From: Promethearchaeota archaeon Loki_b31
GTDB lineage: Archaea > Asgardarchaeota > Lokiarchaeia > Sigyniarchaeales > SOKP01
Length of the DNA stretch: 64,000 nucleotides
NCBI GenBank assembly: GCA_005222975.1
Contig: NJBI01000008.1
Span: 19,818 to 83,817 of the forward strand
Direction: 5' to 3'
This document shows positions 1 to 64,000 of the stretch, one piece after another. Both the position numbers and the translations under genes were made by a program. The notes under the pieces were generated by a model that did no database searches, was not told where the DNA came from, and was given only the letters and a program-made list of their open reading frames with translations. How positions within the stretch are numbered: position 1 is the stretch's first letter; every line of letters starts with the position of its first letter.

Positions 1-103
1 ATTTTAGTTATGCAAAATCTTTATTTTTGATATATATATACTTTTTTCGTTAGGAACTGATCTTCCTTAATTTTTTAAGGAATTAGTATAATAAAAAATA
101 AAA

Positions 104-1159
104 TTAAGGTTCTAGATTTATTAATGGATAGGTTCCATATTTTGAACCAGCATTTATTAATGATTTAATATTTGCTGATGGAGTTCCTGGGGCGATATCG
201 CAAGCAGTACTAAGCATAAATTTACCCCCTTCTGCAGCCGCCCTAATACACGATTTTGCTTCTTCTTCGACCTGTTGAGCTGTTCCATATCGCATGGTTG
301 CTGTTGACACATTACCCATAAGAATTATAAATTTTTTTCCTAAAGCTTCTTTCGCTTTTTTTAAATCTACCATATCAACGCTAATTACTAGTATTTTAGG
401 GACTCTCGTAAGAGGTTTTAATATATTATAAACCTCTCCACATATATGTACCAAAAACGCAACAGTATTTACTTTTCTGGAAATTTTTTTATAATAGGGA
501 AAAGCAAACTTCTGAAAAAATTGAGGGGAAATGCACGTACACGAAGCGCTTGGATCAGATAACACAGCCAAATCAGCACCTGTTTCCATTTGTTCGTTTA
601 AAAAATCAATAATTGAATCTGTCGTTACATCTAAAATTTTGTGTACGAGATCTGGGTTATTGATCATATTTCTCATTAGGTTTTCCATACCCCACACTGA
701 ACCCGCGGCGGTAATTGGTCCTTCAACTCCAGCACCGATGATGTTTTCTGAGTTTTTAAATTTTTTAACATAGTTTCTGCAAGTTTCAATGATTACTGGC
801 ATTCTACCATCTTTATTAGGATCTGCCGTTTCTAAAACTTCGATGTCTTCTGCCGTTTTAACCGCTGCGATTTCGTGTACGGGTATTACATCGGGCATGT
901 AAGTTAAAGTCGCACCTAAGGCTTCACCAATTACATTTAAGTCAGAAAAACCTATAACAAAAGGCAAATTAAATTCTTTAGCGACATATAATTGAGCAGC
1001 GGCGTGTTTTTTACCGTCTTTCATTATCTCATAGGCGGGTATTCCTGTATGATTGTGATACGACCATATAGAGTAGCCTAATATAATTGGAAACGAAGGG
1101 ACGCTAGTTCCTGATTTACCTAATATCCCCCGGAAATAATCGGTATCAATTAGTTCCAT
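104..1159 (-). CDS. Uroporphyrinogen decarboxylase / MtaA-CmuA family methylcobamide methyltransferase (MT2)
   Basis: 351 aa; GPITAAG, DPSAS, HICG and C-terminal STACD Zn-ligand motifs; overlaps the corrinoid protein gene by 1 nt. Confidence 0.85.
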   Translation of the reverse strand: MELIDTDYFRGILGKSGTSVPSFPIILGYSIWSYHNHTGIPAYEIMKDGKKHAAAQLYVAKEFNLPFVIGFSDLNVIGEALGATLTYMPDVIPVHEIAAVKTAEDIEVLETADPNKDGRMPVIIETCRNYVKKFKNSENIIGAGVEGPITAAGSVWGMENLMRNMINNPDLVHKILDVTTDSIIDFLNEQMETGADLAVLSDPSASCTCISPQFFQKFAFPYYKKISRKVNTVAFLVHICGEVYNILKPLTRVPKILVISVDMVDLKKAKEALGKKFIILMGNVSTATMRYGTAQQVEEEAKSCIRAAAEGGKFMLSTACDIAPGTPSANIKSLINAGSKYGTYPLINLEP

Positions 1160-1806
1160 TAGCTTTTTTCCTCCAATATTAGTTCATCTAATATTTTAGC
1201 CGCTTTTGAAGCATCGTCACAATGTATTACTCCAATCTTTTGAGCAAATTGTTCGCTAGTAGCAGCACCTCCAATAATTATTTTTAACTTTTCTTTGAGA
1301 TTTTCTTCTTTTAATAGCTCGATTAAATTGGTAATACTCTCTAATGTTGGGTTCATTAATGTAGATAATGCTAATACATCTGCGTTGTTTTCTTTAATAG
1401 TTTTAATAAAGATATCTGGTTGTACGTTCCTTCCGCAATCTATAACCTTATATCCAGAAGCTTCTAAAAAAAGTTTAGTTAAATTCTTGCCTATATCGTG
1501 CACATCCCCATGTACGACACCAATTACGACAATTGCTTTACTTTTTGTATTTGTAAGATCTAGATGTGGTTTGAAAACTTCCAAAGCGTCGTATAAAGCA
1601 TCAGCAGAAATAGAAATAATAATTTCGGGTAAAAAGTATTCTCGTTCAGCGTAAAGGTCGCTTACGATTCTCATCCCTTCGTTTAACCCCTTAAAAATCG
1701 CATCGTTGATATCTACACCTTGGGAAATTATGTTTTTTGCGATAGATACGGCTAACTCTGAATTTCCTTCTATGACCGCGTTCGATAAATCTTTAAATGA
1801 ATTCAT
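1159..1806 (-). CDS. Corrinoid (B12-binding) methyltransferase cognate protein, MtbC/MttC-like
   Basis: 215 aa; GDVHDIGKNL B12-binding motif, ALSTLM and IIGGA motifs, N-terminal cap domain. Confidence 0.92.
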   Translation of the reverse strand: MNSFKDLSNAVIEGNSELAVSIAKNIISQGVDINDAIFKGLNEGMRIVSDLYAEREYFLPEIIISISADALYDALEVFKPHLDLTNTKSKAIVVIGVVHGDVHDIGKNLTKLFLEASGYKVIDCGRNVQPDIFIKTIKENNADVLALSTLMNPTLESITNLIELLKEENLKEKLKIIIGGAATSEQFAQKIGVIHCDDASKAAKILDELILEEKS

Positions 1807-1895
1807 AATAATAATTTTAAATTAACTTGTTATTAAAAATATACAAAATTCGTAATCTCTTACCAATAGTAAGAAGAAATTCTTAAATGAAAAAT

Positions 1896-2681
1896 TTATT
1901 TTGCGATTTTATTAGCTATTAAAGCGGCAGAAGCTCCTGCTCCAAACCCATTGTCAATGTTGACTACTAATAATCCTGGTGAGCATGATTGAAGCATCGT
2001 TGTTAAAGCACCAATACCTTTTTCCCCTAAACCATATCCACTAGATATGGGAACGCCTATTACAGGAATGTCAACGAGCGCTGCAACTATCCCTGGCAAG
2101 GTTCCCTCCATGCCTGCGCATACAATTACTACGTGAATATCTTCTTTAATCATTTCACTGAGAGGTTTAAAAAGACGATGAATGCCAGCAATTCCTAAAT
2201 CGTAGCTAGTAAATGTTTCACATCCCATTGATTCTGCAATCACTTTAGCTTCCTCAGCAATAGGGATATCTGAACTTCCGGCTGAAATTATACCAATTCT
2301 TCCACCTTTCTTTTTGAATTTGAAATCTTTTTCTTTTACTATTACAATTTTAGCCAATTCGTTAACAACTAACGATAATTCTTCTTTGATACCAAATTCT
2401 TTAGAAATTAAAGCCTTTTGGTCGTCTTTATACCTTGATACAATAGCAAATTTATTTTTCTTTAAGAACGAATAAATTATTTCTATAATCATTTGAGGAG
2501 TTTTGTTTTCCGCATAAATAACCTCAACAACGCCAGTGCGTAACCTTCTGAAGACATCTAATTTAGCAAAATCTCCAACTTCTTCGATAGTATTAGCCTT
2601 CAACATTTTTTCTGCCTCTTCAATAGAACACTTCTTATCAAGCAGTTTGTTTAAAATTTCTCTAATCTCATCCACACTCAA
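1896..2681 (-). CDS. larB: Nickel-pincer cofactor biosynthesis protein LarB (AIR-carboxylase-like)
   Basis: AGSSDIPIAEEA, DLGIAGIHRL, AGMEGTLP, PVIGVPISSGYG, VVNIDNGFGA motifs. Confidence 0.9.
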   Translation of the reverse strand: MSVDEIREILNKLLDKKCSIEEAEKMLKANTIEEVGDFAKLDVFRRLRTGVVEVIYAENKTPQMIIEIIYSFLKKNKFAIVSRYKDDQKALISKEFGIKEELSLVVNELAKIVIVKEKDFKFKKKGGRIGIISAGSSDIPIAEEAKVIAESMGCETFTSYDLGIAGIHRLFKPLSEMIKEDIHVVIVCAGMEGTLPGIVAALVDIPVIGVPISSGYGLGEKGIGALTTMLQSCSPGLLVVNIDNGFGAGASAALIANKIAK

Positions 2682-2869
2682 TCACCAATTTAAAACGTTT
2701 CAAACTTTCAGTTCATAATAATTTACTAGTATAATATATACTAAATAGAATCTTTTGGTCTTAATAAATTTAAAAACATAGCTCCAATGTATTAATTATA
2801 CTATTTGATTATTTTAATATTACATAGAATCTAACGATAGATTTAAAAATATTAATTGAATCCCATTAG

Positions 2870-3772
2870 ATGAATTCACAAGGTGTTTATATGAGAAAAC
2901 GACAACAAATACTTTCCGTTCTTATTGCTCTATTTCTCCTAACGAACGGTATCGTTTTACCCATTAATATAACAGCACCTCCTCCTCCGATACCAGATCA
3001 ATTTATCGCAGATATTTTTCCCCGCACCAACACAACCGTTCGCTTAATAAACATCAACACGATGATTACCATAGATGCTACCGACTTTTCTAACAAAATA
3101 GGAATTAATTTTGATGGAAATTACACGCTGTTTAACCCAGAAAATACTACGAATCTTATCCTAATCTTGCCATTCTCGCTATGTATAGATGTCCAAAACT
3201 CCACTTTTGAAGCGTCCGTAAACGATACCCAAATCCCTTTCGAAGTGTTAAGTAATACTGAAGAAAACTTAACTAGTACGGGAATAAATCTTGATTGCTT
3301 GAAGTTTTTTGTCGTCCATTGCCCAATAACTTTAATTACTTCCAATTTAACCCTTTTAGAAAACAAAACTTACGTTATTAATTATCAATTCAGCGGTTCA
3401 ATACCTAAACCGTTAGGTTTTCGGAATTTATTCTACATGGCGTATTATTTAGAAACTGCAAGAGTTTGGAAAGGAAATCTAACGCAAAGAGTAGAGTTTA
3501 AATTATTTGGTAAGCTTCCTATATATTGTACAGTAGCGAGGTATGGGGAGTACGATGGGGATTGGCAAATCTCAGATATTCAAGGAGGGCAAAGTGTTAT
3601 ATTAGAATGGAATAAAGGAAAAGTTGACATGGTGTATGTAGGAATTAGCTATTACGGATCTACATCCGATGATGTCTTTGGAATCGTTGCTATAGTCGTT
3701 CTTAATGGCTTGGCGTATATAGCAATAATAAGCGGTGTAGTAATATGGATAAAAAGAAAGAAAAGGAACTAA
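2870..3772 (+). CDS. Hypothetical secreted protein with C-terminal membrane anchor
   Basis: N-terminal signal-like hydrophobic stretch, many NxT/S sequons, C-terminal TM helix followed by KRKKRN. Confidence 0.7.
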   Translation: MNSQGVYMRKRQQILSVLIALFLLTNGIVLPINITAPPPPIPDQFIADIFPRTNTTVRLININTMITIDATDFSNKIGINFDGNYTLFNPENTTNLILILPFSLCIDVQNSTFEASVNDTQIPFEVLSNTEENLTSTGINLDCLKFFVVHCPITLITSNLTLLENKTYVINYQFSGSIPKPLGFRNLFYMAYYLETARVWKGNLTQRVEFKLFGKLPIYCTVARYGEYDGDWQISDIQGGQSVILEWNKGKVDMVYVGISYYGSTSDDVFGIVAIVVLNGLAYIAIISGVVIWIKRKKRN

Positions 3773-3910
3773 TTACTTATCTCTAAAGCTCATTATTTTT
3801 ATTATTTTTGAGTTTAGCAAAAATTTAGGTTTTAAAAAACAATATTAACTAATCAAACTTTTTTTGATATTAATCAATACTATTATTATATCCATTAAAA
3901 GTGGTTTTAA

Positions 3911-5128
3911 ATGTTTGATTATAAATCGTATAAAGATGTTGATTTAAAAGGAAAAAAAGTTTTGATGAGAGTCGATATCAACTCTAATATCGACATTGAA
4001 AACAATAGAATTCGCGAATCACCTCGTATTCATGCTTTAATTCCGTCATTAGAAGAATTAAAAGATAGTGCTGTAGTAATTATGGCACATCAATCTCGCC
4101 CAGGAGCTAAAGATTTTACTTCTTTGGAAATGCATGCCGAAGAAATACGAAAACTATTAGATCGTCCTGTAATATATGTAGAAGATGTTTTTGGAGAAAA
4201 GGCAATACATGCAATAAAAGATCTCAAAACAGGGGAAGTTTTAGTTCTTAATAATGTGCGAACCTGGGAACTTGAAACTAAACAATTTAAAGATTTCTCC
4301 GAAGCTGAAGAATTAGAAATGATTCAAACTCTTGCGCCATTATTCGATTATTTCATCGCAGATGCGTTTGGTGCGGCCCATAGAGCACAACCTTCGATAA
4401 TTGGATGGCCTACCTTACTTGCAGGTCCTACGACAGTTAAAGAATTTAAATACATGAGTAAAATAATAGAAAGCCCAGAAAAACCTATGGTCATGCTTAT
4501 TGGAGGAGCGAAAGCAATAGATAAATTTAAAGCTATGAAATTTAATTTTGAAAACGATAAACTTGATTACGCACTTTGCTCCGGTTTAACGGCAATCTTA
4601 ATTATGGAAGCTATAGGAATCGAAACTGGGGAACCTAATAAGGCGGCAATAGCAAAAGATTTAGACAAAGCAAAAGAGGACATCAAGGACACATACGAAA
4701 AATTCAAAGATAAGATAATTTTACCAAAAGACTTGGTAATTGACGATAATGGCAACAGAAAAGCAATTAATATCGACGAATTAAAGAAATATAATGCCGT
4801 AACTGGTGATATTGGACCTAAAACTACGGAAGAATTCAAAAGTATAATCATTAAAGCTAAAACTATCATCGCTAACGGCCCACCAGGAATATTTGAAAAA
4901 GAAGTGTTTAGAAAAGGAACTTTTGATATGGTTGAAGCAATGGCTGAAGCTGCTAAAACAGGGGGAGCACTTGCCGTAATTGGAGGCGGCGAAATGGGAA
5001 CTGCAGCAGAAATGTCTGGATATGCAAAAGATGTTTCATTTATTTCTACTGGTGGAGGCGCATTGTTAGAAATATTATCTGGAAAGGATGTACCAATGGT
5101 AAGAGCTCTAAGAGAAAAAAAACCATAA
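3911..5128 (+). CDS. pgk: Phosphoglycerate kinase
   Basis: RVDINS, AHQSRPG, DAFGAAHR, GGAK, NGPPGIFE, ISTGGGALLE motifs. Confidence 0.97.
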   Translation: MFDYKSYKDVDLKGKKVLMRVDINSNIDIENNRIRESPRIHALIPSLEELKDSAVVIMAHQSRPGAKDFTSLEMHAEEIRKLLDRPVIYVEDVFGEKAIHAIKDLKTGEVLVLNNVRTWELETKQFKDFSEAEELEMIQTLAPLFDYFIADAFGAAHRAQPSIIGWPTLLAGPTTVKEFKYMSKIIESPEKPMVMLIGGAKAIDKFKAMKFNFENDKLDYALCSGLTAILIMEAIGIETGEPNKAAIAKDLDKAKEDIKDTYEKFKDKIILPKDLVIDDNGNRKAINIDELKKYNAVTGDIGPKTTEEFKSIIIKAKTIIANGPPGIFEKEVFRKGTFDMVEAMAEAAKTGGALAVIGGGEMGTAAEMSGYAKDVSFISTGGGALLEILSGKDVPMVRALREKKP

Positions 5129-5201
5129 AATAATACTTTATTTAATTTTTTTTACTATTTTATTACCTAAAAAAGTAAATCATCTCTAATATTAAATTAA
5201 G

Positions 5202-5837
5202 ATGAAAAATCTAGAATATTTTATTTGGGATTTTGACGGAACTTTATTTAATACATATCCTGCCATTGCCTTAACAATAGTAAATCTGATAAAAAAAATT
5301 TATAATAAAGATTTAAATTTTAACAATGTCAAAGAATTGTGTCAAGATAGTCTTTATTCTTGTTTTAATCAAATATCAAGAGAGTTAAATATTAATAGAG
5401 AAAAACTTCAACAAGAATTTGCTCGTGAATATTCAAATACTAAAGAAAGTGAAGAACCACCTTTTTCTGGTGCGATAGAAATTCTTAAATTTATTAGAAA
5501 TAAAGGAGGAAAAAATTTTATTGTTACTCATCGAGGAAAAAAAAAATTATATAAACTTTTAAAATATTACAAAATAAGGCATCTTTTTGAAGATATCATA
5601 ACACATGAACATGGGTATCCCAAAAAACCGAACCCTACATCATTTCTTTATCTGATTGAGAAATATAAAATTCCTAGAGAAAATATACTCTCGATTGGTG
5701 ATCGAGATATTGATATTCAGGCTGCTAGAAAAATTAATATAAATTCTTGCTATTTTAATCCTAATGGAAAAATTAATCATTTAGCCGATTTAAACATAAG
5801 AAGTTTTTTTGAGTTAAAAAAGAAACTCAATCCATAA
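5202..5837 (+). CDS. HAD-superfamily hydrolase (phosphoglycolate-phosphatase-like)
   Basis: WDFDGTL motif I, KPNP motif III, IGDRDID motif IV. Confidence 0.9.
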   Translation: MKNLEYFIWDFDGTLFNTYPAIALTIVNLIKKIYNKDLNFNNVKELCQDSLYSCFNQISRELNINREKLQQEFAREYSNTKESEEPPFSGAIEILKFIRNKGGKNFIVTHRGKKKLYKLLKYYKIRHLFEDIITHEHGYPKKPNPTSFLYLIEKYKIPRENILSIGDRDIDIQAARKININSCYFNPNGKINHLADLNIRSFFELKKKLNP

Positions 5838-5975
5838 TGGTTTCTTGAATCTACAATTATTCATATAAATTTAAATATTACATAATTTCACAAGAAAACT
5901 AATAAAATATTTATTTTTTAATAATATAAAATACATATCTCTAAGTTTAGTATTTTTTATACTAAAATTAAACAC

Positions 5976-6050
5976 GGGCCAATGGTCTAGTGGTATGACA
6001 TCTGCTTGACGTGCAGAAGGTCGGGAGTTCAATCCTCCCTTGGCCCACCA
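5976..6050 (+). tRNA. tRNA-Val(GAC), CCA encoded
   Basis: GGGCCAA/TTGGCCC acceptor stem, TCTGC-TTGACGT-GCAGA anticodon arm, GTTCAATC T-loop, terminal ACCA. Confidence 0.96.
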
Positions 6051-6075
6051 AATTACAGAAAAGAATTAGATTAAA

Positions 6076-6555
6076 ATGCCATTAAAATTTCGCTGGTCAT
6101 CTAAGGAATATATATCGGTTGCTTTTATGCTATTCGGTGCTTGTGGGCTTTTCCAGTTATTTTTTATATTTGTAGCTCAATACTTTTTAGGCGTAGGTAA
6201 TCATCTTGTTGTAATCCTAATCCCTATTGGAGCAACAGTAGCCTTATTTTTTGGCGTGGTTATTATTTTTGAATCGTTTGCTCAAGTCGAAAGAAAGAAA
6301 AAATTAAAAACTCAATTTAGTAAATCGCGACAAAACATTTCGAAAATTCAAAAATTCTTGTATTTTCCAATTGTGAGACCTTTAATTATAACTTTCCCTA
6401 TTTTTACTATTCTATTTTTTAGTACATATGGAGTATGTTATACTTTCTTAAACAATAGCATGTCATTTTTAATTGCGGAGAATTTAGCCACATTAATTTC
6501 CTTACTAATAGCTAATTATATTGAGAAAAAATACGCAAGAATCCAAAGATATTAA
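6076..6555 (+). CDS. Hypothetical membrane protein (about 4 TM)
   Basis: 159 aa with four hydrophobic segments. Confidence 0.7.
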   Translation: MPLKFRWSSKEYISVAFMLFGACGLFQLFFIFVAQYFLGVGNHLVVILIPIGATVALFFGVVIIFESFAQVERKKKLKTQFSKSRQNISKIQKFLYFPIVRPLIITFPIFTILFFSTYGVCYTFLNNSMSFLIAENLATLISLLIANYIEKKYARIQRY

Positions 6556-6704
6556 ATAAATTTGAGAGATTAAAAAAAACTGTATATAAATCAACAATTT
6601 TAATTTTCTAACTCAGTTAAAATTTAAATATTAAAGTAATTAAAAATTAATTACAGTTCATATTTAATAGGAACTTTTAAATTATATTACGATTATTAAG
6701 ATTT

Positions 6705-7556
6705 TTGAATATGAAGAAAATAGAAGTTCGTTGCCCCTCATGTGCCGGTAGAGGCTTTATTGAAGTTTCTGAAGAAAAGGTAGGAAAAGTTGAAAGAGGG
6801 GTGTTTGCAGTAAATGTGTCGGAAGGAATTATTTGTGAGCATTCTTTCGTTGCTTATATAGATAAGAACTTCATGGTGAGAGACACATTCATAACAGATT
6901 TCCAATTAGAAGTTCCTGATATAATTCCTAAAAAAAGTATAGAACCTAAGGCCTCCGCTCAACTTGATTCAATTAATGTAAGTTTAATCAAACTTAATTT
7001 GTCTGCTTCTTTAATCGCTTACATAATTAGGGCTATTTTACATAAGAGAAAGATCGTTTTAATTTTTGACCAGCTATTTATGTTTGATGATGTTCGAAGG
7101 TTTTTTGACTATATAACAAGAAATTCTTTTGAAACTGAGCTTGTTGTCATTTCAGAAGATCAATATAATAGCGAAAGTTATAACGATTATATTGTCTTTA
7201 ACCGTAAGGATGTTATAAAGGACGATGATGGTATTATTGATGTAAAAAAATTAGGCGTAGAAAGAGCCTTGGTTCAGAAATTTTTTGAGGAATATGAGCC
7301 AATACCCAGTTTAATATATCTACAAAATGGACTTCAAAAAGCTTACGAATTATCTGAAACGATAGCAGACATAGTTAAAGGTTTAAAAAAGAAAGAGCAG
7401 GTTTATTCGAAAAAAATAATTAAAGATTTATCTAAAATTCACAATGTAAAAATCCAATTAACATATCTCAATTTTCTTTTTAAAATCGTTGAGAATTATT
7501 TCAAGATTGAGGTTCCTAAATCTTCAAAGGTTTCAAATTTTCTTGGAACTTTGTAA
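6705..7556 (+). CDS. Hypothetical protein with N-terminal Zn-ribbon (CPSC...CEH)
   Basis: 283-aa ORF; CxxC plus CxH ligands near the N-terminus. Confidence 0.65.
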   Translation: MNMKKIEVRCPSCAGRGFIEVSEEKVGKVERGVFAVNVSEGIICEHSFVAYIDKNFMVRDTFITDFQLEVPDIIPKKSIEPKASAQLDSINVSLIKLNLSASLIAYIIRAILHKRKIVLIFDQLFMFDDVRRFFDYITRNSFETELVVISEDQYNSESYNDYIVFNRKDVIKDDDGIIDVKKLGVERALVQKFFEEYEPIPSLIYLQNGLQKAYELSETIADIVKGLKKKEQVYSKKIIKDLSKIHNVKIQLTYLNFLFKIVENYFKIEVPKSSKVSNFLGTL

Positions 7557-7639
7557 GGAAGCTTTTTTCTATTTTTAGAATTCAAGTGATACAGATCGTG
7601 AAACAATCCTTTCACGAAGTTTTGTAAAATCGTAAAAGT

Positions 7640-8431
7640 CTATTTATTTGGTTTCCGACAGCGTATAATCAAAAAATAGGGTATAATTGTGCTATCATGC
7701 TCCCCTGGAAAATTTTTTAAAATTTCATCATCGGGATAAGGTTCGCAAAATTCCTCTAAAACTAAACCTTTTGCTATCAATAAATTAAGCCATTCTGATA
7801 GTATCATATTAAATCGGGGAATTCTAAATTTCCTCATTTTATCGGTCATATCTTTTGGAGCCGCTCCAAAGATCCATTCTTCAATCTCACCATTAAACTT
7901 TTTAAAATAGTCCCCTACAATTAATCCAATCCTTCTACCTTCTTCATCCTTAACCCATTCCCATTTAGGTGTTGCAAAACAAGGATGAGAAATTGAAAAT
8001 TGGAAGAAACCACCGGGCTTTATAACTCTATAGGCTTCAGCTATTGCTATTTCGGTTTCTGCGATATCCATCAAACTCATTGTAGCTACTGCAAAATCAA
8101 AATTGTTATCTGGATATGGAAGCTCTGTTGCACTTGCAACTTCATAAATAATTCCTAATGGTTCTTGCTGTTCTTTTTCTTTTGCATATTTGATAAACAC
8201 TTTAGAAATGTCAATTGCCGTTAATTTTGCTCCTTTTTTTGCAGAAATTCTAGTGTTGTATCCTTCTCCACTACCAATGTCTAACCCTTTTAAGTTTACA
8301 ATATCGGGTAGTATTTTAAAAAAAGCTGGTGAATTAATTAAATCTCTGCATCGATCATATCCCATTCTGGCGAGTCTTGTCCAATTTTCTGCATTTTCAT
8401 CCCAGTATTTACTAACTTCTTTATCATCCAT
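7640..8431 (-). CDS. Class I SAM-dependent methyltransferase
   Basis: LDIGSGEG motif I, AIDIS, LPYPDNNFD, RVIKPGG. Confidence 0.92.
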   Translation of the reverse strand: MDDKEVSKYWDENAENWTRLARMGYDRCRDLINSPAFFKILPDIVNLKGLDIGSGEGYNTRISAKKGAKLTAIDISKVFIKYAKEKEQQEPLGIIYEVASATELPYPDNNFDFAVATMSLMDIAETEIAIAEAYRVIKPGGFFQFSISHPCFATPKWEWVKDEEGRRIGLIVGDYFKKFNGEIEEWIFGAAPKDMTDKMRKFRIPRFNMILSEWLNLLIAKGLVLEEFCEPYPDDEILKNFPGEHDSTIIPYFLIIRCRKPNK

Positions 8432-8511
8432 CTGAAATTACCTCATCTTCTCATACATCTTATTAGGTAATCATTTTAGTTTAAAAAAGATATAAGAAAT
8501 ATTGAAAAAAA

Positions 8512-8643
8512 TGCGCCGCCCGGGAATCGAACCCGGGTCACCAAGTTGGCAACCTGTTTTACCCATATTGCTTTGCAACATTGGTGTATACTGACCAATC
8601 TACATTCTATTAAGATATTTAATAGAATCTATACTAGCAGCGC
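8512..8643 (-). tRNA. tRNA-Gly(GCC) with two non-canonical introns (~8627-8599 and ~8585-8557)
   Basis: Acceptor GCGCTGC/GCGGCGC-A, T arm CCGGG-TTCGATT-CCCGG, anticodon loop TTGCCAA; removing two 29-nt hairpin inserts restores a cloverleaf. Confidence 0.88.
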
Positions 8644-8737
8644 TTTTTAGTATAAGTCGTTTAACGATATAAAAAATATATTAAGAAATTAAAATTTATT
8701 GCTTTAATAGGAGTTAATATAAAGAAGGTAATAAGGT

Positions 8738-9601
8738 TTAATTTCTTAATTCAAAATTCACTTCTACATTAGATGTAATACCCAATTTACTTGCTTTTTT
8801 CCTTATATATTTTATTCTGTGTTCTTTTAGCCAATCTGAAATTATGAAAGCTGGAATTATAGGAATAACTATAACCAATGGAAACGGGACAAACACAATT
8901 AATAGCATAATGAATAACGTTAAAGAAAGGTCATTTGCAAGTTGAGGTATAAATAAATTCATAAAATCAATATAGGAAAGTATTACTGATACTCCAGCGT
9001 AACCTTTTAAAAACTGTCCGTACCATCTTCCAACAGATCTGATTTCAGCAGGTTTATTTGAATCTTCTGCTCTTTTTAAGTTAGAATATAATATACCGGA
9101 ATCCTTTAGAAACCACGTACTTGAAAATACCAAACTCGCTATACCAATTGTTAGCATTAATAAAGCTAAAAACGTGGTTAGGTCATCAAGAAAACTATCT
9201 GGATCTGATCCAACTGATAGTGAGATAACCCAACGTGTAGTTAAAAGCAAGGACAAGTTGATTGCCATTAGTGCTGAAAATATTCCTTCAGAAAAAAATT
9301 TAAATCCTTTAAAATCCTTGTTATATATCCCATATTCCACTTTAGATCCAAATATTCTTTTATGAGTAAAAAGAAGGATCGGAGCAAAAACATATCCTCC
9401 TATTAATACCCCTAAAATTGATGATAAAGGTAAAATCACTATAAAAATCAACCCAATTTCAATTCCAATATCTGATATTGGGATAAAATAAGTTAAGTTT
9501 AAGCTAGGAAGGAATTTTGATAATGCAATAGATAAAATTATAATAAAAATGCAATAGAAGATATAAATGATTATAGGTTTTGAATACTTAGATTTTAACA
9601 T
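8738..9601 (-). CDS. Hypothetical polytopic membrane protein
   Basis: 287 aa with about 6 hydrophobic helices. Confidence 0.7.
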   Translation of the reverse strand: MLKSKYSKPIIIYIFYCIFIIILSIALSKFLPSLNLTYFIPISDIGIEIGLIFIVILPLSSILGVLIGGYVFAPILLFTHKRIFGSKVEYGIYNKDFKGFKFFSEGIFSALMAINLSLLLTTRWVISLSVGSDPDSFLDDLTTFLALLMLTIGIASLVFSSTWFLKDSGILYSNLKRAEDSNKPAEIRSVGRWYGQFLKGYAGVSVILSYIDFMNLFIPQLANDLSLTLFIMLLIVFVPFPLVIVIPIIPAFIISDWLKEHRIKYIRKKASKLGITSNVEVNFELRN

Positions 9602-9634
9602 TTCAAATCAAAAATTTTTATGAAATTTATTCAA

Positions 9635-10651
9635 TTAAACAATCTTTGAAACTTTTTGTTTTATCTCATTATTATCGATAAAGACTTCTAATTCACTTAA
9701 GCTATTAGGTAAGCCCTCTCGAACCCCAGTCTCTTTGCTTTCTAAGTAAGACATTGCTGTTGCCATCTTAGAAGATTTCTCTAGACTAAACTCGTTTAGT
9801 TGGGATATTAGAAGCCCGCTTAGAAAAGCATCTCCTGCTCCTGTGGTGTCTTCTACCGGCCCCTCATAAATTGAACTGTTCACAATGTGTTTACCATCAG
9901 ATATAATTGAGCCATTGGGACCATCGGTAATTGAAATTAATTTTATTCCAAGATCTAAAAAAGTATGAATCATATGAACTATATCTGTCTCGCTTGTAAA
10001 CTCTTGAGCCTCTTCTTTATTTAATGAAACTACATTTGAGTTTGAAATAAGAATTTTTGCCCATTTTGGGTTGTTTTTTATAATTGACATGCTGGGTGCG
10101 GCAAATACTTTACCACCGTTTTCTAAAGTGAGCGTCAGTGCTTTCTCAATTGCTCTACAACCATTTTCGGTAGTTAACGATGTCCAAGCAAACGCTTTAA
10201 TATTTTGAAACAAATCGGCTTTCACATCCTCAGGTTTTAACATGTTATTTGCGCCTTTATACGCAAGAATACTTCTGTCTTTTCCCCACTCAGTTTTTAA
10301 AATTACTGAGAACGCCGTACAATCATCATCAGTTTGAATGACACTTGAAAGATCTACTCCTCTTTTTTTCATATCTTCTAGACAAATACTTGCCGAAAAG
10401 TCGTTCCCTAATACTCCAAGATAAGCGCTTTTTAACCCCAACATCGCACAATTTGACGCAATATTGGCAGCAGAACCTCCAGGGACAAATAGAACGCCAT
10501 CGACATTCAGTTTGCGACTGTATTCAATTGCAGTGTATTTTTTAACAATTTCTTTATCAAACAATTCAAATCTAAGGATATCCTTAACTTGTAGCATACA
10601 ATCAAGAGTACAACTACCAATCGTTATTAATTCTGGATTCATTTTTAACAC
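9635..10651 (-). CDS. PfkB/ribokinase-family carbohydrate kinase
   Basis: PGGSAANIA, LNKEEA and DTTGAGDAF signature motifs. Confidence 0.93.
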   Translation of the reverse strand: MLKMNPELITIGSCTLDCMLQVKDILRFELFDKEIVKKYTAIEYSRKLNVDGVLFVPGGSAANIASNCAMLGLKSAYLGVLGNDFSASICLEDMKKRGVDLSSVIQTDDDCTAFSVILKTEWGKDRSILAYKGANNMLKPEDVKADLFQNIKAFAWTSLTTENGCRAIEKALTLTLENGGKVFAAPSMSIIKNNPKWAKILISNSNVVSLNKEEAQEFTSETDIVHMIHTFLDLGIKLISITDGPNGSIISDGKHIVNSSIYEGPVEDTTGAGDAFLSGLLISQLNEFSLEKSSKMATAMSYLESKETGVREGLPNSLSELEVFIDNNEIKQKVSKIV

Positions 10652-10744
10652 TTTTAAATATTGAATTAGAGAATAAATTAAAAATAGAGTTTAAGCTTAA
10701 ATAATTTTGCTTGGTAGTCAAAAAGGGAAACTTAAAAAAAAAAT

Positions 10745-11371
10745 CTAATCTCGCGACTTCAATTTGTTTAATTCTTCTTCTAATTCTTTTACCTTTCCAT
10801 CGGGATCAACCGAAGGTAATGCTCCACCTACTTCAACTTGTATCTCCGCATCGATTTCGCCTAATATCTCCATAACTTGTTTATCAGTAACTGCTGTATC
10901 GAGAGTCATGTCGTCTATTCCATCAGATGTTATCTCTTCAACAACAGAAAAATCTTCCATGTCAATACCAATTGTGGTCATCAAGTCTGTAAGCTGAGGA
11001 ACCGATAACTGATTTTTTAATGCACCTAAGCTATTGGCAATACCTTGCATGATAACGGAAATATCTTTAACAGCGTTAGCCTGTTCCAACTTAAATACCA
11101 TTCCTTCTAAGTTAGTTCTGAAATGGTCAATCGCTCTAGCTTGTTTTTTAACTTGAAGATAATTTCGCGCGTGAAATTCTGAACCTTCCATATCACCCGC
11201 TTTTCGAAGTCTTACGGCTTTATCTCTCGCTTGTTTAGCCGTCATTTCCATTTTTCTAGTTTGTCTCGCCAATCTTTTGTTAAAAACCTTTAATTTGACG
11301 GTTGCTGAACGAACAGAATCGCTTTTTTGGCCACCTGAGAGCCATTTTGACATATCCTTGAGAAAACCCAT
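10745..11371 (-). CDS. ESCRT-III protein (Snf7 fold, Vps2/24/46-like)
   Basis: Basic N-terminal helical hairpin, acidic C-terminal half, C-terminal LPSVDP and ELEEELNKLK MIM-like motifs; divergent from vps4. Confidence 0.88.
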   Translation of the reverse strand: MGFLKDMSKWLSGGQKSDSVRSATVKLKVFNKRLARQTRKMEMTAKQARDKAVRLRKAGDMEGSEFHARNYLQVKKQARAIDHFRTNLEGMVFKLEQANAVKDISVIMQGIANSLGALKNQLSVPQLTDLMTTIGIDMEDFSVVEEITSDGIDDMTLDTAVTDKQVMEILGEIDAEIQVEVGGALPSVDPDGKVKELEEELNKLKSRD

Positions 11372-11598
11372 ATCTTATATCATCAATTTTTTCGTTATTA
11401 CTATATAATAATATTAAAAATTCAAGATTATATAATTTTTTGTTGTAGACCAATGTTTACAATACAATTTTAAAGAGAAAATTTGATATATTTGGATGTA
11501 TTAATAAATAAAATAAGTATCGAACTAGATTATCTATAAATATTAATAATTTTTTAAGATAAACAAGATAAATAAATAATTTAAAAAGGTAATTATCA

Positions 11599-12816
11599 TT
11601 GAGTAGTGTCGATAGTAAACTTTATCAATACGCTGTTCAAGAAGCACAAGCTGCGGTTGCGTTAGACGAAAAGGGACATTATAGACAAGCGCTAAATAAA
11701 TATCAAAGAGCCGCAGAAATTCTAATTCAATTCGTACAATATAATAAAAACCCAATAATGGTTAGAAAATGTCACGACCAAATTGAACAGTATATTAATC
11801 GTGCTAACGTACTAAAAGCACATTTAAGTGGCCCTCGTGCTAGAAAAGGAAGGCCCTCTATGGGTACAAGTGAAGCCAAAGATAGCGAGGGAAAGGGAGA
11901 GGAAGGACAATATTCTGCTGAAGAACAAGAAATTATAGATTCGATTTCAGGTACAATATTAACAGAATCTCCTAATGTAAGGTGGAACGATATTGCGGGC
12001 TTAAAGTCGTCTAAACAAGCTTTAAGAGAAGCAATAGTCTTGCCAATTATGAAACCCAAACTTTTTACGGGAGCAAGAAAACCATGGTCAGGCATTTTAT
12101 TGTTTGGCCCACCTGGATGTGGAAAAACCCTTTTAGCGAGAGCTGCTGCTACGGAATGTGCAGCAACATTTTTTAGCGTCTCGTCCGCAGATTTATTAAG
12201 CAAATGGTTAGGCGAAAGTGAGAAATTAATTAGCTCGCTTTTTAAAGTTGCTCGAATTAAAGCTCCAAGTTTAATTTTTATGGATGAAATTGACTCGGTG
12301 GCAACTAAGAGAGGCGAAGGGCACGAAGGTGGAGGCGAAAGACGGGTAAAAACGCAATTGTTAAGCGAAATTCAAGGCATTAAATCGGGTTCTAAAAAAC
12401 CGTTATTAGTTTTAGGCGCTACTAATCGACCTTGGGACATTGACGCTGCTATGCTTAGTAGATTTGAAAAGAAAGTGTATGTACCGCTTCCAGATCTAAC
12501 AGCCAGAATTGGAATCTTTAAAATTCATACCGCAGGTATTAATATGGCGTTAACTGAAGAAGATTTTATCGAATTAGGAGTTAGATCTGAAAGATATTCT
12601 GGAAGAGATATTTCTAACGTGTGCCGCGAAGTTATTATGCTTCCAATTAGAGAATTAGATATGAGTGGACTTTTAGAAAACTCCGATCAAGAAATAATTG
12701 TAAGGGATATTAATTTAAAAGATTTTACTAAAACATTAAAAAAAGTTAAGCCAATGACAACTAACGCTGCTCTAAAGCGATACGAACAATGGGCAAAAGA
12801 TTTTGGAGAATATTAA
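11599..12816 (+). CDS. vps4: Vps4 AAA+ ATPase with N-terminal MIT domain
   Basis: MIT helices (AVALDEKGHYRQALNKY), GPPGCGKT Walker A, SKWLGESEK pore loop, FMDEID Walker B, ATNRPWDID, C-terminal YEQWAKDFG. Confidence 0.95.
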   Translation: MSSVDSKLYQYAVQEAQAAVALDEKGHYRQALNKYQRAAEILIQFVQYNKNPIMVRKCHDQIEQYINRANVLKAHLSGPRARKGRPSMGTSEAKDSEGKGEEGQYSAEEQEIIDSISGTILTESPNVRWNDIAGLKSSKQALREAIVLPIMKPKLFTGARKPWSGILLFGPPGCGKTLLARAAATECAATFFSVSSADLLSKWLGESEKLISSLFKVARIKAPSLIFMDEIDSVATKRGEGHEGGGERRVKTQLLSEIQGIKSGSKKPLLVLGATNRPWDIDAAMLSRFEKKVYVPLPDLTARIGIFKIHTAGINMALTEEDFIELGVRSERYSGRDISNVCREVIMLPIRELDMSGLLENSDQEIIVRDINLKDFTKTLKKVKPMTTNAALKRYEQWAKDFGEY

Positions 12817-12828
12817 TAAAAATTTAAG

Positions 12829-13740
12829 TTGGAAAATATGGAGAGGCAAAAAGTAAAACCGAAAGAAGTTCCTAAAGAAGTTAAAGAAAAAGCAGATAAG
12901 GAACTTGAAGACTTAAGGAAAGAATTGGCTCGGTTAAAAGAACTAAGAAGCCAAAAAACGATAGAAAAACACGAATCGATACAAGAAGTGGGTACAGAAG
13001 AAATTGTTGAGGAAGAAACAATCGAAAAATTACCAAACGAAGAAATAGAGGCACGTTTAGATAAAATTGAAGACTTTCTCACCTCAAAGCTAGGAGAAAT
13101 CGACCAAGAAACGTATAAACAGAATGCCGTTCAAATCGAGAAAGAGCTTCAAGAGATTGAGTTAGAAATAATAAGAGAGAAGGGTGTTGTTGCCAGAGAA
13201 ATATCAACTTACGAGTTGTTATTGAACGATTACCCTTGGCTCGAAGAAAAAAGATATGTTTTCATGTTTTCTCTTCCTAATAAAAAAATAGACCTTAAGG
13301 ATTACGAATCCTGGAAAAATGAGTGGTCCAAAGTTATTTTTGACTACGCTCGGTACGCTATTCTTCATATATTATATCTAAGAAAGTTAGAATCCGAGAA
13401 ACCCTTTTCTAAATTTGATAATCGCAACTCAGCTTTAAAGGAAATCGCTGAAGAACTAGTAAATAAAGAACAAGCTGAATGGTTATCAAAAAGTAAAGAG
13501 AAATTAAGAGTTTATTGGAAAAGTTTGGATAATTGGGCCGAAGAAATCTACGATTGGGCAATGGAAATTTCACCATTAGAACCAATATTAATATTTGAAA
13601 TAAGAGAATCTAACAAAGAATTTAACACGCTTCCCCACAACGACATTCTAAAAATATTTAAAATATTGGAAAAGGATAAGAGAGGGAAGATTATAAAACT
13701 AGATGACGGTCAGCTTTCTTTTAAAATTAAAATAGAATAA
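12829..13740 (+). CDS. vps25: ESCRT-II Vps25-like protein with long acidic coiled-coil N-terminal extension
   Basis: C-terminal tandem winged-helix-like region (MFSLP...WKNEWSKVIFDY...VYWKSLDNWAEEIYDW) resembles Vps25; located in the ESCRT cluster. Confidence 0.8.
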   Translation: MENMERQKVKPKEVPKEVKEKADKELEDLRKELARLKELRSQKTIEKHESIQEVGTEEIVEEETIEKLPNEEIEARLDKIEDFLTSKLGEIDQETYKQNAVQIEKELQEIELEIIREKGVVAREISTYELLLNDYPWLEEKRYVFMFSLPNKKIDLKDYESWKNEWSKVIFDYARYAILHILYLRKLESEKPFSKFDNRNSALKEIAEELVNKEQAEWLSKSKEKLRVYWKSLDNWAEEIYDWAMEISPLEPILIFEIRESNKEFNTLPHNDILKIFKILEKDKRGKIIKLDDGQLSFKIKIE

Positions 13741-13745
13741 AACGC

Positions 13746-14462
13746 TTATATTGAAGGGAAATACCACTGCTTTCCTTTTAAAAGAGATTCCCTAAATTTA
13801 GCAACTCCACTATCTTCTAACGATTTTAAGGTTTGTAGTGCGCGATCCTGAGACCATGTTAGAGCAACACAAACATCTTCAAGCGATATATAGCCTTTTT
13901 CTTTTGCTATACCTATAACTTTCACTTGATCGTTAGTATATTGTACTGGAAAGAACCTTACCATTACGGAACTGCCCCTTAATTCTTGTAGTTCCTCTAT
14001 GACACGATCTTTTTTCAGAATCTTTAATGCTTTGAGTAAATCTTTAATATCTAATACTTCTTTTAAAATACCTGTATTTACTAAGGCATAAACTTCAGAA
14101 ATGGGCATTAAACCAACTCCAATTTCTTCTTTTTGCATCAAAACTCTTTGGTAGGCAAGCATTCCTAACTTTTCGTGGTCGATTTTTGAAAACTTCTTCA
14201 AAACATCGTTTTCCGTGATTTGTTCCGTTATGATTTTTGAAGATGGTATGTTGTACTTTTTTTGTAAATCTCTAACTTGATCCTTCAATTCAGGAGTTAA
14301 AGCTAATATAACACCGTGTTTTTTTGCCAGTTCCCGAAGTCTTTCTTTTGTAAAGTTTTCTGTAGAAGCTTTCGCTTGAATGTCTTTTATTTTTAATTCT
14401 GCTGCCTTCCTTTTCATAGCTTCTCTTAAATCAATTTCATCTTCAATCTTTCGAATGCCCAT
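13746..14462 (-). CDS. vps22: ESCRT-II Vps22/Vps36 (EAP30)-like protein
   Basis: MGIRKI N-terminus, tandem winged-helix C-terminus (LTWSQDRALQTLKSLEDSG...WYFPSI); located in the ESCRT cluster. Confidence 0.8.
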   Translation of the reverse strand: MGIRKIEDEIDLREAMKRKAAELKIKDIQAKASTENFTKERLRELAKKHGVILALTPELKDQVRDLQKKYNIPSSKIITEQITENDVLKKFSKIDHEKLGMLAYQRVLMQKEEIGVGLMPISEVYALVNTGILKEVLDIKDLLKALKILKKDRVIEELQELRGSSVMVRFFPVQYTNDQVKVIGIAKEKGYISLEDVCVALTWSQDRALQTLKSLEDSGVAKFRESLLKGKQWYFPSI

Positions 14463-14541
14463 TTTTATTTTACACTATTTTTTAATACCTTTATTGATTA
14501 ATAATTATAAAACTACTTATTTCTTTTTATTTTATTCGAGA

Positions 14542-15120
14542 ATGAGAGATTTGAAAACATTTAGGTTTGTTAATAAAATTGAAACAACGATGATTTACGA
14601 CTCCCTTATAAAATTATCCCCCAATATATTTCTCTTTTTCGAGAAAAACGACTATAGATTATATATTTCCTTAAATGAGTTGGAAGCAGAAAGCAAGTTT
14701 CCCTCAATTTTTTTAATTTCAAAAGATCAACTTAAATTATTACGGACTTTAAAAAACAATAAAATTATCTCAGCAGGTTTATATTTTGGTTTTATTAAGA
14801 AAGGAAATTTCTATCTCAGTTTAGAAGGTGCAGAATTTCTGTATAATAATAATTTGTTTTCTGATCTTAAGAGAATTCATTTGAATGATAAGGGAGAAAA
14901 ATCCATTCTTTATGGAAATAGTGTTTTAAAAAATATGATTCACGCTATTCCCGGTTCGTTAAAGAAGAATGATATTTTATTGATTTTTAATAGAAATGAT
15001 GAAATTATAGCATTAGCCCAATCTAAATATAATTATCAAAATATTCAAAAACTCAAACCGAAAGAAATTATTGCTATTAATTTAAATGATAAAGGTTATT
15101 ATTTAAGAAGAAATCAATGA
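14542..15120 (+). CDS. NIP7-like ribosome biogenesis protein (PUA domain)
   Basis: AGLYFG...LSLEGA, ILYGNSVLK and C-terminal DKGYYLR motifs; start moved to the ATG at 14542. Confidence 0.8.
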   Translation: MRDLKTFRFVNKIETTMIYDSLIKLSPNIFLFFEKNDYRLYISLNELEAESKFPSIFLISKDQLKLLRTLKNNKIISAGLYFGFIKKGNFYLSLEGAEFLYNNNLFSDLKRIHLNDKGEKSILYGNSVLKNMIHAIPGSLKKNDILLIFNRNDEIIALAQSKYNYQNIQKLKPKEIIAINLNDKGYYLRRNQ

Positions 15121-15335
15121 TTAGATAACTTTTCTACTAGAAAAAGAAAGATAAAACGGAAAATTGAATCATTATATTATCCTCTTAAATTAAGTTAACA
15201 TTGAATTTCGCTTCAATATCTCTTCCGTTGTAAAAAGAATCACACACTAAAATTTACTTTTTTTGCATATATAAATCTATTAGGACTGAATTTCGAAAAA
15301 ATAAAACAATCACTCATTAAACCTTAAAATAGAAA

Positions 15336-15541
15336 AGGAGAAATCGACCAAGAAACGTATAAACAGAATGCCGTTCAAATCGAGAAAGAGCTTCAAGAGA
15401 TTGAGTTAGAAATAATAAGAGAGAAGGGTGTTGTTGCCAGAGAAATATCAACTTACGAGTTGTTATTGAACGATTACCCTTGGCTCGAAGAAAAAAGATA
15501 TGTTTTCATGTTTTCTCTTCCTAATAAAAAAATAGACCTTA
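15336..15541 (+). repeat. 206-bp direct copy of an internal vps25 segment (13092-13297)
   Basis: AGGAGAAATCGACC...AATAGACCTTA reads identically at both positions. Confidence 0.93.
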
Positions 15542-15564
15542 TTGATTAAAAATCATAAAACTGG

Positions 15565-16899
15565 TTAATTCAACTTATCCAAATCTGTATCTTCAATCAT
15601 ATATTGAACTTTTTCTTCAGAAATTCGCTTAGTTTCATCTAGTAAATCATTATAAAGAGTAAAAAACTCCGAAGAAAGTCCAAGAGGTGATTTTAGTAGT
15701 TCAATTTTTATTGCTTGATACTCTTTTTCATCCGTAAAGATATTGTTCAGTTTATTCTCTATCTCTAATGGTATTTTCGCAAATTTTCCCGCTAATAATA
15801 ATGGTTGTTTTTTACTTTTAATATTTTTATAAGGAAAATTAGAAAAATATTTTTCAATCAATTTAAATGCTCCCTCGTATTGGGCTATATCCTTAACCTG
15901 TTTTTTCAACTCTCGTTCGAATTTTTGCTCAAAATCTCGAGTAAATTGTACAACACACTCTCGTAGTAATTTAGAGTATTTAGATGCGACTAGTCCAACT
16001 GAAATTAATTCAGATTCATATAATGTAAGGATACCTTCTTCTAATTTAATGTCTAATAGCCCCCCCATATTTATAACTTCTTCACTCATAAGTTGCACAG
16101 CATTTAGAAATCCTGTAAAAATTGATTCACTTAAGTTAGATCTAGACCAATCGTGATCGAATAATGGATTTCCTTCTCGATCTCTTACAACAATCCTATT
16201 AACAGTAAATGGTAAAATATAAAGGAGTTTAGGCTCTCTTAATATTCCTAAACAAACAATTAAGTTTCCTAAACCTGTAGTAGCGTAAGCAAATAGAATA
16301 AAAATTGGATTCCAATAATAAAAAAGGTATATAATTAGAGTTAATGGTCCATTTATTACAGTACCAATAAAAAATATAAGAGCTTCTCTTTTTATCAAAA
16401 ATGGAGCATTCAACCAAGTTTTTAAACCCCAATAAAACGATGCACTACCAACAAAGAATATAAAAAATGAACCCACCGCTTCATACAATCCAATCCAATT
16501 CATATTTAAAAACCCTCCCGCAAATTCAAATCCGACAGCTCCAGGTTGAAATGCAAGAAAACAATATAAAACACCTAACCCAACTACTATAATTAAGAAA
16601 GGTGAATTAGATGTTTCTTTAATCGTATAATTAATCCCAATCGCAAAAAACACTGCACTAGGCAATAGCATAAGACCAGAAATCCGAGAAAGTAATGTGA
16701 TCAAAAAAAGATTTGCCAACAAGTCTAATGTAAAGAGCATGCCCATAAAAAAGAGACCTAATCTAATATAAGATAGAGATTTTATATTCTTAGTTCTAGG
16801 TGTAATGTACATTAATAGAGTAGCTAGTAGGGTAATTGCGCTTGTGAAAATTTCAACAATTACTTCAGGTGTCCAATTTAATACCATTTTCCCCTTCAC
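15565..16899 (-). CDS. Multi-TM membrane protein with C-terminal longin-like domain
   Basis: About 7 TM helices followed by RIVVRDREGNPLF...FTGFLNAVQLMSEEV...LLRECVVQFTRDFEQKF, a longin-type beta/alpha pattern. Confidence 0.65.
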   Translation of the reverse strand: MKGKMVLNWTPEVIVEIFTSAITLLATLLMYITPRTKNIKSLSYIRLGLFFMGMLFTLDLLANLFLITLLSRISGLMLLPSAVFFAIGINYTIKETSNSPFLIIVVGLGVLYCFLAFQPGAVGFEFAGGFLNMNWIGLYEAVGSFFIFFVGSASFYWGLKTWLNAPFLIKREALIFFIGTVINGPLTLIIYLFYYWNPIFILFAYATTGLGNLIVCLGILREPKLLYILPFTVNRIVVRDREGNPLFDHDWSRSNLSESIFTGFLNAVQLMSEEVINMGGLLDIKLEEGILTLYESELISVGLVASKYSKLLRECVVQFTRDFEQKFERELKKQVKDIAQYEGAFKLIEKYFSNFPYKNIKSKKQPLLLAGKFAKIPLEIENKLNNIFTDEKEYQAIKIELLKSPLGLSSEFFTLYNDLLDETKRISEEKVQYMIEDTDLDKLN

Positions 16900-16913
16900 A
16901 CGCTTAATTTAAA

Positions 16914-17630
16914 TTATTTTTTATATAAACTTATTTTGATATTATTTAATATATTAATAGCATCCTCTTGTTTATCTGGATTTAAATAGACTTCTTTACT
17001 TGGATCTTCTTTAAAGCAAATTAAATCGTAATCAATTAAATTATTTAGTCGATAATTGACTTTTTCTCGTTTTTCATCTATTGATTTAAAAACTTCTGAA
17101 TTTTTAATTGAATTTTGTGTTGTTAATAAGTCTAGAATTTTCCTATTTATCTTATCTCTTAATAAAAAATAAATTATTCCTAACTCAACTTCCATCTCAA
17201 TGGGAAGAAACACTGTGTAATTTCCTACTTTAATTTTCTTGATATAATTAAATTTTAATAACATCTCTAAGTGCCATACTAATTGCCCTGAACTCCCCGA
17301 TTCATCAGATAACGCCTTCTTTCTTAAAATAGAAAAGTGTGCGCCGGGGTTCACTCTAATGAAATTGTAAATCCCTCTTCTAGTAGGATTTGAAAGAACA
17401 GTTTCCCTTGAAAACTTTGAACCTTCAATTAAAATTTTTTTATTTATTAAAAATTGAATTATAAATAAGAGTCCGTTTCTAGGTAATTTCAAGCTTTTTT
17501 TTGCCACATTGTAGAGAGTCTCTATATTTAAGACTTTATTTTTACTCATAATAGCCTCAGCTATCTCTATAACTCTCTTCACATTAGGATGCTCTAATCC
17601 CATAGATTTAGATAAAATCTTGATTTCCAT
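16914..17630 (-). CDS. Winged-helix transcriptional regulator (tandem ArsR/MarR-like HTH)
   Basis: RRGIYNFIRVNPGAHFSIL...GQLVWHLEML and a second KVNYRLNNL HTH; start moved to the ATG at 17630. Confidence 0.8.
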   Translation of the reverse strand: MEIKILSKSMGLEHPNVKRVIEIAEAIMSKNKVLNIETLYNVAKKSLKLPRNGLLFIIQFLINKKILIEGSKFSRETVLSNPTRRGIYNFIRVNPGAHFSILRKKALSDESGSSGQLVWHLEMLLKFNYIKKIKVGNYTVFLPIEMEVELGIIYFLLRDKINRKILDLLTTQNSIKNSEVFKSIDEKREKVNYRLNNLIDYDLICFKEDPSKEVYLNPDKQEDAINILNNIKISLYKK

Positions 17631-18061
17631 AATAGAGATAACTAATTGTATTATATGATTGAAATATACACAGTATTCTTGAAATTCAAGGGCTTTCAGA
17701 ATTTCAAGTTTTATTGATTTCCTAAAGTTGGTAACTATTATACTTCTGTTAAGAAATCTATAAAGATTACTTCTTAATAAATATAGATATAATTGATCGT
17801 TGAAAACAAATAAAATGGAAATAGTTCTTAACTTTTTTGAAAGCCTAAAAAATTTATAGCTTCTTTTATTGATTGTTTTAATCCTCCTATTATTTTGTAG
17901 AACTAACACATTAATTTTTTCAAGAATATTAGACTTTTTCTTAAGGTACCTATTAAGAAGATTCAACATAACAATGAGGATTCCACTAAAAATGCAACTT
18001 ATAATTTACAAGTAATTTATTTTATCCTATAAATCTATATAGACCAAAATTCCCAAATTTA

Positions 18062-18967
18062 TTAATCTTCTTTTTTTATAAGACAAAAATAGAAGCCAAT
18101 AGTATTATGAAGATGAGGATACAAGCGTTGTGAAAACATTAAATCTTCTAATAAATTGACTCCAAAAACATTAGTTAATCCTTTCACGCCATAATTTTTG
18201 GAAATTTCAACGATTTTAAAATTATTAGATTTGTTCAATACTTCATCAACAACTAGCTCATTTTCTTCAGGGGCAATAGAACAAGTACAATATAAAAGCA
18301 TCCCTCCTGAATTTAATGCTTTCAACCCGGTAGTTAATAACCTCTTTTGAATTGAAGACATTTTTTCAATATCTTTCATTTTTTTACTTTTTTTCCTGCT
18401 TGGATCTTGTCTTATTAATCCTTCCCCCGTACATGGAGCATCTAATAGAATTTTATCTCCTTTAACATTCATATTTGATAAATTAATAGCATCCATATTA
18501 AGTACAATTGAATTAATAATTCCCATTCTTCTTAGGTTGACTTCTAAAGCGGGAATTCGATTTAAATTCTTTTCAATCAAAATAAGCGTTCCTTCATTTT
18601 CCATTAGTTGAGCTAAGTGTGTTGATTTACTTCCTGGAGCTGCACACATATCAATTACAATATCATTTGGTTTAGGATCGAGAATAATAGCTGAAAGCAT
18701 TGAAGCGATATTTTGCAAATAATAATAACCTTGTAGAAATTCATGAGAAGAGCCTAAATTAGAACTTACTTTAACAATCTTAAATCCATAAGGAACCCAT
18801 TCAATTGGTTTTAACTCATTTCCTTTCTTTTCTATTCGTTTTTTTAATTCTAATACAGATGTTTTAAGAGTATTAACACGTATTGAAGGTATTAATGGCC
18901 GCTCATTTGCCTCTAATAATTTTAATGTTTCATCTAATCCTAAGAATTGAATATATCTTTCAATCAT
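18062..18967 (-). CDS. NOL1/NOP2/Sun-family RNA m5C methyltransferase
   Basis: IRVNTLK, DMCAAPGSKS, LLDAPCTG, YCTCSIAPEENE motifs. Confidence 0.95.
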   Translation of the reverse strand: MIERYIQFLGLDETLKLLEANERPLIPSIRVNTLKTSVLELKKRIEKKGNELKPIEWVPYGFKIVKVSSNLGSSHEFLQGYYYLQNIASMLSAIILDPKPNDIVIDMCAAPGSKSTHLAQLMENEGTLILIEKNLNRIPALEVNLRRMGIINSIVLNMDAINLSNMNVKGDKILLDAPCTGEGLIRQDPSRKKSKKMKDIEKMSSIQKRLLTTGLKALNSGGMLLYCTCSIAPEENELVVDEVLNKSNNFKIVEISKNYGVKGLTNVFGVNLLEDLMFSQRLYPHLHNTIGFYFCLIKKED

Positions 18968-19112
18968 ATAAGGGAGATATCCAAATTCTTCCGCAAGTTT
19001 ATGAGCAGTTTTAACCTTCTGGGAAATTAAATATCAACTCTAAGTGAAACTATTATTACTTAATAAAAATTAATCTATTATATTTGTTATTAATATAGAA
19101 AAGAGTAGCATT

Positions 19113-19727
19113 ATGATTGAAGTCGAAATTAAAGTTAAAATTTCTGATCCTAATCAAATGAGGAAAAGATTTGAAGAGAACAAAGGGGTTTACAAAATTT
19201 CTTTACATCATGAAGATACATATTTTAATATGCCTAAAGGATTAAGGGATTTTAAACAAACTGACGAAGCACTAAGATTAAGAAAATCCATTGAATTTAA
19301 TAAGGATAATCCAGAAAAAACTCAGAAAATTAATTATTTTATAACTTATAAAGGGAAAAAGATTGACAAAACAACCAAAACACGAGAAGAATTCGAAATT
19401 AGAATAAGTGAAATTGAAGAAATGAAAAATCTTCTTAAAATATTAGGGTTTCAAGAAGTTTTCACTGTCGTTAAAGAAAGAGAATTATATGAATTTTTAT
19501 TTAAAGACGTGAGAATCGAAGCTTTAATCGATTATTTACCTATTTTAAAGCAACATTTCGTAGAAGTTGAATTAATGACCGAATCGTATGAAGATATAAA
19601 GAAAAGTAGAAAGATTCTTTTTCAATTTTTAGAGAAATTTGGAATTAAGAAGGAAAAATCAATTAGAAAGTCTTATTTGGAATTAATTGCAGGAAAATTA
19701 AAAAAAAAGGATTTAAAAGATAAGTAG
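19113..19727 (+). CDS. cyaB: CYTH-domain protein (class IV adenylate cyclase-like)
   Basis: EVEIK N-terminal motif, DTYF, ALRLR, TYKG, FVEVE, RKSYLEL. Confidence 0.88.
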   Translation: MIEVEIKVKISDPNQMRKRFEENKGVYKISLHHEDTYFNMPKGLRDFKQTDEALRLRKSIEFNKDNPEKTQKINYFITYKGKKIDKTTKTREEFEIRISEIEEMKNLLKILGFQEVFTVVKERELYEFLFKDVRIEALIDYLPILKQHFVEVELMTESYEDIKKSRKILFQFLEKFGIKKEKSIRKSYLELIAGKLKKKDLKDK

Positions 19728-19732
19728 GTATT

Positions 19733-19921
19733 CTACTTAATTATTAATTTATCGAGTTCTGCTATTTCTTTCTCTAATTTTATTCGATATAGCCTTAAAT
19801 CATAATTCTGATAGACTTTTTTTATTAAATCTTTCTGTATAGATTGCGATTTTTTCGATATTTCGTGAATGACACTCAAAAATTCATAATATCCAACATT
19901 ATCTTCTTTTAATTCATTCAT
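19733..19921 (-). CDS. Small hypothetical protein
   Basis: 62-aa ORF of plausible composition, convergent with cyaB. Confidence 0.45.
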   Translation of the reverse strand: MNELKEDNVGYYEFLSVIHEISKKSQSIQKDLIKKVYQNYDLRLYRIKLEKEIAELDKLIIK

Positions 19922-20278
19922 TATCTTTCAATTCTCCATTTTAAGTTATTTTTATTTTCTTACAATTACAAAATAGCAATATACAATTAAAAATAATATG
20001 GAGTCCAGTCTTTACGGGTTCAGAATTCTGAGTAATACTAAATAATGTGATTCTGTAACACTTTAAAATATTAAATGGGAAGACAATCCCATTTTTAAAG
20101 CGGTTTATATCTTCAAGTCTTCATCTATTCTTCTTTTCTTTCTGATCTTAAGTCGAACGAATGATATAGGATGCAATTCTGAAGATTTTAGAGTCCTATA
20201 AGCGATTAAATGAATTACTTTTGAAATTGTATGAACTTGTATGTAGATTAGGAGTATTTTTTCAAAAATGAAATAGTT

Positions 20279-20566
20279 TTACGCTGATTTTTTCTTTAAT
20301 TCGGTATATTCTCCATCTATTATTTGGGAGATGTATCTCCTTCCTTTAATTATCCACATAATTTTATGGCCCTCTCGAGCTTTTTTCCCCCATTCTGACT
20401 TTTTGTTGCGATTTTGTTCTATAAAGCGATACCCAAATAAATCAACATATTTAATTCCGTTTGAAAATTTTTTAATGGGGTATTCGATCTCTTCAATTTC
20501 AACATTTTTTTCTCCTTGAAATATGGCATTATAAATTTTTAACCCGTTTTTTTCTAAATCTTCCAT
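20279..20566 (-). CDS. Small hypothetical protein
   Basis: 95-aa ATG-started ORF directly downstream of the LRR gene. Confidence 0.65.
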   Translation of the reverse strand: MEDLEKNGLKIYNAIFQGEKNVEIEEIEYPIKKFSNGIKYVDLFGYRFIEQNRNKKSEWGKKAREGHKIMWIIKGRRYISQIIDGEYTELKKKSA

Positions 20567-20591
20567 GTTTTTTACTCCATATATTATTCTA

Positions 20592-21818
20592 TTAGAATTT
20601 TTTGATGTTACTCTTTAAATAGAAAGATTCGAGATTATTTAACTTTTTTATCGATTCAGGCACATTATTTATTTTATTAAAGCTAAGGTTGAGCACTTTT
20701 AACCATTTAAGCCTCCCAATAGTTTCTGGAATAAGGTGTAAGTTTTGATCGATTAAAATTAATTCTTCTAGAAATTCTAAACTACAAAGCTCTTTTGGAA
20801 ACACACCAATTCGAGATTCTGTTGATAAATAAATAATTTTGGTGATATGCCCTACATTGTTTACTTCATAATGTACGGCTCCTTCAGAATCAATCTTTCC
20901 ATCTCCTTGCATTTTCTTACATGTTAGCCCTGTTAGAATCTCTAATAAACCCAGGATATGAACTTCTGATTTTTTAACTCCCTCAAATATATACTTATGG
21001 ACGTATTCGTTTTTGCTTGCAATCTCTACAACCCAGCTAGGTAAACTGTCTAACTGATTGTTGCTTAAAATTAATTTCTTAAGTGACAAAAGATTTGGGC
21101 ACATATCTGGATATTTTTTTAGTTTACAATATGATATTTCCAAGAATTCTAATTTTGATAGCTTACAAATCGACGATGGAATTTCTTTAAGGCCTTTGAG
21201 AGACAAACTTAATATGAAACCTTTTTTGGCAGCTCTAACGCGACCTAGTCCTTTATACCCTATTTCGGTATTTTCTTTAATTAGTACTTGTTTAGCTTCG
21301 TCTGATAACTCAAACTTTTGTAAAAAATTCTTTAATTCGCTCCTAAATTTCCTATAATCTAAATAATCGATATCGAGAACAAATTTTGAGTCTGCTGAGT
21401 TTAAGTTATAATAAGTTCTAATCTTTTTTAACGCTTTTTCTCGAATTTCTTCAAATTGAGGATACTCTTCTGTTTCAAATAAATCTAATAGTTTTTTAAA
21501 GAAATATATAGATTTTTCATTTTGGATCGCCCATAATAAAGGTTCATGTTCCCGTGTTGGAAAGTTCTGGATCAATACTTTAGCTGCTTCAAATCTAACT
21601 AATGTAGACTCATCAGAAATTAAGCAATTTTCTATTATGTTAAAGGTTAGTTCGTCTTCAATCGATAATTTACCGATATATTCTAAGCTTGAATATCTAA
21701 TAGCCTCATTATCACTTTTATTTATTAACGATTCGAAAAGCTTTAAGGCGTCCTTCTTTCCTACTTCGTTATTAAGTACTTTGAAATAAATTTTTTCAGG
21801 TGTTAATTGATCGCTCAT
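20592..21818 (-). CDS. HEAT-repeat plus leucine-rich-repeat protein
   Basis: N-terminal HEAT motifs (IRYSSLEYIG, VRFEAAKVL) and LxxLxLxxNxLxxLP repeats; start moved to the ATG at 21818. Confidence 0.85.
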   Translation of the reverse strand: MSDQLTPEKIYFKVLNNEVGKKDALKLFESLINKSDNEAIRYSSLEYIGKLSIEDELTFNIIENCLISDESTLVRFEAAKVLIQNFPTREHEPLLWAIQNEKSIYFFKKLLDLFETEEYPQFEEIREKALKKIRTYYNLNSADSKFVLDIDYLDYRKFRSELKNFLQKFELSDEAKQVLIKENTEIGYKGLGRVRAAKKGFILSLSLKGLKEIPSSICKLSKLEFLEISYCKLKKYPDMCPNLLSLKKLILSNNQLDSLPSWVVEIASKNEYVHKYIFEGVKKSEVHILGLLEILTGLTCKKMQGDGKIDSEGAVHYEVNNVGHITKIIYLSTESRIGVFPKELCSLEFLEELILIDQNLHLIPETIGRLKWLKVLNLSFNKINNVPESIKKLNNLESFYLKSNIKKF

Positions 21819-21820
21819 TT

Positions 21821-22957
21821 TTACTTTATACTTTCTTTTACTACTTCGTGATGACATACCGTCAATGAGAGCGTTTTAGGGGCAATCATTTCGATGTTTT
21901 TCATAACATGCACATATGAGGATAAGATTATTAAATTTTCGTTATTACCTTTTAATTTTACATTTTCTTGGATATTACAATTATCAGCAATGATAGCTTT
22001 TTCGATTTGAACATTACTTGAGATATGTGTCTTGTTATAGATTAGACATTCCTTAAGTTCGGAATGCTTATTAATAACTACATTATCGCCAATTATTACA
22101 TTCGGACCAACTTTACAATTCTCTCGAATTACAACGTTTTCACCAATTGTACAAGGAGGATAAATTTTTACGCTTGTGTGGATGTCTGTAGAAGGTTCTA
22201 TTAAATTTCTTACATTTCCTTTCTGATTTTTTATTAAGTCGTTCATTAATAGAACATTTCCTTGCAATAAATCGTAGGGTTTACCAACATCGCTCCATAT
22301 TCCACTAATAGGGTAATGATAGAGCATATTTTTATCGGCAACTTTAGGAAATACATCCCTTTCAATAGAAACTTTTTTGTTTGGTTCGATAAAGGAAAAT
22401 ATTTCAGGTTCTAGGATATACACGCCAGCGTTAATAGGCATAGGAACATATTTGCCGTCTGGAGGAGCGTATTCGTCCTTTTCAAGAAATTTTAATAGTT
22501 GATGCGTTTCATTATTTACTATCAATACACCATATCTTAAGGGATCCTCTACGGTTTTACCGGCTACTGTTCCAATACCTTTACACTTTTCGTGAAATTT
22601 AAGCATGTCGCTAAAACTATAATTCAAAATTACATCTCCATTTAACATGAAAAAGTTATCGTTTTCGAGGTAAGATTCTGCTAATTTAATTGCTCCCGCA
22701 GTTCCCATTGGATGTTTTTCGTCTGTATAATGGATTTTTATTCCTAACATTCTACCTTCCTTGAAATAGCTTTTAACAATATCATCCATCACACTAACGG
22801 CTAAAACTACTTCTTTAACTCCAGCTGCTTTTAATAAGAGTATCTGTCGCTCCATAACTGGTTTATTCACGATTGGAATTAATGTTTTGGGTATAGTACA
22901 TGTTAGTGGTCTTAATCGCGTTCCCCAACCGCCCGATAAAATTATTGCTTTCGTCAT
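21821..22957 (-). CDS. NDP-sugar pyrophosphorylase (mannose-1-phosphate guanylyltransferase-like)
   Basis: ILSGGWGTRLRPLT, PKTL, GTAGAI, NGD, NAGVY, C-terminal hexapeptide repeats. Confidence 0.92.
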   Translation of the reverse strand: MTKAIILSGGWGTRLRPLTCTIPKTLIPIVNKPVMERQILLLKAAGVKEVVLAVSVMDDIVKSYFKEGRMLGIKIHYTDEKHPMGTAGAIKLAESYLENDNFFMLNGDVILNYSFSDMLKFHEKCKGIGTVAGKTVEDPLRYGVLIVNNETHQLLKFLEKDEYAPPDGKYVPMPINAGVYILEPEIFSFIEPNKKVSIERDVFPKVADKNMLYHYPISGIWSDVGKPYDLLQGNVLLMNDLIKNQKGNVRNLIEPSTDIHTSVKIYPPCTIGENVVIRENCKVGPNVIIGDNVVINKHSELKECLIYNKTHISSNVQIEKAIIADNCNIQENVKLKGNNENLIILSSYVHVMKNIEMIAPKTLSLTVCHHEVVKESIK

Positions 22958-23011
22958 TTTTTTTAATATAAAGTTTTAATAGGATGTATAAAATAATAAA
23001 AAAGCTCTTTT

Positions 23012-24301
23012 TTAAAAACTATTTTGGTAATTAATATTTTCATCCAATTCAAATTCATACACTTTATCGTAATCATTATTTCTAATATTTGAAAAAATCC
23101 AAACAAATATTATAAAAATAAAATTTAACACAGCACATATAATAAAAAGGGTAGTAATACCAATCAGTTCTGCTATCGGTCCTGATATTAGCATTGCTAT
23201 TGGAGAAACTAAAGTAACTATAGTTATCACATTAGACATAACTCGTCCTTGTTTATCTGGAGGTATGACGGTTTGTAGAATCGTTAAAAACATGGTGTTA
23301 ACAAAAGGAACAATAAACGCAAACATAAAGCCACCAATACTAATCATAAGAAAATTTTGTGGAGGTGCCAAGGCTAATATTAAATGTCCGATCTCGCCGA
23401 TTAGGATTCCGGCAAAGATAATTAAGGGTTTTTTATTCCAAACCTTTTTAATAACTACAATTATTGCTCCAACAAACATCCCAGCTTGAATTGATGCTAG
23501 AACAATAGCTAGATTTGCCACAGATCCAGAATGAGTCCCACTTATATAAGGTATCATTAAAGTGCTAAAAGGGTTTCCTAAAAAATTTAAAATAGTTGCT
23601 ACAAAGAGCAATGTTAGGAGCCCCGGAACAACTTTTATAGCTTTAAACCCTACTTTGAATTCTCTAAAATATGATCTTTTATGCTTAGGAAGAAATTTCT
23701 TTAGTATAGGGGGTATTTTTATTAATAATAGAGGGGTTATAGCAATCAAAAAAGTAAGAACATCAACCCATAAAATCATATCAATTGGAAATAATATTAA
23801 CAAAATGCCAGCAATAATTGGGCCCATTGTATTAACTAATCCGGTAAAAAAGTAATTAATACCATTCATTCTGCTTAAATGTTTCTTTGGTATCATTAAG
23901 GGAATTATTGCGTTTACAACTGGCCAATGAAATGCTTGAAATACCCCTCTAATACTATTAATCAAAATTATTAACCATACTTGCTGAATATTAAAAAAAA
24001 ATAATAAAACTAAGCTAAAAGTTGTAAGTGCTTGACAAAAATCAGAAAGCCCGATTAAAAGTTTTCGATTCCATCTGTCGGCAAATACGCCAGCGAGAGG
24101 TCCAAGAATAAATATTGGTAGAAAAGAGAAAAAAGAGGCTAGTGATACCATTGTCAAGCTTCCAGTTTCAAAAAAAATCCAATAAATTAGTACTATTTGA
24201 ACTATAGATGACCCTAACAACGAAAATAATTGACCTGACCAAAAAAATATATAGCTTCTAAAAGTCTGTACCGTAGCAGTGGATTCCATCTTTCCCAACA
24301 T
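23012..24301 (-). CDS. MFS transporter (DHA3/MefA-like)
   Basis: About 12 TM; GQLFSLLGS, GVFADRWNRK motif A, QGRV. Confidence 0.92.
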   Translation of the reverse strand: MLGKMESTATVQTFRSYIFFWSGQLFSLLGSSIVQIVLIYWIFFETGSLTMVSLASFFSFLPIFILGPLAGVFADRWNRKLLIGLSDFCQALTTFSLVLLFFFNIQQVWLIILINSIRGVFQAFHWPVVNAIIPLMIPKKHLSRMNGINYFFTGLVNTMGPIIAGILLILFPIDMILWVDVLTFLIAITPLLLIKIPPILKKFLPKHKRSYFREFKVGFKAIKVVPGLLTLLFVATILNFLGNPFSTLMIPYISGTHSGSVANLAIVLASIQAGMFVGAIIVVIKKVWNKKPLIIFAGILIGEIGHLILALAPPQNFLMISIGGFMFAFIVPFVNTMFLTILQTVIPPDKQGRVMSNVITIVTLVSPIAMLISGPIAELIGITTLFIICAVLNFIFIIFVWIFSNIRNNDYDKVYEFELDENINYQNSF

Positions 24302-24354
24302 TTGAATTAAATTTTAAATTAAATAATTAGTAATTTTTCTTAGTCTTAATATTG

Positions 24355-25473
24355 TTATATGTCGTTGGTTATTTTCTGTGAATATAAAAACTTACCTGGT
24401 TCAATTCCTTTTTTTTCTGCCATCTTGTAAAATAGTAATTGAAGAATTATTATTTCCATTATCGGTGCTAAATGAGGATCCTTTATTTTATGCTTATAAG
24501 TTATAATCTTAGGATCGTCGTGTATCTTCTTTGCTTTCTCGTCAAATTCTTGATTTGTAATGTGCAGAATTTTTCCACAAGCCCATTCGTTAGTCAATTT
24601 ATCTATGAATTGAATGTTGAATTCGAAATTCCCTTTATCGGATGAAAGAATTATAAGTTTAGTACTCTCTTTTAAGCATTCAATACCACCATGTCTAAAA
24701 GTTGATATAGAACTTGCTTCCGAGTAAGATTTGACGATTTCCTTAAAATTTAATGCCGCTTGATGCGCAGAAGTTAGTGAAGGACCTCTTGAGAGAATTT
24801 CTAGAAAATCAATATCGTGTCCAAATGAAGATAGAAGCTCCTTCCATATCTTATTAATCTGTTTCTGATCTTGTAAAATTCTTCGAACTTCCCCTAAGAA
24901 GGCTTCTACATTTTGAATTTCGGTTTCATTTGTAAAGAATTCGCCTATAATTGTTTTTGCCATAACATACAGCAATAGCAGCGTACAAACATAACTTTTC
25001 GTAGTAACTGAAACCTCTTCGTCAAAATTCATATAAACTTGTAATTCTGTCATGTAAGCTAAATAACTATCAGGATTATTCGTGATACCAATTGTTAACG
25101 GCTTATCATTAAGATCTATTGCATTTATTTTCCTTAATAGCTCTCTAATTTCTCCAGATTTGCCAGATTGTGAAATAATTATAATTCCTGTGTCTTTAAA
25201 ACAATTCTGTTTAATGTTAGGAAAGGTATTAAACAAGAACTCTCCTGCTTCTCGAATTTCAACAGCGATTCCATACTGGTTTAAAATATAATAAGGTAAG
25301 TATGAGCTGACGAAACTAGAACCCATTCCTGTAAAAATAAGTTTGGTAATACCACCTCTCTTAATAAAATCTCTTATTTTTAAAAATTGAGGTTTACCTT
25401 CTCCTACAATGTAGCTAAACGTGTCTTTAAGAGCATCTGGTTGAGATTTTAACTCTTCTAAAAAATCATTCAT
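24355..25473 (-). CDS. Double SIS-domain sugar-phosphate isomerase/deaminase (GlmS isomerase-like)
   Basis: ELKSQP, GMGSS, ISQSGKS, ITNNPDS, TKSY, FRHG motifs. Confidence 0.88.
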   Translation of the reverse strand: MNDFLEELKSQPDALKDTFSYIVGEGKPQFLKIRDFIKRGGITKLIFTGMGSSFVSSYLPYYILNQYGIAVEIREAGEFLFNTFPNIKQNCFKDTGIIIISQSGKSGEIRELLRKINAIDLNDKPLTIGITNNPDSYLAYMTELQVYMNFDEEVSVTTKSYVCTLLLLYVMAKTIIGEFFTNETEIQNVEAFLGEVRRILQDQKQINKIWKELLSSFGHDIDFLEILSRGPSLTSAHQAALNFKEIVKSYSEASSISTFRHGGIECLKESTKLIILSSDKGNFEFNIQFIDKLTNEWACGKILHITNQEFDEKAKKIHDDPKIITYKHKIKDPHLAPIMEIIILQLLFYKMAEKKGIEPGKFLYSQKITNDI

Positions 25474-25586
25474 ATATAATCCCCTAAAAAAGCATTCATA
25501 ATTAATTATAATTAATTATAATAAAAAATATAAGATAAAATTAATTTAAACAATTCAGAATTAAATTATTATTGTTGTGATATTTT

Positions 25587-25958
25587 TTGCCTTGTATACA
25601 CGGTCTTGATATTATCAATTGCCCAATTTGCCGAATGACGAAATCTACAGTTCCTCGAAACCCAATTAACATTAAGGCGGCAAAAATCGAAAATTTAAGA
25701 CCAGAAAATCCGTTTTTTAAAAATTATATTAACAATAAAAATAGAACTGAAGAATATTTAGTTAAAAGTAATAAATTATTACAACCGAATTTGATAAACC
25801 GATTACCAACGCCAAACCTCATTAATCAAATTCCTAATTTTGAAAGTAAGGATTTAATTAATAAGTTAAACGAGTTAGATATTGATAGATGGGACAATTA
25901 CGGAATTTCTAAAAAGGTTTCTCTTGAAAAACCTGAATTGAAACTTGATTCTGATTAG
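25587..25958 (+). CDS. Hypothetical protein with N-terminal CIHG...CPIC metal-binding motif
   Basis: 123-aa ORF with TTG start. Confidence 0.6.
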   Translation: MPCIHGLDIINCPICRMTKSTVPRNPINIKAAKIENLRPENPFFKNYINNKNRTEEYLVKSNKLLQPNLINRLPTPNLINQIPNFESKDLINKLNELDIDRWDNYGISKKVSLEKPELKLDSD

Positions 25959-26076
25959 ACTTATTTTTAAAATTCATTTTAACATAAGAATTTAACATAA
26001 GAATTTTAAAACTAATATATACGTATTTATATTATTAATTTCTTAAGAAACTCAAAACTCAATAATGAAGTGTTGA

Positions 26077-27801
26077 ATGATGGAAATTAACGAAGATTTG
26101 AAAAATAGTACGCAAGTTGCCTATATCAGCATGGAGATTGGAATTGATTCGAACATTCCAACTTATAGCGGTGGTTTAGGGGTTTTATCTGGAGATACTG
26201 TAAGAGCCGCGGCAGATTTAGAGCTCCCTATGGTTGGATTATGCTTATGTTATAGTTCAGGCTATTTCTATCAATTTTTTAACGAATTTGGTGAACAGAA
26301 AGAACGCGAGATCGAGTGGAACTTTTTCTACGAATTTGAAAAAGTTGAAAAACCAATTAAAATAAAAATAGAAAATAAAGAAGTGTTAGTTTCTGCATGG
26401 CTTTATCGCGTTATAGGCCAATCAGGGCATATTCTACCAATTTATTTGTTAACTACTGACATTGAGGGAAACGAAGATTGGATGAAAAAAATGACAGGTT
26501 CTCTCTATGATTCCACATCTCGATGGAACAGAATCGTGCAGGAAATGATACTAGGCATTGGTGGCTTAAAACTCTTAAATTCCTTGGGTTTTAATAACAT
26601 TAAAACATACCATCTAAACGAAGGTCACGGTTCTTTCTCAATAGTAGAACTTTACAATATGTTAAAAGGCGATCTTGATAAGGTTAGAGAGAAGGTCGTG
26701 TTTACTACTCACACACCAGTTCCGGCAGGTCACGATCGATTTAATAAAGATTTAGTTAATAAGGTATTTGAAGATAGAATGCCTTCTCAAATTCGAAAAA
26801 TTGCTGACGATAAAGGTCAATTTAATATGACATTCCTAGGAATGGGGCTTTCTAGATATAGAAATGGAGTTGCCAAAAAACACGGCCAAATTTCACAGAA
26901 AATGTTTCCTCAATACGAAGTTGATTCAATTACTAATGGTATACATTTACCTTTTTGGGTTAGCCAGCCATTTCAACGGATATTTGACAAAAAATGGCCA
27001 AACTGGAAGGCAAAACCTTCGATACTTCAAAACGCAATTGAATTAGACGATTTAGATATTTTTGATGCTCACATTGAAAATAAATTCAATCTAATTAGTT
27101 ATCAGAAAGGTCATAGTTGGAACTTACTGGATGAAGAATTAATTACAATTGGTTTCGCTAGAAGATTTGCTACGTACAAAAGGGCTACTTTAATCTTCCA
27201 CGATATCGACAGGTTAGGTAAAATCTGCCAAGATAAGATTCAATTCATTTTTGCAGGAAAAGCTCACCCTAAGGACACAATGGGAAAGGATTATATCAAA
27301 AAAATCCACGAATCTAGCGAATATGTTTACGACAATTATGGTGTTAAAATTGTAATGATGGAAAATTATAATATGGATTTAGCTCATATGATGGTATCTG
27401 GGTGTGATGTTTGGCTCAATACGCCCAATAGATATCGCGAAGCAAGTGGTACAAGTGGCATGAAAGCCGCATTGAATGGCGTTTTAAACTTTAGCGTTCA
27501 AGATGGTTGGTGGTTGGAAGGATTTCGCATGAACTCTATGGCAGGATGGGCAATTGGCCCTAACGATTCAAATCCCGACGATCCAGGTGTCTCAAATAGT
27601 TGGGAGATTGATTCAAACGCATTATATGAAACGCTAGAAAACGAAATTATACCCACTTATTTGAACCATGACGAGTGGTTATTCAAAAGTAAAAACGCTA
27701 TTTCTCTCGCAGCTTTCTTTAACACTAATAGGATGATGAAAGACTATGCTAAAAAAGCTTACAAACTTAAAAAACAAAAACCTTGGAAATTTATGAGTTA
27801 A
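26077..27801 (+). CDS. glgP: Alpha-glucan (glycogen/maltodextrin) phosphorylase
   Basis: YSGGLGVLSGD, HLNEGH, FTTHTP, FARRFATYKR, EASGTSGMK PLP-lysine motif. Confidence 0.96.
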   Translation: MMEINEDLKNSTQVAYISMEIGIDSNIPTYSGGLGVLSGDTVRAAADLELPMVGLCLCYSSGYFYQFFNEFGEQKEREIEWNFFYEFEKVEKPIKIKIENKEVLVSAWLYRVIGQSGHILPIYLLTTDIEGNEDWMKKMTGSLYDSTSRWNRIVQEMILGIGGLKLLNSLGFNNIKTYHLNEGHGSFSIVELYNMLKGDLDKVREKVVFTTHTPVPAGHDRFNKDLVNKVFEDRMPSQIRKIADDKGQFNMTFLGMGLSRYRNGVAKKHGQISQKMFPQYEVDSITNGIHLPFWVSQPFQRIFDKKWPNWKAKPSILQNAIELDDLDIFDAHIENKFNLISYQKGHSWNLLDEELITIGFARRFATYKRATLIFHDIDRLGKICQDKIQFIFAGKAHPKDTMGKDYIKKIHESSEYVYDNYGVKIVMMENYNMDLAHMMVSGCDVWLNTPNRYREASGTSGMKAALNGVLNFSVQDGWWLEGFRMNSMAGWAIGPNDSNPDDPGVSNSWEIDSNALYETLENEIIPTYLNHDEWLFKSKNAISLAAFFNTNRMMKDYAKKAYKLKKQKPWKFMS

Positions 27802-27866
27802 AAATTTCTTTTTTTTTCTAATGTCTGAGAGAGCTTAACAAATTTTAAGATAAAAAAGAGATTAGG

Positions 27867-28385
27867 TTATTTAATACAATTTAAGAGTTTAAACGGTCTA
27901 ATTTTTAAATAGTCATCAAAATTCTTTTGTTCGAAATAAATTTCAAATGTTTGAGAAAAAATTTCTTCCATTGTATCTACGCCAAATGATAACCCTTCCA
28001 TATCCTTTGCTAACAAAAGCATTGATTCCGAGTTGGATTCAAGAAAGAAGCATCCTGGACTGAGTTCGAGATTTTTATGCGGTTCAATAATTAGATCGGC
28101 TTTTCTTATAATTTGATTTGTAGTAAAAATAACTAGTAGAAAGTTTTCTGAATACTCTTCTTTTAAATAAGAATCCCTTATTCCCGAAGCTTGGAGCGCG
28201 ATTTTAGCAAAATCTTTAAAAAAGTTTTGAAGTCGAGTTAATTCTTTCCTGAATTTAATTTTATTATGAAAAAAGCTGAAATCTTTGCTTAATTTTAAGG
28301 GTTCACCGTCAATGTATGTAATTTCTTTTGGTTTTGACTTAAAGACATATTTTTTAATATTTTTTGACATGATAAGTTTTTTCAC
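27867..28385 (-). CDS. Hypothetical protein (weak resemblance to GH20 hexosaminidase domain 2)
   Basis: 172 aa; ends GCFFLE...LLAKDMEGLSFGVDTMEEI. Confidence 0.55.
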   Translation of the reverse strand: MKKLIMSKNIKKYVFKSKPKEITYIDGEPLKLSKDFSFFHNKIKFRKELTRLQNFFKDFAKIALQASGIRDSYLKEEYSENFLLVIFTTNQIIRKADLIIEPHKNLELSPGCFFLESNSESMLLLAKDMEGLSFGVDTMEEIFSQTFEIYFEQKNFDDYLKIRPFKLLNCIK

Positions 28386-28605
28386 ATTTTAGTTTTTTTA
28401 TAACTGTCTTAAAGTTAACGCTTATATTTGTTTATATTTATATAATTCTCATATCTGGTTGTGACACTTCAGCAAAATCTTAAAGTTAAGGAAATTCAAA
28501 AGCATAAAAAGCAGATGACGCTTCAGTAAATTGGCATATGCACGATATTTATATAATATAATTATTACTTTATTAATAGAAGTATTAATGTGAATCCTTA
28601 ATTTC

Positions 28606-29868
28606 ATGAAAGAATTTAAAATTAATAAGTTCTTAAAACTGCGGTTAGAGAACGATAAAACAAACATTTACGTAAAAGATCAATTGTTTAGACAATGTAA
28701 ATTTTTAATGATTAATATTGAACCTAATAACGCGTCTAATTTTGACGAAGTAACTTCTATAGACGAAGCAGAAAAAATATTAGATAAATCGTTAGAAGAA
28801 AAAGAACTAGAAGAATTTGATATACGACCTGAGGAGGAGTTTTGGGCACATTGTTCAAACTTGGACGCGTGGGCAAAGCATCAATACGATACTCGATTAT
28901 TGCATAGAACTCTGGCATTTCCTATTTTAAGGGCTTTAACTGAAGCGGGAGATCAAGTAGCAAAAGCAGTATTTAAAGAAGAAATTATAAAGAGATTCGA
29001 AAGCGGTCATCCAAATGTTGTTCGCTACCTAATTAGAGGAGGCTACATAAGAAAATATGCCAAAAAAGAACTGTTAGAAGCGTTTTTGGAAAGCAAGGAA
29101 GTCTCTATTCTAAAAAAGCTTCAGACTTTTTCTAAAACGGATATGGAAATCGCGGAAGAGATCGATATATTCTATGAGGAATCACATTATACCGTAAAAT
29201 TTGATAAAAATAAACTTAGTGGATTGGAGCTAAGAAGTCTTAACTTAAAGCAATTCCCAATAGAAATAACGGGATTAGTTTCTCTTAAAAAACTTTTCTT
29301 AGATTATAACGCGATACGATCATTACCAGGTGAAATCTGGCAATTAAAGAATCTACGAGAACTGAGTTTAGCAAGTAATTTACTAGAAACGCTTCCTTCA
29401 GAGATTAGTTCGCTAAAATCTCTTGAATCTCTTTCTGTGAATCTTAATAAATTTAAAGTTTTTCCGGAGGCTTTAACGGAATTAAAGAATCTTAAATATT
29501 TAGGTTTAGCAATGAATCAAATCTGTGATATTCCTGAATCAATTGAAAACCTAAGAGATTTGAGAATTTTAGTTTTAAATCGTAACCGTATTTGCAGATT
29601 ACCTGAGACTTTGGGAAATCTAAAATCTCTGGAGCTTTTACACTTGGGCAACAATAAAATAGATTTTATTCCCGAATCACTTGGTAAATTAAATTCTTTA
29701 AAAGAACTTGAAGTTCAATCTAATTATTTAACCATTCTTCCGGAATTTTTATTTAAGCTTAAGAATCTAAAAAGGCTTTATATATCAGACAATAATATTA
29801 ATCATTTCCCAAACCTAAAAAAAAAGATTAATTCTTTAGAAGTGTTTAGTTACGACGAAAAAAAATGA
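28606..29868 (+). CDS. Leucine-rich-repeat protein with conserved N-terminal domain (EFKINKFLKLRLE...FWAHCSNL)
   Basis: About nine LxxLxLxxNxLxxLP repeats in the C-terminal half. Confidence 0.9.
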   Translation: MKEFKINKFLKLRLENDKTNIYVKDQLFRQCKFLMINIEPNNASNFDEVTSIDEAEKILDKSLEEKELEEFDIRPEEEFWAHCSNLDAWAKHQYDTRLLHRTLAFPILRALTEAGDQVAKAVFKEEIIKRFESGHPNVVRYLIRGGYIRKYAKKELLEAFLESKEVSILKKLQTFSKTDMEIAEEIDIFYEESHYTVKFDKNKLSGLELRSLNLKQFPIEITGLVSLKKLFLDYNAIRSLPGEIWQLKNLRELSLASNLLETLPSEISSLKSLESLSVNLNKFKVFPEALTELKNLKYLGLAMNQICDIPESIENLRDLRILVLNRNRICRLPETLGNLKSLELLHLGNNKIDFIPESLGKLNSLKELEVQSNYLTILPEFLFKLKNLKRLYISDNNINHFPNLKKKINSLEVFSYDEKK

Positions 29869-29886
29869 ATTATTAAGTTGTTCTAA

Positions 29887-32800
29887 TTACCACCAAGTTT
29901 TATAACTCTTTGGGAACATATAATCTGTTGGAATTAGTAAAAATTCTCTTCTTCTAACCCACTGTTTGATTAGGCCGAGATCAATCTCAATCCCGCTTTC
30001 AAAACTAGCGATCTTTACTGGCATAAACATAGCCGAACCTATACCAGAGGAAAAGATTTCGTCGGGACCGTAAAATCTGTTACGATCAAACGCGCCAATC
30101 ATTTTATCGTATTCATAAATAGGTTTGCCGCCTAGATCGTCTTTAGCAATAACGAATAAGAAATCCTTTGAATAAGGACTTTTAGCTCTGGGCATAATAA
30201 CACTCATTGATAGTTTAACAATGTGTTCTAATTTATTTTGGAGGTCGCTATCTTGCAAATCGATGTCAAAACATCTAGCGTCTTTTTTATTAGTACCAGA
30301 TATTGTATGCCTTTCAGATGGAACAAGCTTTTCCCATATTTCCGTCCTCAAGAGGAACTGATAACCAACAATCTGATTTGGCCTATAAAGAGGATAAATT
30401 TTTACCTTACCATTTTTTCCCACAGCGCTTTCGATTGCTTTCTTTAAAATTTGCGCCTTTTCTTTAACTATGCCGTAATTATATCCTTGAAAATCAAAAT
30501 CTTGAAATTGATAATGGACATCCTCTCCTTTAATGAAAATCCTCCAAATTTTTATGTCTTTACCAACAAAGTCGTCCTTATTGAGCCAAATTTCAACTGG
30601 TATACCGTTAAATTCGACCTTAAAGAATTTAATTTTTTTATTATACTTATCTCCAATAATAAGATCTTCAATTTGAACTCTAAGATTGTATTTTGAGCCA
30701 TCTTGACAAAAAATACTCTCTCTATGATAGTTTAAAAGTTCTCTTTCGGCAGAGATTAGAAGCCTATTATAAAGGTCAATTTGCTCGTCTTTCTTTAAAC
30801 TTAAAGTCTGCACTTTAGTTCTTAAAACGACCTTTAAAGCATCCAGCATTTCCAGCCCAGATTCAACGAATAATTTTATTCGCCTGTGAGTAGCCAAGCC
30901 TGCGTAGTTATTATCTTTGTAATTTTTATATAGACCTTTGAACTGTGATGCAATATCCGAGTCGAAAGATTTTGAACTAGTGGAGATAAATGAATCGTCT
31001 ATAAATGAGATAGGAGAATATCCAAAACGAATAATGGCATTTTGTATATCAATCTTTCTCTCTACTGGCAAAACCATGTGCGAATCCAAAAAGAACAACG
31101 AAAATAAATGCTTATATATGTTACTATCACTAAGAATGGGGGTGGGCTTAGTTTGCGTTGAGGTTATAATTGAAAATTGTTTGAGATACTTTGAGATATC
31201 AAACTTGCTTGGCAAGTTTAAAATATCAATCTTGTAAGATTTAGGACTTCCGTAAAAATCAATCATGTGCATGAAAAGTAGCCTTAATGTGAAATGTCCG
31301 AACAATCGAGATACAACTTCAAACGCGATCTTTCCGGCTTTTATTTCTTCGGGCGAAAAAGCTTCTTTCTTATCGGCACTGATATCAAAAGGGTTTTCCG
31401 AATACTTGTTGGTAAAAGATGTTTTTGCTTCTTTTATTAGTTCGCTAACTCTATCGGTTTCCGAATCTCCTTGGTAACTCGTGACCTTCTCGAACAACAT
31501 GTGGAACCATTCCTTTATCGTGAGGTCGCCTTCTTTCATAGGTCTGATTTCGCCGCTGTATTCTTTAAGGAACAAGAAGTCTAAGATGTCGTTTTTAGTG
31601 ACAAATAGTTTGTTAATTACTCCTTCAACATCGCTTTTACTTCTTAACGATGACATATCAATTCTCCCGGTAGATGGGGTAAATCTTACATTGAACAATC
31701 CTAACTTATCGGCAATGTAAGTGTTGGCGTACGATCTTTTAGTTGAAGTGCCTTCTTCTGTTGCTAAAATGTACCTTAAGTCGATTAAGTTTAGATAAGT
31801 CTTAAAAAATGTGTCTGAAGTAATTAACTTACCCGAGACTATAGGTGTAAAAACAAGACCATCTTTGAACTTTTTCATTGACTTTCTTGTTAAAGATGGA
31901 AATAATTTCGTTATATGAGGATAAGGCTCGAGATTACCTTCAGCTCTCTGTAAAAAGGCGAGACAATGAGTTTCCGCTCCTAATAAAATTCCTGAACTTA
32001 CAGTAAAAGCAAAGTAGTAATTTGATTGGTGAGTGTTTGCATCGACTTTAATGAAGTTAGCGTACCATCCTTCAGGCCGCACGTTTATTATAATTTCGCT
32101 TCCCTCTTTGAATATGTTAACGCGGCTGTTTAAACGAACGTAGTTGGTGTCGCATAAATAAACGTTGCGAAAGACTTTTTCTTTATTCTGATCGTTTTCC
32201 ATGTGCTTATATCCCTCAGAAAACCCTTGAGGTAAAATGTTTACGATCTCTGCGGGAATAACTCCAAATGTCGGTAGAGTCTTATATTCACCGTCGACAT
32301 CATTGCTACGATGGGAGACAAGAAGCGGCTTACCTTCGCTTTTATATTGGTTGAATAATTCTTGAGTTAATAGTGTAGGAGTCAATTTACCATTTACTTT
32401 AATGAAAGTGAAAGCTTGAGGTAAATCTTCGAATCTTAAAACCGTGCCTTGCTCGTCCAGGAATAGAAGGTCTATCTGCTCGCTCAACGCTAACTTATAA
32501 TGTCCTAAGTTATCTGTATCTTCTTGTATTAGACTATCAATCTCATTCTCTAACCAAGTTAACGTATTTTCAAGATAATTAGAACCTTCGAGAAGACTAA
32601 ATCTATCCTCAGAATATACATTACTGGCGCTTTCCCTAAAAATATTATATAATTCTCCTTCAAATTGAGGATTTGCAAGCATATTCTTGATATCTTGAAC
32701 AATCTTGCTTTTATCATCAGAACTGGTAAGTATTGTATGAAATAATTGATTTAATTCTTGAATTGTTGAAAAAGTGTAAGTTAAATCACCTACCATCTTA

Positions 32801-35800
32801 TGATCTGAACCTTTTCCGTAATCAAGAAACTTGTTTGCCGCTGCCATTCTTCTCATAAGACTTATTAACGTATTATCAATATCGCCTTTTTGGGGTACAC
32901 ATCCAGCAAAAAATCTGAAATTCTTTATATCTTTCAACTGGGTGACTCCTCTTGATAATTCATAGAAGAGACTATGAATGTGAACAGAGCCAAAATCGTC
33001 TTTTAACTGATTTAGCGTACCGCTACTTATGCCATCAGGATCAGAAGTGGCTTTAATCTCTGTTGCAATATAGGTAGTTGGAGAGATAATTAACTTTATA
33101 TCGTTGAACCTAGACATAGAAGGGAATAACGAGGAAAATGGTCTTATGTCTTTACCTATGATTAGATTTTTTAAATCGTATAAATCGTTCAAATTAGAGC
33201 CCGCTAATGAATCTAAATTCTCTTGAATGTAAACATTTCCATCTAACCAACCTCCTGCTCCGAAATTAATTCCGCTTAAAAAGGCTTCAGGAGACTGGAA
33301 ACCATCTTTGATAAATTGTTCAACAACTCTTATAATAAATCCGCTAGAATAATCTATAGTTTCACCAATTCTACCAATAAATGTCTTTGGGTTTTTAGCT
33401 ATCGAAAGCCCTGGAACTCTAGTGCTATCAAAAAAGGCTTCTGTAAATTTATACCAAAATGCAGTTATGCCAACAGGTCCTAGGAACAGTCTTGCTACCT
33501 TTTTAACGGAATCTTGATTATCAAGGAATTTCTCAATCTCTTTGATTGCTGTATGAATGTCAGCAGAATCGAGATCGAGACCTAATATATCTTTAGTTAT
33601 GTATTCGATAATTGCAGACTCTCCTTGCCGAATAATAGTGTCTTTTAATTTAAACGAGCTCGTTGCGCTCAATACAGTTAATGGAATTGCGTTCTTTATC
33701 ATTTTAGATGTCTTCAACCAACTATCCCACCTCTCGTTATTCACATCTTCGTCTTGAGAAGTCTTAATAAGAGTTTCTATGTAACTATTCTGCCACAATG
33801 TATCGTGAAAACTCGATAAATACTTGTCAACAAAAGCTGTTTTGTCTAACTGACTATTTCTAACAGTATAAATGTCTTTGTTATCGGTTATTCTTAGAAG
33901 GCTTTCTCTGTTTAATTCCATAATAAAGGAGGAGAAAGCGTCCATAATTTCAATCTCTTCAAGAGTACCACACATTTCATCAAAACGAAAATCACCAGCA
34001 AATTCATGCGAATGCCTTAACCTTATTGCCCTATAAGCGTCAAATTCAGCAAATTGAGAAAGTCTCTGTATTTCATATGCGACAGACAAACCGGGCAAAC
34101 TTGATATTTGAGCAAGTAAGGTATCTTTATTAATAGTAACTTCGCCTTGCTTATCTTCGCTAAACACGTAAGGAGAAACGATTCTTGTGCCTTCCGTAAG
34201 AAACCCAAACTTGGAAGTATAAAACCTTAACTCCATTTTTGAATCTAAACCGAAATTTAGCTTAATAATATCGATTGCGTCCCACATTTTAAAAGTTTCT
34301 CCATCAAATGGAGGCAAATTAAACTCTGAAATATCTCTGTCCCAACCTTTAACATCTTTTGAAAATTTCCGCAATATATCTCCACTGAGTGATTCCATTA
34401 AAATTGAAATTTGTCCCGCAGCTTTACCCCCATAAGCAACTGCTTCAACTACCTTTGAGTTTTCTAACCGCGCCAAATCGTTTTCCTTCTGTCTTGCTGC
34501 TTCATATAGTTCTTGAGTCTGTGTTTTATATTTTAATAATCCCATTTGAGCCTCAAGATTAGCAACGCTTTGAGCGGGATCGTAAGTAATAGTTGAAGTA
34601 ATGGGACCGTAATATTTAGCGTTTACTAAGTATTCAACTGCTTGTCCAGAAGAGCTTATGCCGTAGATCGATCGAATGGTGGCGCTATCGAACAAGCTCT
34701 TAAGCTCGGCGTCTTATCCTAAACCTTTCTTAACGCCTGGTAATTTATCGATCTTAATATCCTTCGATATCATGTCTTGCCTTGCGTTGCTAATAGCCGC
34801 GCGCATCATGGTGGTCGTACCCGCTTTCGGACTCGTAATTTTTTGGCCCAAGTGTTTGATCATAGGGCTAAATCCGTACAAACTAAAACCCGCAAAACTA
34901 AGTCCTGGAACTAACAGCGAAAGCCCCGCGAAAACGCCCGAACCGATAATTCCCGCCATCTTCAATATTGTCTCGTGCCTACTTGGAACTAAATCGAGGT
35001 TAGACATTATCGACCTTATATCTTTTCTGTTCTCTCTTAGAAACTTTTCCAAGGTAAACGATTGGTCGCTATCTCGTTCCGCGATAAGTTGTGATAGTTC
35101 GGTAGTTAAAGCGCTGTGTTGTAATTCTTGCTCTATCTGTGTCATTATATCAACGTCAAAAGATATGCCCCCTTGCGTGTCGGTGCCTAGACCTCCTAGA
35201 TTGAACGCGCCGAACATTTTAGTTTCCCGAACCGTGGTCATAAGCGTAGAAATTAGCTGTCCTACTCCTTCAGACCAGCCCAACATACGAGCCGAGTTTT
35301 CGAAGTAGGCCTCGATGAAACCGTCTACTACGATTTCTTCGAACACTTCCCCTATAGTCTGAGCAACGATTTTAACGCTCATAGAAGCCATTTGAACCGC
35401 AACTTTAGTCAATAACGACGACCCTATTTGAGCGCTCGCCTCAATAGCCCCTTGAGCTAAAATCTTTTGAATAGAAACGGCGGCTCCAGCAAGCGCAACA
35501 ATAGGCGCTGAACGCGAAGTAGATTGGAAAGTTAAAATCTCGGTGTAAGCGATCTCCCCGATTATTTTAGCCGTAGTCGCCGCAAAAACGTATTGATCGA
35601 AATAATCTAAGATAGGATACATCGTAGCTTGAGCTAAGAGAGTTCTTTGGTTCTCTTCCGAAAGATTGCCGTCGTCAGGTATTATCTTAGCAAATTTAAC
35701 CTGACACACGTAATAATATTCCGTCCCTTCGTCGTAGTTGGAGGCTGAATCGCCCATAAGCTCGTCTATTGGGCGCGCAAAATAAAGGTTTTGCAATTTT

Positions 35801-38800
35801 TCGGGAATCTCGTAATCAGAAGCGTCTAAAGTTTTAGAAGTTACCTCTTTATTTACTACCTTGTGTAGAATTACGCTTTCGATTGGGTAATTAAACGCCC
35901 CATACAAGTCAGCTAACGGTATTTTTGCGGAATAAAACTCTTTCTCCTCGTCTAAAAGGTCGGTCGAATCGATACCTTTCGTGTTTGACGCCCCAAAAGA
36001 GGCGATGTCCACGAAGAGATAACCAAATTTTCTGGACTCGCTAAGTTGGTCGTATCTTTGGGAACTTATTATCAACGGACTGAAAAGCGAAGATAAAGGC
36101 GCTGTATCGTCTTCTTGAGCGAATAGATATTGAGGAGTTGCGTCCGAACAGATCGGTTTTATAGAATTGAGAGAACCTCCAGTTTTTTCGTTAATTTCGT
36201 GCTGTAAGTAGCCGAGGGTGTTTTGTCTTAACTTGTAAGAATTGTAGTTCTGAATGATTCTTAGAACCATTTGAGGACCCGTTTTATAATATTTCATCGG
36301 TGCGGAAAAGAAAGTGGGCTCGTAGACCTCGTAAATAGGTTCTAATTCTAACATTTTATCGACTAAATCTGGGTCTTCGAAGTAGGTGTAGTGTTTTTGG
36401 TCGTTGTACGAATAAAGCTCGCTCGAGACCATTAAAAAGTCTAAATTGTGGTAATCGAAGTCTAGTCCAGCCATTATATCGGGATTTACATCTTGCGGTA
36501 AGGTGTTTGTCCACTTTAGATCGATATTAGACCAGATAAAATCTAAAAAGCCCGTGTTAGAGCCTCTCCAACAACGAGCGTCGCTTGGAGGGGCGGCAAC
36601 AACGTAGGCGAGGTATTCGTTTCCGGTTTGACCGCCTCGAACTTCAGCGTAATAAGTTCCGGGGTGACCACTTAACGCAGCAGGCATGCTATCGCTCCAA
36701 ATGTCGTCCGTAGGATATTTTTTATTGAGAATTCTTGGTTGATTGTTATTGGCGTCTTCTGAGTAAAAAGTTTGCGAGCGCAACTTTGCTTCTGCCTCGC
36801 GGGCTTTCACGTCGTTAGTAATTAAACTTAGCGAAGTATATATAGCAAAATACACGGGCAATGCCACCAGATCAGTAAAGATTCTCGCTAAAGCCGCAGC
36901 CACTCCCGCAATTATAGAAATAGTAACTTGCTCGGTTAAATCGCGTTCGTATCGTTCGCCAAATATCTTCCAAACTTTATTGAATTCTTTATGGCGGGTC
37001 TCGTAGAAAAGCTCGGAAAATCTGGCGTTTTGAGCACTTGTTGTGATTAACTTTCTTATTTCAAATACGTTGTCTTTGAGCTCGTATCCGTCGCGCTCGT
37101 CTTCTGGGAACAAACGGTCGCTCCTTCCTAATTTTGCAAACTCAAATATATTTCCTTCCGTTTGATGGAACTCGTGAGATAATACGTCTCTAAATTCGTT
37201 TAAATTTTCTATAGGCCAACCAGTTTCGGTTCTAGAATACGGAATAAAATCGTGTTTACCGTCGTAATTAAATCCAATAGCCATAACTTCGTAGTAAGCA
37301 TCGTCTCCCTCGCCCTTTACTGGAGAAAGCACGTAAACCGTTTCCCAAAATCCGTTTTCATCGCTATCGTAATAGAGATAATGACCGTTGGTTTTGGCTG
37401 CCTTCCCACCGTTGCGCTTGAAAGATTCCTTATCGGAAGTATAGTAAACTTTGCCATCAGCGGGGGTAATAAAAACGCCTGTTATTTTCAATTTCATGTC
37501 GGAAGTGCTCGAGGTCTTTAACGAGACAACTTTCTTATAGTCGTCGTAAGGGTTAATTCTACTAGGAATAACTATGTTTATTTCTCGCTCGAACAGATTA
37601 ATATTTTCGCTAGAAGAAGTTTCCGAATTTACTATAGTTAAAGACTCAAACTTACTTGGAACGTTAGAACCGTCGTCCCATTTGTCGTATTCTTCGGTTT
37701 GAACTGCGGGGATAAAATCAAGTGGAACGTCTTGCTGTTGCCCCGTTTCGAGACTAGTTATGGTTTGGCTAAGGTCGATTCCTAAGTCGATCGTCTCGTC
37801 TTCAAACAAATCCTTATACACTCTGATTTCTATTAGCGTGCCGTTATCCCAGTGATTTACGGTAATTTGTTCGCTTATTTGATTATCAACGTAAAGTTTT
37901 GTAGTTATTATCGAATATTTCTTGTAAGTTTGAGTTAGAGTTTCTCGAATATCCGAGGCGAGCCAGTGGTAACTACTTGGATAAGATCCGCTTTCGATCA
38001 TTTCAGGAGTGAGCTTCTCGTTAAAAATAGGATCAACCCTTCCTCCTGAAATTAAAGACCCTATCCACTCAGCCATGCTAGCGTATATGTAAGTAATCGC
38101 GTTCTGAGGTTTTGCCGCTAAAATAGTGGTTTCGCTGTTTGTAACGCGTGTATATTGAACGGTATCTGTTTTTTCGTATGTATATTGAATATCGGCGGCT
38201 CCATCGTAATCTTCGTCTACCATAACAGAATAAAACGAACTTTGAATGGAATAATCGGTAGAATAAGTTTGCTCGACGCTTTTTCTGGCCCAATAATCTA
38301 TATCTGTAAAGATAATCGTAGATAACGAAGTTGAGGTAGCAAACTGGGCATCGTCTACATCAAACCATTTAGTAGTCTCTCTTGGTCTTGATTTTAAGTT
38401 GTAGAGAGATTCGCTTCCTAAAAAGTCGTTTATGACCGTGTGCCAAACGATCTCGTTAGAATCTACGTCAGATTCAACACCAAATCTTATAACATCGATT
38501 TTACCGTTCTTATCTACGTCAATCACATGTTTAAAGTCTCTTTTACCGTCCATATCTGAATCAGCTTCGTATATAACGTTATAAGGGTCTAAATAAAGCT
38601 CAAAATTGTCAAATAAAGCAGAAGAAATGTATCCCTTAAGGGTTTTATTAGAGCTTAGTTCAGAATTTCGGGTGTAATCAATTGAAGTAAACGAAGTACT
38701 ATCAGAAGCTATTGTCTCAGCGCGCTCTACAAATAAATAATCGCCCGCATTTACCGAATATTCGAAAGAACCCGACAAGTAATCGTAAAACGAATTTTCT

Positions 38801-39315
38801 AAGTCGGCTAAATTACTCTGGTTGAAAGAGTCCGATAAATACAATTTAGTTTTTGTCGACACAGGTCCGTGTGTAAAGTTTAAAACGACCGTAATAGCGT
38901 CAAATTCGTTTAATAAACCATCAGTTGAGATTAAGTCTGTTATAGTAATTGTTTTAGCAGAAATATCAAAATTCACGCTATAATTGGTGTTATCGTCGTC
39001 GATAAATTTTTCTGAAAAGTTAGCGTAAAGTCCAACGATTCTAAACAACGAGAGATTTAAGAAGTCTTTATCGAAATCGTATTCGAGTTCAAAAGAGTAA
39101 ATATATTCGTCGGTCTCGGTATAAACAACGAAGTTTTCGGAGTAGAATTGCTCGATCTCGTAGTCATAGTTGCTATTTTCTATTAATTCTCCGTACCATT
39201 CTTCGAACCTAGGAGTTAACAAGTAATCGTAATTATATATTAATTCGAAAGATTCAAAGTTTGCGTTCTCGTATTTTAAATCGATTCCTCTGGGTAGCCT
39301 TCGTATCGAAAGATT
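29887..39315 (-). pseudogene. Giant (~3,100-codon) gene broken by one in-frame TAA at 34716-34714 and lacking an ATG start; probable mobile-element giant protein
   Basis: ORFs 34714..39222 and 29887..34695 share a frame, reading ...KKGLG*DAELKSLFDSAT...; the frame stays open upstream to 39315; both ORF-track starts are TTG. Confidence 0.75.
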
Positions 39316-39497
39316 TCAATTAGTTTTTCTTCTACAATCTTTTTTTTCCTTTCTTGGATTTGTTCTGTATCGCCTTCTTTTAAAATGTTTCGGATAGAAG
39401 GATACGAGATTCCTTCTAATCTTGCTATGTCTTTTTTGCTTACTCCCTTATTATATAGTTCTAATATTTTCGCTTTTTTTTCTTCGGAAATTGTCAT
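39276..39497 (-). CDS. Small HTH DNA-binding protein (Hin/resolvase-type HTH), possibly truncated
   Basis: KILELYNKGVSKKDIARLEGISYPSIRNIL HTH; its 3' end overlaps the open frame of the giant gene. Confidence 0.75.
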   Translation of the reverse strand: MTISEEKKAKILELYNKGVSKKDIARLEGISYPSIRNILKEGDTEQIQERKKKIVEEKLIEIFRYEGYPEESI

Positions 39498-40021
39498 GAA
39501 ATTTTATTCCTCATTTTTAGTGAAAATTTTAGCTTATTTTTCTGAATAATTATTGAATAATTTCTGAGAACGGTATTGGTATTTTTCATTTTTTTCAGTT
39601 AAAAATTTTTTTGAAATTTTTTTTGAAACTTAATTTTTTAAACTTATTTTTTGGCGTTTAGGAGCTTGTTTAATATTTACATTTTCATGCTTTTAAATTT
39701 TTAGTAATAATATTCACAATAATACTTACTATTAATACTAAAATAGATTTTTCAGAAAATTGCGAAATCGCTATAATTCGGTTTTTTGTTTTGGTTTTTG
39801 TCGATAAAAATCACGGTATTACCGATTTGTAAATTCAATTCCGATAAAAATATTGGTTTTGTTGGCTTGGTATTATTTATACTTGTAAGAGCTTTTTCCA
39901 ATTCTCTATTTCCAATTTTAAAATTTGGAAGTTGGAAGTAGGAAGTAAGAAAAAGGCACATTTAAAAGGTAGTAATCTAAATAACACATAATTAAAAATT
40001 AAATATCTGGATGTGTGAATT

Positions 40022-40282
40022 ATGGCAAAAAAATTGAAATGTTCCCCTGACGAAATGCTTTCTTGGATGAAAATAGCCAGAGAATCGGAGAAACTTCAAC
40101 CCGACGCAAGCAAGGTGACGCTTGTTCAAGTAAAAGAAGCCGTTAAAACGGTTTTTGATGAAGGTAAAGGTTGTTTTCCGAAACCAAAAGGCAGGGCTAT
40201 TGGCGAAAGGGCTAAGGAGTTAGGAGCTTACAAGAAAACCATAGAAAAACGCTTAGGAATAAAAATAAAGGATTTGTATTAA
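40022..40282 (+). CDS. Small basic hypothetical protein
   Basis: 86-aa ATG ORF, first of three co-oriented small genes. Confidence 0.7.
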   Translation: MAKKLKCSPDEMLSWMKIARESEKLQPDASKVTLVQVKEAVKTVFDEGKGCFPKPKGRAIGERAKELGAYKKTIEKRLGIKIKDLY

Positions 40283-40326
40283 AATATAAATTAATTCTAA
40301 ATAATTTTTTTTTACAAATATAATAG

Positions 40327-40665
40327 GTGATAAAAATAACTGAAGTAAAAAAACCAGAATCGTGTAAACCCCTATACATACTGCAAAACTTGGGGAGCAT
40401 AAAAAAGGATGCTAACAAGTTAGATTTTATTGCAGACACATTAAAAAGGTGTGCTGTTGCTCCCGCAAAAAAGCCCCGACAAATGAGTGGTTACAACTGT
40501 TTTGTGAAAATACAAATAAAGAAAACGGGAAAACCGTTAAAAGAAGTCGTGAAAGCGAGAACTTGGAGTACGCTTGAGCCAAAACAGAAAAAAATTTGGA
40601 AATCTCTCGCTCTTGAAGGGTGTCCGCCACGATTGTGGGAAACAGAAGCTTTAAAATTAAAATAA
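40327..40665 (+). CDS. HMG-box-like protein
   Basis: KKPRQMSGYNCFVK...WSTLEPKQKKIWKSLA resembles the HMG consensus PKRPxSAYxLF...WxxLsxxxKxxY/W. Confidence 0.6.
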   Translation: MIKITEVKKPESCKPLYILQNLGSIKKDANKLDFIADTLKRCAVAPAKKPRQMSGYNCFVKIQIKKTGKPLKEVVKARTWSTLEPKQKKIWKSLALEGCPPRLWETEALKLK

Positions 40666-40805
40666 TGAGCAATATAGAGAAACTTGAGGATGTTAGTTTA
40701 AGCGAAATGGTTCGAGAAATCAAAAAATACTTTATAGAGCGTGGTTTCGAGTACAAAGGCAAAACTAACGAGGGAATTTCTATTTTTAAAAAAACAGATA
40801 AATAA
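40665..40805 (+). CDS. Small hypothetical protein (MSNIEKLEDV...)
   Basis: ATG overlaps the previous stop (TAATG), suggesting translational coupling. Confidence 0.55.
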   Translation: MSNIEKLEDVSLSEMVREIKKYFIERGFEYKGKTNEGISIFKKTDK

Positions 40806-40907
40806 AAAAGCTCCGATAAAAATCCTTTTTTTGATGTAATATTTATAATATTTATTTGAGTGTAAAATATCAAAAAAGAAATAATGTATCCAAAAAACGC
40901 CTAAAAA

Positions 40908-41060
40908 TTAGGTTTTTTGATTAGAGTTAATCTTTAATTTCTCATATTTTAAAACAAGAATTTGGATGGTGTCCGAAAGCGATTTGCTTCCGAATTTCTC
41001 TTTATAACGCAATAAAATATCTCGAACTTTTATGTCCACTTTTATAGTTGTAGAAGTCAT
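40908..41060 (-). CDS. Ribbon-helix-helix / antitoxin-like small DNA-binding protein
   Basis: MTSTTIKVDIKVRDILLRYKEKFGSKSLSDTIQIL matches the archaeal RHH pattern TTIxV...LxxxK...SxSDxI. Confidence 0.7.
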   Translation of the reverse strand: MTSTTIKVDIKVRDILLRYKEKFGSKSLSDTIQILVLKYEKLKINSNQKT

Positions 41061-41194
41061 AATAATATAAAATATAAAACCAAGCGAAATATTTAAATTG
41101 TCGGAGAATATATTAACAATATACTGAGAGCATATTAAATATTTCAATCACTTTGAGAAAACAGAAAAAAAATAAATTTTAAAAGGTTAAAAAA

Positions 41195-41747
41195 TTGGCA
41201 AAAGAGAAAAGCGAATTTATAATATCATTAGAAAAAAAGCTTAAGGAACATTGGGAAGATACAAAAGAAGAGCGAGGGAAAACACATACTGCTAAGATTC
41301 ATCAGAAATTAAATAAAAAAGCGTAGAAATATGGCGTCCTTTTCGCTCGGGGGGACTTTGGGTAATTGCCGAGAGTAAGCGAGCTTGTAAACCCGCCATA
41401 CTACAAAAACGATTTCGAAAAATTTAAATTGGGGAAGGATTAAAACGATACATTCAAGAATGATTGCCATCTGATGTATGTGTCAACCTAATCCTTTCCC
41501 ACCTTTTATTTTAAATTACAAATAAGGAGTGTGATAAAAAGAAAAGATGCCTAAGATGACAAAAACTCTTGAGTTTTGGAAAGGGGAAAGAATAGCTATA
41601 CCGACAAGTAAAATATATAAATGTCAAAGATGTGAATATAAAACCAAATGTGGTGAAATTTATCTTTTAAATCATTATGCTCAGCCTTTCATTCCGAGAA
41701 GGGAGACTCTAATAGATTTTTGTCTTTTAAACTTTGATTCAATCTAA
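41195..41747 (+). pseudogene. Fragmented Exo5/Cas4-like Fe-S exonuclease remnant
   Basis: N fragment ERGK...IHQKL (41195-41326); C fragment FWKGER.AIP...KCQRCEYKTKC (41547-41747). Confidence 0.5.
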
Positions 41748-41859
41748 CCCTCTCATTTGCTCCCTTCTCAATTTACTTTTACAAAAACACGATGGAATCA
41801 ATAGGGCTTCCCGATTGACCGTAAACACTAAAATTTAAAACAAAAAATGGCAAAAAACT

Positions 41860-42507
41860 ATGAGAGTTATGAGAGAAAACATAAAAATTGTTTTAATTGG
41901 AATATTAGTTTTTACTGGGGGATTGGCGTTAGGAAGTTTTGTGATGATTGGTATAAAAACGCAAGAACTACAAGATGTTCAGAACGACGCAGATTATTGG
42001 GAAAATCGATACAACAACCTTTTAGGCGATTACAACGATTTATTGGATGATTACAACATTTTGTTTGGCGATTACCAATCGATATTAAGCGTATTGGAAG
42101 ACCCTCTAACAAACCCAGTATTACCGACTAATAGCGAGCTTTATTATTGGTTAGAAGACGACAATACGGACACACATAAATATACTGAAAATTGGCGAAG
42201 TGGAGATTTTTCCGCAATGCTTATGGTTAGAGCTAAAGAAATGAACTGGCGAATGAGAATATCTTGTATGTTTTGGAGCTATGACGGTGATGTCGGTTGG
42301 CAAGACCCTGCCGAGCCTTACGGTTCATACGGACACGCTTTTAATGTAATATTGTGTCAAGATTGCGATGGCGATGGTAATGAAGATTGGTTATATGTCG
42401 AACCACAAACCGATAGAGTGTGGTATGTAATTATTGGAGCTGAATCTTTTGTTCATTACGACATTTGGCTAACTTTTACTGGCGGAATAACGGGGACTGT
42501 GTGTTAA
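41860..42507 (+). CDS. Membrane-anchored coiled-coil plus transglutaminase/papain-like domain protein
   Basis: N-terminal TM, heptad YxxLxxD repeats, SGDFS...GHAFNV...YVEPQTD. Confidence 0.65.
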   Translation: MRVMRENIKIVLIGILVFTGGLALGSFVMIGIKTQELQDVQNDADYWENRYNNLLGDYNDLLDDYNILFGDYQSILSVLEDPLTNPVLPTNSELYYWLEDDNTDTHKYTENWRSGDFSAMLMVRAKEMNWRMRISCMFWSYDGDVGWQDPAEPYGSYGHAFNVILCQDCDGDGNEDWLYVEPQTDRVWYVIIGAESFVHYDIWLTFTGGITGTVC

Positions 42508-42662
42508 GGAAACAATGGAAATAATGAAAAATATTGATAATATTATAGATATTGATAATATTATAGATCAATATGGTGGATGGCCGATAGAATAATGAAT
42601 AAAAAAAATTAATATTAAAAAAAAAAAAAAGCGAGATAAAAATAAAGAAGCTTAAAGATTCT

Positions 42663-43172
42663 GTGGAAATCAATGTTCCGCCAGAGAGAGTATGGAAAAG
42701 TGATAAATTAGATCAAGAAACAAAGGAATTGATGAGAAAAAAAGTTGAGGAACATTTTTCAAAGGAAGAACAAGTATTAGACTTTATCTTAAATCTTGAT
42801 CCAGATAGTCTAACTTTGGATTCTACAATTCTAAAATTAGAAGCATTAAGAACACAAGGTCAAAAAATTAAAGATAAGTAATATAAACGGAAATTAGGCA
42901 TTGCTCAGTATCTTGAGAAGATAGTTTTGCGGAAAATCGCTTATATGTGTTTAAAATATAAGATTCATCGAGCCATTTTTGAATTGAGTAACGGAATGGA
43001 TAAAATTTTAGAATTGTTAGAGAGATTACCTTTTTTTAACACTTACTATCTTTTGCATAAAGGATTGGACGATATTCCAGACCACCCCATCAATTCTCAT
43101 GATTTACAAGACAGCTATAGCTTTTGTTTTGCACTTCCATACTGTGATTATGTTGCTGGTGAGATGCCTTAA
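42663..43172 (+). pseudogene. Fragments of a decayed gene with PIN-like C-terminal motif
   Basis: Two short ORFs with non-ATG starts; HDLQDSYSFCFALPYCDYVAGE resembles the PIN-like D-x-x-D...ALPYCD motif. Confidence 0.4.
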
Positions 43173-43483
43173 AAAACAAAGAAAAGCTAATAAAAATCGT
43201 TAAGAACGTATTAGATTAAGTAATTACTACCTTAGTACTACTTTAGAAGGGTCTAAATTACAAGTCAAGTAGAGCTTTTTTATTTTCATTTATCTTTTTT
43301 ATTTTCATTTATCTATGGATTGCAGCTCTATTTTTTACTATAAAATATAAAAAAATTAAATATTCCAAGAAAGAAAAACTAATTACTATAGAGTCTGACG
43401 AAAACTCCGAGAAAGATGACCTTGGAGATAATTTTATAATTAACAAAGAGTTAGAATCTAAAATTAATAATATCCTTGAGAAA

Positions 43484-44233
43484 ATGAAATCTAACTTTAG
43501 ATTATTTCAACTGCTTAATTTTATTCTAATTATTCCTGTTCCGCTTTTAGTAATGAATTTAATACTGTCAATGGTAACTTTGTATCAATTATTAGTATTA
43601 AATTATGTATTTACGAATCTTATAGCGTTTATTTCATATCAATCAGTATTGTTATTTCTAAATTTATTCGTCTTCTTTATTGAAGGATTAAGGATAATTG
43701 ATTTCTTAATCATTTATAGAATTAATCAAAACTTAGAAAACGTATTTAGTAAAAGGATAGATAGATATTTGGACCAATTTAAGGAATATAGTAGTACAAA
43801 TATTAAGGAACTTTATGTAGATAAGGAAAAATTATTATTCTCGCTAAACAATTGGAATGAACTCTATCTAGGAACTTTTTTTAATTCAGCCGAATCTAAT
43901 CTAAAGATTTCTGATTTTAGGGATTTATTATTTATTGAAGATAATGAGCAATATTATGCGTATATATTCTCGAATCTAAAACATCGACTTCTTGATTATC
44001 TTAGTTATAACGTAATTGAAGGTAAAATCAATGAAAACAAGGAGAACTTGACTAATGTATTACTAATAATTGAAAACATCATTAATAAACTAGATTATAA
44101 CATCAAACTTACTAATCAAATTCTAAAAAATAAACATGAAAGAAAAAAAATGATTACAACATGGCTAAGAATTATTAATAGCCCAATCTCAATATTTTTT
44201 ACCTTATTTTATTTCTTTTCAGGAATCGTATAA
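43484..44233 (+). CDS. Hypothetical membrane protein (2 N-terminal TM plus C-terminal TM)
   Basis: 249-aa AT-rich ORF abutting the CRISPR trailer end. Confidence 0.6.
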   Translation: MKSNFRLFQLLNFILIIPVPLLVMNLILSMVTLYQLLVLNYVFTNLIAFISYQSVLLFLNLFVFFIEGLRIIDFLIIYRINQNLENVFSKRIDRYLDQFKEYSSTNIKELYVDKEKLLFSLNNWNELYLGTFFNSAESNLKISDFRDLLFIEDNEQYYAYIFSNLKHRLLDYLSYNVIEGKINENKENLTNVLLIIENIINKLDYNIKLTNQILKNKHERKKMITTWLRIINSPISIFFTLFYFFSGIV

Positions 44234-44276
44234 TCACTTTATAATCCAATAAAATTCATTGACCTTAGATAGTTGG

Positions 44277-45176
44277 TTTTAAAACCTTGTTTTATTGGAT
44301 ATTTTATTACTACATAAGGAGTTATACCCAAACACATATAGAAAATTTTTTCCATTTCAATCCTTGTTTTGTTGGATATTTTATTGTTACTAATATACAC
44401 TTCAAAACTTTGGATGCAAGAGAGTTAATTTCAATCCTTATTTTGTTGGATATTTTATTGTTACGAAGGAGAAACATACTGGGACGATTTGTGGGAAAAA
44501 TAATTTCAATCCTTATTTTGTTGGATATTTTATTGTTACGATACGGTATGGACTTATTTGTGTGAGAAATATAATATTTCAATCCTTATTTTGTTGGATA
44601 TTTTATTGTTACCATTGATGATTTATACATTCCTTATTTTGTTGGATATTTTATTGTTACCCCAGTCTGCCGTAGCTTTTAGTGCGACCACTTTTATATT
44701 TCAATCCTTATTTTGTTGGATATTTTATTGTTACTTATGATTGGACCGAGCAGAAAGGGATTAGTTTCAGATTTCAATCCTTATTTTGTTGGATATTTTA
44801 TTGTTACATCTCTTCCACTACATGTCATACATGAATCTCTTTTATTTCAATCCTTATTTTGTTGGATATTTTATTGTTACTACTGAGGGTATTACGATTT
44901 GGAACCAAGTTTGGACTATTTCAATCCTTATTTTGTTGGATATTTTATTGTTACAGGTAATGTTAATAAGGATGTTTTACCAAAGATATTTTATTTCAAT
45001 CCTTATTTTGTTGGATATTTTATTGTTACTTAATAACCCGGAAATATGAATCAAAACATCAACTCATTTCAATCCTTATTTTGTTGGATATTTTATTGTT
45101 ACAAAAAATGAGAGAAAGAACATTTAAAAATAGTCCAAAATTTCAATCCTTATTTTGTTGGATATTTTATTGTTAC
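44277..45176 (-). CRISPR. CRISPR array 1: 13 repeats (1 degenerate terminal, 1 truncated), 12 spacers; repeat GTAACAATAAAATATCCAACAAAATAAGGATTGAAAT
   Basis: 37-nt repeats with ~36-40-nt spacers; ATTGAAAT 3' end on the minus strand; leader on the right. Confidence 0.97.
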
Positions 45177-45710
45177 CCTTAATTTTTTAATAATATAATA
45201 CGCTAAGGCACTATTTAAATTTTGTTGAGGAGCAATTATTAATTCGTTGAAGGCGCCTTATTTCTATTCTTTTGATTTTTGAGCTAGCTCTAAGGATTCT
45301 ATACGATTTTTTCTCGAGCTGAGGTCTATCGTTCGAGAATTCTTTTTCGTATCTTCTGGCGCGTGAGTTGTTGTAAACAAAAAGATTTCGAACATTAAAA
45401 ATTTCTCGTTTGATATTTAAAGAAGCTCGGCGAAATTTGGTTCAAGGAAAACGCTCGCAAGCTCTTTTTCGTCTCAATATTAGCTAGTTGTTTTTATAAT
45501 AGTTTGCTTAAATTAAAGAATTTTAGAATTCATACGACCATAGCCTAACTTTGCTTTCGGGCTTTTTTATCGAGAAACACTCGATCAAGTGGACTTCTCC
45601 TTAACAAAAAGCTCTCATTGAGGCGTTGAATTAAATTAAATGGTTAGCTTGTACAAAATCGTAAAAAAAAATACTTCGATCCTCGAAATGGTTTAAATAC
45701 TTTAAATATA
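45177..45710 (-). promoter_or_regulatory. Leader of CRISPR array 1 (inverted copy of 56198-56730)
   Basis: Adjoins the first repeat; its reverse complement aligns along its whole length with the array 2 leader. Confidence 0.88.
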
Positions 45711-45860
45711 TTTATTTCTTAGTTTGGACTCCAAAAAAATTTGACTTTTCAAGAGAAATCTCGCTTTTATTTACTACGAGATATTTTTATAAATAATTTA
45801 AATTATTAGTGTTATTAAAAATCCAATAATTAATTTTATAAAGACAAATTTGGATATATT

Positions 45861-47421
45861 GGCATTAATGCTTTTTAGGTCATGGGAAAATAAAAACTTT
45901 TACCCGTAAGCGTTGAGAACGGTTTGAACTGAAATTCGCTTGCCTTCAGGGATTCTATACCTATTTTTTTCTTTTTACTATTTTTTATTAAATAACTATA
46001 CAAAGGGCGTCCCGCAAGATTTGTGAATGGGATATATCCATATTCCACAAGGAAGGCGTGAAGCGTGTATAATTTATGACCATATTCCTTATCTCTCTGC
46101 TTTCTCCCAGCTCCATTCCTCTTAACTTGCGAATATTTGCTTTCTATCTTGTTGGTGGTGATGTGTTTTCCCTTAAAAATTGTGAATATTGGAGTGAGCA
46201 GTTGAATCATCCACTTTTTAGCGCCCGCCCGCATGGATAACTTATTGGTCTCGAAATTTACGAAAATTTTGGCAGTCCCTTCTTTCTAAAACGAATCGGA
46301 TTGGTACTTCTCCAATTTTTGCCGCCATCGTTCGTTCTTATTTTGCGATGTATCTGATTTTCGAGGTCTGCCTCGTTTTGCTTGAACTTTTCCTTTAATA
46401 AACTTGATCTCCCAGTTAAACTTTAACTCGTGCTTATTGCGATAAAATGCTTTCCAGTGCGTATAGATCTTATAATGTAAAAAGTGAGGACCAAGCTTTT
46501 TATACTTGCTGATAATCACCTCTCCACGTTGCTTTTGGGCATGTAATTGAGCAACTTGAATTACTTTACTACCGAAAATTTTCGCGATTGCTTTATAGGA
46601 GGGCTCTCCATCGGTGATAAGGACTGTAAGTTTTTCTCTACACGCTTCAGGGATTTTATGGAACGCTTCAAGAATTAATTTCTTGAGATCGCCCTCATCT
46701 GCGAGTCCGATGGAAAGTGTTTCATAATCATTGTTGATAAATACAATTTCTGTATCAGAATTGCCTCAAGAGCCCATATAGATCTCATCCCCTAATATAA
46801 CACCTCGCGGAAGTGCTTTTAATTTCTGCTCAATTACATCCAAATTTTGTTGAAATACTTGCGAAACAAACGATTTTTTAAATTTACTTAACTTATCTTG
46901 AGGAATTCCCCATTGTTTTGCTATTCCAGTGAGCGGATATTTTAAAACAAACAGATCGTAAAGGATCATTTTAATTTTTTGTTGATAAAGTAATAAATTC
47001 CTCATTTCAATGTCCTTTCCAAACCGTTTCTCGCATTTTGAACACCTAATCCTATGAACGCTCCTATCTTCTAAAGTATTAAATCCGTTATATGTGAGTG
47101 TGCCCAAGTGAGCACATATGTTTTGTGAATCTGATTTTGAATTCCGCTTCTTAGGACCAGAAAAAAATTTTTTCCGTATCTTTTTATCTATGTCGTGATA
47201 ATTCATCATTTTCTTCTGCCAATTTTTTTTCTCTATTTAATATTGGGGAGCCCTTTTATTTTAATGTTTTCCTTGGAGCTGATGCTTTATACAACACAAA
47301 GATTGATAGATAACTGGACAAAAAAATAAGAGATCCAAAGATTTAAATGATATCAAACTAAATTTTCACAAAATAAGAAAATAAAAAAAAATTTTGGCAT
47401 GACCTAAAAGGCATTAATGCT
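45861..47421 (-). mobile_element. Decayed IS element (DDE transposase, IS1595-like) with 24-bp TIRs and 8-bp TSD GATATATT
   Basis: Left end GGCATTAATGCTTTTTAGGTCATG; right end rc AGCATTAATGCCTTTTAGGTCATG; GATATATT at 45853-45860 and 47422-47429; transposase fragments with Zn-ribbon, GDEIY, ITDG..SY and TNKIES...KR. Confidence 0.88.
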
Positions 47422-47474
47422 GATATATTTTATATATTTAATATAAATATGGGCTCAACGGAATAAATCATAAT

Positions 47475-50105
47475 ATGAAAGACAAATTTCAATTAGTCTT
47501 TGGAGCTTTATTGCACGATATTGGCAAGTTAGGGTATCGAGCGGGCGAGAGGGGGAGTCACGAAGAGATTGGCGCGAGAGTGACTCAAGAATACGACGAT
47601 GTGCTCCCTAAAGTTAACAGCTTAATTTCTTTACACCATCAACGGGATAACGGAAATGTTTTTGAGGGCGAAGGGTATAACCTCTTAAAAAAAGTTATTA
47701 TTGCCGACTGGTTAGCGTCAGCAGAAAGGATAGAGGTCGAGGAAAGAAAAGAAGTGAGAAAAGTTGGACTGAGCCCTGTATTTTCTAAAATTAATCTTTT
47801 TAACAAAGAAATTAGTCGTCATAAATTTGTTTACTTAGGAAAAGAACTCGAGCTAAAAAACGGCTCTAAAGAGATATTCCCTTTAATAGAAAATGAAGCT
47901 TCAAGTTTATTAGAGCGTTATTTTTTAGGTAACTGGAATTTGTTCAAGAAAAAATTTCAAAGGGTAGGGGAATATAAAGACGATTTCGAGGCTTTATTTG
48001 ACTTTTTGTATTCTCTTGTTAAAACGCATTTTAAATTCGTACCTTCTGCTGCTTATTTTGTCGAACCAGACGTTAGTCTTTTCGATCACTCAAAAATGGT
48101 CTGTGCGATCGCTCTTGCCATTCATAACTATTTTAAAGCGAAGTCAGTTGAAGAAAAAGAAGAAATAGCCGCTTTAAATAATTTAGGTAAATTACTGCAA
48201 GGTCTATATAGAGAGGGCGATCTATACAAAAAGGAAATAGAGAAGGATAATAAGCTAAGAGAGGTATTTAAGAACGTTAAGTTTTTTGCCTTAATTCACG
48301 GCGATTTTTCCGGAATTCAGAAGTTTATCCATTTAATCAGTTCTAAGTCTGCTATGAAGACCTTAAAAGGAAGGTCCTTCTTTTTTACTCTGTTAACAGA
48401 GAATTTTGCGAGTTTTATCGTACAGCAATTAGACCTAACGGAAGCTAACATTATATTTGCGGGAGGAGGTCATTTCTATATAATTAGTCATTGTTTTGAC
48501 GAGCTGGAATCTAAAATAAGAGAGTTTAGTATCAAGATAAACGCTTTATTTATCGAGGAACTCAATTCCAGATTGTTTCTTGCTTTGGATTTCGTTCCCT
48601 TATCTGTTGAAAGTTTGAGAAACGGGATTTCTGAAATCTGGGACTCGGCAACTAGAAAAACCTCGAATAAAAAGTTAAAGAAATTTAACGATATAATTAG
48701 TACTTCTGGTACTAACTATTTTTCGAAAATATTCGGTCCTGTTCACGATTCTGCGTTGAAAACAGAAAGATGCGTCGTTTGTAATTCGTATTCGGATTTA
48801 GAACCTATCGAAAGAGGTGGCGAGGACCAATGGTGTTCTCAGTGCAGAAGCTTTAAGGAGTTAACTGATAAATTAAAAAGTAGCAAATTTTATCGCATTA
48901 CGCAAGATAGTCAAGAGAGTTATAACGATGTTTTAAAGGAATTTAACAACGCTGTGGAGTTTGCCGACCTTAATACCGCGTCAAAAAAAGATTTAAAAAC
49001 TTGGTGTTCGATAAATAACCCCTCCTTTGAAAAAACTATTGGCGACAAACTGTTACCTATCGGATTTCCACTTAACGAAAATGACTCTATTATCGACAAC
49101 GACCAATTAGGCGAGAAATCTAAAGAAAGGACAGGATTTAACAAAATCGCCGTATTAAAAATGGACGTCGATTCGTTAGGAAAAATTTTTCAAAGAGGCT
49201 TGCGAAAAAATTACAGTCTTTCTCGAGTATCTACTCTGAGTACTTCTTTATCGTTATTTTTTAGGGGATACGTTTCAAAACTAGTAGAGACGAGCTATCC
49301 CAATTCTATCTATTTGATCTTTTCGGGAGGAGACGATCTTTTTGCTATGGGTGCCTGGGATAAAGTTATTGAATTTGCGTTTGAATTGTATCGAGCGTTT
49401 AGAAAGTTCACAGCTTACAATCCCGACATTACTTTAAGTGCTGGTATAGTTTTAGAAAGTCCTAAGTTTCGTATTATTCACGCTTCAATGGTAGCGGAGG
49501 AACAGTTGGATAACGCTAAGTATAGCGAACCTTATTCGAGCGAATTTAACACTAAAAATAAAATAACCCTATTTGGTTCGGTTTTAAAATGGGATTGGAC
49601 CTTAGAAAAAGAACTAAAACATCTTCAATTGACCAAAGATTCTAAAGATATTAAAACGCTTCGCAGAGAGCAAATTATCGAGGTCTTTGAGACAAAAGAC
49701 GACGCCAAAATCAACGCGTTCCTTATCGATTGGCTTAACGACAAATCAGAATTCGAACTCTCATTAATTTTAAAAGACGTTCTGACCTATCTGCTCGTAA
49801 AAAAGGATTTTTCTAAATCAATGCTCCACAAATTAGAAACTTCTATAATAGGAGTAAGAAAATTACTTGAAGATTCCTTAAAAAGAAAAGTTAACGTTCC
49901 AAAGTTATGGCGATTAAAATATTATTTGAGAAAGGTTTTAGGCTCAAAAGACCGCGAAGTGAGGTTGTTGAGCCAATTTATTGTTTACGCTTTTGAAATA
50001 ATAATTAAAAACAATTTGTTTAAGACCGATCCAAATTTACAAATTAAAAACGTTGAATTCATAACTGTCGCAATAAAGTGGGCAGATTACTTAACCAGAA
50101 AATAA
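47475..50105 (+). CDS. cas10: Type III-A Cas10/Csm1 (HD nuclease plus palm cyclase)
   Basis: LLHDIGK HD motif, DFSGIQKFI, LKGRSF, CxxC/CxxC Zn finger, KMDVDSLG, SGGDDLF. Confidence 0.97.
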   Translation: MKDKFQLVFGALLHDIGKLGYRAGERGSHEEIGARVTQEYDDVLPKVNSLISLHHQRDNGNVFEGEGYNLLKKVIIADWLASAERIEVEERKEVRKVGLSPVFSKINLFNKEISRHKFVYLGKELELKNGSKEIFPLIENEASSLLERYFLGNWNLFKKKFQRVGEYKDDFEALFDFLYSLVKTHFKFVPSAAYFVEPDVSLFDHSKMVCAIALAIHNYFKAKSVEEKEEIAALNNLGKLLQGLYREGDLYKKEIEKDNKLREVFKNVKFFALIHGDFSGIQKFIHLISSKSAMKTLKGRSFFFTLLTENFASFIVQQLDLTEANIIFAGGGHFYIISHCFDELESKIREFSIKINALFIEELNSRLFLALDFVPLSVESLRNGISEIWDSATRKTSNKKLKKFNDIISTSGTNYFSKIFGPVHDSALKTERCVVCNSYSDLEPIERGGEDQWCSQCRSFKELTDKLKSSKFYRITQDSQESYNDVLKEFNNAVEFADLNTASKKDLKTWCSINNPSFEKTIGDKLLPIGFPLNENDSIIDNDQLGEKSKERTGFNKIAVLKMDVDSLGKIFQRGLRKNYSLSRVSTLSTSLSLFFRGYVSKLVETSYPNSIYLIFSGGDDLFAMGAWDKVIEFAFELYRAFRKFTAYNPDITLSAGIVLESPKFRIIHASMVAEEQLDNAKYSEPYSSEFNTKNKITLFGSVLKWDWTLEKELKHLQLTKDSKDIKTLRREQIIEVFETKDDAKINAFLIDWLNDKSEFELSLILKDVLTYLLVKKDFSKSMLHKLETSIIGVRKLLEDSLKRKVNVPKLWRLKYYLRKVLGSKDREVRLLSQFIVYAFEIIIKNNLFKTDPNLQIKNVEFITVAIKWADYLTRK

Positions 50106-50175
50106 AACATAATTTAATAAAAAATAATAAAACAATTAAAAACGAGGAAAAATTACGTATTTTAGTAGATGAAAA

Positions 50176-50607
50176 ATGTCGTATAAAAGTAAAAGAAATT
50201 ATGATGGTAGAAAAGACGACCGTGGAAATTCTGGGAATCAATTAGTTTTAGATATTAAGCGAAACGCCGAAAATATTTTAACGGAAGAAGATATAGAAAA
50301 ATTTATAGATCTCAGCGAGAGGTTTGGAACGTACTGTGCCAAAAACGGTATTTCAACGTCGCAAATTCGGGGAATATTTCAGAAAGTTAAACGATTACCG
50401 GACGATTTTGAAAGCTCGAAAAAAGAGTTGAATTTGTTGCGTCCAAAATTAGCGTATCAAAAAGGCAGGTTTTCAAAATTAGGGCCGTTGACAGAAGTTT
50501 TAGACGATTTAATTAAAAAAGTAAAAGACGATTCTACTTTAAAAGGGTTTAAGAATTTCTTTGAAGCAATTATCGCGTACCATAAAGCTGCTGGAGGTGC
50601 AGAATAA
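50176..50607 (+). CDS. csm2: Csm2 small subunit
   Basis: TSQIRGIF, LRPKLAYQKGR, FFEAIIAYHK. Confidence 0.95.
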   Translation: MSYKSKRNYDGRKDDRGNSGNQLVLDIKRNAENILTEEDIEKFIDLSERFGTYCAKNGISTSQIRGIFQKVKRLPDDFESSKKELNLLRPKLAYQKGRFSKLGPLTEVLDDLIKKVKDDSTLKGFKNFFEAIIAYHKAAGGAE

Positions 50608-50608
50608 A

Positions 50609-51400
50609 ATGGAAAAGTATCAATTAAAAGGAAAAATAATAATAAAAGGCAAAATTGTAGTAAAAACAGGTTTAGCAATTGGGGGAAGCACCACTTCGTT
50701 AGATATTGGAGGTATGGATTCTCCGGTAATTAAAGACGGAAAAGGCGTTCCTTATATCCCTGGAAGCTCGATAAAAGGCAAATTAAGAAGTCTATTGGAG
50801 CAATCCTACTACCCACTCCGAGCTAAAGATCAAAAAGATGGAAAAGGGTATTTTCATCCATCGCAGAGTATTCACATGTTTGATAACAATACCATTGACT
50901 CAATAATGAGAATTTTTGGAGCTCCTGACACGAAGGAACCCGTGAGATGTATTTTCCGAGACGCGTATCTCGACTACGACCATTTCGAAAAAAATCGAGA
51001 GGAGTTATTCAAGAGTCTAGAATTAACATTTACGGAAGACAAGATAGAAAACGTTATCGATCGAATATCCGCCAGAGCTATGCCAAGACACTTAGAGCGC
51101 GTTCCTATGGGAGCATATTTTGATTTTGAAATCATTTTCGACTTATTCTCAGAAGAAGACAAAGAACTTTTGAAAACGCTATTTCAAGGATTAAGACTCC
51201 TCGAGGACGATTACTTAGGAGGGAGCGGGTCGAGAGGTAGTGGAAAGGTCTCGTTTGTAGGGATGTCTATGTTATACCGGTCAATTGACTACTACAAAAA
51301 CGAGCAAAAAGAAACGAGTTTAGTCGATAAAGAATTCAATCTTAAAGATATAGAAAGCGAAGATTGGTTTGCGAATGTTATTGGTAAAATTAATATCTAA
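50609..51400 (+). CDS. csm3: Csm3 RAMP backbone RNase
   Basis: TGLAIGG, IGGMDSPV (catalytic Asp), PYIPGSSIKGKLRS, YLGGSGSRGSG; ATG at 50609. Confidence 0.96.
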   Translation: MEKYQLKGKIIIKGKIVVKTGLAIGGSTTSLDIGGMDSPVIKDGKGVPYIPGSSIKGKLRSLLEQSYYPLRAKDQKDGKGYFHPSQSIHMFDNNTIDSIMRIFGAPDTKEPVRCIFRDAYLDYDHFEKNREELFKSLELTFTEDKIENVIDRISARAMPRHLERVPMGAYFDFEIIFDLFSEEDKELLKTLFQGLRLLEDDYLGGSGSRGSGKVSFVGMSMLYRSIDYYKNEQKETSLVDKEFNLKDIESEDWFANVIGKINI

Positions 51401-52544
51401 GCGCAGGAACTATTTCAGCATTGGAAAGGACTATACAAATAGTACTAGCGTTGTAGTCCATAGTGACACTTTATTCAGTGCCATCTGCAATAATTTACGC
51501 CTTATCTACGGAAGAAGCGTCTTAGAAGACTTTTTGGCCGCGATATCAGAGAGCTCTGCCGTTAATAAAACGCCGTTCCGAATTTCTTCTTGCTTTCATT
51601 ACGTTGACGTTTATAGAGAAAACGAGTTAGTAAATACCCTTTATTTTTTGCCAAAACCGTCGATTAGACTACCGTTTGATCCTGTATCTCAACAGAATCT
51701 CAACGAGAGTTCAAAACTATTTAAAAAAATTGAGTTTGTCTCTTTTGAAATCGTTAAAAAACTACAACAAAACAAAGAAATATCTTTTTCTCGATATCAC
51801 ATACTTGACAAAAAATATTTATTGGACGATAAAGATTTAAAAGACTTAGGCTTAGAGAAATTCTTAAAGCCTTCAGATGAATCCTTCCCAAGCGATTACA
51901 AAGCAATTAATAAGCAAATCTCTATTTTTGAAATCTTAACCGAACAGAAAGTAAGCATAAGCCGTCTTCGAAAAGAGTCGCAGCCGTATCTTTGGCAAAA
52001 AATGAGGTTTAGAAAATCTCGCTATTACATTAAAGATGATGGTAAGCGAATTTATTACGAGTTAATTCCCAGCTTTTATTTTCTATTTGATTGTTCTGAA
52101 TTAGAAGACCATTATTTAAAGAAAATAACAGCGGCCTTGCGACTTATCGCAGACCAAGGGCTCGGGGGGAAGCGGAGTCTTGGAAGTGGGCTGGTAGACA
52201 AAGTAGAATTTATCGAAATAGACGCAAACTTTCCACACTGTACTTTATTTGAGCAAAAGAAGGATGGTTTGCTCGTAAACATTTCTTTAGTGTTCCCCAC
52301 GATAGAAGATATGGAAAAGATTTTATATTTTAAACTGTTCGGACGGAGCGGGTACATTTATTCTCCAGAATCTAGCTCTATACGCTTTAACGACCTTAAG
52401 TTCGTTGAGGAGGGGTCAATTTTCGACGAAGAGGTTCCGGGAAAACTAGTTCAAGTTGCTTCCGAAAAATTTAAATCGGAAAATCACGAAGTCTATAAGA
52501 ACGGAATAGGTTTTTACGTAAATATAGGAAGTATAGAGGGGTAA
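51375..52544 (+). CDS. csm4: Csm4 RAMP
   Basis: HSDTLFSAI, RISS, FLPKP, GLGGKRSLGSG, EEGSIF; ATG at 51375. Confidence 0.94.
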   Translation: MLLVKLISKRRNYFSIGKDYTNSTSVVVHSDTLFSAICNNLRLIYGRSVLEDFLAAISESSAVNKTPFRISSCFHYVDVYRENELVNTLYFLPKPSIRLPFDPVSQQNLNESSKLFKKIEFVSFEIVKKLQQNKEISFSRYHILDKKYLLDDKDLKDLGLEKFLKPSDESFPSDYKAINKQISIFEILTEQKVSISRLRKESQPYLWQKMRFRKSRYYIKDDGKRIYYELIPSFYFLFDCSELEDHYLKKITAALRLIADQGLGGKRSLGSGLVDKVEFIEIDANFPHCTLFEQKKDGLLVNISLVFPTIEDMEKILYFKLFGRSGYIYSPESSSIRFNDLKFVEEGSIFDEEVPGKLVQVASEKFKSENHEVYKNGIGFYVNIGSIEG

Positions 52545-52551
52545 TAACAAA

Positions 52552-53859
52552 ATGAAGCGTACGAGTTTTTCAGAAGAATCCGGTTCTGACAAATTAGAAA
52601 TTACGGGCTTATCTCCGATTTACATAGGTTCTGGCGACAAGTACTCGCAACTCGATTACGTTAGCGATGGGAACAAAATTCATGTCATTGATTTCAGTAA
52701 GATTTTAGATCACATTCCCTTAGAATCAATTGACGACTTTACAAACGAAATTAACGCAAATTTCAAAAATAATGTTTGGAGAGGCGAAGTAAAAGAGTTT
52801 TTAAAAAATTACAACGTTGATTGGAAAGATTATGTGGAAAAAAGTTACGATTTGGTCGGAGAAATCGGTAAAAACGAAATTAATCAATTTGTAAAAACCT
52901 CAGATCAAATCTATATTCCGGGTTCGAGCGTTAAAGGAGCGATAAGAACTTCAATTCTGTATCAAATTTTAAAAAACCACCCCAACAAAAGAGCTCAGAT
53001 TTCCGATTATATTAGTCGCAGCTATAGACCTCGAGATCGAGACCTCCAACGGCTATTACGTTCTGATGGTAAGACGGATTTGTTGAGGGCTTTAATCGTT
53101 TCCGATTCAACGCTTAAGGACAGGCGCTCTTTCACTAAAGTAGTTAAATCAAACGTTTATCACTTAAGAGAAAGAGAATTGCAATCGCCGATTTTTAACG
53201 AGATACTAGGTAAAGACTTCAAGAGTAGCGGTTTCATAAAAATAAACGATAAATTGGTCGATTCGGGTTATTTGATCTCTAATTTCTTTTCGCTTAAAAA
53301 GGAAGCGATTTTAGAGGCTATAAACTTATTTTCTCGCGAAATCATTGAACAAGAGCTCCAACAATTTAGAGACCAAGATGATGAGAACTTAACCGAAATC
53401 GTAAGATTTTACAATGGTTTAACAGATCAGATTGAATCGATGAAAGACAATGAGTGCGCTCTTCGTTTGGGGCAAGGTTCGAGCTTTATTGCGATCACTA
53501 TGTTCTTACAATTTAAAGACAACTTTAATTGGATAAAGCGACTTACAAATCTTGAAGTTTACACTTTTAACGCACCTGATCGTCAGGATAGAAGATATGC
53601 GATCGCTAGAGATCGCGGATTTACGGTTTTACCAGATCGCAACTCGGAGCACAAACCAAGATTTGGTTTGAACGAGAAGTGGTTATGTAAAGCGATAAGA
53701 ACTATACAACAAAAGAAAATTAAAATAGTATCGTTAATCGAACAAGTTAGTGGAGAATTCAACTTTAAAAACATAGTGTACCCGATTACGCGTAAATTCG
53801 TAGTTTCAGGCGATAAACCGATCTTACCGTACGGGTGGGTGAAGTTAAAATGGGGTTAA
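52552..53859 (+). CDS. csm5: Csm5 RAMP
   Basis: LSPIYIGSG, YIPGSSVKGAIRT, LRLGQGS, PYGWVK. Confidence 0.94.
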   Translation: MKRTSFSEESGSDKLEITGLSPIYIGSGDKYSQLDYVSDGNKIHVIDFSKILDHIPLESIDDFTNEINANFKNNVWRGEVKEFLKNYNVDWKDYVEKSYDLVGEIGKNEINQFVKTSDQIYIPGSSVKGAIRTSILYQILKNHPNKRAQISDYISRSYRPRDRDLQRLLRSDGKTDLLRALIVSDSTLKDRRSFTKVVKSNVYHLRERELQSPIFNEILGKDFKSSGFIKINDKLVDSGYLISNFFSLKKEAILEAINLFSREIIEQELQQFRDQDDENLTEIVRFYNGLTDQIESMKDNECALRLGQGSSFIAITMFLQFKDNFNWIKRLTNLEVYTFNAPDRQDRRYAIARDRGFTVLPDRNSEHKPRFGLNEKWLCKAIRTIQQKKIKIVSLIEQVSGEFNFKNIVYPITRKFVVSGDKPILPYGWVKLKWG

Positions 53860-53906
53860 ATTTGAAAGATAGATGACCGTTTAAAATTTGTATAGGGGGG
53901 TAAAAT

Positions 53907-55373
53907 GTGATACTTATAGCCAATATTGGGAATAGGGACGTTCTATACAAGGGAGTTCCGTTAAAAAACAATAATTTCCGACGGGAAAGCGAAGCGTTAT
54001 TAAAAAATTACGAGCTTGAGAAAGATAATCTTTCCTTTCCGATACTATCTCTCTATCTCGAGACTTTTAAAGACAAATTAAAGAGAATTTATCTATTTGT
54101 AACCAATCAAGAAGACGAGCGATACCGACCTTCCGATACTCTTTTTTTAGGTAGTATAATTAAATTATGGGTCAAAGAGATGTATAATGTTAGCGTAAAC
54201 GTGGTAGATTACGTTTTAAATCCCACAGATTACGAACTTACGTATAGATATTTTACTAATTACTTCTTACAAGAAAGAAGCGTTTTTGACAGAGCGGAAA
54301 AGCGTTTAATTTCTTTATCGGGTGGAACGCCCCAAATGAACGGCGCTCTTTACGTTATATTATCTTCGATCTACCCTCAAAATAACGAATTTTATAGCGT
54401 AGAACAAGGCAATTTAATTCCTGTTAATCACGAAAAAACAATTAATAAAATTTACGCAAAGAAAGCAAGTAGTGAACTGTTGCGGATTTATCAATATCAT
54501 TCAATCGTGCGATTATTAGAAAGGTATAGCTTATCAAGAACTAAATCGCTCGTGTTTTTGTTGAAATACGCCCATTTCAGGAGAAACTTTAACTTTGAAG
54601 AAGCTAAAAACAATTTAGCCGAGTTTAAAAAAACAATTCCGAGCGCTCAACACAAGGATTATGATTTCCTCGATTTAGATGACGTTGTTTCCCCGAAGAA
54701 TTTAATCAAAGAACTTTTCTGGAGGATCGAAATTTGCTATAAAAACCATAATTATTTGTTTTTAATCGCGTTATTGTTTCGATTAGAAGAGGCTCTTTTG
54801 TTCGAAATAGTTAATTACTTATTTAAAGACGATTATAAGAAAGATTTTAAGGATCGAAAAGAGACCCACTCTGAATTCGTAGCGTATTTAGAGAACAACG
54901 AAAAGAATTTATGGAACAACTTGAAAGAAACTACGGTTAAAGGACAAAAATTGCTAGTAAATCCTAACGATCTAAATCGAATTGTTCTATTTTTTATTGC
55001 TTACTACAAATGCAAAGAGTTAGAAAGTAAGGGAGTTTATATTCACCAAGTTAGATACATTTTAGATATTTTAGATAAAATTAATAAATATCGCTACGAC
55101 GAGGAGGGTCGCAAGGAGTTTTACGGAGACCAGCTCGGAAGCAAGTGTTTAGGGGATTTACGAAACAAATCTCTAATCGCTCACGGTTTTGAACCTGTTT
55201 CTAAAGAAGTTATTGAGGAATTATATAACGAGCAATTAGATAAATTTTTCAATAATTTAAAAGCAAAAATAGAAAATTTGCTCGGGCTATTTTTAGGGGA
55301 GAAATCGCCTAAGATTAATAATATTTTCAAGACAATTAACGAAAAATTATCGGTCTTAATTAAAGATTTATAA
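53907..55373 (+). CDS. csm6: Csm6/Csx1-like CARF-HEPN ribonuclease
   Basis: N-terminal Rossmann/CARF region (ANIGNRD...SLSGGTPQM) and HEPN motif LRNKSLIAHGF; lies inside the csm operon. Confidence 0.82.
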   Translation: MILIANIGNRDVLYKGVPLKNNNFRRESEALLKNYELEKDNLSFPILSLYLETFKDKLKRIYLFVTNQEDERYRPSDTLFLGSIIKLWVKEMYNVSVNVVDYVLNPTDYELTYRYFTNYFLQERSVFDRAEKRLISLSGGTPQMNGALYVILSSIYPQNNEFYSVEQGNLIPVNHEKTINKIYAKKASSELLRIYQYHSIVRLLERYSLSRTKSLVFLLKYAHFRRNFNFEEAKNNLAEFKKTIPSAQHKDYDFLDLDDVVSPKNLIKELFWRIEICYKNHNYLFLIALLFRLEEALLFEIVNYLFKDDYKKDFKDRKETHSEFVAYLENNEKNLWNNLKETTVKGQKLLVNPNDLNRIVLFFIAYYKCKELESKGVYIHQVRYILDILDKINKYRYDEEGRKEFYGDQLGSKCLGDLRNKSLIAHGFEPVSKEVIEELYNEQLDKFFNNLKAKIENLLGLFLGEKSPKINNIFKTINEKLSVLIKDL

Positions 55374-55399
55374 TTAATCAAAAGGATTTATTAACCAAT

Positions 55400-56074
55400 A
55401 TGAAATTACAAATTTTAAATCTTTTTCTCGTTGTAGACAGGGAGATCGAAGAGACTTCTAGAAAATTGCGAGGGTTTATTGGAGAAAAATTCGCGAGCTA
55501 TCACGAGCTTCATCACCATTTAAATTCTCTCGATCGTAGGAAGTTAAAATACGAGTATCCAAAAATCCAATATAACGTTCATCGAGATAAAGCAATTATT
55601 TTAGGGATAGGTGAAAATAACATCTCGATTTTAAGAAACATCGTGCTAACCCTTAAAGAATTGCGTTTAGGACGCAACACTTACGAGATTCGAGAAATAA
55701 AAGCTCATTACAGCGAACCTGAGTTTAAAATTACGGAAAAAAACGAGTTAAAGCTTTATTCTTTTCGCACTCCGTGGATTGCCCTCAACGAAAAAAACTA
55801 TAAGCAGTACAAAGACGCCTCGATCAAGTCAAAACGCACCCTGTTAAAAAAAATTTTGATCGGAAACATTCTTTCCGCGTCAAAAAGCTTTGAATATACC
55901 GTACCCGCAACAATTAGCGTGGAATTAGACATATACCCGTTAAAAGTTACGTACAAAGGCGTAGACCTTGTGGGTTTTAAAGGGAACTTCGAGACTAACT
56001 TCCTCATACCTGATTATTTTGGATTAGGAAAAGCCGTATCGCACGGCTACGGCACCTTAAAACGGGTAGAGTAG
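55400..56074 (+). CDS. cas6: Cas6 (Cas6b-like) crRNA endoribonuclease
   Basis: KLRGFIG, YPKIQY, TPWIALN, LIGNILS and G-loop GLGKAVSHGYG. Confidence 0.94.
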   Translation: MKLQILNLFLVVDREIEETSRKLRGFIGEKFASYHELHHHLNSLDRRKLKYEYPKIQYNVHRDKAIILGIGENNISILRNIVLTLKELRLGRNTYEIREIKAHYSEPEFKITEKNELKLYSFRTPWIALNEKNYKQYKDASIKSKRTLLKKILIGNILSASKSFEYTVPATISVELDIYPLKVTYKGVDLVGFKGNFETNFLIPDYFGLGKAVSHGYGTLKRVE

Positions 56075-56197
56075 TGACCTTTTTAGTGGTACCTTATAGA
56101 TTTTTTTAAATCAACCAATTTAAGTTTCCCGATTTCGTTATTTTATTAAATTCCTGATTTTTTGCTTTCGTAATTCTTCATTATTGCAATAAAAAAC

Positions 56198-56730
56198 TAT
56201 ATTTAAAGTATTTAAACCATTTCGAGGATCGAATTATTTATTTTTACGATTTTGTATAAGCTAACAATTTAATTTAATTCAACACCTCAATGAGAGCTTT
56301 TTGTTAAGGAGAAGTCTACTCGATCGAGCATTTCTCGATAAAAAAGCCGGAAAACAAAGATAGGCGATGGTCGTATGAATTCTAAAATTCTTTAATTTAA
56401 GCAGACTAATATAAAAACAACTAGCTAATATTGAGACCAAAAAGAGCTTGCGAGCGTTTTCCTCGAACCAAATTTCGCCGAATTTCTTTAAATATCAAAC
56501 GCGAAATTTTTAATGTTCGAAATCTTTTTGTTTACAACAACTCACATATCAAAAGATATGAAAAAGAATTCTCGAACGATAGACCTCGGCTCGAGAAAAA
56601 ATCGTATAGAATCCTTAGAACTCGCTCAAAAATCAAAAGAATAGAAATAGGACGCCAACAACGAGTTAATTACTGCTCTTTAACAAAATTTAAATAGTGC
56701 CTTAGCGTATTATATTATTAAAAAATTAAG
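56198..56730 (+). promoter_or_regulatory. Leader of CRISPR array 2
   Basis: Adjoins the first repeat; inverted paralog of 45177-45710. Confidence 0.88.
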
Positions 56731-58103
56731 GTAGCAATAAAATATCCAACAAAACAAGGATTGAAATTATCGTGAGCTTTTCGGTACATCATATACTCGT
56801 CCCAGTAGCAATAAAATATCCAACAAAACAAGGATTGAAATATTTTTAGATATGATTTTGTTTTTTTCATTTATAATGTAGCAATAAAATATCCAACAAA
56901 ACAAGGATTGAAATTAGATAAAATTCATTTATATTAATATTAAACTTATTATGTAGCAATAAAATATCCAACAAAACAAGGATTGAAATTAGCAAGCGAT
57001 CTCTTTTTCTCCTGGAATAAATAAAGTAGCAATAAAATATCCAACAAAACAAGGATTGAAATAAACGATTGATGGCACGTGTGGTTCATCGCTTTTGCGG
57101 TAGCAATAAAATATCCAACAAAACAAGGATTGAAATTTACACATATCACATCACTCCATATATTTTTTTGTTGTAGCAATAAAATATCCAACAAAACAAG
57201 GATTGAAATTAAGTTTTTTATCGTCAGTTATGTTTAATTCTAATATAGTAGCAATAAAATATCCAACAAAACAAGGATTGAAATAATTTAAACTATTGTG
57301 AGTAGTTGTTTCATATAGTGTGTAGCAATAAAATATCCAACAAAACAAGGATTGAAATGTTGGGTTAGATCAACAAGAAAATTACAAGGTTTAAAACGTA
57401 GCAATAAAATATCCAACAAAACAAGGATTGAAATCCTACATCGTGGTATATACCGTCTTTAGGTCTAATCGTAGCAATAAAATATCCAACAAAACAAGGA
57501 TTGAAATTCTGATCGTTCGATTTGGTTGAACAGCCTCCGCAAACGTAGCAATAAAATATCCAACAAAACAAGGATTGAAATTGTTTAACACACTTACCGA
57601 TCCACTTAATAACTTCCGGGTAGCAATAAAATATCCAACAAAACAAGGATTGAAATAGCATAAAACCCAATTCTATCCCTATAATAAAAGTAGTAGCAAT
57701 AAAATATCCAACAAAACAAGGATTGAAATTCCATGTAATGCATTATCTCCCTAACATGAGCAATACCAGTAGCAATAAAATATCCAACAAAACAAGGATT
57801 GAAATTGTTTTTGTAGGCATTGGTGAACATTTTCTCGTATCTGTAGCAATAAAATATCCAACAAAACAAGGATTGAAATATACAGAAACCTAACAATTCC
57901 ATTCTATAACCCGCAGTAGCAATAAAATATCCAACAAAACAAGGATTGAAATCAATTTTCTGTTATTATGTGTTTTGTTAGACTTCTAAGTAGCAATAAA
58001 ATATCCAACAAAACAAGGATTGAAATTTTTCATGTTCATCTATTGCCTGATTAATAACATCTTGTAGTAGCAATAAAATATCCAACAAAACAAGGATTGT
58101 TAA
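56731..58103 (+). CRISPR. CRISPR array 2: 19 repeats (last degenerate), 18 spacers; repeat GTAGCAATAAAATATCCAACAAAACAAGGATTGAAAT
   Basis: 37-nt identical repeats with ~36-40-nt spacers; terminal repeat ends GATTGTAAT. Confidence 0.98.
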
Positions 58104-58184
58104 TTGCAAATTGTAAAAGTTAAATTTTACTATTAATAATTAGTTAACAAGACAAAATTTTTCACTATACTCAAGGTCAATATT

Positions 58185-58475
58185 ATGGTAAATTTGAATG
58201 AAAATAGACTTAAGCAACTTCTCGGAAATATTAATCAAAATCCTCAGATGAAGGATCAATACGAATCCAAGTGGCATAGCGTTGTACATTTTTTGCATAA
58301 CAATGTCGGATATAAAATCGCAAAAGTAGCAAAAGCAGGTTCACAAGCAAAACACACGGAAAGTCGCAATAGCGATTTAGATATAATATTCTCTACTTCC
58401 CCCAATCAAAATGTGAATAATGTTCTTAATACCATTCAAGATAAAGCAAAAAAGAATTATGGAAAAGAATTATAA
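58185..58475 (+). pseudogene. Truncated CD-NTase/OAS-like (Pol-beta superfamily) nucleotidyltransferase
   Basis: AGSQAKHTESRNSDLDIIF matches GSxAKxT...SDxD; the ORF stops at 96 aa, before the third catalytic Asp. Confidence 0.65.
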
Positions 58476-58531
58476 GATTAAATAATAAACCAGAAATTGG
58501 TTCGTTCATTAGAGATTGGTTATGTTTAAGA

Positions 58532-59026
58532 TTGCTTCAAATTCAAATTAAGAAAAAATTATCATTTTATAACACATATAATGTCGATGAACTTGATTTC
58601 TTCACATTATCTCCAAGAAATTTTGAAAGACTTCTTTTTTGGATATTTAAAAAAAAGAAGGGTTGGAAAGAGATACAATGGAGAGGTGCGGGGGGTAGTG
58701 AAAAAGGCAAAGATATACTTGCTATAAAAAAGAAAAGTGAAAGGAATTGGATAATCCAAGCAAAACGGGAAAAAAGTTTTAGTAGGAGCAACTTTGAACA
58801 AGAATTTGAAAAAGTTTTAAGTGAACTTAAAAATTATGATTGTGAGGGATATCAGATTTTTTTAGCTAGAAACGCTACTGAAGATATATTTAAATGTGGA
58901 GAGGAATTAGCTAAAGAATATAAGTATCAAATTAAAGTAAAAGATAGAGAGGAAATTAATTATATTGTAAAACATGAACCTATTTTATTGAAAGAGTTTT
59001 TCAATTATCCAATAAAAACTAATTAA
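58532..59026 (+). CDS. Mrr-like restriction endonuclease domain protein
   Basis: LSPRNFERL...GGSEKGKDILA...WIIQAKR, an Mrr_cat FE...D...QxK pattern. Confidence 0.8.
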   Translation: MLQIQIKKKLSFYNTYNVDELDFFTLSPRNFERLLFWIFKKKKGWKEIQWRGAGGSEKGKDILAIKKKSERNWIIQAKREKSFSRSNFEQEFEKVLSELKNYDCEGYQIFLARNATEDIFKCGEELAKEYKYQIKVKDREEINYIVKHEPILLKEFFNYPIKTN

Positions 59027-59263
59027 AAAAGCAAGGCAAATACTCAAAGACTATGCAAAAAATAGGGCCTTATTGGAACTGAACTGATATTCTTTAAATT
59101 AACGAATAAAATTTTATTCCCCAGAAGAAAGTGAGATGGCTGAAATAATTATCCTGCTGATCGAAATTCTAATAAAAGAAGATACCAAATAATTTATAGA
59201 TATAATTCAAGAATGTTACAATACTTTTATGGTTATTATGTGGTCCTATTTAACCGAATTAAA

Positions 59264-62200
59264 TTATTTATTAACATAAAATTTCTCAAAAACTATTAAT
59301 GTTTTATTTATTGATTTTATTATTTTTGAAATATTATTAAGAAAAATTGTTTTATCTAATATTCCTCCATGACTGCCAGGATTGCGTGTTAGGCGTGCTA
59401 GCGATGTAAATTCTTGAATTATTCTAAGATCATTCTCAGTAATTATACTTGGAAGAGCCTTCTTTAAGTCTAAAATAAGTGTATCTGAATTTAGATTTAA
59501 TAGCTCATTAATTAAAAACGATATATGAGCCATAGACATATGATTTCCCTTCCATAGCTCTCTTAAACCTAATGGTAGTTTTTTCCGGTCCTTATATGGA
59601 ATTATTGAATTAATTGGATAAATATCTGTTAATACATCTAAGAAATTCTTAGAAAATGTAGAATGATAGCAACAATCAAATCCATTTGTTAATTCTATAA
59701 AAATAATACCTGTATTTTCAGTTAATGTATCTAAATTATTTACATTTCTAATTAGTTGCTCTGCTAATTTAAAATGGTCTAATGCGTCTTTTACATGTAC
59801 TATGTTTAAATTAATAATGCCCATTATATACATGTCCGTTATTAAACTATGTGCGTGCATTAAATCAGCAGTCTTTTTATCTATATCTTTGAAGTGTTTT
59901 TCTGCTTTAAGAAAAATTTCTTTTGCTTTTATATTATTCAATTTAAATTGGTACATTTTTGCTAAATTATTCCAAAACACTGGATCACTGGGATTAATTT
60001 CAAGAGCCAATTCAAATTTTTCTATTGCATTATCAAGTTTTATTGTATCACTATAAACTGTTCCAATGTTATTTAATAGAGAAGCCTTAAATTCATCATT
60101 CTTAGTAATATCCGATGCCTTGTTAAAATATACAATAGCTTCATCAAAATAGCCCAAATCTGCTAGAGATAATCCAACATCACAATAAATAATATCAAGT
60201 TTTTTTACGAAACTTTTAATATATTGAGGTTCACTAATCATTTTCAAAATTAATTTACTGAATACATCTTTTTTAAACCAAATAATTAGATACTGAAATA
60301 ATGACTTCAGATTAGTATTAACACTTATATAATTAGAATGATCCCTAATTTGATATATCTTAAATAGATTTTTACTAGCTTTCTTATAATCTCCTTGAAA
60401 TAAATGTAAAATTGTTAAATATTTATTATAATAACCATCATCAGGCTTGAAGTCTAATGCTTGATTTAGATAATAAATAGCAGAATCATATTCTTTTAAA
60501 TATAAAAAGGGAAAGGCAAGTGTTTCATAAATAATTTTCAATCTTTCATTCTCATATTCTTGATAGGATAATTCTTCAATATCTAATTTTAATCTTATTG
60601 CTTGTTTAAAACTTGCCATTGACTGTGCTTCAAGACACCTATTTAATAATTTGTTTAACTCCCAGAAATTTTCATTAAATAACAAAATGTCATTTGCATT
60701 ATTCTGTAAGAAAATTTTTCTATAATCAGCATAAATAAAATATATTTCAAAACTTGAAGGTATTAAAGGTTCTCTCTCTAATATTTCGACAGACTTAAAA
60801 TCGTAGATAAAAGGTTTATTTTTTTCATAATGAAAGCCTTCTGAAGTTAATAAATTAGGGGGAATTAATGAAAAAACAACTTCAAATGGATTAGTTTCTT
60901 TGTTTTTTAATAATTCCTTAAAGTTAACACTCAAGCTATTAATAATTTTTCTTTCATTATTGAAATCATTAATTAATCGATATAAGATACTACTTAAAAT
61001 CTCAAATTTTATTTTATTATTGGTATTGTCCTCCCTATTCCGCATTAAATAATAGATTTTAATTACAAATTTAACAATTGCATTCTTATTTGATTTTACT
61101 CCAATATTTGCTAATAAAAATAGAGTTTCGATCTGAACACGAGATTTTGGATCTATTAGGTTTATTAATACTTCCTTAGAGTTCTTAAATGCTTCTTTGC
61201 AATCATTAAGAAATGGAAATTTATCGAACAATATTTGTAATGCTTTATCATATTTCTTCTGTTCAACTAATGATTTGCAGAGATATTTAGTCAAAATAAG
61301 TAATTCATTTGTATTTCCTTTAGCTGAATTAATTGTGCCCTTTTTTTCAAATTTCTCTAAGTTGATTTCTAGAATTGGTTGAATATCTGAGAGAAATCCA
61401 AATTTATACCAAATTGGTAAATCTCCAATAAATTGATTGTAATCGTAAAAATCTGGATTTTTTAAAATATATTTTATAACAGAATCAATACCATAGAATT
61501 GATTTAAATAATTTAACTTAATTTCGGTTTTTAAGGAATTGAAATATAGAATTCCTGCAATAACAAGAAATGATCTTCTTAATTTTACTTTATTTAATAA
61601 ATCTGCTTCACTTTTTACAACATCTTGGAAGTGTTCAATATATTCATTAATATCCTTTAATAATAGCTGAAAATTTAAATTGTCAATGATATCTTGCATA
61701 GATTCGCATATTAAAATGTTATTTCTTTGAGCATCTATATAATCCAAGAAGAATGGATTAATATTCTCAACAACTTCTCTTATAGCGTTTAATAAATAAT
61801 GATAGGCGTTTCGGTTTTCGCCATAGGGATTTGTTGTCCAAAATAAGTAATATCCCTGATGGTATCCAGTAATAAATTCCATAAGAATTGATTCAGCGGC
61901 ATAAGCTTCTGGTTTTTTCCCTGCTTCCATACAGTCTTTCCATTTTTGATGAAACCAACTCTTTTTAGTTTTAGTAGGTAAGAGAGCCGAGGTAAAAATT
62001 TTTAGATAATTATAGTCTCTGATGTTTTGAATTTTAAATTTCATTTCATAAATCTCTAAATCCTTATCGACTTTTTTAGATTGAGATTGGAAATTTTTAA
62101 ATAAATCCGATTCTTGGACAAAATTTAAAATTTCTCTCTTTATTCTCCTTAAAACTGCCTTATTTTGATTTAATTCATCGTATATTTTTAACCGAAATCC

Positions 62201-62404
62201 GGGATCAAGTCTAATTTTTTTAAGAAAAAGATTTTGGAGAAGTAATTCTCTTCCTACTTCTTTATAATTAGTTTTAGGAATTGTTTCTATTTGGCCTATA
62301 AGTTCAACACGATGCCTGAATATAAAACGTTCTATTAGAAAAAAGGGATCGTATTTTTCTTTAAGGGTATTTATTTCTTTTTTACTGCCTTCCTTTGGTT
62401 TCAT
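59264..62404 (-). CDS. Large TPR-repeat protein with C-terminal HEPN-like RxxxxH motif
   Basis: TPRs (YDSAIYYLNQALDFKPDD; LLNNIGTVY...AIEKFELALEINPSDPVFWNNLA); RNPGSH at 59386-59369. Confidence 0.75.
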   Translation of the reverse strand: MKPKEGSKKEINTLKEKYDPFFLIERFIFRHRVELIGQIETIPKTNYKEVGRELLLQNLFLKKIRLDPGFRLKIYDELNQNKAVLRRIKREILNFVQESDLFKNFQSQSKKVDKDLEIYEMKFKIQNIRDYNYLKIFTSALLPTKTKKSWFHQKWKDCMEAGKKPEAYAAESILMEFITGYHQGYYLFWTTNPYGENRNAYHYLLNAIREVVENINPFFLDYIDAQRNNILICESMQDIIDNLNFQLLLKDINEYIEHFQDVVKSEADLLNKVKLRRSFLVIAGILYFNSLKTEIKLNYLNQFYGIDSVIKYILKNPDFYDYNQFIGDLPIWYKFGFLSDIQPILEINLEKFEKKGTINSAKGNTNELLILTKYLCKSLVEQKKYDKALQILFDKFPFLNDCKEAFKNSKEVLINLIDPKSRVQIETLFLLANIGVKSNKNAIVKFVIKIYYLMRNREDNTNNKIKFEILSSILYRLINDFNNERKIINSLSVNFKELLKNKETNPFEVVFSLIPPNLLTSEGFHYEKNKPFIYDFKSVEILEREPLIPSSFEIYFIYADYRKIFLQNNANDILLFNENFWELNKLLNRCLEAQSMASFKQAIRLKLDIEELSYQEYENERLKIIYETLAFPFLYLKEYDSAIYYLNQALDFKPDDGYYNKYLTILHLFQGDYKKASKNLFKIYQIRDHSNYISVNTNLKSLFQYLIIWFKKDVFSKLILKMISEPQYIKSFVKKLDIIYCDVGLSLADLGYFDEAIVYFNKASDITKNDEFKASLLNNIGTVYSDTIKLDNAIEKFELALEINPSDPVFWNNLAKMYQFKLNNIKAKEIFLKAEKHFKDIDKKTADLMHAHSLITDMYIMGIINLNIVHVKDALDHFKLAEQLIRNVNNLDTLTENTGIIFIELTNGFDCCYHSTFSKNFLDVLTDIYPINSIIPYKDRKKLPLGLRELWKGNHMSMAHISFLINELLNLNSDTLILDLKKALPSIITENDLRIIQEFTSLARLTRNPGSHGGILDKTIFLNNISKIIKSINKTLIVFEKFYVNK

Positions 62405-62429
62405 TTTTATTCAATATTTATATTTTTGT

Positions 62430-63152
62430 TTAAATAAAGGGTTGAACCTCCCCCTCTATTCTCATTTCGCCCATCCAAAATAACTTATCTTCCTCATTTT
62501 TATCTATTCCTAAATAGACACAAGGTAAAAGATATTTATTAGCAAGCTCTAATAGTTTAAACGAAAATAATTTGCTCAATGGTGTTATGTCTATAATAAT
62601 ATCTGCTTCTTTCATTTCTTTACTTAAAATATCTTCAATTCGTTGAAAAAATTCAGATTTAGTATGACGATATTCTCTATAAGGGAGAATAACGAATTCA
62701 TCAATCTTCATTAAATTTTCATCAATTATATGGTCATCTCTTTTCGCTTTACCATCGGGAGTTGTAAAGCATATTTTTCGAGTAATTGGAAATTTATATT
62801 TCCTTAAAATGTTTAATACTAAATCTGGAACGCGATATCCTGTCTTTAAAGAACCAAAACCGGTTATTAATGTGTAATTCTTTACATCTTTCCCTAAGAT
62901 TTTTCTTACTTGCTGACGAGCTGCGGGATTCAAAGAAATCGAATTAATTTTTACATTTCCAACTTTATAAAGCGTTTTTTTCCTTATCATGTCTAATTCT
63001 TCTAATCGATTCAAATGATAATGTAGATTCGGTGCAGATGTACGCAATTGTTCTTGTAATTCCTTTTGTTGATACTCTTTTTCAAATAAAATATTTAAAA
63101 TCTGTCTTTGTCTTTCTGAAAAATTTTCACCAGTTAATTTTAATCTCATCAA
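62430..63152 (-). CDS. N-terminal wHTH plus C-terminal CARF-like transcriptional regulator
   Basis: ArsR-type HTH (QKELQEQLRTSAPNLHYHLNRLEE); Rossmann C-terminus (LITGFG...IIIDITPLSKLFS...CVY). Confidence 0.7.
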   Translation of the reverse strand: MMRLKLTGENFSERQRQILNILFEKEYQQKELQEQLRTSAPNLHYHLNRLEELDMIRKKTLYKVGNVKINSISLNPAARQQVRKILGKDVKNYTLITGFGSLKTGYRVPDLVLNILRKYKFPITRKICFTTPDGKAKRDDHIIDENLMKIDEFVILPYREYRHTKSEFFQRIEDILSKEMKEADIIIDITPLSKLFSFKLLELANKYLLPCVYLGIDKNEEDKLFWMGEMRIEGEVQPFI

Positions 63153-63744
63153 ATTTATTATAGTTTTTATCCTTATAATTTTATTCTTTAACGGCCATTA
63201 AATAATTTATAAAATAGCGATTAAACAATCATTTTTAAAGAAATAATTAATCATTAACTTATGGTATTAGAAAGTGTTAATTTTCATTTCTGGCCTTATT
63301 GTAATTTTCAATGTAAATGCTGTTTTGCTCAATTAAAGGTGATTGCGTAAAATTTTCATAAATAAATTTATAATAAAGATTTTGGTATTTCCTGAAATCT
63401 TTCGATTCAAAAGATATAAAATTTTTCTCATAGATATCAGATATTAAGGAAAAGATCGTGTTTTCCCTTGTTTGTAATAAAAGCCTGTCCTACTGGAAGC
63501 TTTTTCAATCGCTCTAATTCTTCTCTATTGCTGAAATATTACTTTAAAAGTAATATTCTTAGTTATTTTAAAGATTTTCTCAGTAGGCAATTCCAAATTT
63601 TTTTTTATTAGTTTTTGTTTAACAAAGTTTAATGGTAGATAAGGCAAAAAGGAGCGGAAAAGATTCCTTTGTCTTGGCTGGCAGGGGTTTTTGAGAATTA
63701 CCTTATTTTTCCATCTTTTTAGTTATAGCTATAATTTTGGAAAT

Positions 63745-64000
63745 TCAACCATTCGATTTAATATTTAATTTAAGGCGAGATTTTTCAATTTTCTCTTTAA
63801 TGCATGTTTCAATAAATTTTAACATATCTTTTTCCAATTTCTCATATCCCTCTGGAGTATCTTTGTAGATAATTGTCCTAATATGTCCTAAATCGAATGG
63901 AATTTTATCTTTTTCTTGACAAATATGAATCACACATTTATCTTTTTTTTCGTGAGCTCTTCCTAATTCATAAAATACATTAGGATTTTTATCAGTTAAA
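63745..64000 (-). CDS. Partial (runs off window) nucleoside 2-deoxyribosyltransferase/TIR-like protein
   Basis: LTDKNPNVFYELGRAH...IPFDLGHIRTIIY motif. Confidence 0.8.
   Translation of the reverse strand, partial: LTDKNPNVFYELGRAHEKKDKCVIHICQEKDKIPFDLGHIRTIIYKDTPEGYEKLEKDMLKFIETCIKEKIEKSRLKLNIKSNG

Follow-up and report, generated by a model that had tools for sequence, protein, structure and literature searches.

Within the window (the whole 64,000-nucleotide stretch of DNA that was analyzed), the minus strand between positions 39285 and 29890 probably carries a 3′ fragment, about 3130 codons out of 11,000 to 20,000, of a giant gene for a membrane-anchored surface protein of Lokiarchaeia-type Asgard archaea. 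The locus would then be an orphan cassette belonging to a polymorphic system, either one that resembles toxin/immunity pairs or one for recognition. As a broken remnant, the copy in the window is itself unremarkable; what it exposes is a family whose reading frames, of up to 20,619 codons, are among the longest in archaea.

A single gene, interrupted by a nonsense codon and cut at its 5′ side

Two ORFs of 1502 aa (34714 to 39222) and 1602 aa (29887 to 34695) lie in the same frame of the minus strand, and the initial annotation took them for a single gene interrupted by one TAA, with the sense codons DAELKS in between. The sequence confirms this: the ORFs are separated by a single stop, the TAA at 34714-34716 (minus strand; codon 1534 of the frame opening at 39315), after which come DAELKS and a TTG, and save for this one codon the read-through frame is open for 3141 codons in DNA of about 30 to 40% G+C. 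In the intact relatives the frame is continuous across the site. The alignment column of the TAA holds Gln in P0001 and P0003 and Arg in P0002 and P0225, the latter two of which contain both halves in one frame at 87 to 88% identity and share the final residues of the window gene. The homologs are single frames and not pairs of genes with conserved starts, as expected if a nonsense codon has interrupted one gene, and because relatives carry Gln at this position, the TAA would most simply have arisen by a change of CAA to TAA. Reassignment of the stop codon was considered and rejected, given that there is only one in-frame TAA, that adjacent genes terminate normally, and that relatives have sense codons there. 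The break appears to be recent because the window lineage has not accumulated derived amino-acid changes in excess (26 versus 36 and 24 versus 29).

The gene had been described as a complete one of ~3100 codons, but it is rather the 3′ quarter of a giant gene, intact genes of the family having 11,000 to 20,000 codons. A single tblastn alignment pairs residues 10753 to 13904 of the giant protein of a member of the same genus (G008:C23, 13,906 aa) with positions 39285 to 29890. Homology to the relatives begins abruptly at 39285, ten codons past the frame-opening stop and without a conserved start, which places the 5′ breakpoint at 39285..39286, and the TTG at 39222, the candidate start of the 1502-aa ORF, corresponds to a conserved internal Leu in the relatives. 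Metagenome proteins near-identical to the window gene (88 to 93%) extend further upstream than the breakpoint, as seen in P0001 and in P0225, the latter with 614 additional residues. A search of the whole genome assembly (92% complete, 6% contamination) found no part of the 10,700 residues that are lacking from the N-terminal side of the giant, and a search for paralogs in the same genome retrieved none, that is, no intact family member with which the cassette could recombine. An ORF of 73 aa (39276 to 39497, minus strand), which is transposase/Cbp1-like and helix-turn-helix (HTH) in type according to weak NCBIfam and PHROGs matches, abuts and reads across the breakpoint and has no homolog among 41 other genomes of the genus. 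The suspicion that the gene is decaying was therefore borne out, in that it is a 5′-truncated, nonsense-interrupted remnant. Truncation recurs elsewhere in the family: in all five of the other short copies examined, homology starts 3 to 25 codons after the opening stop, at five different points, and family members of 1583 to 2640 aa are truncated themselves, with no Met near the start.

The truncation at 39285 rests on this one assembly because no contig among those listed from four sequencing runs bridges the site, and it is conceivable, if improbable, that a chimeric join at 39285, an erroneous TAA, or both have been mistaken for decay in an organism that has an intact giant gene. The contigs of runs X1, X2, and X6 cease to match precisely at 39285 and then pass into other sequence that continues the giant frame, an X5 contig joins the other side of the site to something else, and the completeness and contamination of the genome leave some room for such an error. 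These run contigs are, however, 90 to 97% variants and do not come from the same strain; the two sides overlap in them by a single base, so that no shared repeat is seen that could have misled the assembler, and the absence of the 10,700 residues from the assembly, together with the similarly truncated copies inside contigs of five other genomes, also argues against an artifact. Still less probable is a fragment that continues to function as one or two shorter proteins made from an internal start or by read-through of the TAA. The presence of only one stop in 3142 codons of AT-rich DNA, the lack of excess amino-acid change, and the occurrence of the shorter family members would agree with such a role, but those members are truncated too, homology extends up to the opening stop without a conserved start, the 39222 TTG is an internal Leu, the membrane anchor and the stalk are absent, and every intact relative is continuous across the TAA site. 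Lacking both start and anchor and interrupted by a stop, the window copy is most likely either an orphan cassette that is silent or a pseudogene of recent origin.

Anatomy of the giant-gene family

The family comprises 18 frames over 9000 aa, of which the longest has 20,619, and is nearly confined to one Lokiarchaeia-type family. Its distribution is patchy (41 of 135 genomes), and several copies per genome occur. A profile of the conserved module found no match in 26 of the 30 Asgard families sampled, and no homolog was detected outside a few Lokiarchaeia-type families. The intact relatives begin with a basic N-terminus (650 aa in a full-length relative, where no known secretion domain was recognized, and export in archaea may take other routes), followed by 7 to 8 membrane helices and by a stalk of about 10,600 aa that is acidic, rich in Asn, Ser, and Thr, provided with a ConA-like lectin domain, and presumably situated outside the cell; in G008:C23, the domain Laminin_G_3 is found at about residue 1900 of 13,906. 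Then come a conserved module of ~1500 aa with two hydrophobic segments and, at the end, a C-terminal region of 660 to 1900 aa, in which genes that are nearly identical elsewhere bear no relation to each other.

The window retains a 5′-cut version of the membrane module (34717 to 39285, minus strand; read-through residues 11 to 1533), which is 74 to 76% identical to residues 10753 to 12307 of the G008:C23 giant, 93% to P0001/L040, and 94% to P0002. It consists, in order, of an acidic β-rich part with four DxDxDG motifs, a transmembrane segment, an α/β domain, amphipathic helices, and a second transmembrane segment. Motif and hydropathy scans recovered the four calcium-type DxDxD motifs and the three hydrophobic stretches that had been noted before. 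The motifs DSDMDG, DVDKNG, DEDYDG, and DSDENG (residues 252, 266, 367, and 650) fall within 37351 to 38562. The first hydrophobic segment (36826 to 36927, residues ~797 to 830), a membrane helix predicted by the hydropathy scan, is also present in the G008 giant at residue 11544; the Ala/Gly-rich amphipathic stretch (35326 to 35511, residues ~1269 to 1330) was modeled as long helices with low confidence, and the second segment (34870 to 34968, residues ~1450 to 1482) would form a long membrane helix or a helical hairpin, all three lying on the minus strand.

Beyond the module, the boundary motif SSSGQAVEYLV (34624 to 34656, minus strand) is shared by the window, G008:C23, L040, and G014:C64, and close relatives diverge just past it. 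The middle of the C-terminal region (31870 to 34623, minus strand; residues ~1565 to 2482) is only 20 to 30% identical to that of G008:C23, versus 75 to 80% before it, and has weak homology to P0004, P0005, G004:C75, and G002:C50. The terminal domain of 660 aa (29890 to 31869, minus strand) defines the C-terminal type; it retrieved 93 cluster representatives at E ≤ 0.001, while its profile matched only three of the 14 C-terminal regions tested. Module and C-terminus can be compared in individual pairs: the window and L040 are 93% identical in the module and have C-termini that cannot be aligned, G017:C66 and G017:C74 are 89% identical in the module with unrelated C-termini, and G008:C23, with a module identity of 74% to the window, has the same C-terminal type. 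Such mosaic identities suggest that 3′ cassettes may recombine with the main gene.

Structure prediction domain by domain, as the initial annotation had advised, succeeded in part. The AlphaFold2 model of the terminal domain is confident (pLDDT 90, pTM 0.88), and that of module residues 820 to 1500 is moderate (pLDDT 63.5). Neither led to a solved fold: the former has no fold match in the PDB, with a best Foldseek E-value of 0.3 and, in a VIA-align comparison over 48,161 chains, a best Z of 5.6 for a helical piece of ~60 residues, and the latter has no Foldseek match below E 0.077. Both halves of the gene were without a family match in scans of Pfam, PHROGs, NCBIfam, and PADLOC and without a usable match in the ESM Atlas, and neither single proteins nor the profiles A1 and A3 matched any PDB sequence below E 0.27. 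No toxin, peptidase, nuclease, or secretion domain was recognized in any C-terminal region with Pfam, PHROGs, NCBIfam, or PADLOC, and the charge balance of the region is cytoplasm-like. For the secreted effector or toxin that the initial annotation had proposed, these searches recovered neither a toxin domain nor a secretion signal, and no fold already known.

The neighboring LRR gene

Convergent with the giant fragment, and only 18 bases from its stop, lies an intact gene for a leucine-rich repeat (LRR) protein of 420 aa (28606 to 29868, plus strand), which matches Pfam LRR_8 (PF13855; 1.4e-30) in six stretches with 105.3 bits against a curated cut-off of 27. The protein is 63% identical to the LRR gene product beside G008:C23. 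Hydropathy indicates neither a signal peptide nor a membrane helix in the LRR proteins, and the partner is accordingly predicted to be cytoplasmic. Of 32 loci, 20 have an LRR gene as the ORF immediately downstream, 22 have one within about 1 kb, and 10 have none nearby. Such a gene is among the first two downstream ORFs in each of the five other short copies; the whole 3.5-Mb genome contains only about 18 LRR frames. Among 19 loci (171 pairs), LRR similarity tracks C-terminal similarity with a partial Spearman coefficient of 0.30, which was reached by one of 2000 label permutations, a figure that overstates the case because the loci are kin by descent; no such relation holds for the module (0.02, attained in 842 of the 2000 permutations). 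Five loci without an LRR gene share another C-terminal type together with a downstream family of small basic ORFs. This co-variation of neighbors points to joint exchange of the genes, with binding as a candidate rather than a demonstrated property, and a complex prediction with terminal-domain residues 81 to 660 and the LRR protein gave no answer (score 0.00) and speaks neither for nor against it. On these grounds of sequence and gene order, we regard the LRR gene as a candidate cognate partner, and the one in the window may be useful alone.

Discussion

The locus can be pictured as follows. The stalk and the membrane module would present or deliver an exchangeable C-terminal effector, and the adjacent protein might bind that effector as its cognate partner, in the manner of an immunity protein or a receptor; the window fragment would have lost everything upstream of 39285, gained one nonsense codon, and kept an intact LRR gene. 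A similar logic is known from CdiA/CdiI and Rhs, which, in the available text of Zhang et al. (2012, PMC3482391), likewise combine a very long conserved delivery part with C-termini that are unrelated among close relatives, an adjacent co-varying gene, and 3′ copies, truncated at the 5′ side, in which some of the conserved region remains; the same text lists LRR proteins among the immunity families of polymorphic toxin systems. The giants nevertheless differ from the systems described there by the lack of domain homology and of a known secretion route, by an anchor composed of membrane helices, and by C-terminal regions of 660 to 1900 aa without a toxin fold, so large as to exceed typical polymorphic-toxin tips by far; toxicity and immunity are putative. 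The polymorphic-toxin idea of the initial annotation fits the genetic organization, with a conserved module, a swappable C-terminus, a co-varying neighbor, and 5′-truncated orphans elsewhere; no toxin domain was found in the family scans. A broader proposal can be made tentatively and with considerable doubt: Lokiarchaeia-type Asgard archaea might possess their own contact-dependent system of polymorphic effectors or kin recognition, made up of surface giants of 11,000 to 20,000 aa, exchangeable cassettes, cognate cytoplasmic partners that are usually LRR proteins, and orphan cassettes as a reservoir. If so, no earlier system of this kind would have been described among the archaea related to eukaryotes, and LRR proteins would serve in it as specific binders, inside the cell, of effectors that are foreign or self.

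The same anatomy could be that of a giant adhesin or cell-cell recognition protein that involves no toxin, in which the stalk attaches or recognizes while the C-terminal region and the cytoplasmic LRR protein form a pair for signaling or allorecognition. The lectin-type Laminin_G_3 within ~10,600 aa of surface-like sequence, membrane helices anchoring both ends, the cytoplasm-like charge of the C-terminal region, the predicted cytoplasmic location of the partner, and the failure to find a toxin domain are all compatible with it; we nonetheless think it rather unlikely, because unrelated C-terminal types on near-identical modules and 5′-truncated orphans keeping the 3′ part with the partner gene are both signatures of polymorphic toxins in the account available from PMC3482391. 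The mobile elements called aloposons, to which the initial annotation had likened the gene, fit considerably less well. As far as the accessible description of those of Heimdallarchaeum goes (Wu et al. 2022, PMC8813620), they carry the tandem giants Otus and Ephialtes (3000 to 6000 aa), a downstream tRNA target, and four consecutive upstream genes including a MinD/ParA-like ATPase, and they resemble the present family in being Asgard-specific giant genes of a function not understood with a conserved upstream block of small genes. Three full-length relatives do share an upstream block with ParB_N, their contigs ending inside it, and a ParB-like gene is common to them and to aloposons, which are said to encode such proteins in the part of PMC11529989 at hand; the family is also patchy with several copies per genome, the giant gene has a higher G+C content than its flanks, and in one relative a tRNA-His follows right after the LRR gene. 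That tRNA is, however, the only one so placed among the 18 related stretches scanned, where another lies 4 kb away, and the sole tRNA of the window, tRNA-Val at 5976-6050, is 24 kb from the giant fragment. There are no tandem twins, since the window ORFs are one split gene and the relatives have one frame of 11,000 to 20,000 aa. As far as the contigs reach, the upstream block has no ParA/MinD match in Pfam, and the search for integrase and ParB-like genes beside homologs, which had been recommended, recovered the ParB-like gene and no integrase. The N-half found no relative among the IMG/VR viral contigs, none of the ~30 spacers in the two CRISPR arrays of the window matched any giant locus or the window between 28 and 44 kb, and the module profile found nothing in the 26 other Asgard families. 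The gene thus lacks the tandem giants and the adjoining tRNA described in PMC8813620, a distinction drawn from the gene layout reported there, and we consider it very unlikely to be cargo of an aloposon-like integrative element.

With the fragment most readily read as an orphan cassette of a polymorphic system, two further comparisons are informative. Archaeal "huge proteins" with an N-terminal Laminin_G_3 (PMC11573180) have the same architecture as the full-length relative G008:C23, and that report counts 12 proteins over 5000 aa in Lokiarchaeota, of a function not understood; in contrast to the present family, its available text describes no polymorphic C-terminus, LRR neighbor, or truncated copies. 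The hypervariable Ig-domain gene module of Thermococcales, as outlined in the part of PMC8416519 consulted, also joins a large surface-type protein to variable downstream genes in a context of conflict or self/non-self distinction, although the proteins and the lineage are different and the genes of that module are far smaller.

Polymorphic toxin/immunity or recognition loci, whose genetic logic the giant-gene family shares, are said to be nearly absent from archaea, such toxin systems being generally missing from most of them (PMC3482391, as far as its available text extends), and our literature search found no system of this kind described in Asgard archaea. If the cassettes and their LRR partners are cognate pairs, they would offer a first handle on competition or neighbor recognition in these archaea and be an example from prokaryotes of LRR proteins that serve as specific binders. 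Because such genes are split or truncated by gene callers, annotation pipelines will go on reporting them as unrelated "hypothetical proteins."

Results

Relatives of the interrupted frame

The minus-strand ORFs of 1502 aa (34714..39222) and 1602 aa (29887..34695) are, as the initial annotation described, one frame split by a single TAA codon (34714-34716), the sole interruption between them, which is followed by DAELKS and a TTG codon; from its opening at 39315, the frame is open for 3,141 codons except for this TAA, in AT-rich DNA. The four DxDxDG motifs and the three hydrophobic or amphipathic stretches reported there were also located, at residues 252, 266, 367, and 650 and at residues ~797-830, ~1269-1330, and ~1450-1482 of the read-through translation, respectively, and neither half matched a family in Pfam, PHROGs, NCBIfam, or PADLOC. 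The supposition of a complete ~3,100-codon gene did not hold. In a search of relatives' whole genomes, both halves matched together within individual open frames, 9,240 to 13,906 aa long, and homologues in the form of two genes with conserved starts were not seen. The longest of these frames, on a rebuilt contig (G008:C23, 9282-50999) of a same-genus genome, aligned only by its last part, residues 10753-13904, with 39285-29890 of the window in one tblastn alignment that passed through the TAA. The homology starts abruptly at 39285, ten codons past the stop opening the frame, and the TTG at 39222 was rejected as a start codon because it aligns to an internal Leu of the relative (YDYLLTPRF). The other 10,752 N-terminal residues of G008:C23 had no match elsewhere in the window's 92%-complete genome, nor was a paralogue of the fragment found in it. 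Plus-strand ORFs inside the fragment, such as 34676-35308 with 67% identity to G008:C23, were rejected as separate genes, their apparent conservation being a shadow of the conserved coding strand.

Near-identical metagenome proteins retain sequence that the window copy lacks. P0001, 93% identical to the first half, continues upstream of the break (YCSNVSWSNA followed by IDLEYEN), while P0002 (2,957 aa) and P0225 (3,741 aa, with 614 extra residues upstream) are single frames spanning both halves (87-88% identity) and share the fragment's C-terminal residues (KSYKTWW). Because the TAA column is Gln in P0001 and P0003 and Arg in P0002 and P0225, an intact form of the window's allele exists elsewhere. 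Judged from these alignments, the window copy is a gene cut at its 5′ side and interrupted by one nonsense codon, for which a CAA-to-TAA change would be the simplest origin. A three-way count revealed no excess of derived amino-acid changes on the window lineage (26 versus 36 and 24 versus 29), and therefore the damage would be recent or the fragment still constrained.

The intact protein, as represented by G008:C23, begins with a basic region of ~650 aa and 7-8 hydrophobic helices (residues 650-890), followed by ~10,600 strongly acidic, Asn/Ser/Thr-rich residues, a hydrophobic helix at residue 11544, ~680 aa, a hydrophobic stretch of 30 residues (12224-12253), and finally ~1,650 aa of balanced charge. 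The window covers the protein from ~800 residues before the helix matching that at 11544 through to the C-terminal end. Archaeal giants carrying Laminin_G_3 in their N-terminal part, including 12 from Lokiarchaeota, are described in a survey of huge proteins as having a function "not understood" (PMC11573180), and this domain is present in G008:C23 too.

The 5′ break

Assembled contigs of public sequencing runs were aligned to the window to examine the junction. Contigs from three runs of three studies (X1, X2, and X6) matched the first half at 90-97% and ceased to match exactly at 39285, beyond which X1 reads YCSNVSWSNA on the gene's strand, i.e., the giant frame carries on. In a fourth run, X5, one contig holds 39285-39729 with its other side fused to a different sequence. 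Because none of the contigs listed bridges 39285, the truncation rests on one assembly, and a chimeric join could account for it. Such a join is nevertheless quite improbable, given that the two sides overlap by one base only with no shared repeat seen, and that family members in five other genomes are likewise truncated inside their contigs. The five copies each begin to match at a different point of the gene, 3-25 codons past the stop that opens their frame, and their first Met is 26-80 residues from the beginning. The junction is spanned by a 73-aa HTH ORF with weak transposase/Cbp1-type matches, which lacks homologues elsewhere in the genus (41 other genomes searched). At the other side, the contigs of all four runs cease to match at 28385, the start of a leftward 172-aa ORF, or at 28444-28480, continuing into other sequence, and the depth to the left of these positions is several-fold higher; the block from ~28,444 to 39,285, comprising the fragment and the neighboring leucine-rich-repeat (LRR) gene, may be a variable island with its left edge there.

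C-terminal region and neighboring gene

The window and G008:C23 are 75-80% identical up to residue ~1540, 20-30% identical over the next ~950 residues, and 50-63% identical in the last 600, while closer relatives show a sharper switch, directly past the motif SSSGQAVEYLV, between the conserved membrane module (read-through residues 11-1533) and the C-terminal region. The module of the related locus L040 (P0001) is 93% identical to that of the window, and the C-terminal region is alignable for its first ~144 residues only; the corresponding values for P0002 are 94% and 82%, and G008:C23 (module 74%) has a C-terminal region of the same type as the window's. Two giants of one genome, G017:C66 and G017:C74, have modules that are 89% identical and unrelated C-terminal regions, and G017:C66, G008:C24, and G021:C143, with modules at 56-64%, share one C-terminal type at 47-55%. 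Used as a profile, the final 660 residues of the fragment matched three of 14 C-terminal regions, with no further match up to E 10. This terminal domain, with 93 cluster representatives at E ≤ 0.001, was modeled with pLDDT 90 and pTM 0.88, and Foldseek, an exhaustive structural aligner, and a sequence profile found no solved-structure match for it. Module residues 820-1500 gave only a moderate structural model and had no solved-structure match either as a model or as a profile.

An intact gene on the plus strand (28606-29868) encodes a 420-aa LRR protein, with its end separated from the stop of the fragment by 18 bases, and G008:C23 has an LRR gene in the same convergent position. LRR genes were the first downstream ORF at 10 of the first 14 loci (one of them recognized solely by its repeat pattern), came second or third at two, and were absent at two; among 18 further loci from other genera, 10 had an LRR gene first and eight had none within 4 kb. 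Over all 32 loci, the LRR gene is first at 20 and within ~1 kb at 22. Although the loci are related by descent and hence not independent, chance adjacency is unlikely because only ~18 open frames in the 3.5 Mb of the window's genome match LRR_8. No signal peptide or membrane helix was found in the LRR proteins. A second LRR protein (421 aa, 20592-21857, minus strand), with a weak HEAT-repeat match, is encoded 7 kb from the first; its resemblance to the partner LRR proteins is confined to the repeats.

In these comparisons, LRR similarity tracks the C-terminal type. The LRR protein adjoining the fragment is 63% identical to that of G008:C23 though the modules are only 74% identical, and 37% identical to that of L040 though the modules are 93% identical; the three giants with a common C-terminal type have LRR proteins at 65-67% identity, while those of G017:C66 and G017:C74 are ~40% identical over 127 residues though their modules are 89% identical. 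In the 171 pairs formed by 19 loci, LRR similarity had a partial rank correlation of 0.30 with C-terminal similarity, given the module (reached in 1 of 2000 label permutations), and of 0.02 with module similarity, given the C terminus (842 of 2000). At five loci without LRR, in five genomes (L073, L074, L076, L083, and L087), the giants have another common C-terminal type, and the first ORF after them encodes a member of a small basic protein family (~130-190 aa) that replaces LRR. As far as sequence comparison goes, this pattern shows the C-terminal region and the neighboring gene to be exchanged as a unit, with the partner family going with the C-terminal type.

Distribution of the family

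With residues 820-1500 as a query (E ≤ 1e-10), matches were obtained in 41 of the 135 genomes from the taxonomic family to which the window belongs, in nine of 13 genera, and among these 135 genomes 18 open frames exceed 9,000 aa. The longest, a single frame of 20,619 aa, contains the conserved module around 140919-142658 of G123:C13 (locus L061). In a phylum-wide sample of 301 genomes, a profile of the same residues matched 33, a number in which the window's own is included: 29 of 68 in its own family, one of seven in a second, one of 76 in a third (a fragment with stops), and one of 21 in a fourth, with no match in the other 26 families sampled. The source names of relatives are Lokiarchaeota, Promethearchaeota, and Helarchaeota. 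Decay is common in the family, as seen from fragments with internal stops in several genomes. Beside one relative, ~4 kb past the G017:C77 giant (L027, 11407-13812), lies a gene for an 802-aa protein with PCI, E3_UFM1_ligase, DDRGK, and VPS28 Pfam matches, a eukaryote-like domain combination.

Discussion

The initial annotation proposed a decaying effector or polymorphic toxin. Decay is borne out, and the window copy is very probably a true relic and not a functional gene: because it has no start, anchor, or stalk and contains an in-frame stop, it reads as an orphan cassette or a recent pseudogene, and the intact LRR gene may be the part being kept. The interest lies in the giant-gene family more than in this broken copy. 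The family has a conserved giant scaffold, C-terminal cassettes that can be unrelated even where the scaffolds are near-identical, an adjacent gene that co-varies, and 5′-truncated 3′ copies that recur. Polymorphic toxin systems are recognized by these same features; a comparative study of such systems, as far as its accessible text goes, lists LRR proteins among immunity families and describes the systems as generally absent from most archaea (PMC3482391). The giant stalk and membrane module would present or deliver the C-terminal region, to which the neighbor protein might bind specifically. The toxin part of the proposal thus gains from the swapped C termini, the co-varying neighbor, and the orphan 3′ copies, but no toxin domain was found in the family and the cassettes are unusually large, so that an effector/immunity system is a possible but tentative reading. 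A non-toxic role in recognition or adhesion, with which the lack of a detected toxin domain would agree, seems rather unlikely. In the literature searched, no account of the polymorphic end, the LRR pairing, or the orphan copies was found.

The proposed likeness to aloposons is not supported by their features as given in the available text of the published description (PMC8813620): aloposons have tandem twin giants, whereas the window locus and its relatives are without them, no tRNA adjoins the gene in the window, and no MinD/ParA gene was seen near the giant genes. A tRNA directly beside a family member was found in one of 18 related stretches, as a tRNA-His (L028, 11133-11201) ~140 bases past the LRR gene following the G008:C24 giant. 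The ParB-like genes that the initial annotation considered worth seeking beside homologues were found upstream of three full-length giants (L025 1460-9013, L038, and L036), in a common block of a 249-aa ORF, a ParB_N protein, several small ORFs, and a ~600-aa ORF, in which no known family other than ParB was recognized. G008 has two copies of the 249-aa ORF with 98.6% identity, and this is where the contigs end. This block, the ParB-like proteins said in the accessible text of another study to be encoded by aloposons (PMC11529989), and the higher G+C of the giant genes than of their flanks are compatible with a mobile full-length locus. No relative was found in IMG/VR, and the spacers of the window's CRISPR arrays had no match to giant-gene loci. 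These two arrays (~44240-45200 and 56200-58100, about 13 and 19 repeats of the same ~37-base unit) flank a type III-A CRISPR-Cas locus (47475-56074) encoding Cas10/Csm1 with an HD domain, Csm2-5, a Csm6-like HEPN protein, and Cas6b. Just upstream of cas10, a stretch of ~120-190 bases (47234-47420) has copies with 75-82% identity on five further contigs of the genome, at the contig ends in two of the five, and may represent one terminus of a repeated element.

Follow-up and report, generated by a model that had tools for sequence, protein, structure and literature searches.

In eukaryotes, HMG boxes belong to the core architectural proteins of chromatin and of mitochondrial nucleoids. The canonical box has ~75 aa, and the HMGB A box carries a Cys pair of its own. 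Plant-specific YABBY proteins join an HMG-like domain at the C-terminus to an N-terminal region that bears cysteines in a C2C2 zinc finger (C-x2-C pairs). IHF/HU and the archaeal proteins Sul7d, Cren7, MC1, and Alba, which prokaryotic mobile elements employ, are small, basic, and abundant, and bend DNA for compaction, recombination, and transcription. Their folds are unrelated and none is an HMG box, but the job that we propose for the protein described here is the same.

A 2026 domain census lists the HMG box as a eukaryote-only fold (PMC13539645). Medvedeva et al. (bioRxiv 10.1101/2021.07.29.453957) mention HMG-domain "chromatin-associated proteins" in one clause for 7H_42-like mobile genetic elements of Asgard archaea. 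Other genes of these elements encode a primase-helicase, nucleases, an integrase, and Trx. The passages of that preprint that concern these proteins consist of the clause and a figure label, without sequence features, structure, or distribution. The family described here appears to be the same kind of thing. Its genes adjoin Prim-Pol (contig L005), HNH/endonuclease VII, and Trx-like genes (L011, L012), as in 7H_42-like elements. The HMG genes of the latter are on free elements, whereas our copy is chromosomal and lies in a decayed fragment. The first-pass annotation of this DNA called the protein possibly unreported; HMG proteins of Asgard elements had in fact been mentioned, though in that single clause.

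We analyzed a window of 64,000 nucleotides from the Promethearchaeota archaeon Loki_b31. It encodes a small two-module protein that is probably an architectural DNA bender of a mobile element, in an element fragment fused to a truncated giant gene (Table 1).

The gene and the element fragment

The ORF was recovered at exactly the coordinates given at first pass, with both quoted strings (PAKKPRQMSGYNCFVKIQ and KARTWSTLEPKQKKIWKSLA), and in-frame TAA and TAG stops lie directly 5′ of it. The start is supported by the closest relative, L005, which has an ATG at the same position. The dN/dS of the window gene is 0.21 versus L005 and 0.08 versus L006, and the family gene ranges from 0.06 to 0.23 across comparisons. 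Given these low values and the homologues found in protein searches, this is a real, intact gene under purifying selection and not a chance ORF. Relative to L005, a 6-bp deletion in the window copy removes the GGAG that precedes the L005 ATG. Because of this deletion, the GTG start, and the fragmentary element, the window copy may be poorly expressed or idle.

Table 1. Features of the HMG-box-like gene and its surroundings (positions in the window)
Feature	Position	Strand	Evidence
Divergent HTH_23 gene, 73-aa stub	39276..39497	-	Pfam HTH_23, 29.9 bits
Junction of chromosome-type and element-type DNA	39285..39286	.	G127 homology stops at 39286, L005 homology starts at 39285
46-nt AT-rich stretch 5′ of the 86-aa gene	39960..40005	+	100% identical to L005 (coding DNA 87%)
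Upstream 86-aa gene, same transcription unit as the HMG gene	40022..40282	+	86% aa identity to L005 8447-8707, gene order kept
HMG-box-like gene, 112 aa, GTG start, stop included	40327..40665	+	ORF list, homologues, dN/dS, L005 start
Hairpin module at the N-terminus, residues 10-43, of two helices (15-24, 28-42) flanked by conserved C13 and C42	40354..40455	+	AF2 model, pLDDT 89-93 here
Basic arm (AKKPRQ) and three-helix HMG box, residues 44-99	40456..40623	+	Profile, hhalign, VIA
Downstream 46-aa ORF, ATG overlapping the HMG gene stop (TAATG)	40665..40805	+	Sequence; not conserved in L005
Run of 7 T past the third ORF, candidate archaeal terminator (putative function)	40826..40832	+	Sequence
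79-aa ORF	40908..41147	-	Last part common to L005, 73% aa identity over 48 aa
66-aa ORF, C-terminal Cys motif only of an Exo5-type (Cas4-like) nuclease	41547..41747	+	Pfam Exo5, 25.1 bits, profile positions 331-364 of 367

The first-pass annotation placed the gene in a three-gene operon divergent from an HTH/giant gene. The first two genes are conserved with L005; the third differs, and DNA homology to L005 is broken at 40649-40782. The 86-aa gene has no match in Pfam, PHROG, PADLOC, or NCBIfam, and the HMG-like protein and its operon partners have none in PHROGs, PADLOC, or NCBIfam. The AT-rich stretch 5′ of the 86-aa gene is a candidate promoter/operator, with a TATA-like TTTAAAA and TTAAAAATTAAATA. 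Downstream of the HMG gene are the 79-aa ORF (no family match) and the Exo5-type ORF, which matches only the C-terminal Cys motif and is therefore a gene fragment.

The first-pass view of a mobile-element remnant holds. The window at 40-44 kb has no match in 41/41 congeners (same genus), and the fragment has 87% DNA identity to part of L005, a contig with an integrase and a Prim-Pol. The divergent HTH_23 gene has been cut from 315 to 73 aa, and the stub has 97% aa identity to the N-terminus of L005 6979-7926. We found no integrase at 29.9-47 kb of the window and no remainder of L005 in the assembly, so the window holds a fragment of an integrase/primase element and not the whole element. The fragment adjoins a 5′-truncated giant chromosomal gene at 39285/6 and sits beside a CRISPR array. 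In the congener G127 the giant ORF continues at least 5,200 codons further upstream, and this extra part is absent from G000 at the DNA level. The 29 spacers of the two CRISPR arrays in the window have matches of at most 14 nt, plus one of 16 nt with a mismatch, to all loci and the rest of the window, which is chance level.

The host is an Asgard archaeon, as proposed at first pass, with an ESCRT cluster (Snf7, Vps4, ESCRT-II, EAP30) on the same contig at 10.7-14.5 kb. It is hardly credible that eukaryotic or giant-virus DNA was mis-binned or mis-assembled into this genome, although the nearest canonical relatives resemble HMG-box proteins of Nucleocytoviricota in sequence features (Atlas 0.86 for the window protein and 0.92 for the related protein P0030, leads only) and the top rows in BFVD are giant-virus HMG boxes. 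The gene is mid-contig, 26 kb downstream of the ESCRT cluster and 4 kb upstream of a type III-A CRISPR-Cas locus. Local G+C (0.32) is the same as in the surrounding contig, and the gene density and overlapping start and stop codons are prokaryotic. A second, independent Asgard genome also has a homologue, located between an integrase and a host-type sugar kinase (L004).

Homology and predicted fold of the box

Profile, hhalign, and structure ranking agree with the first-pass reading of the protein as an HMG-box homologue. We used two profiles, A4 (box only, 13 sequences) and A3 (full length, 52 sequences). Against 177,635 PDB sequences, all 33 of the 33 A4 rows at E ≤ 1 were HMG-box proteins. 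The best matches were to TFAM (whole chain, 1.5e-7, 34.7 bits), TFAM box B alone (5.7e-6), HMGB3 (2.9e-5), and HMGB1 (5.5e-5). With A3 the best 29 of 35 PDB rows were HMG-box proteins, TFAM first (3.3e-5). By hhalign, A4 aligned to residues 235-292 of a 351-aa protein (96.1% probability, E 3.1e-9) whose residues 240-304 pass Pfam HMG_box at 46 bits (cut-off 25.4), and to P0030 (97.1% probability, E 5.2e-11), which passes HMG_box at 38.8 bits. A phmmer search from the window protein among 1.84 billion proteins directly reached three canonical HMG-box proteins and no others, P0025, P0028, and P0030 (E 7e-6 to 7e-5).

Scanned alone against Pfam, the window protein has no match to HMG_box (PF00505) or HMG_box_2 (PF09011) at E ≤ 10. 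Its sole Pfam match is YABBY (PF04690), at residues 44-66 (16.2 bits, cut-off 28.6, E 0.014). A phmmer search with it against PDB gave 0 matches at E ≤ 10. When the 52 members were scanned singly at E ≤ 0.1, 21 matched HMG_box_2, 20 YABBY, and 4 HMG_box, and no other Pfam family was matched by more than one; the best HMG_box_2 E was 1.9e-4, about cut-off level. The profile match named as a check at first pass is found only at the level of the family; the single protein gives only the sub-threshold YABBY match. It is a divergent HMG-box homologue outside current Pfam models, not a member of PF00505 or PF09011, because it matches neither model at the gathering cut-off. A PF00505 search found nothing in 400 Asgard genomes (0/400), but also nothing in 14 control genomes (0/14), which makes the first count uninformative. 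YABBY membership was rejected: the match is below the cut-off, and the window protein, with cysteines at 13, 42, 58, and 99, has no C-x2-C pair. What it has in common with YABBY is the SAYN-F motif, aligned over 23 residues in helix 1 only.

The AF2 models (pLDDT 84.2 for the full length, 81.0 for the box only) predict the L-shaped three-helix fold named as a check at first pass, with an N-terminal extended arm. Helix 1 would span residues 55-67, a kinked helix 2 residues 71-82, and helix 3 residues 85-96. In a VIA search of 48,161 chains, the full-length model superposes best on the HMGB1 A box, over 47 aa (model residues 52-98) with an rmsd of 1.7 Å and Z 5.9. The box-only model matches only 91 chains at Z ≥ 2, and HMG boxes fill the top 28 rows (Z 5.6-3.0). 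Because all VIA Z-scores are below 6, values that according to the tool's warning can be common for helical proteins, the fold argument rests on the clean ranking and not on the score. In Foldseek the first 34 PDB rows listed are all HMG boxes (TM 0.47-0.61), with E-values of 0.4 or worse, and neither model has a match at E ≤ 1e-3. The N-terminal hairpin has only generic helical matches.

Small three-helix domains are easily matched by chance, and a protein that passes no curated Pfam threshold and has such Foldseek E-values could owe its resemblance to convergence or to the composition of a lysine-rich helical peptide, with no HMG-box homology. This explanation is already largely refuted, and we regard it as very improbable. 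No other lysine-rich helical proteins are among the 33 PDB rows, both hhalign matches (E 3e-9 and 5e-11) coincide exactly with the box as Pfam defines it, the residues of the aromatic core align one to one, and the structure ranking parts HMG boxes cleanly from all else. By these alignments, residues ~44-99 are a true but divergent HMG box, homologous to the HMG-box superfamily.

The pattern KKPR-x-S-x-Y-x-x-F ... W ... W/Y ... A is present, with core and basic arm aligned to their equivalents in HMGB3, TFAM, and the L016 protein. The window protein keeps the aromatic core (Y56, F59, W80, W91). C42 and A95 never vary among 52 sequences, and K50, R51, G55, Y56, N57, C58, W80, and C99 each show at least 90% conservation. 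The signature read at first pass is therefore the conserved core of the family. The shortening assigned to helix 2 lies mainly elsewhere: relative to HMGB3 there is a 7-residue gap at the end of helix 1 and in the next loop, and 2 residues are missing in helix 2. Several family members have 10-11 extra residues after helix 1, which restore the canonical length. Helix 3 has only ~12 residues in the model, which would shorten the long arm of the L and may give a bending geometry unlike that of canonical boxes.

The window box, with its short connection between helices 1 and 2 and its truncated helix 3, is most like box B of human mitochondrial TFAM (PDB 3fgh, 6erp, 3tq6), the best sequence match. 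Both have the short connection and an Asn after the core Tyr (GYNCF versus AYNVY). Helix 2 begins with a hydrophobic residue that the family conserves (L72 here), and its counterpart in the TFAM alignment is a Leu that we take to be the intercalating Leu182. In Foldseek, TFAM gives TM 0.58/0.54 and an rmsd of 3.2 Å over 55 residues. TFAM differs in being eukaryotic and nuclear-encoded, with two boxes, a linker helix, a C-terminal tail, and a longer helix 3, and it is without the Cys hairpin and conserved cysteines.

The A box of HMGB1/2/3 (PDB 2rtu, 2ly4, 2eqz; profile E 2.9e-5 to 5e-4) is the best structural match for both models (Z 5.9 full-length, 5.6 box-only) and has a basic KKPR-type arm and the same aromatic core. 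The canonical box has a longer helix 1 and helix 3 than the window box, with its 7+2 residue gaps, and the Cys pair of the HMGB A box is at other positions. The short HMG-box proteins P0025, P0028, and P0030 share the GYN-F/W-L/W-KAK pattern with the window protein. They are Nucleocytoviricota-like in Atlas (0.92), their giant-virus origin being an Atlas lead, and the top BFVD rows include Marseillevirus. They differ in having tandem arrays of 2-3 boxes and no cysteines or N-terminal hairpin.

A family with conserved cysteines

Searches of 5.8 billion proteins matched 11/13 candidates at E ≤ 0.01, searches of 1.84 billion proteins matched 22 representatives at E ≤ 1e-3, and the profile search matched 48/985 candidates. 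The family comprises about 50-60 clusters without annotation, from sediment metagenomes. The gene was found in 2/161 genomes of the class and 2/400 genomes of the phylum (Asgard). Homologues always have integrase, primase, or tail-like genes in their surroundings; the genes seen there include integrase, Prim-Pol, baseplate-like, and HNH/endonuclease VII genes. In L004, an integrase lies on one side and the host kinase at the far side, and we found no att repeats or tRNA genes around the element. The survey of homologues suggested at first pass thus places the family on Asgard element and virus-like contigs. Its genes are accessory genes of mobile elements in Lokiarchaeia/Promethearchaeia, carried both by integrating elements with an integrase and by virus-like contigs with tail genes.

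The family has long, short, six-Cys, and box-only forms. There are often 2-3 paralogues per element, and the extra copies in the same loci match A3 at E 1e-9 to 6e-25. Three scans of IMG/VR viral contigs (A1, A3, P0030) found 0 relatives. Fused, longer forms numbered 0 at E ≤ 1e-3 among 8,000 candidates scored, which is weak evidence. In the sequencing-run search there were 0 RNA runs among the matches listed, and DNA runs shared at most 0.15 of words.

The N-terminal alpha-hairpin and four conserved cysteines are absent from canonical HMG boxes. C58 is within helix 1 and C99 immediately past helix 3. C42, C58, and C99 are kept in 50/52 members, and in long forms C13 and C42 are always 29 residues apart. 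Counts are mostly even, with four cysteines in 35 members and six in 8; six-Cys forms have an additional pair, divided between helix 1 and helix 2, and the box-only paralogues (56-57 aa) again have four. Together with the hairpin, the quartet may point to chemistry (metal, redox) beyond that of a plain DNA bender. A Zn(Cys)4 site that ties the hairpin to the box is conceivable.

One reading of these cysteines is a disulfide- or metal-stapled DNA condenser that depends on them and works with an element-encoded thioredoxin-fold partner, for example packaged with the element DNA. In L011 and L012 the gene directly follows a glutaredoxin/thioredoxin-like ORF, and L014 has such an ORF close to the gene (22-24 bits, at the cut-off or slightly under it); these three ORFs are mutually homologous. 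A figure legend of the preprint lists both Trx and HMG for 7H_42-like elements (bioRxiv 10.1101/2021.07.29.453957). No thioredoxin-fold neighbor occurs at the window locus or in L004, L005, L007, and L008, however, and six members have 5 cysteines and one has 7. The first Cys of short-N-terminus forms precedes C42 by 10-11 residues, not 29, and a single fixed geometry can hardly accommodate both spacings. Stable disulfides are, moreover, not expected in the cytoplasm of anaerobic sediment archaea. We consider the stapled condenser unlikely. A homodimer prediction with zinc included gave a median score of 0.27 versus a mark of 0.42, a result that argues neither for dimerization nor against it.

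Possible function and origin

The homology, the predicted fold, the distribution, and the junction are results of the analysis; DNA binding, bending, a biological or chromatin role, and the part played by the cysteines are inferred. The architectural protein would contact DNA in its minor groove, largely irrespective of sequence, and bend it. Bending would compact the element genome or aid assembly of integrase, replication, or transcription complexes. In Loki_b31 the gene survives within the fragment joined to the truncated chromosomal gene.

The setting of the gene looks regulatory: there is a divergent HTH gene, the fully conserved 46-nt stretch, and an RHH-like ORF downstream, and structural matches include the boxes of Sox, LEF1, capicua, and SRY (Z 3.9-4.7). 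The protein could thus be a sequence-specific transcription regulator of the element (cf. SOX/MATA/LEF-type) acting on the divergent promoter region. This is possible but rather doubtful, as the boxes that score best by sequence (TFAM box B, HMGB1/2/3, UBF) are architectural and non-specific and the gene has different neighbors in other loci. The 2-3 paralogues per element, including the box-only forms, fit an abundant structural protein better than one dedicated regulator.

The HMG box has an old, diversified lineage in the Lokiarchaeia-type Asgard mobilome, with its four forms and several paralogues per element. It is conceivable, though quite unlikely in our estimate, that the HMG-box chromatin proteins of eukaryotes and giant viruses descend from DNA benders of Asgard viruses or plasmids and not the other way round, with the Cys-stapled hairpin form as the prokaryotic precursor. 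The family provides sequences with which to ask whether the fold was already there around the archaeal ancestor of eukaryotes or whether Asgard elements and giant viruses exchanged it, and how a minimal box (56-112 aa) bends DNA. It is missed by current Pfam models and is useful for annotating Asgard viromes. The one-clause mention in the preprint lowers the surprise of the family, not its usefulness. The name of one locus has the same dataset prefix as a contig that appears in that preprint (bioRxiv 10.1101/2021.07.29.453957).

Identity of the HMG-box-like protein

We confirm the gene that the first-pass annotation had described as encoding an HMG-box-like protein. The frame is open, the protein has relatives, and comparison with L005, the closest relative of the locus at the DNA level, gives a dN/dS of 0.21 (dS 0.76). 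Five other usable pairs of the family give dN/dS values of 0.06–0.23; one saturated pair is not among them. In-frame TAA and TAG codons are read just 5′ of the GTG start, which is an ATG at the identical position in L005. A 6-bp deletion in the window copy removes the GGAG that L005 has ahead of its ATG. Residues 1–21 show family-wide conservation, though some gene callers drop them (e.g., in the cluster representative P0006). The gene is single-copy in the window's genome.

A word-indexed search found relatives of the protein in 11 of 13 candidates (55–85% identity). With phmmer, 22 relatives reach E ≤ 1e-3 in a set of 1.84 billion cluster representatives, and a family profile search recovered 48 out of 985 candidates. 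The relatives have no precomputed Pfam domains, and the only informative source names are Lokiarchaeia MAG and marine-sediment metagenome.

Searched alone, the protein matches only YABBY in Pfam, below threshold (residues 44–66, E 0.014, 16.2 bits; cut-off 28.6), and has no match among PDB sequences. The profile hit that the first-pass annotation proposed as a check is found for the family and not for the single protein; at the family level the HMG-box identity is clear. Scanned singly, 28 members touch YABBY (14), HMG_box_2 (13), and HMG_box (6); among 52 members the corresponding figures are 20, 21, and 4, with no further Pfam family matched by more than one of the 52. Family profiles were searched against 177,635 PDB sequences. 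HMG-box proteins occupy the first 21 of 24 rows at E ≤ 10 for the 28-sequence profile A2 (best 0.0015), the first 29 of 35 rows at E ≤ 1 for the 52-sequence full-length profile A3 (TFAM 3.3e-5), and 33 of 33 rows at E ≤ 1 for A4, a profile of 13 boxes cut from the loci (TFAM 1.5e-7, TFAM box B alone 5.7e-6, HMGB3 2.9e-5, HMGB1 5.5e-5).

Three cluster representatives (P0025, P0028, and P0030), tandem arrays of 2–3 short boxes each, provide a transitive link from the window protein to Pfam-level HMG boxes. They are reached directly from the window protein by phmmer (E 7e-6 to 7e-5) and exceed the Pfam cut-offs for HMG_box_2 (35.4 and 27.9 bits; cut-off 22.4) and HMG_box (38.8; cut-off 25.4). By hhalign, A4 aligns to P0030 (97.1%, E 5.2e-11) and to residues 235–292 of a 351-aa metagenomic protein from locus L016 (96.1%, E 3.1e-9), which itself scores 46 bits with HMG_box over residues 240–304. 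The A4 search, these alignments, and the structural ranking support the HMG-box reading.

Predicted fold and departures from canonical boxes

The full-length AlphaFold2 model of the window protein, built on a 28-row alignment, has a pLDDT of 84.2; a second model, of the box only, has 81.0. In an exhaustive comparison of the full model with 48,161 chains, the top match is the oxidised HMGB1 A box (Z 5.9, rmsd 1.7 Å over 47 residues, model 52–98), and the next matches (Z 3.6–4.4) are HMG boxes of Sox, UBF, LEF1, HMG-D, TFAM, and Abf2. The N-terminal hairpin has generic helical matches only. The predicted box-only structure gives a cleaner ranking than the full model, with Z ≥ 2 in only 91 chains, the first 28 of which (Z 5.6 to 3.0) are HMG boxes. 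Z-scores are modest and the comparison tool cautions about helical proteins; our reading of the fold is based instead on the clean separation of HMG boxes and the accord with the sequence statistics. Foldseek returned no match at E ≤ 1e-3 for either model, but among the PDB matches listed the first 20 (full) and first 34 (box) are all HMG boxes (TM 0.47–0.61). The top BFVD rows are giant-virus HMG-box proteins.

Compared with HMGB3, the window protein is 7 residues short at the helix 1 end/loop and 2 residues short within helix 2. Several family members carry 10–11 additional residues C-terminal to helix 1; helix 3 of the window protein ends at residue 96, with G-C-P-P directly after it. The core Tyr is followed by Asn, a trait shared with TFAM box B and YABBY. 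L72, the hydrophobic residue that opens helix 2, is aligned to a Leu of TFAM, presumably the intercalating Leu182. New relative to canonical boxes are the N-terminal hairpin and four cysteines (C13, C42, C58, and C99), the last three of which are retained in 50 of 52 members. These cysteines may bind a metal or pair as disulfides. The number of cysteines is four in 35 members, six in 8, five in 6, three in 2 (both truncated calls), and seven in 1; six-Cys forms gain an extra Cys in each of helices 1 and 2. Paralogues of 56–57 aa that consist of the box only, again with four cysteines, would be among the smallest HMG boxes known. The protein is probably an element-encoded DNA bender.

Features of the window, the window protein, and related loci (window positions unless a residue range or locus is named)
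Feature	Location	Strand	Remarks
Snf7	10745-11371
Vps4	11599-12816		MIT and Vps4_C
ESCRT-II	12829-13740
EAP30/Vps36-like	13746-14462
Second giant ORF	29887-34695	-
1,502-aa ORF	34714-39222	-	start adjoins HTH_23 gene
HTH_23 protein, 73 aa	39276-39497	-	Pfam 29.9 bits
86-aa ORF	40022-40282	+	5′ of HMG-like gene
HMG-like gene	40327-40665	+	112 codons, open frame, GTG start
46-aa ORF			3′ of HMG-like gene; ATG overlaps its stop (TAATG, 40663-40667)
Run of seven T	40826-40832		after 46-aa ORF
Exo5/Cas4-type fragment	41547-41747
CRISPR array	44277-45176		13 repeats
Type III-A operon	47475-56074		between arrays; Cas10 with HD, Csm2-5, unassigned 488-aa protein, Cas6b
CRISPR array	56731-58103		19 repeats
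N-terminal hairpin helices	residues 15-24, 28-42		AlphaFold2 model
Box helices	residues 55-67, 71-76/79-82, 85-96		AlphaFold2 model
Weak C-terminal helix	residues 102-111		AlphaFold2 model
Minimal paralogues	L008 7808-7981; L009 855-1025		HMG box alone, four Cys
Giant right-handed beta-helix proteins	L004 11391-15761; L007 1587-4940; L008 11722-12776		NosD/Beta_helix
Small glutaredoxin/thioredoxin-like ORF	L011 9729-9980; L012 2487-2771; L014 542-829		homologous across three loci

Distribution, neighborhoods, and prior reports

Within the class the family is present in 2 of 161 genomes, and within the phylum in 2 of 400; the second genome belongs to the same family as the window's and to a different genus. 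A scan of named genomes gave one contig, titled Promethearchaeia MAG (L004), counted as one with the second phylum genome (same contig number and coordinates). Metagenomes yielded 12 loci. We scanned 146 neighboring proteins with Pfam and 88 with PHROGs. L005 encodes an integrase and a DnaJ protein together with a Prim-Pol protein of 737 aa and an HTH protein of 315 aa. L004 has genes for an integrase and a winged helix protein and numerous small unknown ORFs, along with the HMG-like gene and a gene for a beta-helix protein of 1,456 aa; a host-type FGGY kinase lies beyond them. L007 and L008 have a common order: HMG-like gene, small ORFs, a ~220-aa protein, and a beta-helix giant. In three element loci the giant beta-helix genes are found a few genes 3′ of the HMG-like gene, in an arrangement that is conserved; their products may serve the element as adhesin- or fibre-like proteins.

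L011, from a 64-kb contig, has a baseplate-connector match (phrog_677, 1.5e-10) as well as GIY-YIG, glycosyltransferase, and NikA-like proteins, and L012, from a 60-kb contig, an endonuclease VII/HNH gene. The glutaredoxin/thioredoxin-like ORF is directly 5′ of the HMG-like gene in both and nearby in L014; these neighbors on virus-like contigs may point to redox chemistry at the conserved cysteines. Additional paralogues occur in L008, L009, L011, L014, and L015 (E 1e-9 to 6e-25 against A3) and, seen by alignment, in L012. On the 4.9-kb metagenome contig L016, the canonical HMG_box protein (351 aa) is beside a ubiquitin-conjugating E2-domain protein (the two genes at 216-1271 and 2266-3321); a eukaryote, a giant virus, and an Asgard archaeon are candidate origins.

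A 2026 ECOD census of 44 proteomes assigns the HMG box to Eukaryota only (PMC13539645). The preprint ‘Viruses of Asgard archaea’ (Medvedeva et al., bioRxiv 10.1101/2021.07.29.453957) has a single clause on HMG-domain proteins in 7H_42-like Asgard elements, and a figure legend in it includes Trx and HMG among genes; literature on HMG-box and Asgard gave no such protein beyond it; HMG is absent from the text of a 2026 Asgard virome paper. HMG-domain proteins on Asgard elements are thus already in print as passing annotation, and the claim that the protein is unreported is weakened. Within the literature searched, neither the anatomy and spread of the family nor this chromosomal copy has been published.

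The element fragment and its surroundings

The ESCRT genes at 10.7–14.5 kb, the usual Asgard eukaryotic-signature set, identify the host as an Asgard archaeon. We searched positions 27000–46999 at the DNA level against 41 other genomes of the genus. Only 27000–28386 is present in nearly all of them, and 40–44 kb has no match in any. The LRR gene and two giant ORFs occur in the same order in one congener, G127. Two 420-aa leucine-rich-repeat proteins are encoded at 20592-21857 and 28606-29868; their DNA has many partial matches genus-wide and therefore represents a multi-copy family.

Homology to G127 stops at 39286, and homology to L005 runs from 39285 to 40649 (87%) and then over 40782–41121 (74%), with the 46 nt 5′ of the 86-aa gene 100% identical. 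The HTH_23 gene is on the opposite strand, 524 bp 5′ of that gene. In G127 (L023, G127:C23:26000-41600) the frame of the giant ORF remains open over at least 5,200 further codons 5′, and the full gene would exceed 6,700 codons; the 1,502-aa ORF represents the 3′ end of a far larger gene. At the DNA level the window's assembly lacks the 5′ part of the G127 ORF, and it also lacks the stretch of L005 from integrase to HTH. Because of the junction at 39285/39286 and these missing parts, we read the window as holding an L005-like element fragment joined to a 5′-truncated giant gene. Neither giant ORF has a Pfam, PHROG, PADLOC, or NCBIfam match. G+C is 0.41 over 34–38 kb versus ~0.30–0.35 over most of the remaining window.

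The two CRISPR arrays are inverted relative to each other, with a 37-nt repeat, 29 spacers in total, and leaders of ~540 bp that are 77% identical to each other. Spacers of both arrays have no match in the fetched loci. Several listed ORFs at 44.3–45.2 and 57.4–57.9 kb were rejected as array artefacts. Between the first array leader and cas10, 45850-46999 includes two ORFs (45875-46234 and 46766-47209) with no family match. Several congeners have this stretch too, at 82–89% and often at the end of a contig; it appears to be a conserved segment of the CRISPR-cas locus at which assemblies are interrupted.

Follow-up and report, generated by a model that had tools for sequence, protein, structure and literature searches.

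The window analysed here, a 64,000-nucleotide stretch of the genome of the Promethearchaeota archaeon Loki_b31, contains two co-oriented genes separated by 25 bp (62405–62429). Both ORFs turned out to be real, as had been stated in an earlier note on this DNA.

62430–63152, minus strand: wHTH-CARF regulator gene, ORF of 240 aa counted from a TTG codon
59264–62404, minus strand: TPR protein gene, ORF of 1046 aa

The homologues of the regulator are 239 aa in length, and the ATG at position 63149 is therefore a likelier start than the TTG. With a gap of 25 bp between them, the two genes almost certainly share one transcript.

The regulator is composed of two domains, one of which carries a conserved motif.

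62883–63152, minus strand: wHTH, residues ~1–90 (Pfam and structural matches)
62460–62882, minus strand: CARF, residues ~91–231 (profile and fold)
62571–62591, minus strand: CARF-domain motif DITPLSK, residues 188–194 (conserved in the alignment)

The Pfam search revealed HTH_5 and HTH_24 at residues 13–58 (E 5.6e-7 for HTH_5) and gave no CARF match. The PADLOC model PDLC01987 (“CARF_m5--CARF”) matches the protein over nearly its full length (E 7.7e-16, residues 18–226 against positions 13–194 of 195). In the AF2 model of the regulator (pLDDT 91.2), similarity to the CARF domains of Cam1, Csm6, Can2, Card1, and Csa3 was found by Foldseek with a probability of 1.00. When residues 91–231 are compared with CARF domains, VIA Z values of 11.4–13.1 are obtained; the best match is Can2 (8bao_B, Z 13.1, rmsd 2.2, 118 aligned), and other matches are Cdn1 (Z 12.7), Csm6 (12.4), and Card1 (11.9). 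Cad1 is also among the best structural matches, all of which are CARF domains that bind cyclic oligoadenylates (cOA). Residues 1–90 match the wHTH domains of MarR/ArsR proteins with Z of 11–12. A CARF domain is expected to have conserved loop motifs behind its first and fourth strands, and DITPLSK can be compared with the pattern D-x-T-x-G-x-K. Among 42 aligned homologues, no exchange is seen at D188, T190, L192, or K194, conservation reaches at least 90% at P191 and S193, and T97-G-F-G100 is invariant or almost so. The C-terminal domain is a CARF domain, both by profile and by fold. The proposed order of the domains, an N-terminal wHTH (1–90) followed by CARF (91–231), opposite to that of Csa3, is thereby borne out.

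According to the passages of PMC8699464 on this protein, Csa3 consists of an N-terminal CARF and a C-terminal wHTH and binds cA4. Csa3, which belongs to the CARF3 clade, and the regulator both join a winged helix to a CARF sensor, both are predicted to exert ligand-gated control of transcription near defence genes, and their wHTH domains are homologous (hhalign probability 83% over 50 columns). However, the regulator has its wHTH first, its top PADLOC model is CARF_m5 and not CARF3, and it most often has viperin, and not cas genes, as its target, whereas Csa3 regulates CRISPR loci. The CARF part of the regulator gave no hhalign alignment to six Csa3-like proteins from the regulator loci. The architecture itself is not new, contrary to what had been proposed, as it is already catalogued in PADLOC as CARF_m5, a name which we take to derive from the 2020 CARF classification. 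In 12 related loci, too, the regulator scores best against PDLC01987 (E 1e-7 to 2e-15). The model comes undescribed, and the literature searched connects it with neither a function nor an operator nor viperin. As far as sampled, the regulator occurs only in Lokiarchaeial/Promethearchaeial Asgard archaea.

The product of the second gene can be divided as follows.

60725–62404, minus strand: helical N-terminal part, uncharacterised, residues 1–560
59885–60532, minus strand: Pfam TPRs, residues ~625–840
59267–59767, minus strand: C-terminal HEPN-like domain, residues 880–1046
59369–59386, minus strand: RNPGSH, R1007 to H1012, candidate HEPN Rx4H catalytic motif (conservation, model)

The TPRs scored above the Pfam gathering cut-offs (TPR_2 44.2 bits, TPR_12 43.8, TPR_8 37.8, and TPR_1 37.3), and a profile of the N-terminal part gave only weak TPR matches in the PDB. 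The PADLOC model PDLC02907 “TPR” spans the TPR region and the C-terminal domain (E 7.1e-8, residues 723–1034 against 565–861 of 864); however, it has no description and names no HEPN domain. In a set of 1.84 billion representatives, 16 relatives of the protein reach E ≤ 1e-30. Its family, called TPR-HEPN below, is annotated solely as “TPR repeat protein” and appears to be mostly restricted to Asgard archaea. In the wider family, Gabija, viperin, DISARM, and CARF3 are found as neighbours; a relative in G128, which adjoins DISARM genes, matches PDLC02907 with E 1.7e-54.

The tail of the protein is probably a HEPN domain, although the fold scores are not decisive for helical bundles. The tail model (pLDDT 88.6) is all-helical, and a search of 48,161 chains, independent of Foldseek, returned 10 chains titled HEPN, RnlA, or LsoA among the top 15 matches, all with Z of 7–9: these top 15 include LsoA (Z 8.2), the HEPN toxin 7ae2 of the HEPN-MNT type (7.9), the AF0298 HEPN protein 2hsb (7.9), ST0689 (7.7), the HEPN domain of sacsin (7.6), and RnlA (7.5), while Csm6 (7.1) and AbiA (6.7) are placed lower in the list. 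The tail resembles the HEPN RNases (RnlA/LsoA, HEPN-MNT toxins, Csm6/Csx1, and AbiA's C-terminal domain) in being an all-helical C-terminal domain with Rx4H and an N after the R; it differs from them in its modest Z values and in having no significant match to any Pfam HEPN family. Fusions of TPR and HEPN are known in the LA2681, C6orf70, and DZIP3 families, as listed in Table 1 of PMC3710099.

These differences would also suit a non-catalytic helical bundle that serves binding or oligomerisation, the whole protein being a scaffold or sensor and not an RNase. For helical bundles the fold tool warns that a Z under ~13, and so the Z of 7–9 seen here, may reflect a common arrangement, and Roquin, designed bundles, and vinculin-type bundles are mixed into the same list. 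A Foldseek search with the tail model yielded no match at E ≤ 0.001, the profile search of the PDB came back empty, hhalign against three Csx1 proteins gave a probability of 0.1%, and no Pfam HEPN match was found in seven of eight family members. In the eighth, the G158 orthologue, HEPN_Apea was matched under the cut-off (E 0.0076), which is a weak lead, as is the fact that the two best named Atlas clusters are HEPN families (0.78 and 0.76). Conservation of the motif speaks against a non-catalytic bundle. R1007, H1012, and N1033 are the top conserved non-TPR positions of the family: each is at least 90% conserved in an alignment of 21 sequences with identity down to 18–24%, and in an alignment of 24 sequences H1012 and N1033 are invariant and R1007 is at least 90% conserved. 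The expected conservation of RNPGSH was thus confirmed. In the sections of PMC3710099 that describe it, the HEPN motif is Rx4-6H, its R being followed by a polar residue (N/D/H), with an acidic position upstream, and it is located at a helix end. In the tail, N directly follows R, an acidic position lies upstream of the motif, and the motif comes directly after helix 146–162 and before helix 174–200. Together with the majority of HEPN proteins among the top 15 structural matches, this makes a non-catalytic tail rather unlikely in our view. The description of the second gene as TPR repeats ending in a HEPN-type motif is upheld for the repeats and for the conserved motif; the tail model gives HEPN-type fold matches at modest Z, and no significant HEPN match of sequence or profile was found. 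Since R-N-x-x-x-H is conserved, the HEPN-type tail is predicted to be a metal-independent RNase.

Upstream of the regulator gene, the following features were found.

63171–63178, minus strand: TATA-like box TTATAAGG of the regulator/TPR-HEPN operon, a conserved column block with putative function
63188–63201, no strand: predicted operator O2, perfect palindrome TTAACGGCCATTAA, immediately upstream of the regulator TATA box
63211–63224, no strand: predicted operator O1, degenerate in the window, adjoining the divergent (former viperin) TATA box
63231–63240, plus strand: TATA-like box ATTTTTAAAG (plus strand) of the divergent promoter, with putative function
63261–63347, plus strand: viperin (pVip) relic, N-terminal codons, among them those of the radical-SAM cysteine motif, followed by a stop

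Judged by its sequence, the promoter of the regulator/TPR operon carries conserved operators. The conserved promoter region is 109–111 bp in length and contains two palindromic candidate operators, 14-bp palindromes TTAAYSGCSRTTAA whose starts are 23 bp apart. In an alignment of 20 upstream regions, 23 columns are invariant and the mean identity is 71%, the regulator proteins being 53–94% identical. O2 has the same position in the 20 loci, and the columns of the divergent TATA-like box are invariant in all of them. Allowing at most one mismatch, the operator motif has 27 matches in 2,195 nt, in 18 of the 20 sequences and at fixed positions (~37 and ~60), the motif having been built from the same sequences on which the matches were counted. 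At the same stringency, 10 matches are found in the 3.52 Mb of the G000 genome; the O2 palindrome is the sole perfect match in the 3.52-Mb genome, and one match was observed in the window against 0.11 expected. In the retrieved loci the matches adjoin a regulator gene with three exceptions: two are intragenic in L033, and for one in L046 the scanned distance contains no regulator start. No operator was found near the TPR-HEPN genes that are not linked to a regulator (G169, G185).

The palindromic form of the operators implies that the regulator is a dimer. As the operators sit between two TATA boxes, the regulator would govern the divergent gene as well as the operon to which it belongs, and the position of the operators just upstream of both boxes would fit activation.

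The viperin relic is 83% identical to residues 1–24 of pVip (tblastn), and the DNA homology of this region to L056 stops at 63315. In a set of ~33 non-redundant related regulator loci, on which the linkage counts are based, a divergently transcribed viperin is the commonest partner of the regulator (13 loci), and the loci with this neighbour are scattered over the regulator tree. Conversely, a regulator precedes viperin in 4 of the 11 viperin-bearing genomes of families f1 and f3 (about one third, within one Asgard order). A TPR-HEPN gene lies directly downstream of the regulator in seven loci (G000, L050, G145, L056, L064, L072, and L062, the last assigned by the N-terminal HMM with E 1.4e-17), at a distance of 25 or 4 bp, and in G158 a gene of this family is located beyond viperin. 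Three loci have a CD-NTase in this downstream place; these enzymes are orthologous, their GG...DVD motif is intact, and in G185 the gene overlaps the regulator by 26 nt. In G162, the CD-NTase, regulator, and viperin stand side by side around conserved operators. Helicases or RNase III are the downstream cargo in other loci. The pair described in the earlier note does recur, but not as a fixed two-gene module, since viperin is the commoner partner and the cargo varies.

The coupling of the regulator and TPR-HEPN is loose. TPR-HEPN genes also occur without the regulator, in G169 and, on another contig, in G185; the L050 regulator has an in-frame stop and the L072 regulator has a replaced N-terminus and a stop, while TPR-HEPN is intact in both loci. 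All this would agree with an autonomous TPR-HEPN placed downstream by chance, the regulator being mainly a ring nuclease, an off-switch that degrades cOA and uses its wHTH for autoregulation only; its model does fit the ring nucleases Sis0811 (Z 11.7) and Sis0455 (Z 11.6) no less well than effector CARFs. However, the presence of operators at both promoters and the retention of the divergent promoter in 20 of 20 loci argue for control of the neighbouring gene, and gaps of 4–25 bp imply co-transcription of the cargo. We therefore consider such an off-switch very improbable. The control of neighbouring genes by the regulator is preferred; the divergent viperin would be the commonest and probably ancestral target of the family, and the genes downstream would be interchangeable defence cargo. 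In the window, viperin appears to have been deleted to its N-terminal relic, leaving the regulator and TPR-HEPN under the operator-bearing promoter.

A CRISPR system of type III-A adjoins the gene pair.

47475–56074, plus strand: csm1 (cas10), csm2-5, csx1, and cas6b, type III-A (NCBIfam and other profiles)
56731–58100, plus strand: CRISPR array, repeat length 37 nt, with 18 perfect copies up to 58026 and more copies after that, the last repeat degenerate

Csm1 was identified with E 4.6e-161, along with Csm2-5 (NCBIfam), and Csx1 with E 7.7e-54 (PADLOC). The Cas10 of the window retains HD (residues 13–14) and GGDD, so that the adjoining system is competent to make cOA, as supposed, and the neighbouring csm genes are a possible cOA source. 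Among the 12 regulator-bearing genomes, six have Cas10-like genes, against ~58 of 400 in the phylum; such genes look enriched among the carriers, but the consistent co-occurrence with cas10 that had been expected is not seen. No Cas10 match (TIGR02578, TIGR02577) was found in five carriers, G158 (99% complete), G138 (a closed 6-Mb chromosome), and the incomplete G140, G280, and G125, and a sixth, G185, gave a weak match only.

Possibly, the CARF domain senses another nucleotide, for instance one that the neighbouring viperin makes, consumes, or releases as a by-product, or one made by the CD-NTase encoded behind the regulator, and the circuit is independent of type III CRISPR; the place of the regulator beside Csm in the window would then result from defence-island clustering. 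The most conserved partner of the regulator is indeed viperin and not the cas genes, which occur within ~10 kb of it only in G000, G134, G125, and L079. Moreover, neither Cas10 (by the same two profiles) nor SMODS was matched in the near-complete G158 and G138, and the orthologous CD-NTase with its intact motif lies immediately behind the regulator in three loci. Against this stand the best structural matches, all of them cOA-binding CARFs (Can2, Cdn1, Csm6, Card1, and Cad1), the apparent enrichment of Cas10-like genes, and the Csx1, CARF-PIN, and Csa3-like genes around the regulator in G125, G145, and G162. On balance, a ligand other than CRISPR-made cOA seems unlikely to us.

From the domain identities, the operators with their conservation, and the gene linkages, we propose a model which, taken as a whole, we hold to be reasonably probable. 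The product of the first gene would be a transcription factor from the CARF_m5 clade of the CARF superfamily that is gated by a ligand, regulates its own gene, and is placed over viperin or interchangeable cargo. Its dimer would bind the two 14-bp palindromic operators between the back-to-back TATA boxes, the sign of regulation being a matter of prediction. The most likely ligand would be cOA made by the neighbouring Csm complex; the source in certain relatives could be the CD-NTase encoded directly behind the regulator. In the cargo protein of the window, the TPR/alpha-solenoid is presumably a sensor or scaffold, and the HEPN-type end would act as the RNase; its activity and the antiviral effect of the circuit are likewise predicted. 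In concept, this is analogous to the WYL-domain regulators of the BrxR/CapW type, which, in the parts of PMC9122601 devoted to them, are ligand-sensing wHTH regulators with varied defence systems; there, however, the sensor is WYL, whereas here it is CARF, in an archaeal host.

Few antiviral enzymes are common to archaea, bacteria, and animals; viperin is among them, and animal viperin is induced on demand. Control of prokaryotic viperin is unaddressed in the literature searched: term searches in the available portions of PMC11291487, the 2023 viperin preprint, PMC12988326, and PMC13700489 gave no CARF, TPR, or regulator beside viperin. A conserved sensor-regulator with mapped putative operators would thus offer a testable handle on this control. 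The same sensor stands ahead of TPR-HEPN here and most often by viperin elsewhere, which suggests a switchable antiviral circuit. What is probably a new family of HEPN domains, carried on a TPR scaffold, is a further gain, and CARF signalling may drive the transcription of non-CRISPR defences. It is conceivable, though doubtful, that Lokiarchaeia possess an inducible circuit in which a signal from CD-NTase or Cas10 acts through the CARF-wHTH factor on viperin and effectors such as TPR-HEPN. If so, it would be a CBASS-like system with a transcription factor as its “effector” and, in those archaea that are most closely related to eukaryotes, a prokaryotic counterpart, at the level of transcription, of the animal cGAS-type signalling that leads to induced viperin.

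The two minus-strand ORFs of the earlier note, which had proposed a CARF regulator and a TPR-HEPN effector beside a type III system, are present as claimed, with 25 bp between them. The GC content at 58–64 kb of the window is 25–27%, compared with 30–42% elsewhere in it. The main features are listed below.

47475–56074, plus strand: csm1–csm5, csx1 and cas6b of the type III-A system, upstream of the gene pair
after cas6b: CRISPR array with 18 perfect 37-nt repeats
59264–62404, minus strand: gene 2, TPR protein of 1046 aa with a candidate HEPN motif
62430–63152, minus strand: gene 1, wHTH-CARF regulator of 240 aa
63188–63201: regulator-proximal palindrome, perfect, the sole perfect copy in the genome

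Residues 13–58 of gene 1 correspond to ArsR/MarR-type winged helices in Pfam, and the PADLOC model PDLC01987 (CARF_m5--CARF) matches residues 18–226 (E 7.7e-16). The AlphaFold model of the protein, based on an alignment of 42 homologues, has a pLDDT of 91.2 and is similar to the CARF domains of Cam1, Csm6, Can2, Card1, and Csa3 with a Foldseek probability of 1.00. In VIA-align comparisons, residues 91–231 match Can2 (Z 13.1, rmsd 2.2, 118 aligned), followed by Cdn1, Csm6, Card1, Cad1, and the ring nucleases Sis0811 and Sis0455 (all Z 11.4–12.7), while residues 1–90 match MarR/ArsR proteins (Z 11–12). The T97-G-F-G100 and D188-x-T-P-L-S-K194 motifs are invariant or near-invariant in the 42 homologues. 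Thus, the profile and fold results uphold both the CARF assignment of the C-terminal domain and the remark that the domain order is the reverse of that in Csa3, with the wHTH in residues 1–90 and the CARF domain in residues 91–231. The architecture itself is not new, since PADLOC, a public defence database, already has a model for it (CARF_m5).

Homologues of gene 1, where the source names them, belong to Promethearchaeota, Lokiarchaeota, or Promethearchaeia. Relatives were not found in viral contigs, and a tblastn search of plasmid and phage collections gave no match for the regulator or the TPR-HEPN protein. Fused, longer versions of the regulator were also not found, which is weak evidence. 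Contigs of two metatranscriptome libraries from one study cover the regulator gene only (62449–63097, 95–99% likeness); they are no proof of transcription, and the lack of coverage of the TPR-HEPN gene is not informative. Below 62472, one of these contigs departs from the window sequence and may come from a strain whose downstream cargo differs.

The main partner of the regulator family is viperin, not the TPR-HEPN protein. We scanned 400 genomes of the phylum for the regulator, the big protein encoded by gene 2, and viperin, and found matches in 19 (about 12 full length), 8 (five full length), and 27 genomes, respectively. About 33 non-redundant regulator loci were mapped from genome and metagenome contigs. 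The gene most often found beside the regulator is viperin, transcribed divergently in 13 loci (PADLOC pVip, E down to 1e-86); these loci are scattered over the regulator tree and extend to one of its deep branches. Eleven of the viperin genomes belong to the two families closest to the window, and in four of these the regulator adjoins viperin. A CD-NTase-type cyclase directly follows the regulator in the G185 (26-nt overlap) and G162 genomes and in locus L071; the three enzymes are orthologues with 55% identity and retain the GG...DVD motif. Other cargo downstream of the regulator comprises SF1 helicases, an RNase III-dsRBD protein, a HerA-like ATPase, and many unknown proteins.

A recurrent three-gene set encodes an SF1 helicase of ~790 aa (AAA_11/AAA_12), a ~390-aa protein, and a ~510-aa protein, the last being PLD/DrmC-like in the G140 genome. 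The set is located behind viperin in L057, L061, L066, and L076 and behind the regulator in L038, and may be an unnamed defence module.

A CARF, TPR, HEPN, or regulator gene beside viperin was not found by term searches in selected papers on Asgard or archaeal defence and viperin evolution, and the 2023 viperin preprint discusses only kinases as viperin-associated genes. Neither 'pVip' together with 'Csa3' nor 'CARF_m5' was matched in the main texts searched, and an earlier description of the regulator clade is possible.

The intergenic region between viperin and the regulator is 109–111 bp in length and is strikingly conserved. When 20 upstream regions are aligned, including seven from loci that lack viperin, 23 columns are invariant and the mean identity is 71%. 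The conserved blocks are one TATA-like box facing each of the divergent genes and, between these boxes, two palindromes of 14 bp (TTAAYSGCSRTTAA). The palindromes start 23 bp from each other, and each immediately precedes one of the TATA boxes. With one mismatch at most, the motif occurs 27 times in 2,195 nt, in 18 of the 20 sequences and at fixed positions, versus 10 times in the whole 3.52-Mb genome to which the window belongs, a count that is partly circular because the motif was derived from the same 20 sequences. The second palindrome of the window, on the divergent-promoter side, is degenerate. Across the fetched loci, only three matches do not adjoin a regulator gene: two are inside genes (L033), and for the one in L046 the scanned distance contains no regulator start. 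With the settings used, the inverted-repeat tool missed the 14-bp palindrome, and a bacterial promoter and terminator scan, a method not applicable to archaea, remained at chance level. Gene 1 is a CARF-family transcription factor, catalogued but uncharacterised, with newly mapped putative operators.

Two metagenome loci have a ThiC-family radical-SAM gene instead of viperin as the divergent partner (L070:3-881 and L073:923-2206) and keep the operators and both TATA boxes. Three further loci (L044:9979-11091, L045:2556-3908, and L046:367-1521) encode proteins of 370–451 aa that share the N-terminal wHTH of the regulator (52–60% identity over about 80–100 residues) and contain CBM96-like or beta-propeller C-terminal parts in place of CARF. 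The same operator is located upstream of the L044 and L045 genes. The pattern resembles an exchange of sensor domains on a shared DNA-binding module.

Gene 2 is a TPR/alpha-solenoid protein with a probable HEPN tail. Its Pfam TPRs occupy residues about 625–840; no family was found for the first 560 residues, an Atlas search with residues 1–560 gave no meaningful lead, and a profile of the N-terminal part revealed weak TPR matches in the PDB and nothing else. With HMMER, a full search of 1.84 billion representatives yielded 16 relatives at E ≤ 1e-30, and more distant ones that share the TPR region and the C-terminal domain. For the latter domain, a search among 5.8 billion proteins found 8 close relatives only, with TPR-only Pfam labels. 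Conservation supports the proposed RNPGSH motif: R1007, H1012, N1033, and two TPR glycines are the only near-invariant positions in 21 sequences (down to 18–24% identity), H1012 and N1033 are invariant in an alignment of 24, and the family motif is R-N-P-x-x-H. The HEPN signature as described in PMC3710099 is Rx4-6H located where helix 3 ends, the R being followed by N, D, or H. The model of residues 845–1046 is all-helical (pLDDT 88.6, pTM 0.85) and places the motif directly after helix 146–162.

A Foldseek search of the PDB with this model gave nothing at E ≤ 0.001 (best E 0.6). An independent fold search against 48,161 representative chains placed in its top 15 LsoA (Z 8.2), the HEPN-MNT toxin (7.9), AF0298 (7.9), ST0689 (7.7), sacsin HEPN (7.6), RnlA (7.5 and 7.4), and the AMPylated HEPN toxin (7.3), all titled HEPN, RnlA, or LsoA. 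TT1696 (7.8), YutE (7.5), and SO_3166 (7.4), which we take to be HEPN-family proteins, are also in the top 15 under titles without HEPN; Csm6 (7.1), the TTHA-type 1wwp (7.0), and AbiA (6.7) follow below it. The same list contains Roquin, designed bundles, and vinculin-type bundles, and by the tool's own warning a Z under about 13 may reflect an arrangement common among helical proteins. Sequence evidence is weak: HEPN_Apea in Pfam scores below the cut-off in one of eight family members (E 0.0076), HEPN families head the named Atlas clusters with scores of no more than 0.78 and 0.76, a profile search of PDB sequences with the C-terminal domain gave no match, and hhalign against three Csx1 proteins gave a probability of 0.1%. 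Overall, a HEPN domain is the likely identity of the tail.

The TPR-HEPN family is located directly downstream of the regulator in seven of the about 33 loci. Five of them, the window's own genome, L050, G145, L056, and L072, form one clade with big proteins 87–89% identical; L064 encodes a protein with 47% identity, and L062 a distant member (N-terminal HMM E 1.4e-17). In G158, the gene is on the other strand, beyond viperin, and in G169 and on a separate contig of G185 it occurs without the regulator, and no operator was found near these two unlinked copies. The two genes are thus found together in several lineages, but the pairing is not obligate. In the G169 genome (L042, G169:C1:24000-43999), the TPR-HEPN gene is the last in a long operon with genes for a glycosyltransferase, a radical SAM/SPASM protein, an O-methyltransferase, a nucleotidyltransferase-phosphatase, and a small VakA-like protein, with a divergent Csa3-like CARF regulator at its head.

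The Cas10/Csm1 of the window keeps its HD and GGDD motifs, and 4 kb separates this competent enzyme from the regulator locus. Co-occurrence with cas10 is partial. Cas10-like genes are present in 6 of 12 carrier genomes versus roughly 58 of 400 in the phylum, a figure that by our own corrected reading of the table leaves out HD-only matches; neither Cas10 nor SMODS was found in two regulator carriers, G158 (99% complete) and G138 (closed chromosome). Since the structural neighbours of the regulator domain are cOA-binding CARFs and these two carriers have no detected Cas10, we consider three candidate ligands: a cOA made by Cas10, the product of a CD-NTase, or a compound connected with viperin chemistry.

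A two-gene module (58185–59026, plus strand) separates the CRISPR array from the TPR gene. It encodes a minimal nucleotidyltransferase of 96 aa with weak matches (SMODS, Polbeta, and MntA-like) and a 164-aa Mrr_cat protein (PADLOC candidate PDC-M58A, E 1.2e-11). The module is not related to the CD-NTases located behind the regulator in other loci, and its nucleotidyltransferase was rejected as a relic of them. On the other side of the gene pair, from 63745 to 64000 and beyond (L080:563-1345, minus strand), a 260-aa protein is encoded whose match to a TIR-effector-like model is weak (PDLC00733, E 5.5e-7); unknown genes come next and, where the contig ends, a fragment of a transposase.

The window has lost its viperin. 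From 63261 on the plus strand, the N-terminal part of viperin is still encoded, radical-SAM cysteine motif included, before the reading frame stops; the tblastn match spans 24 codons. DNA homology with L056, which retains viperin, ends at 63315, and L050 has a breakpoint in common with the window close to this position. L050, a 61-kb contig with DNA 93% identical to the Asgard locus of the window, is filed under a Patescibacteria group MAG, probably a binning error. The L050 regulator has an in-frame stop, and that of L072 has a replaced N-terminus and a late stop. Both loci have an intact gene for the big protein, which argues against tight dependence of the TPR-HEPN protein on the regulator. 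The proposed interpretation is partly right: it is retained for the wHTH-CARF protein, the conserved motif, and the nearby competent Cas10, but not for a fixed two-gene module. In the window, beside a type III-A system, what remains under the control of the regulator is probably its own gene and that of a probable TPR-HEPN RNase.
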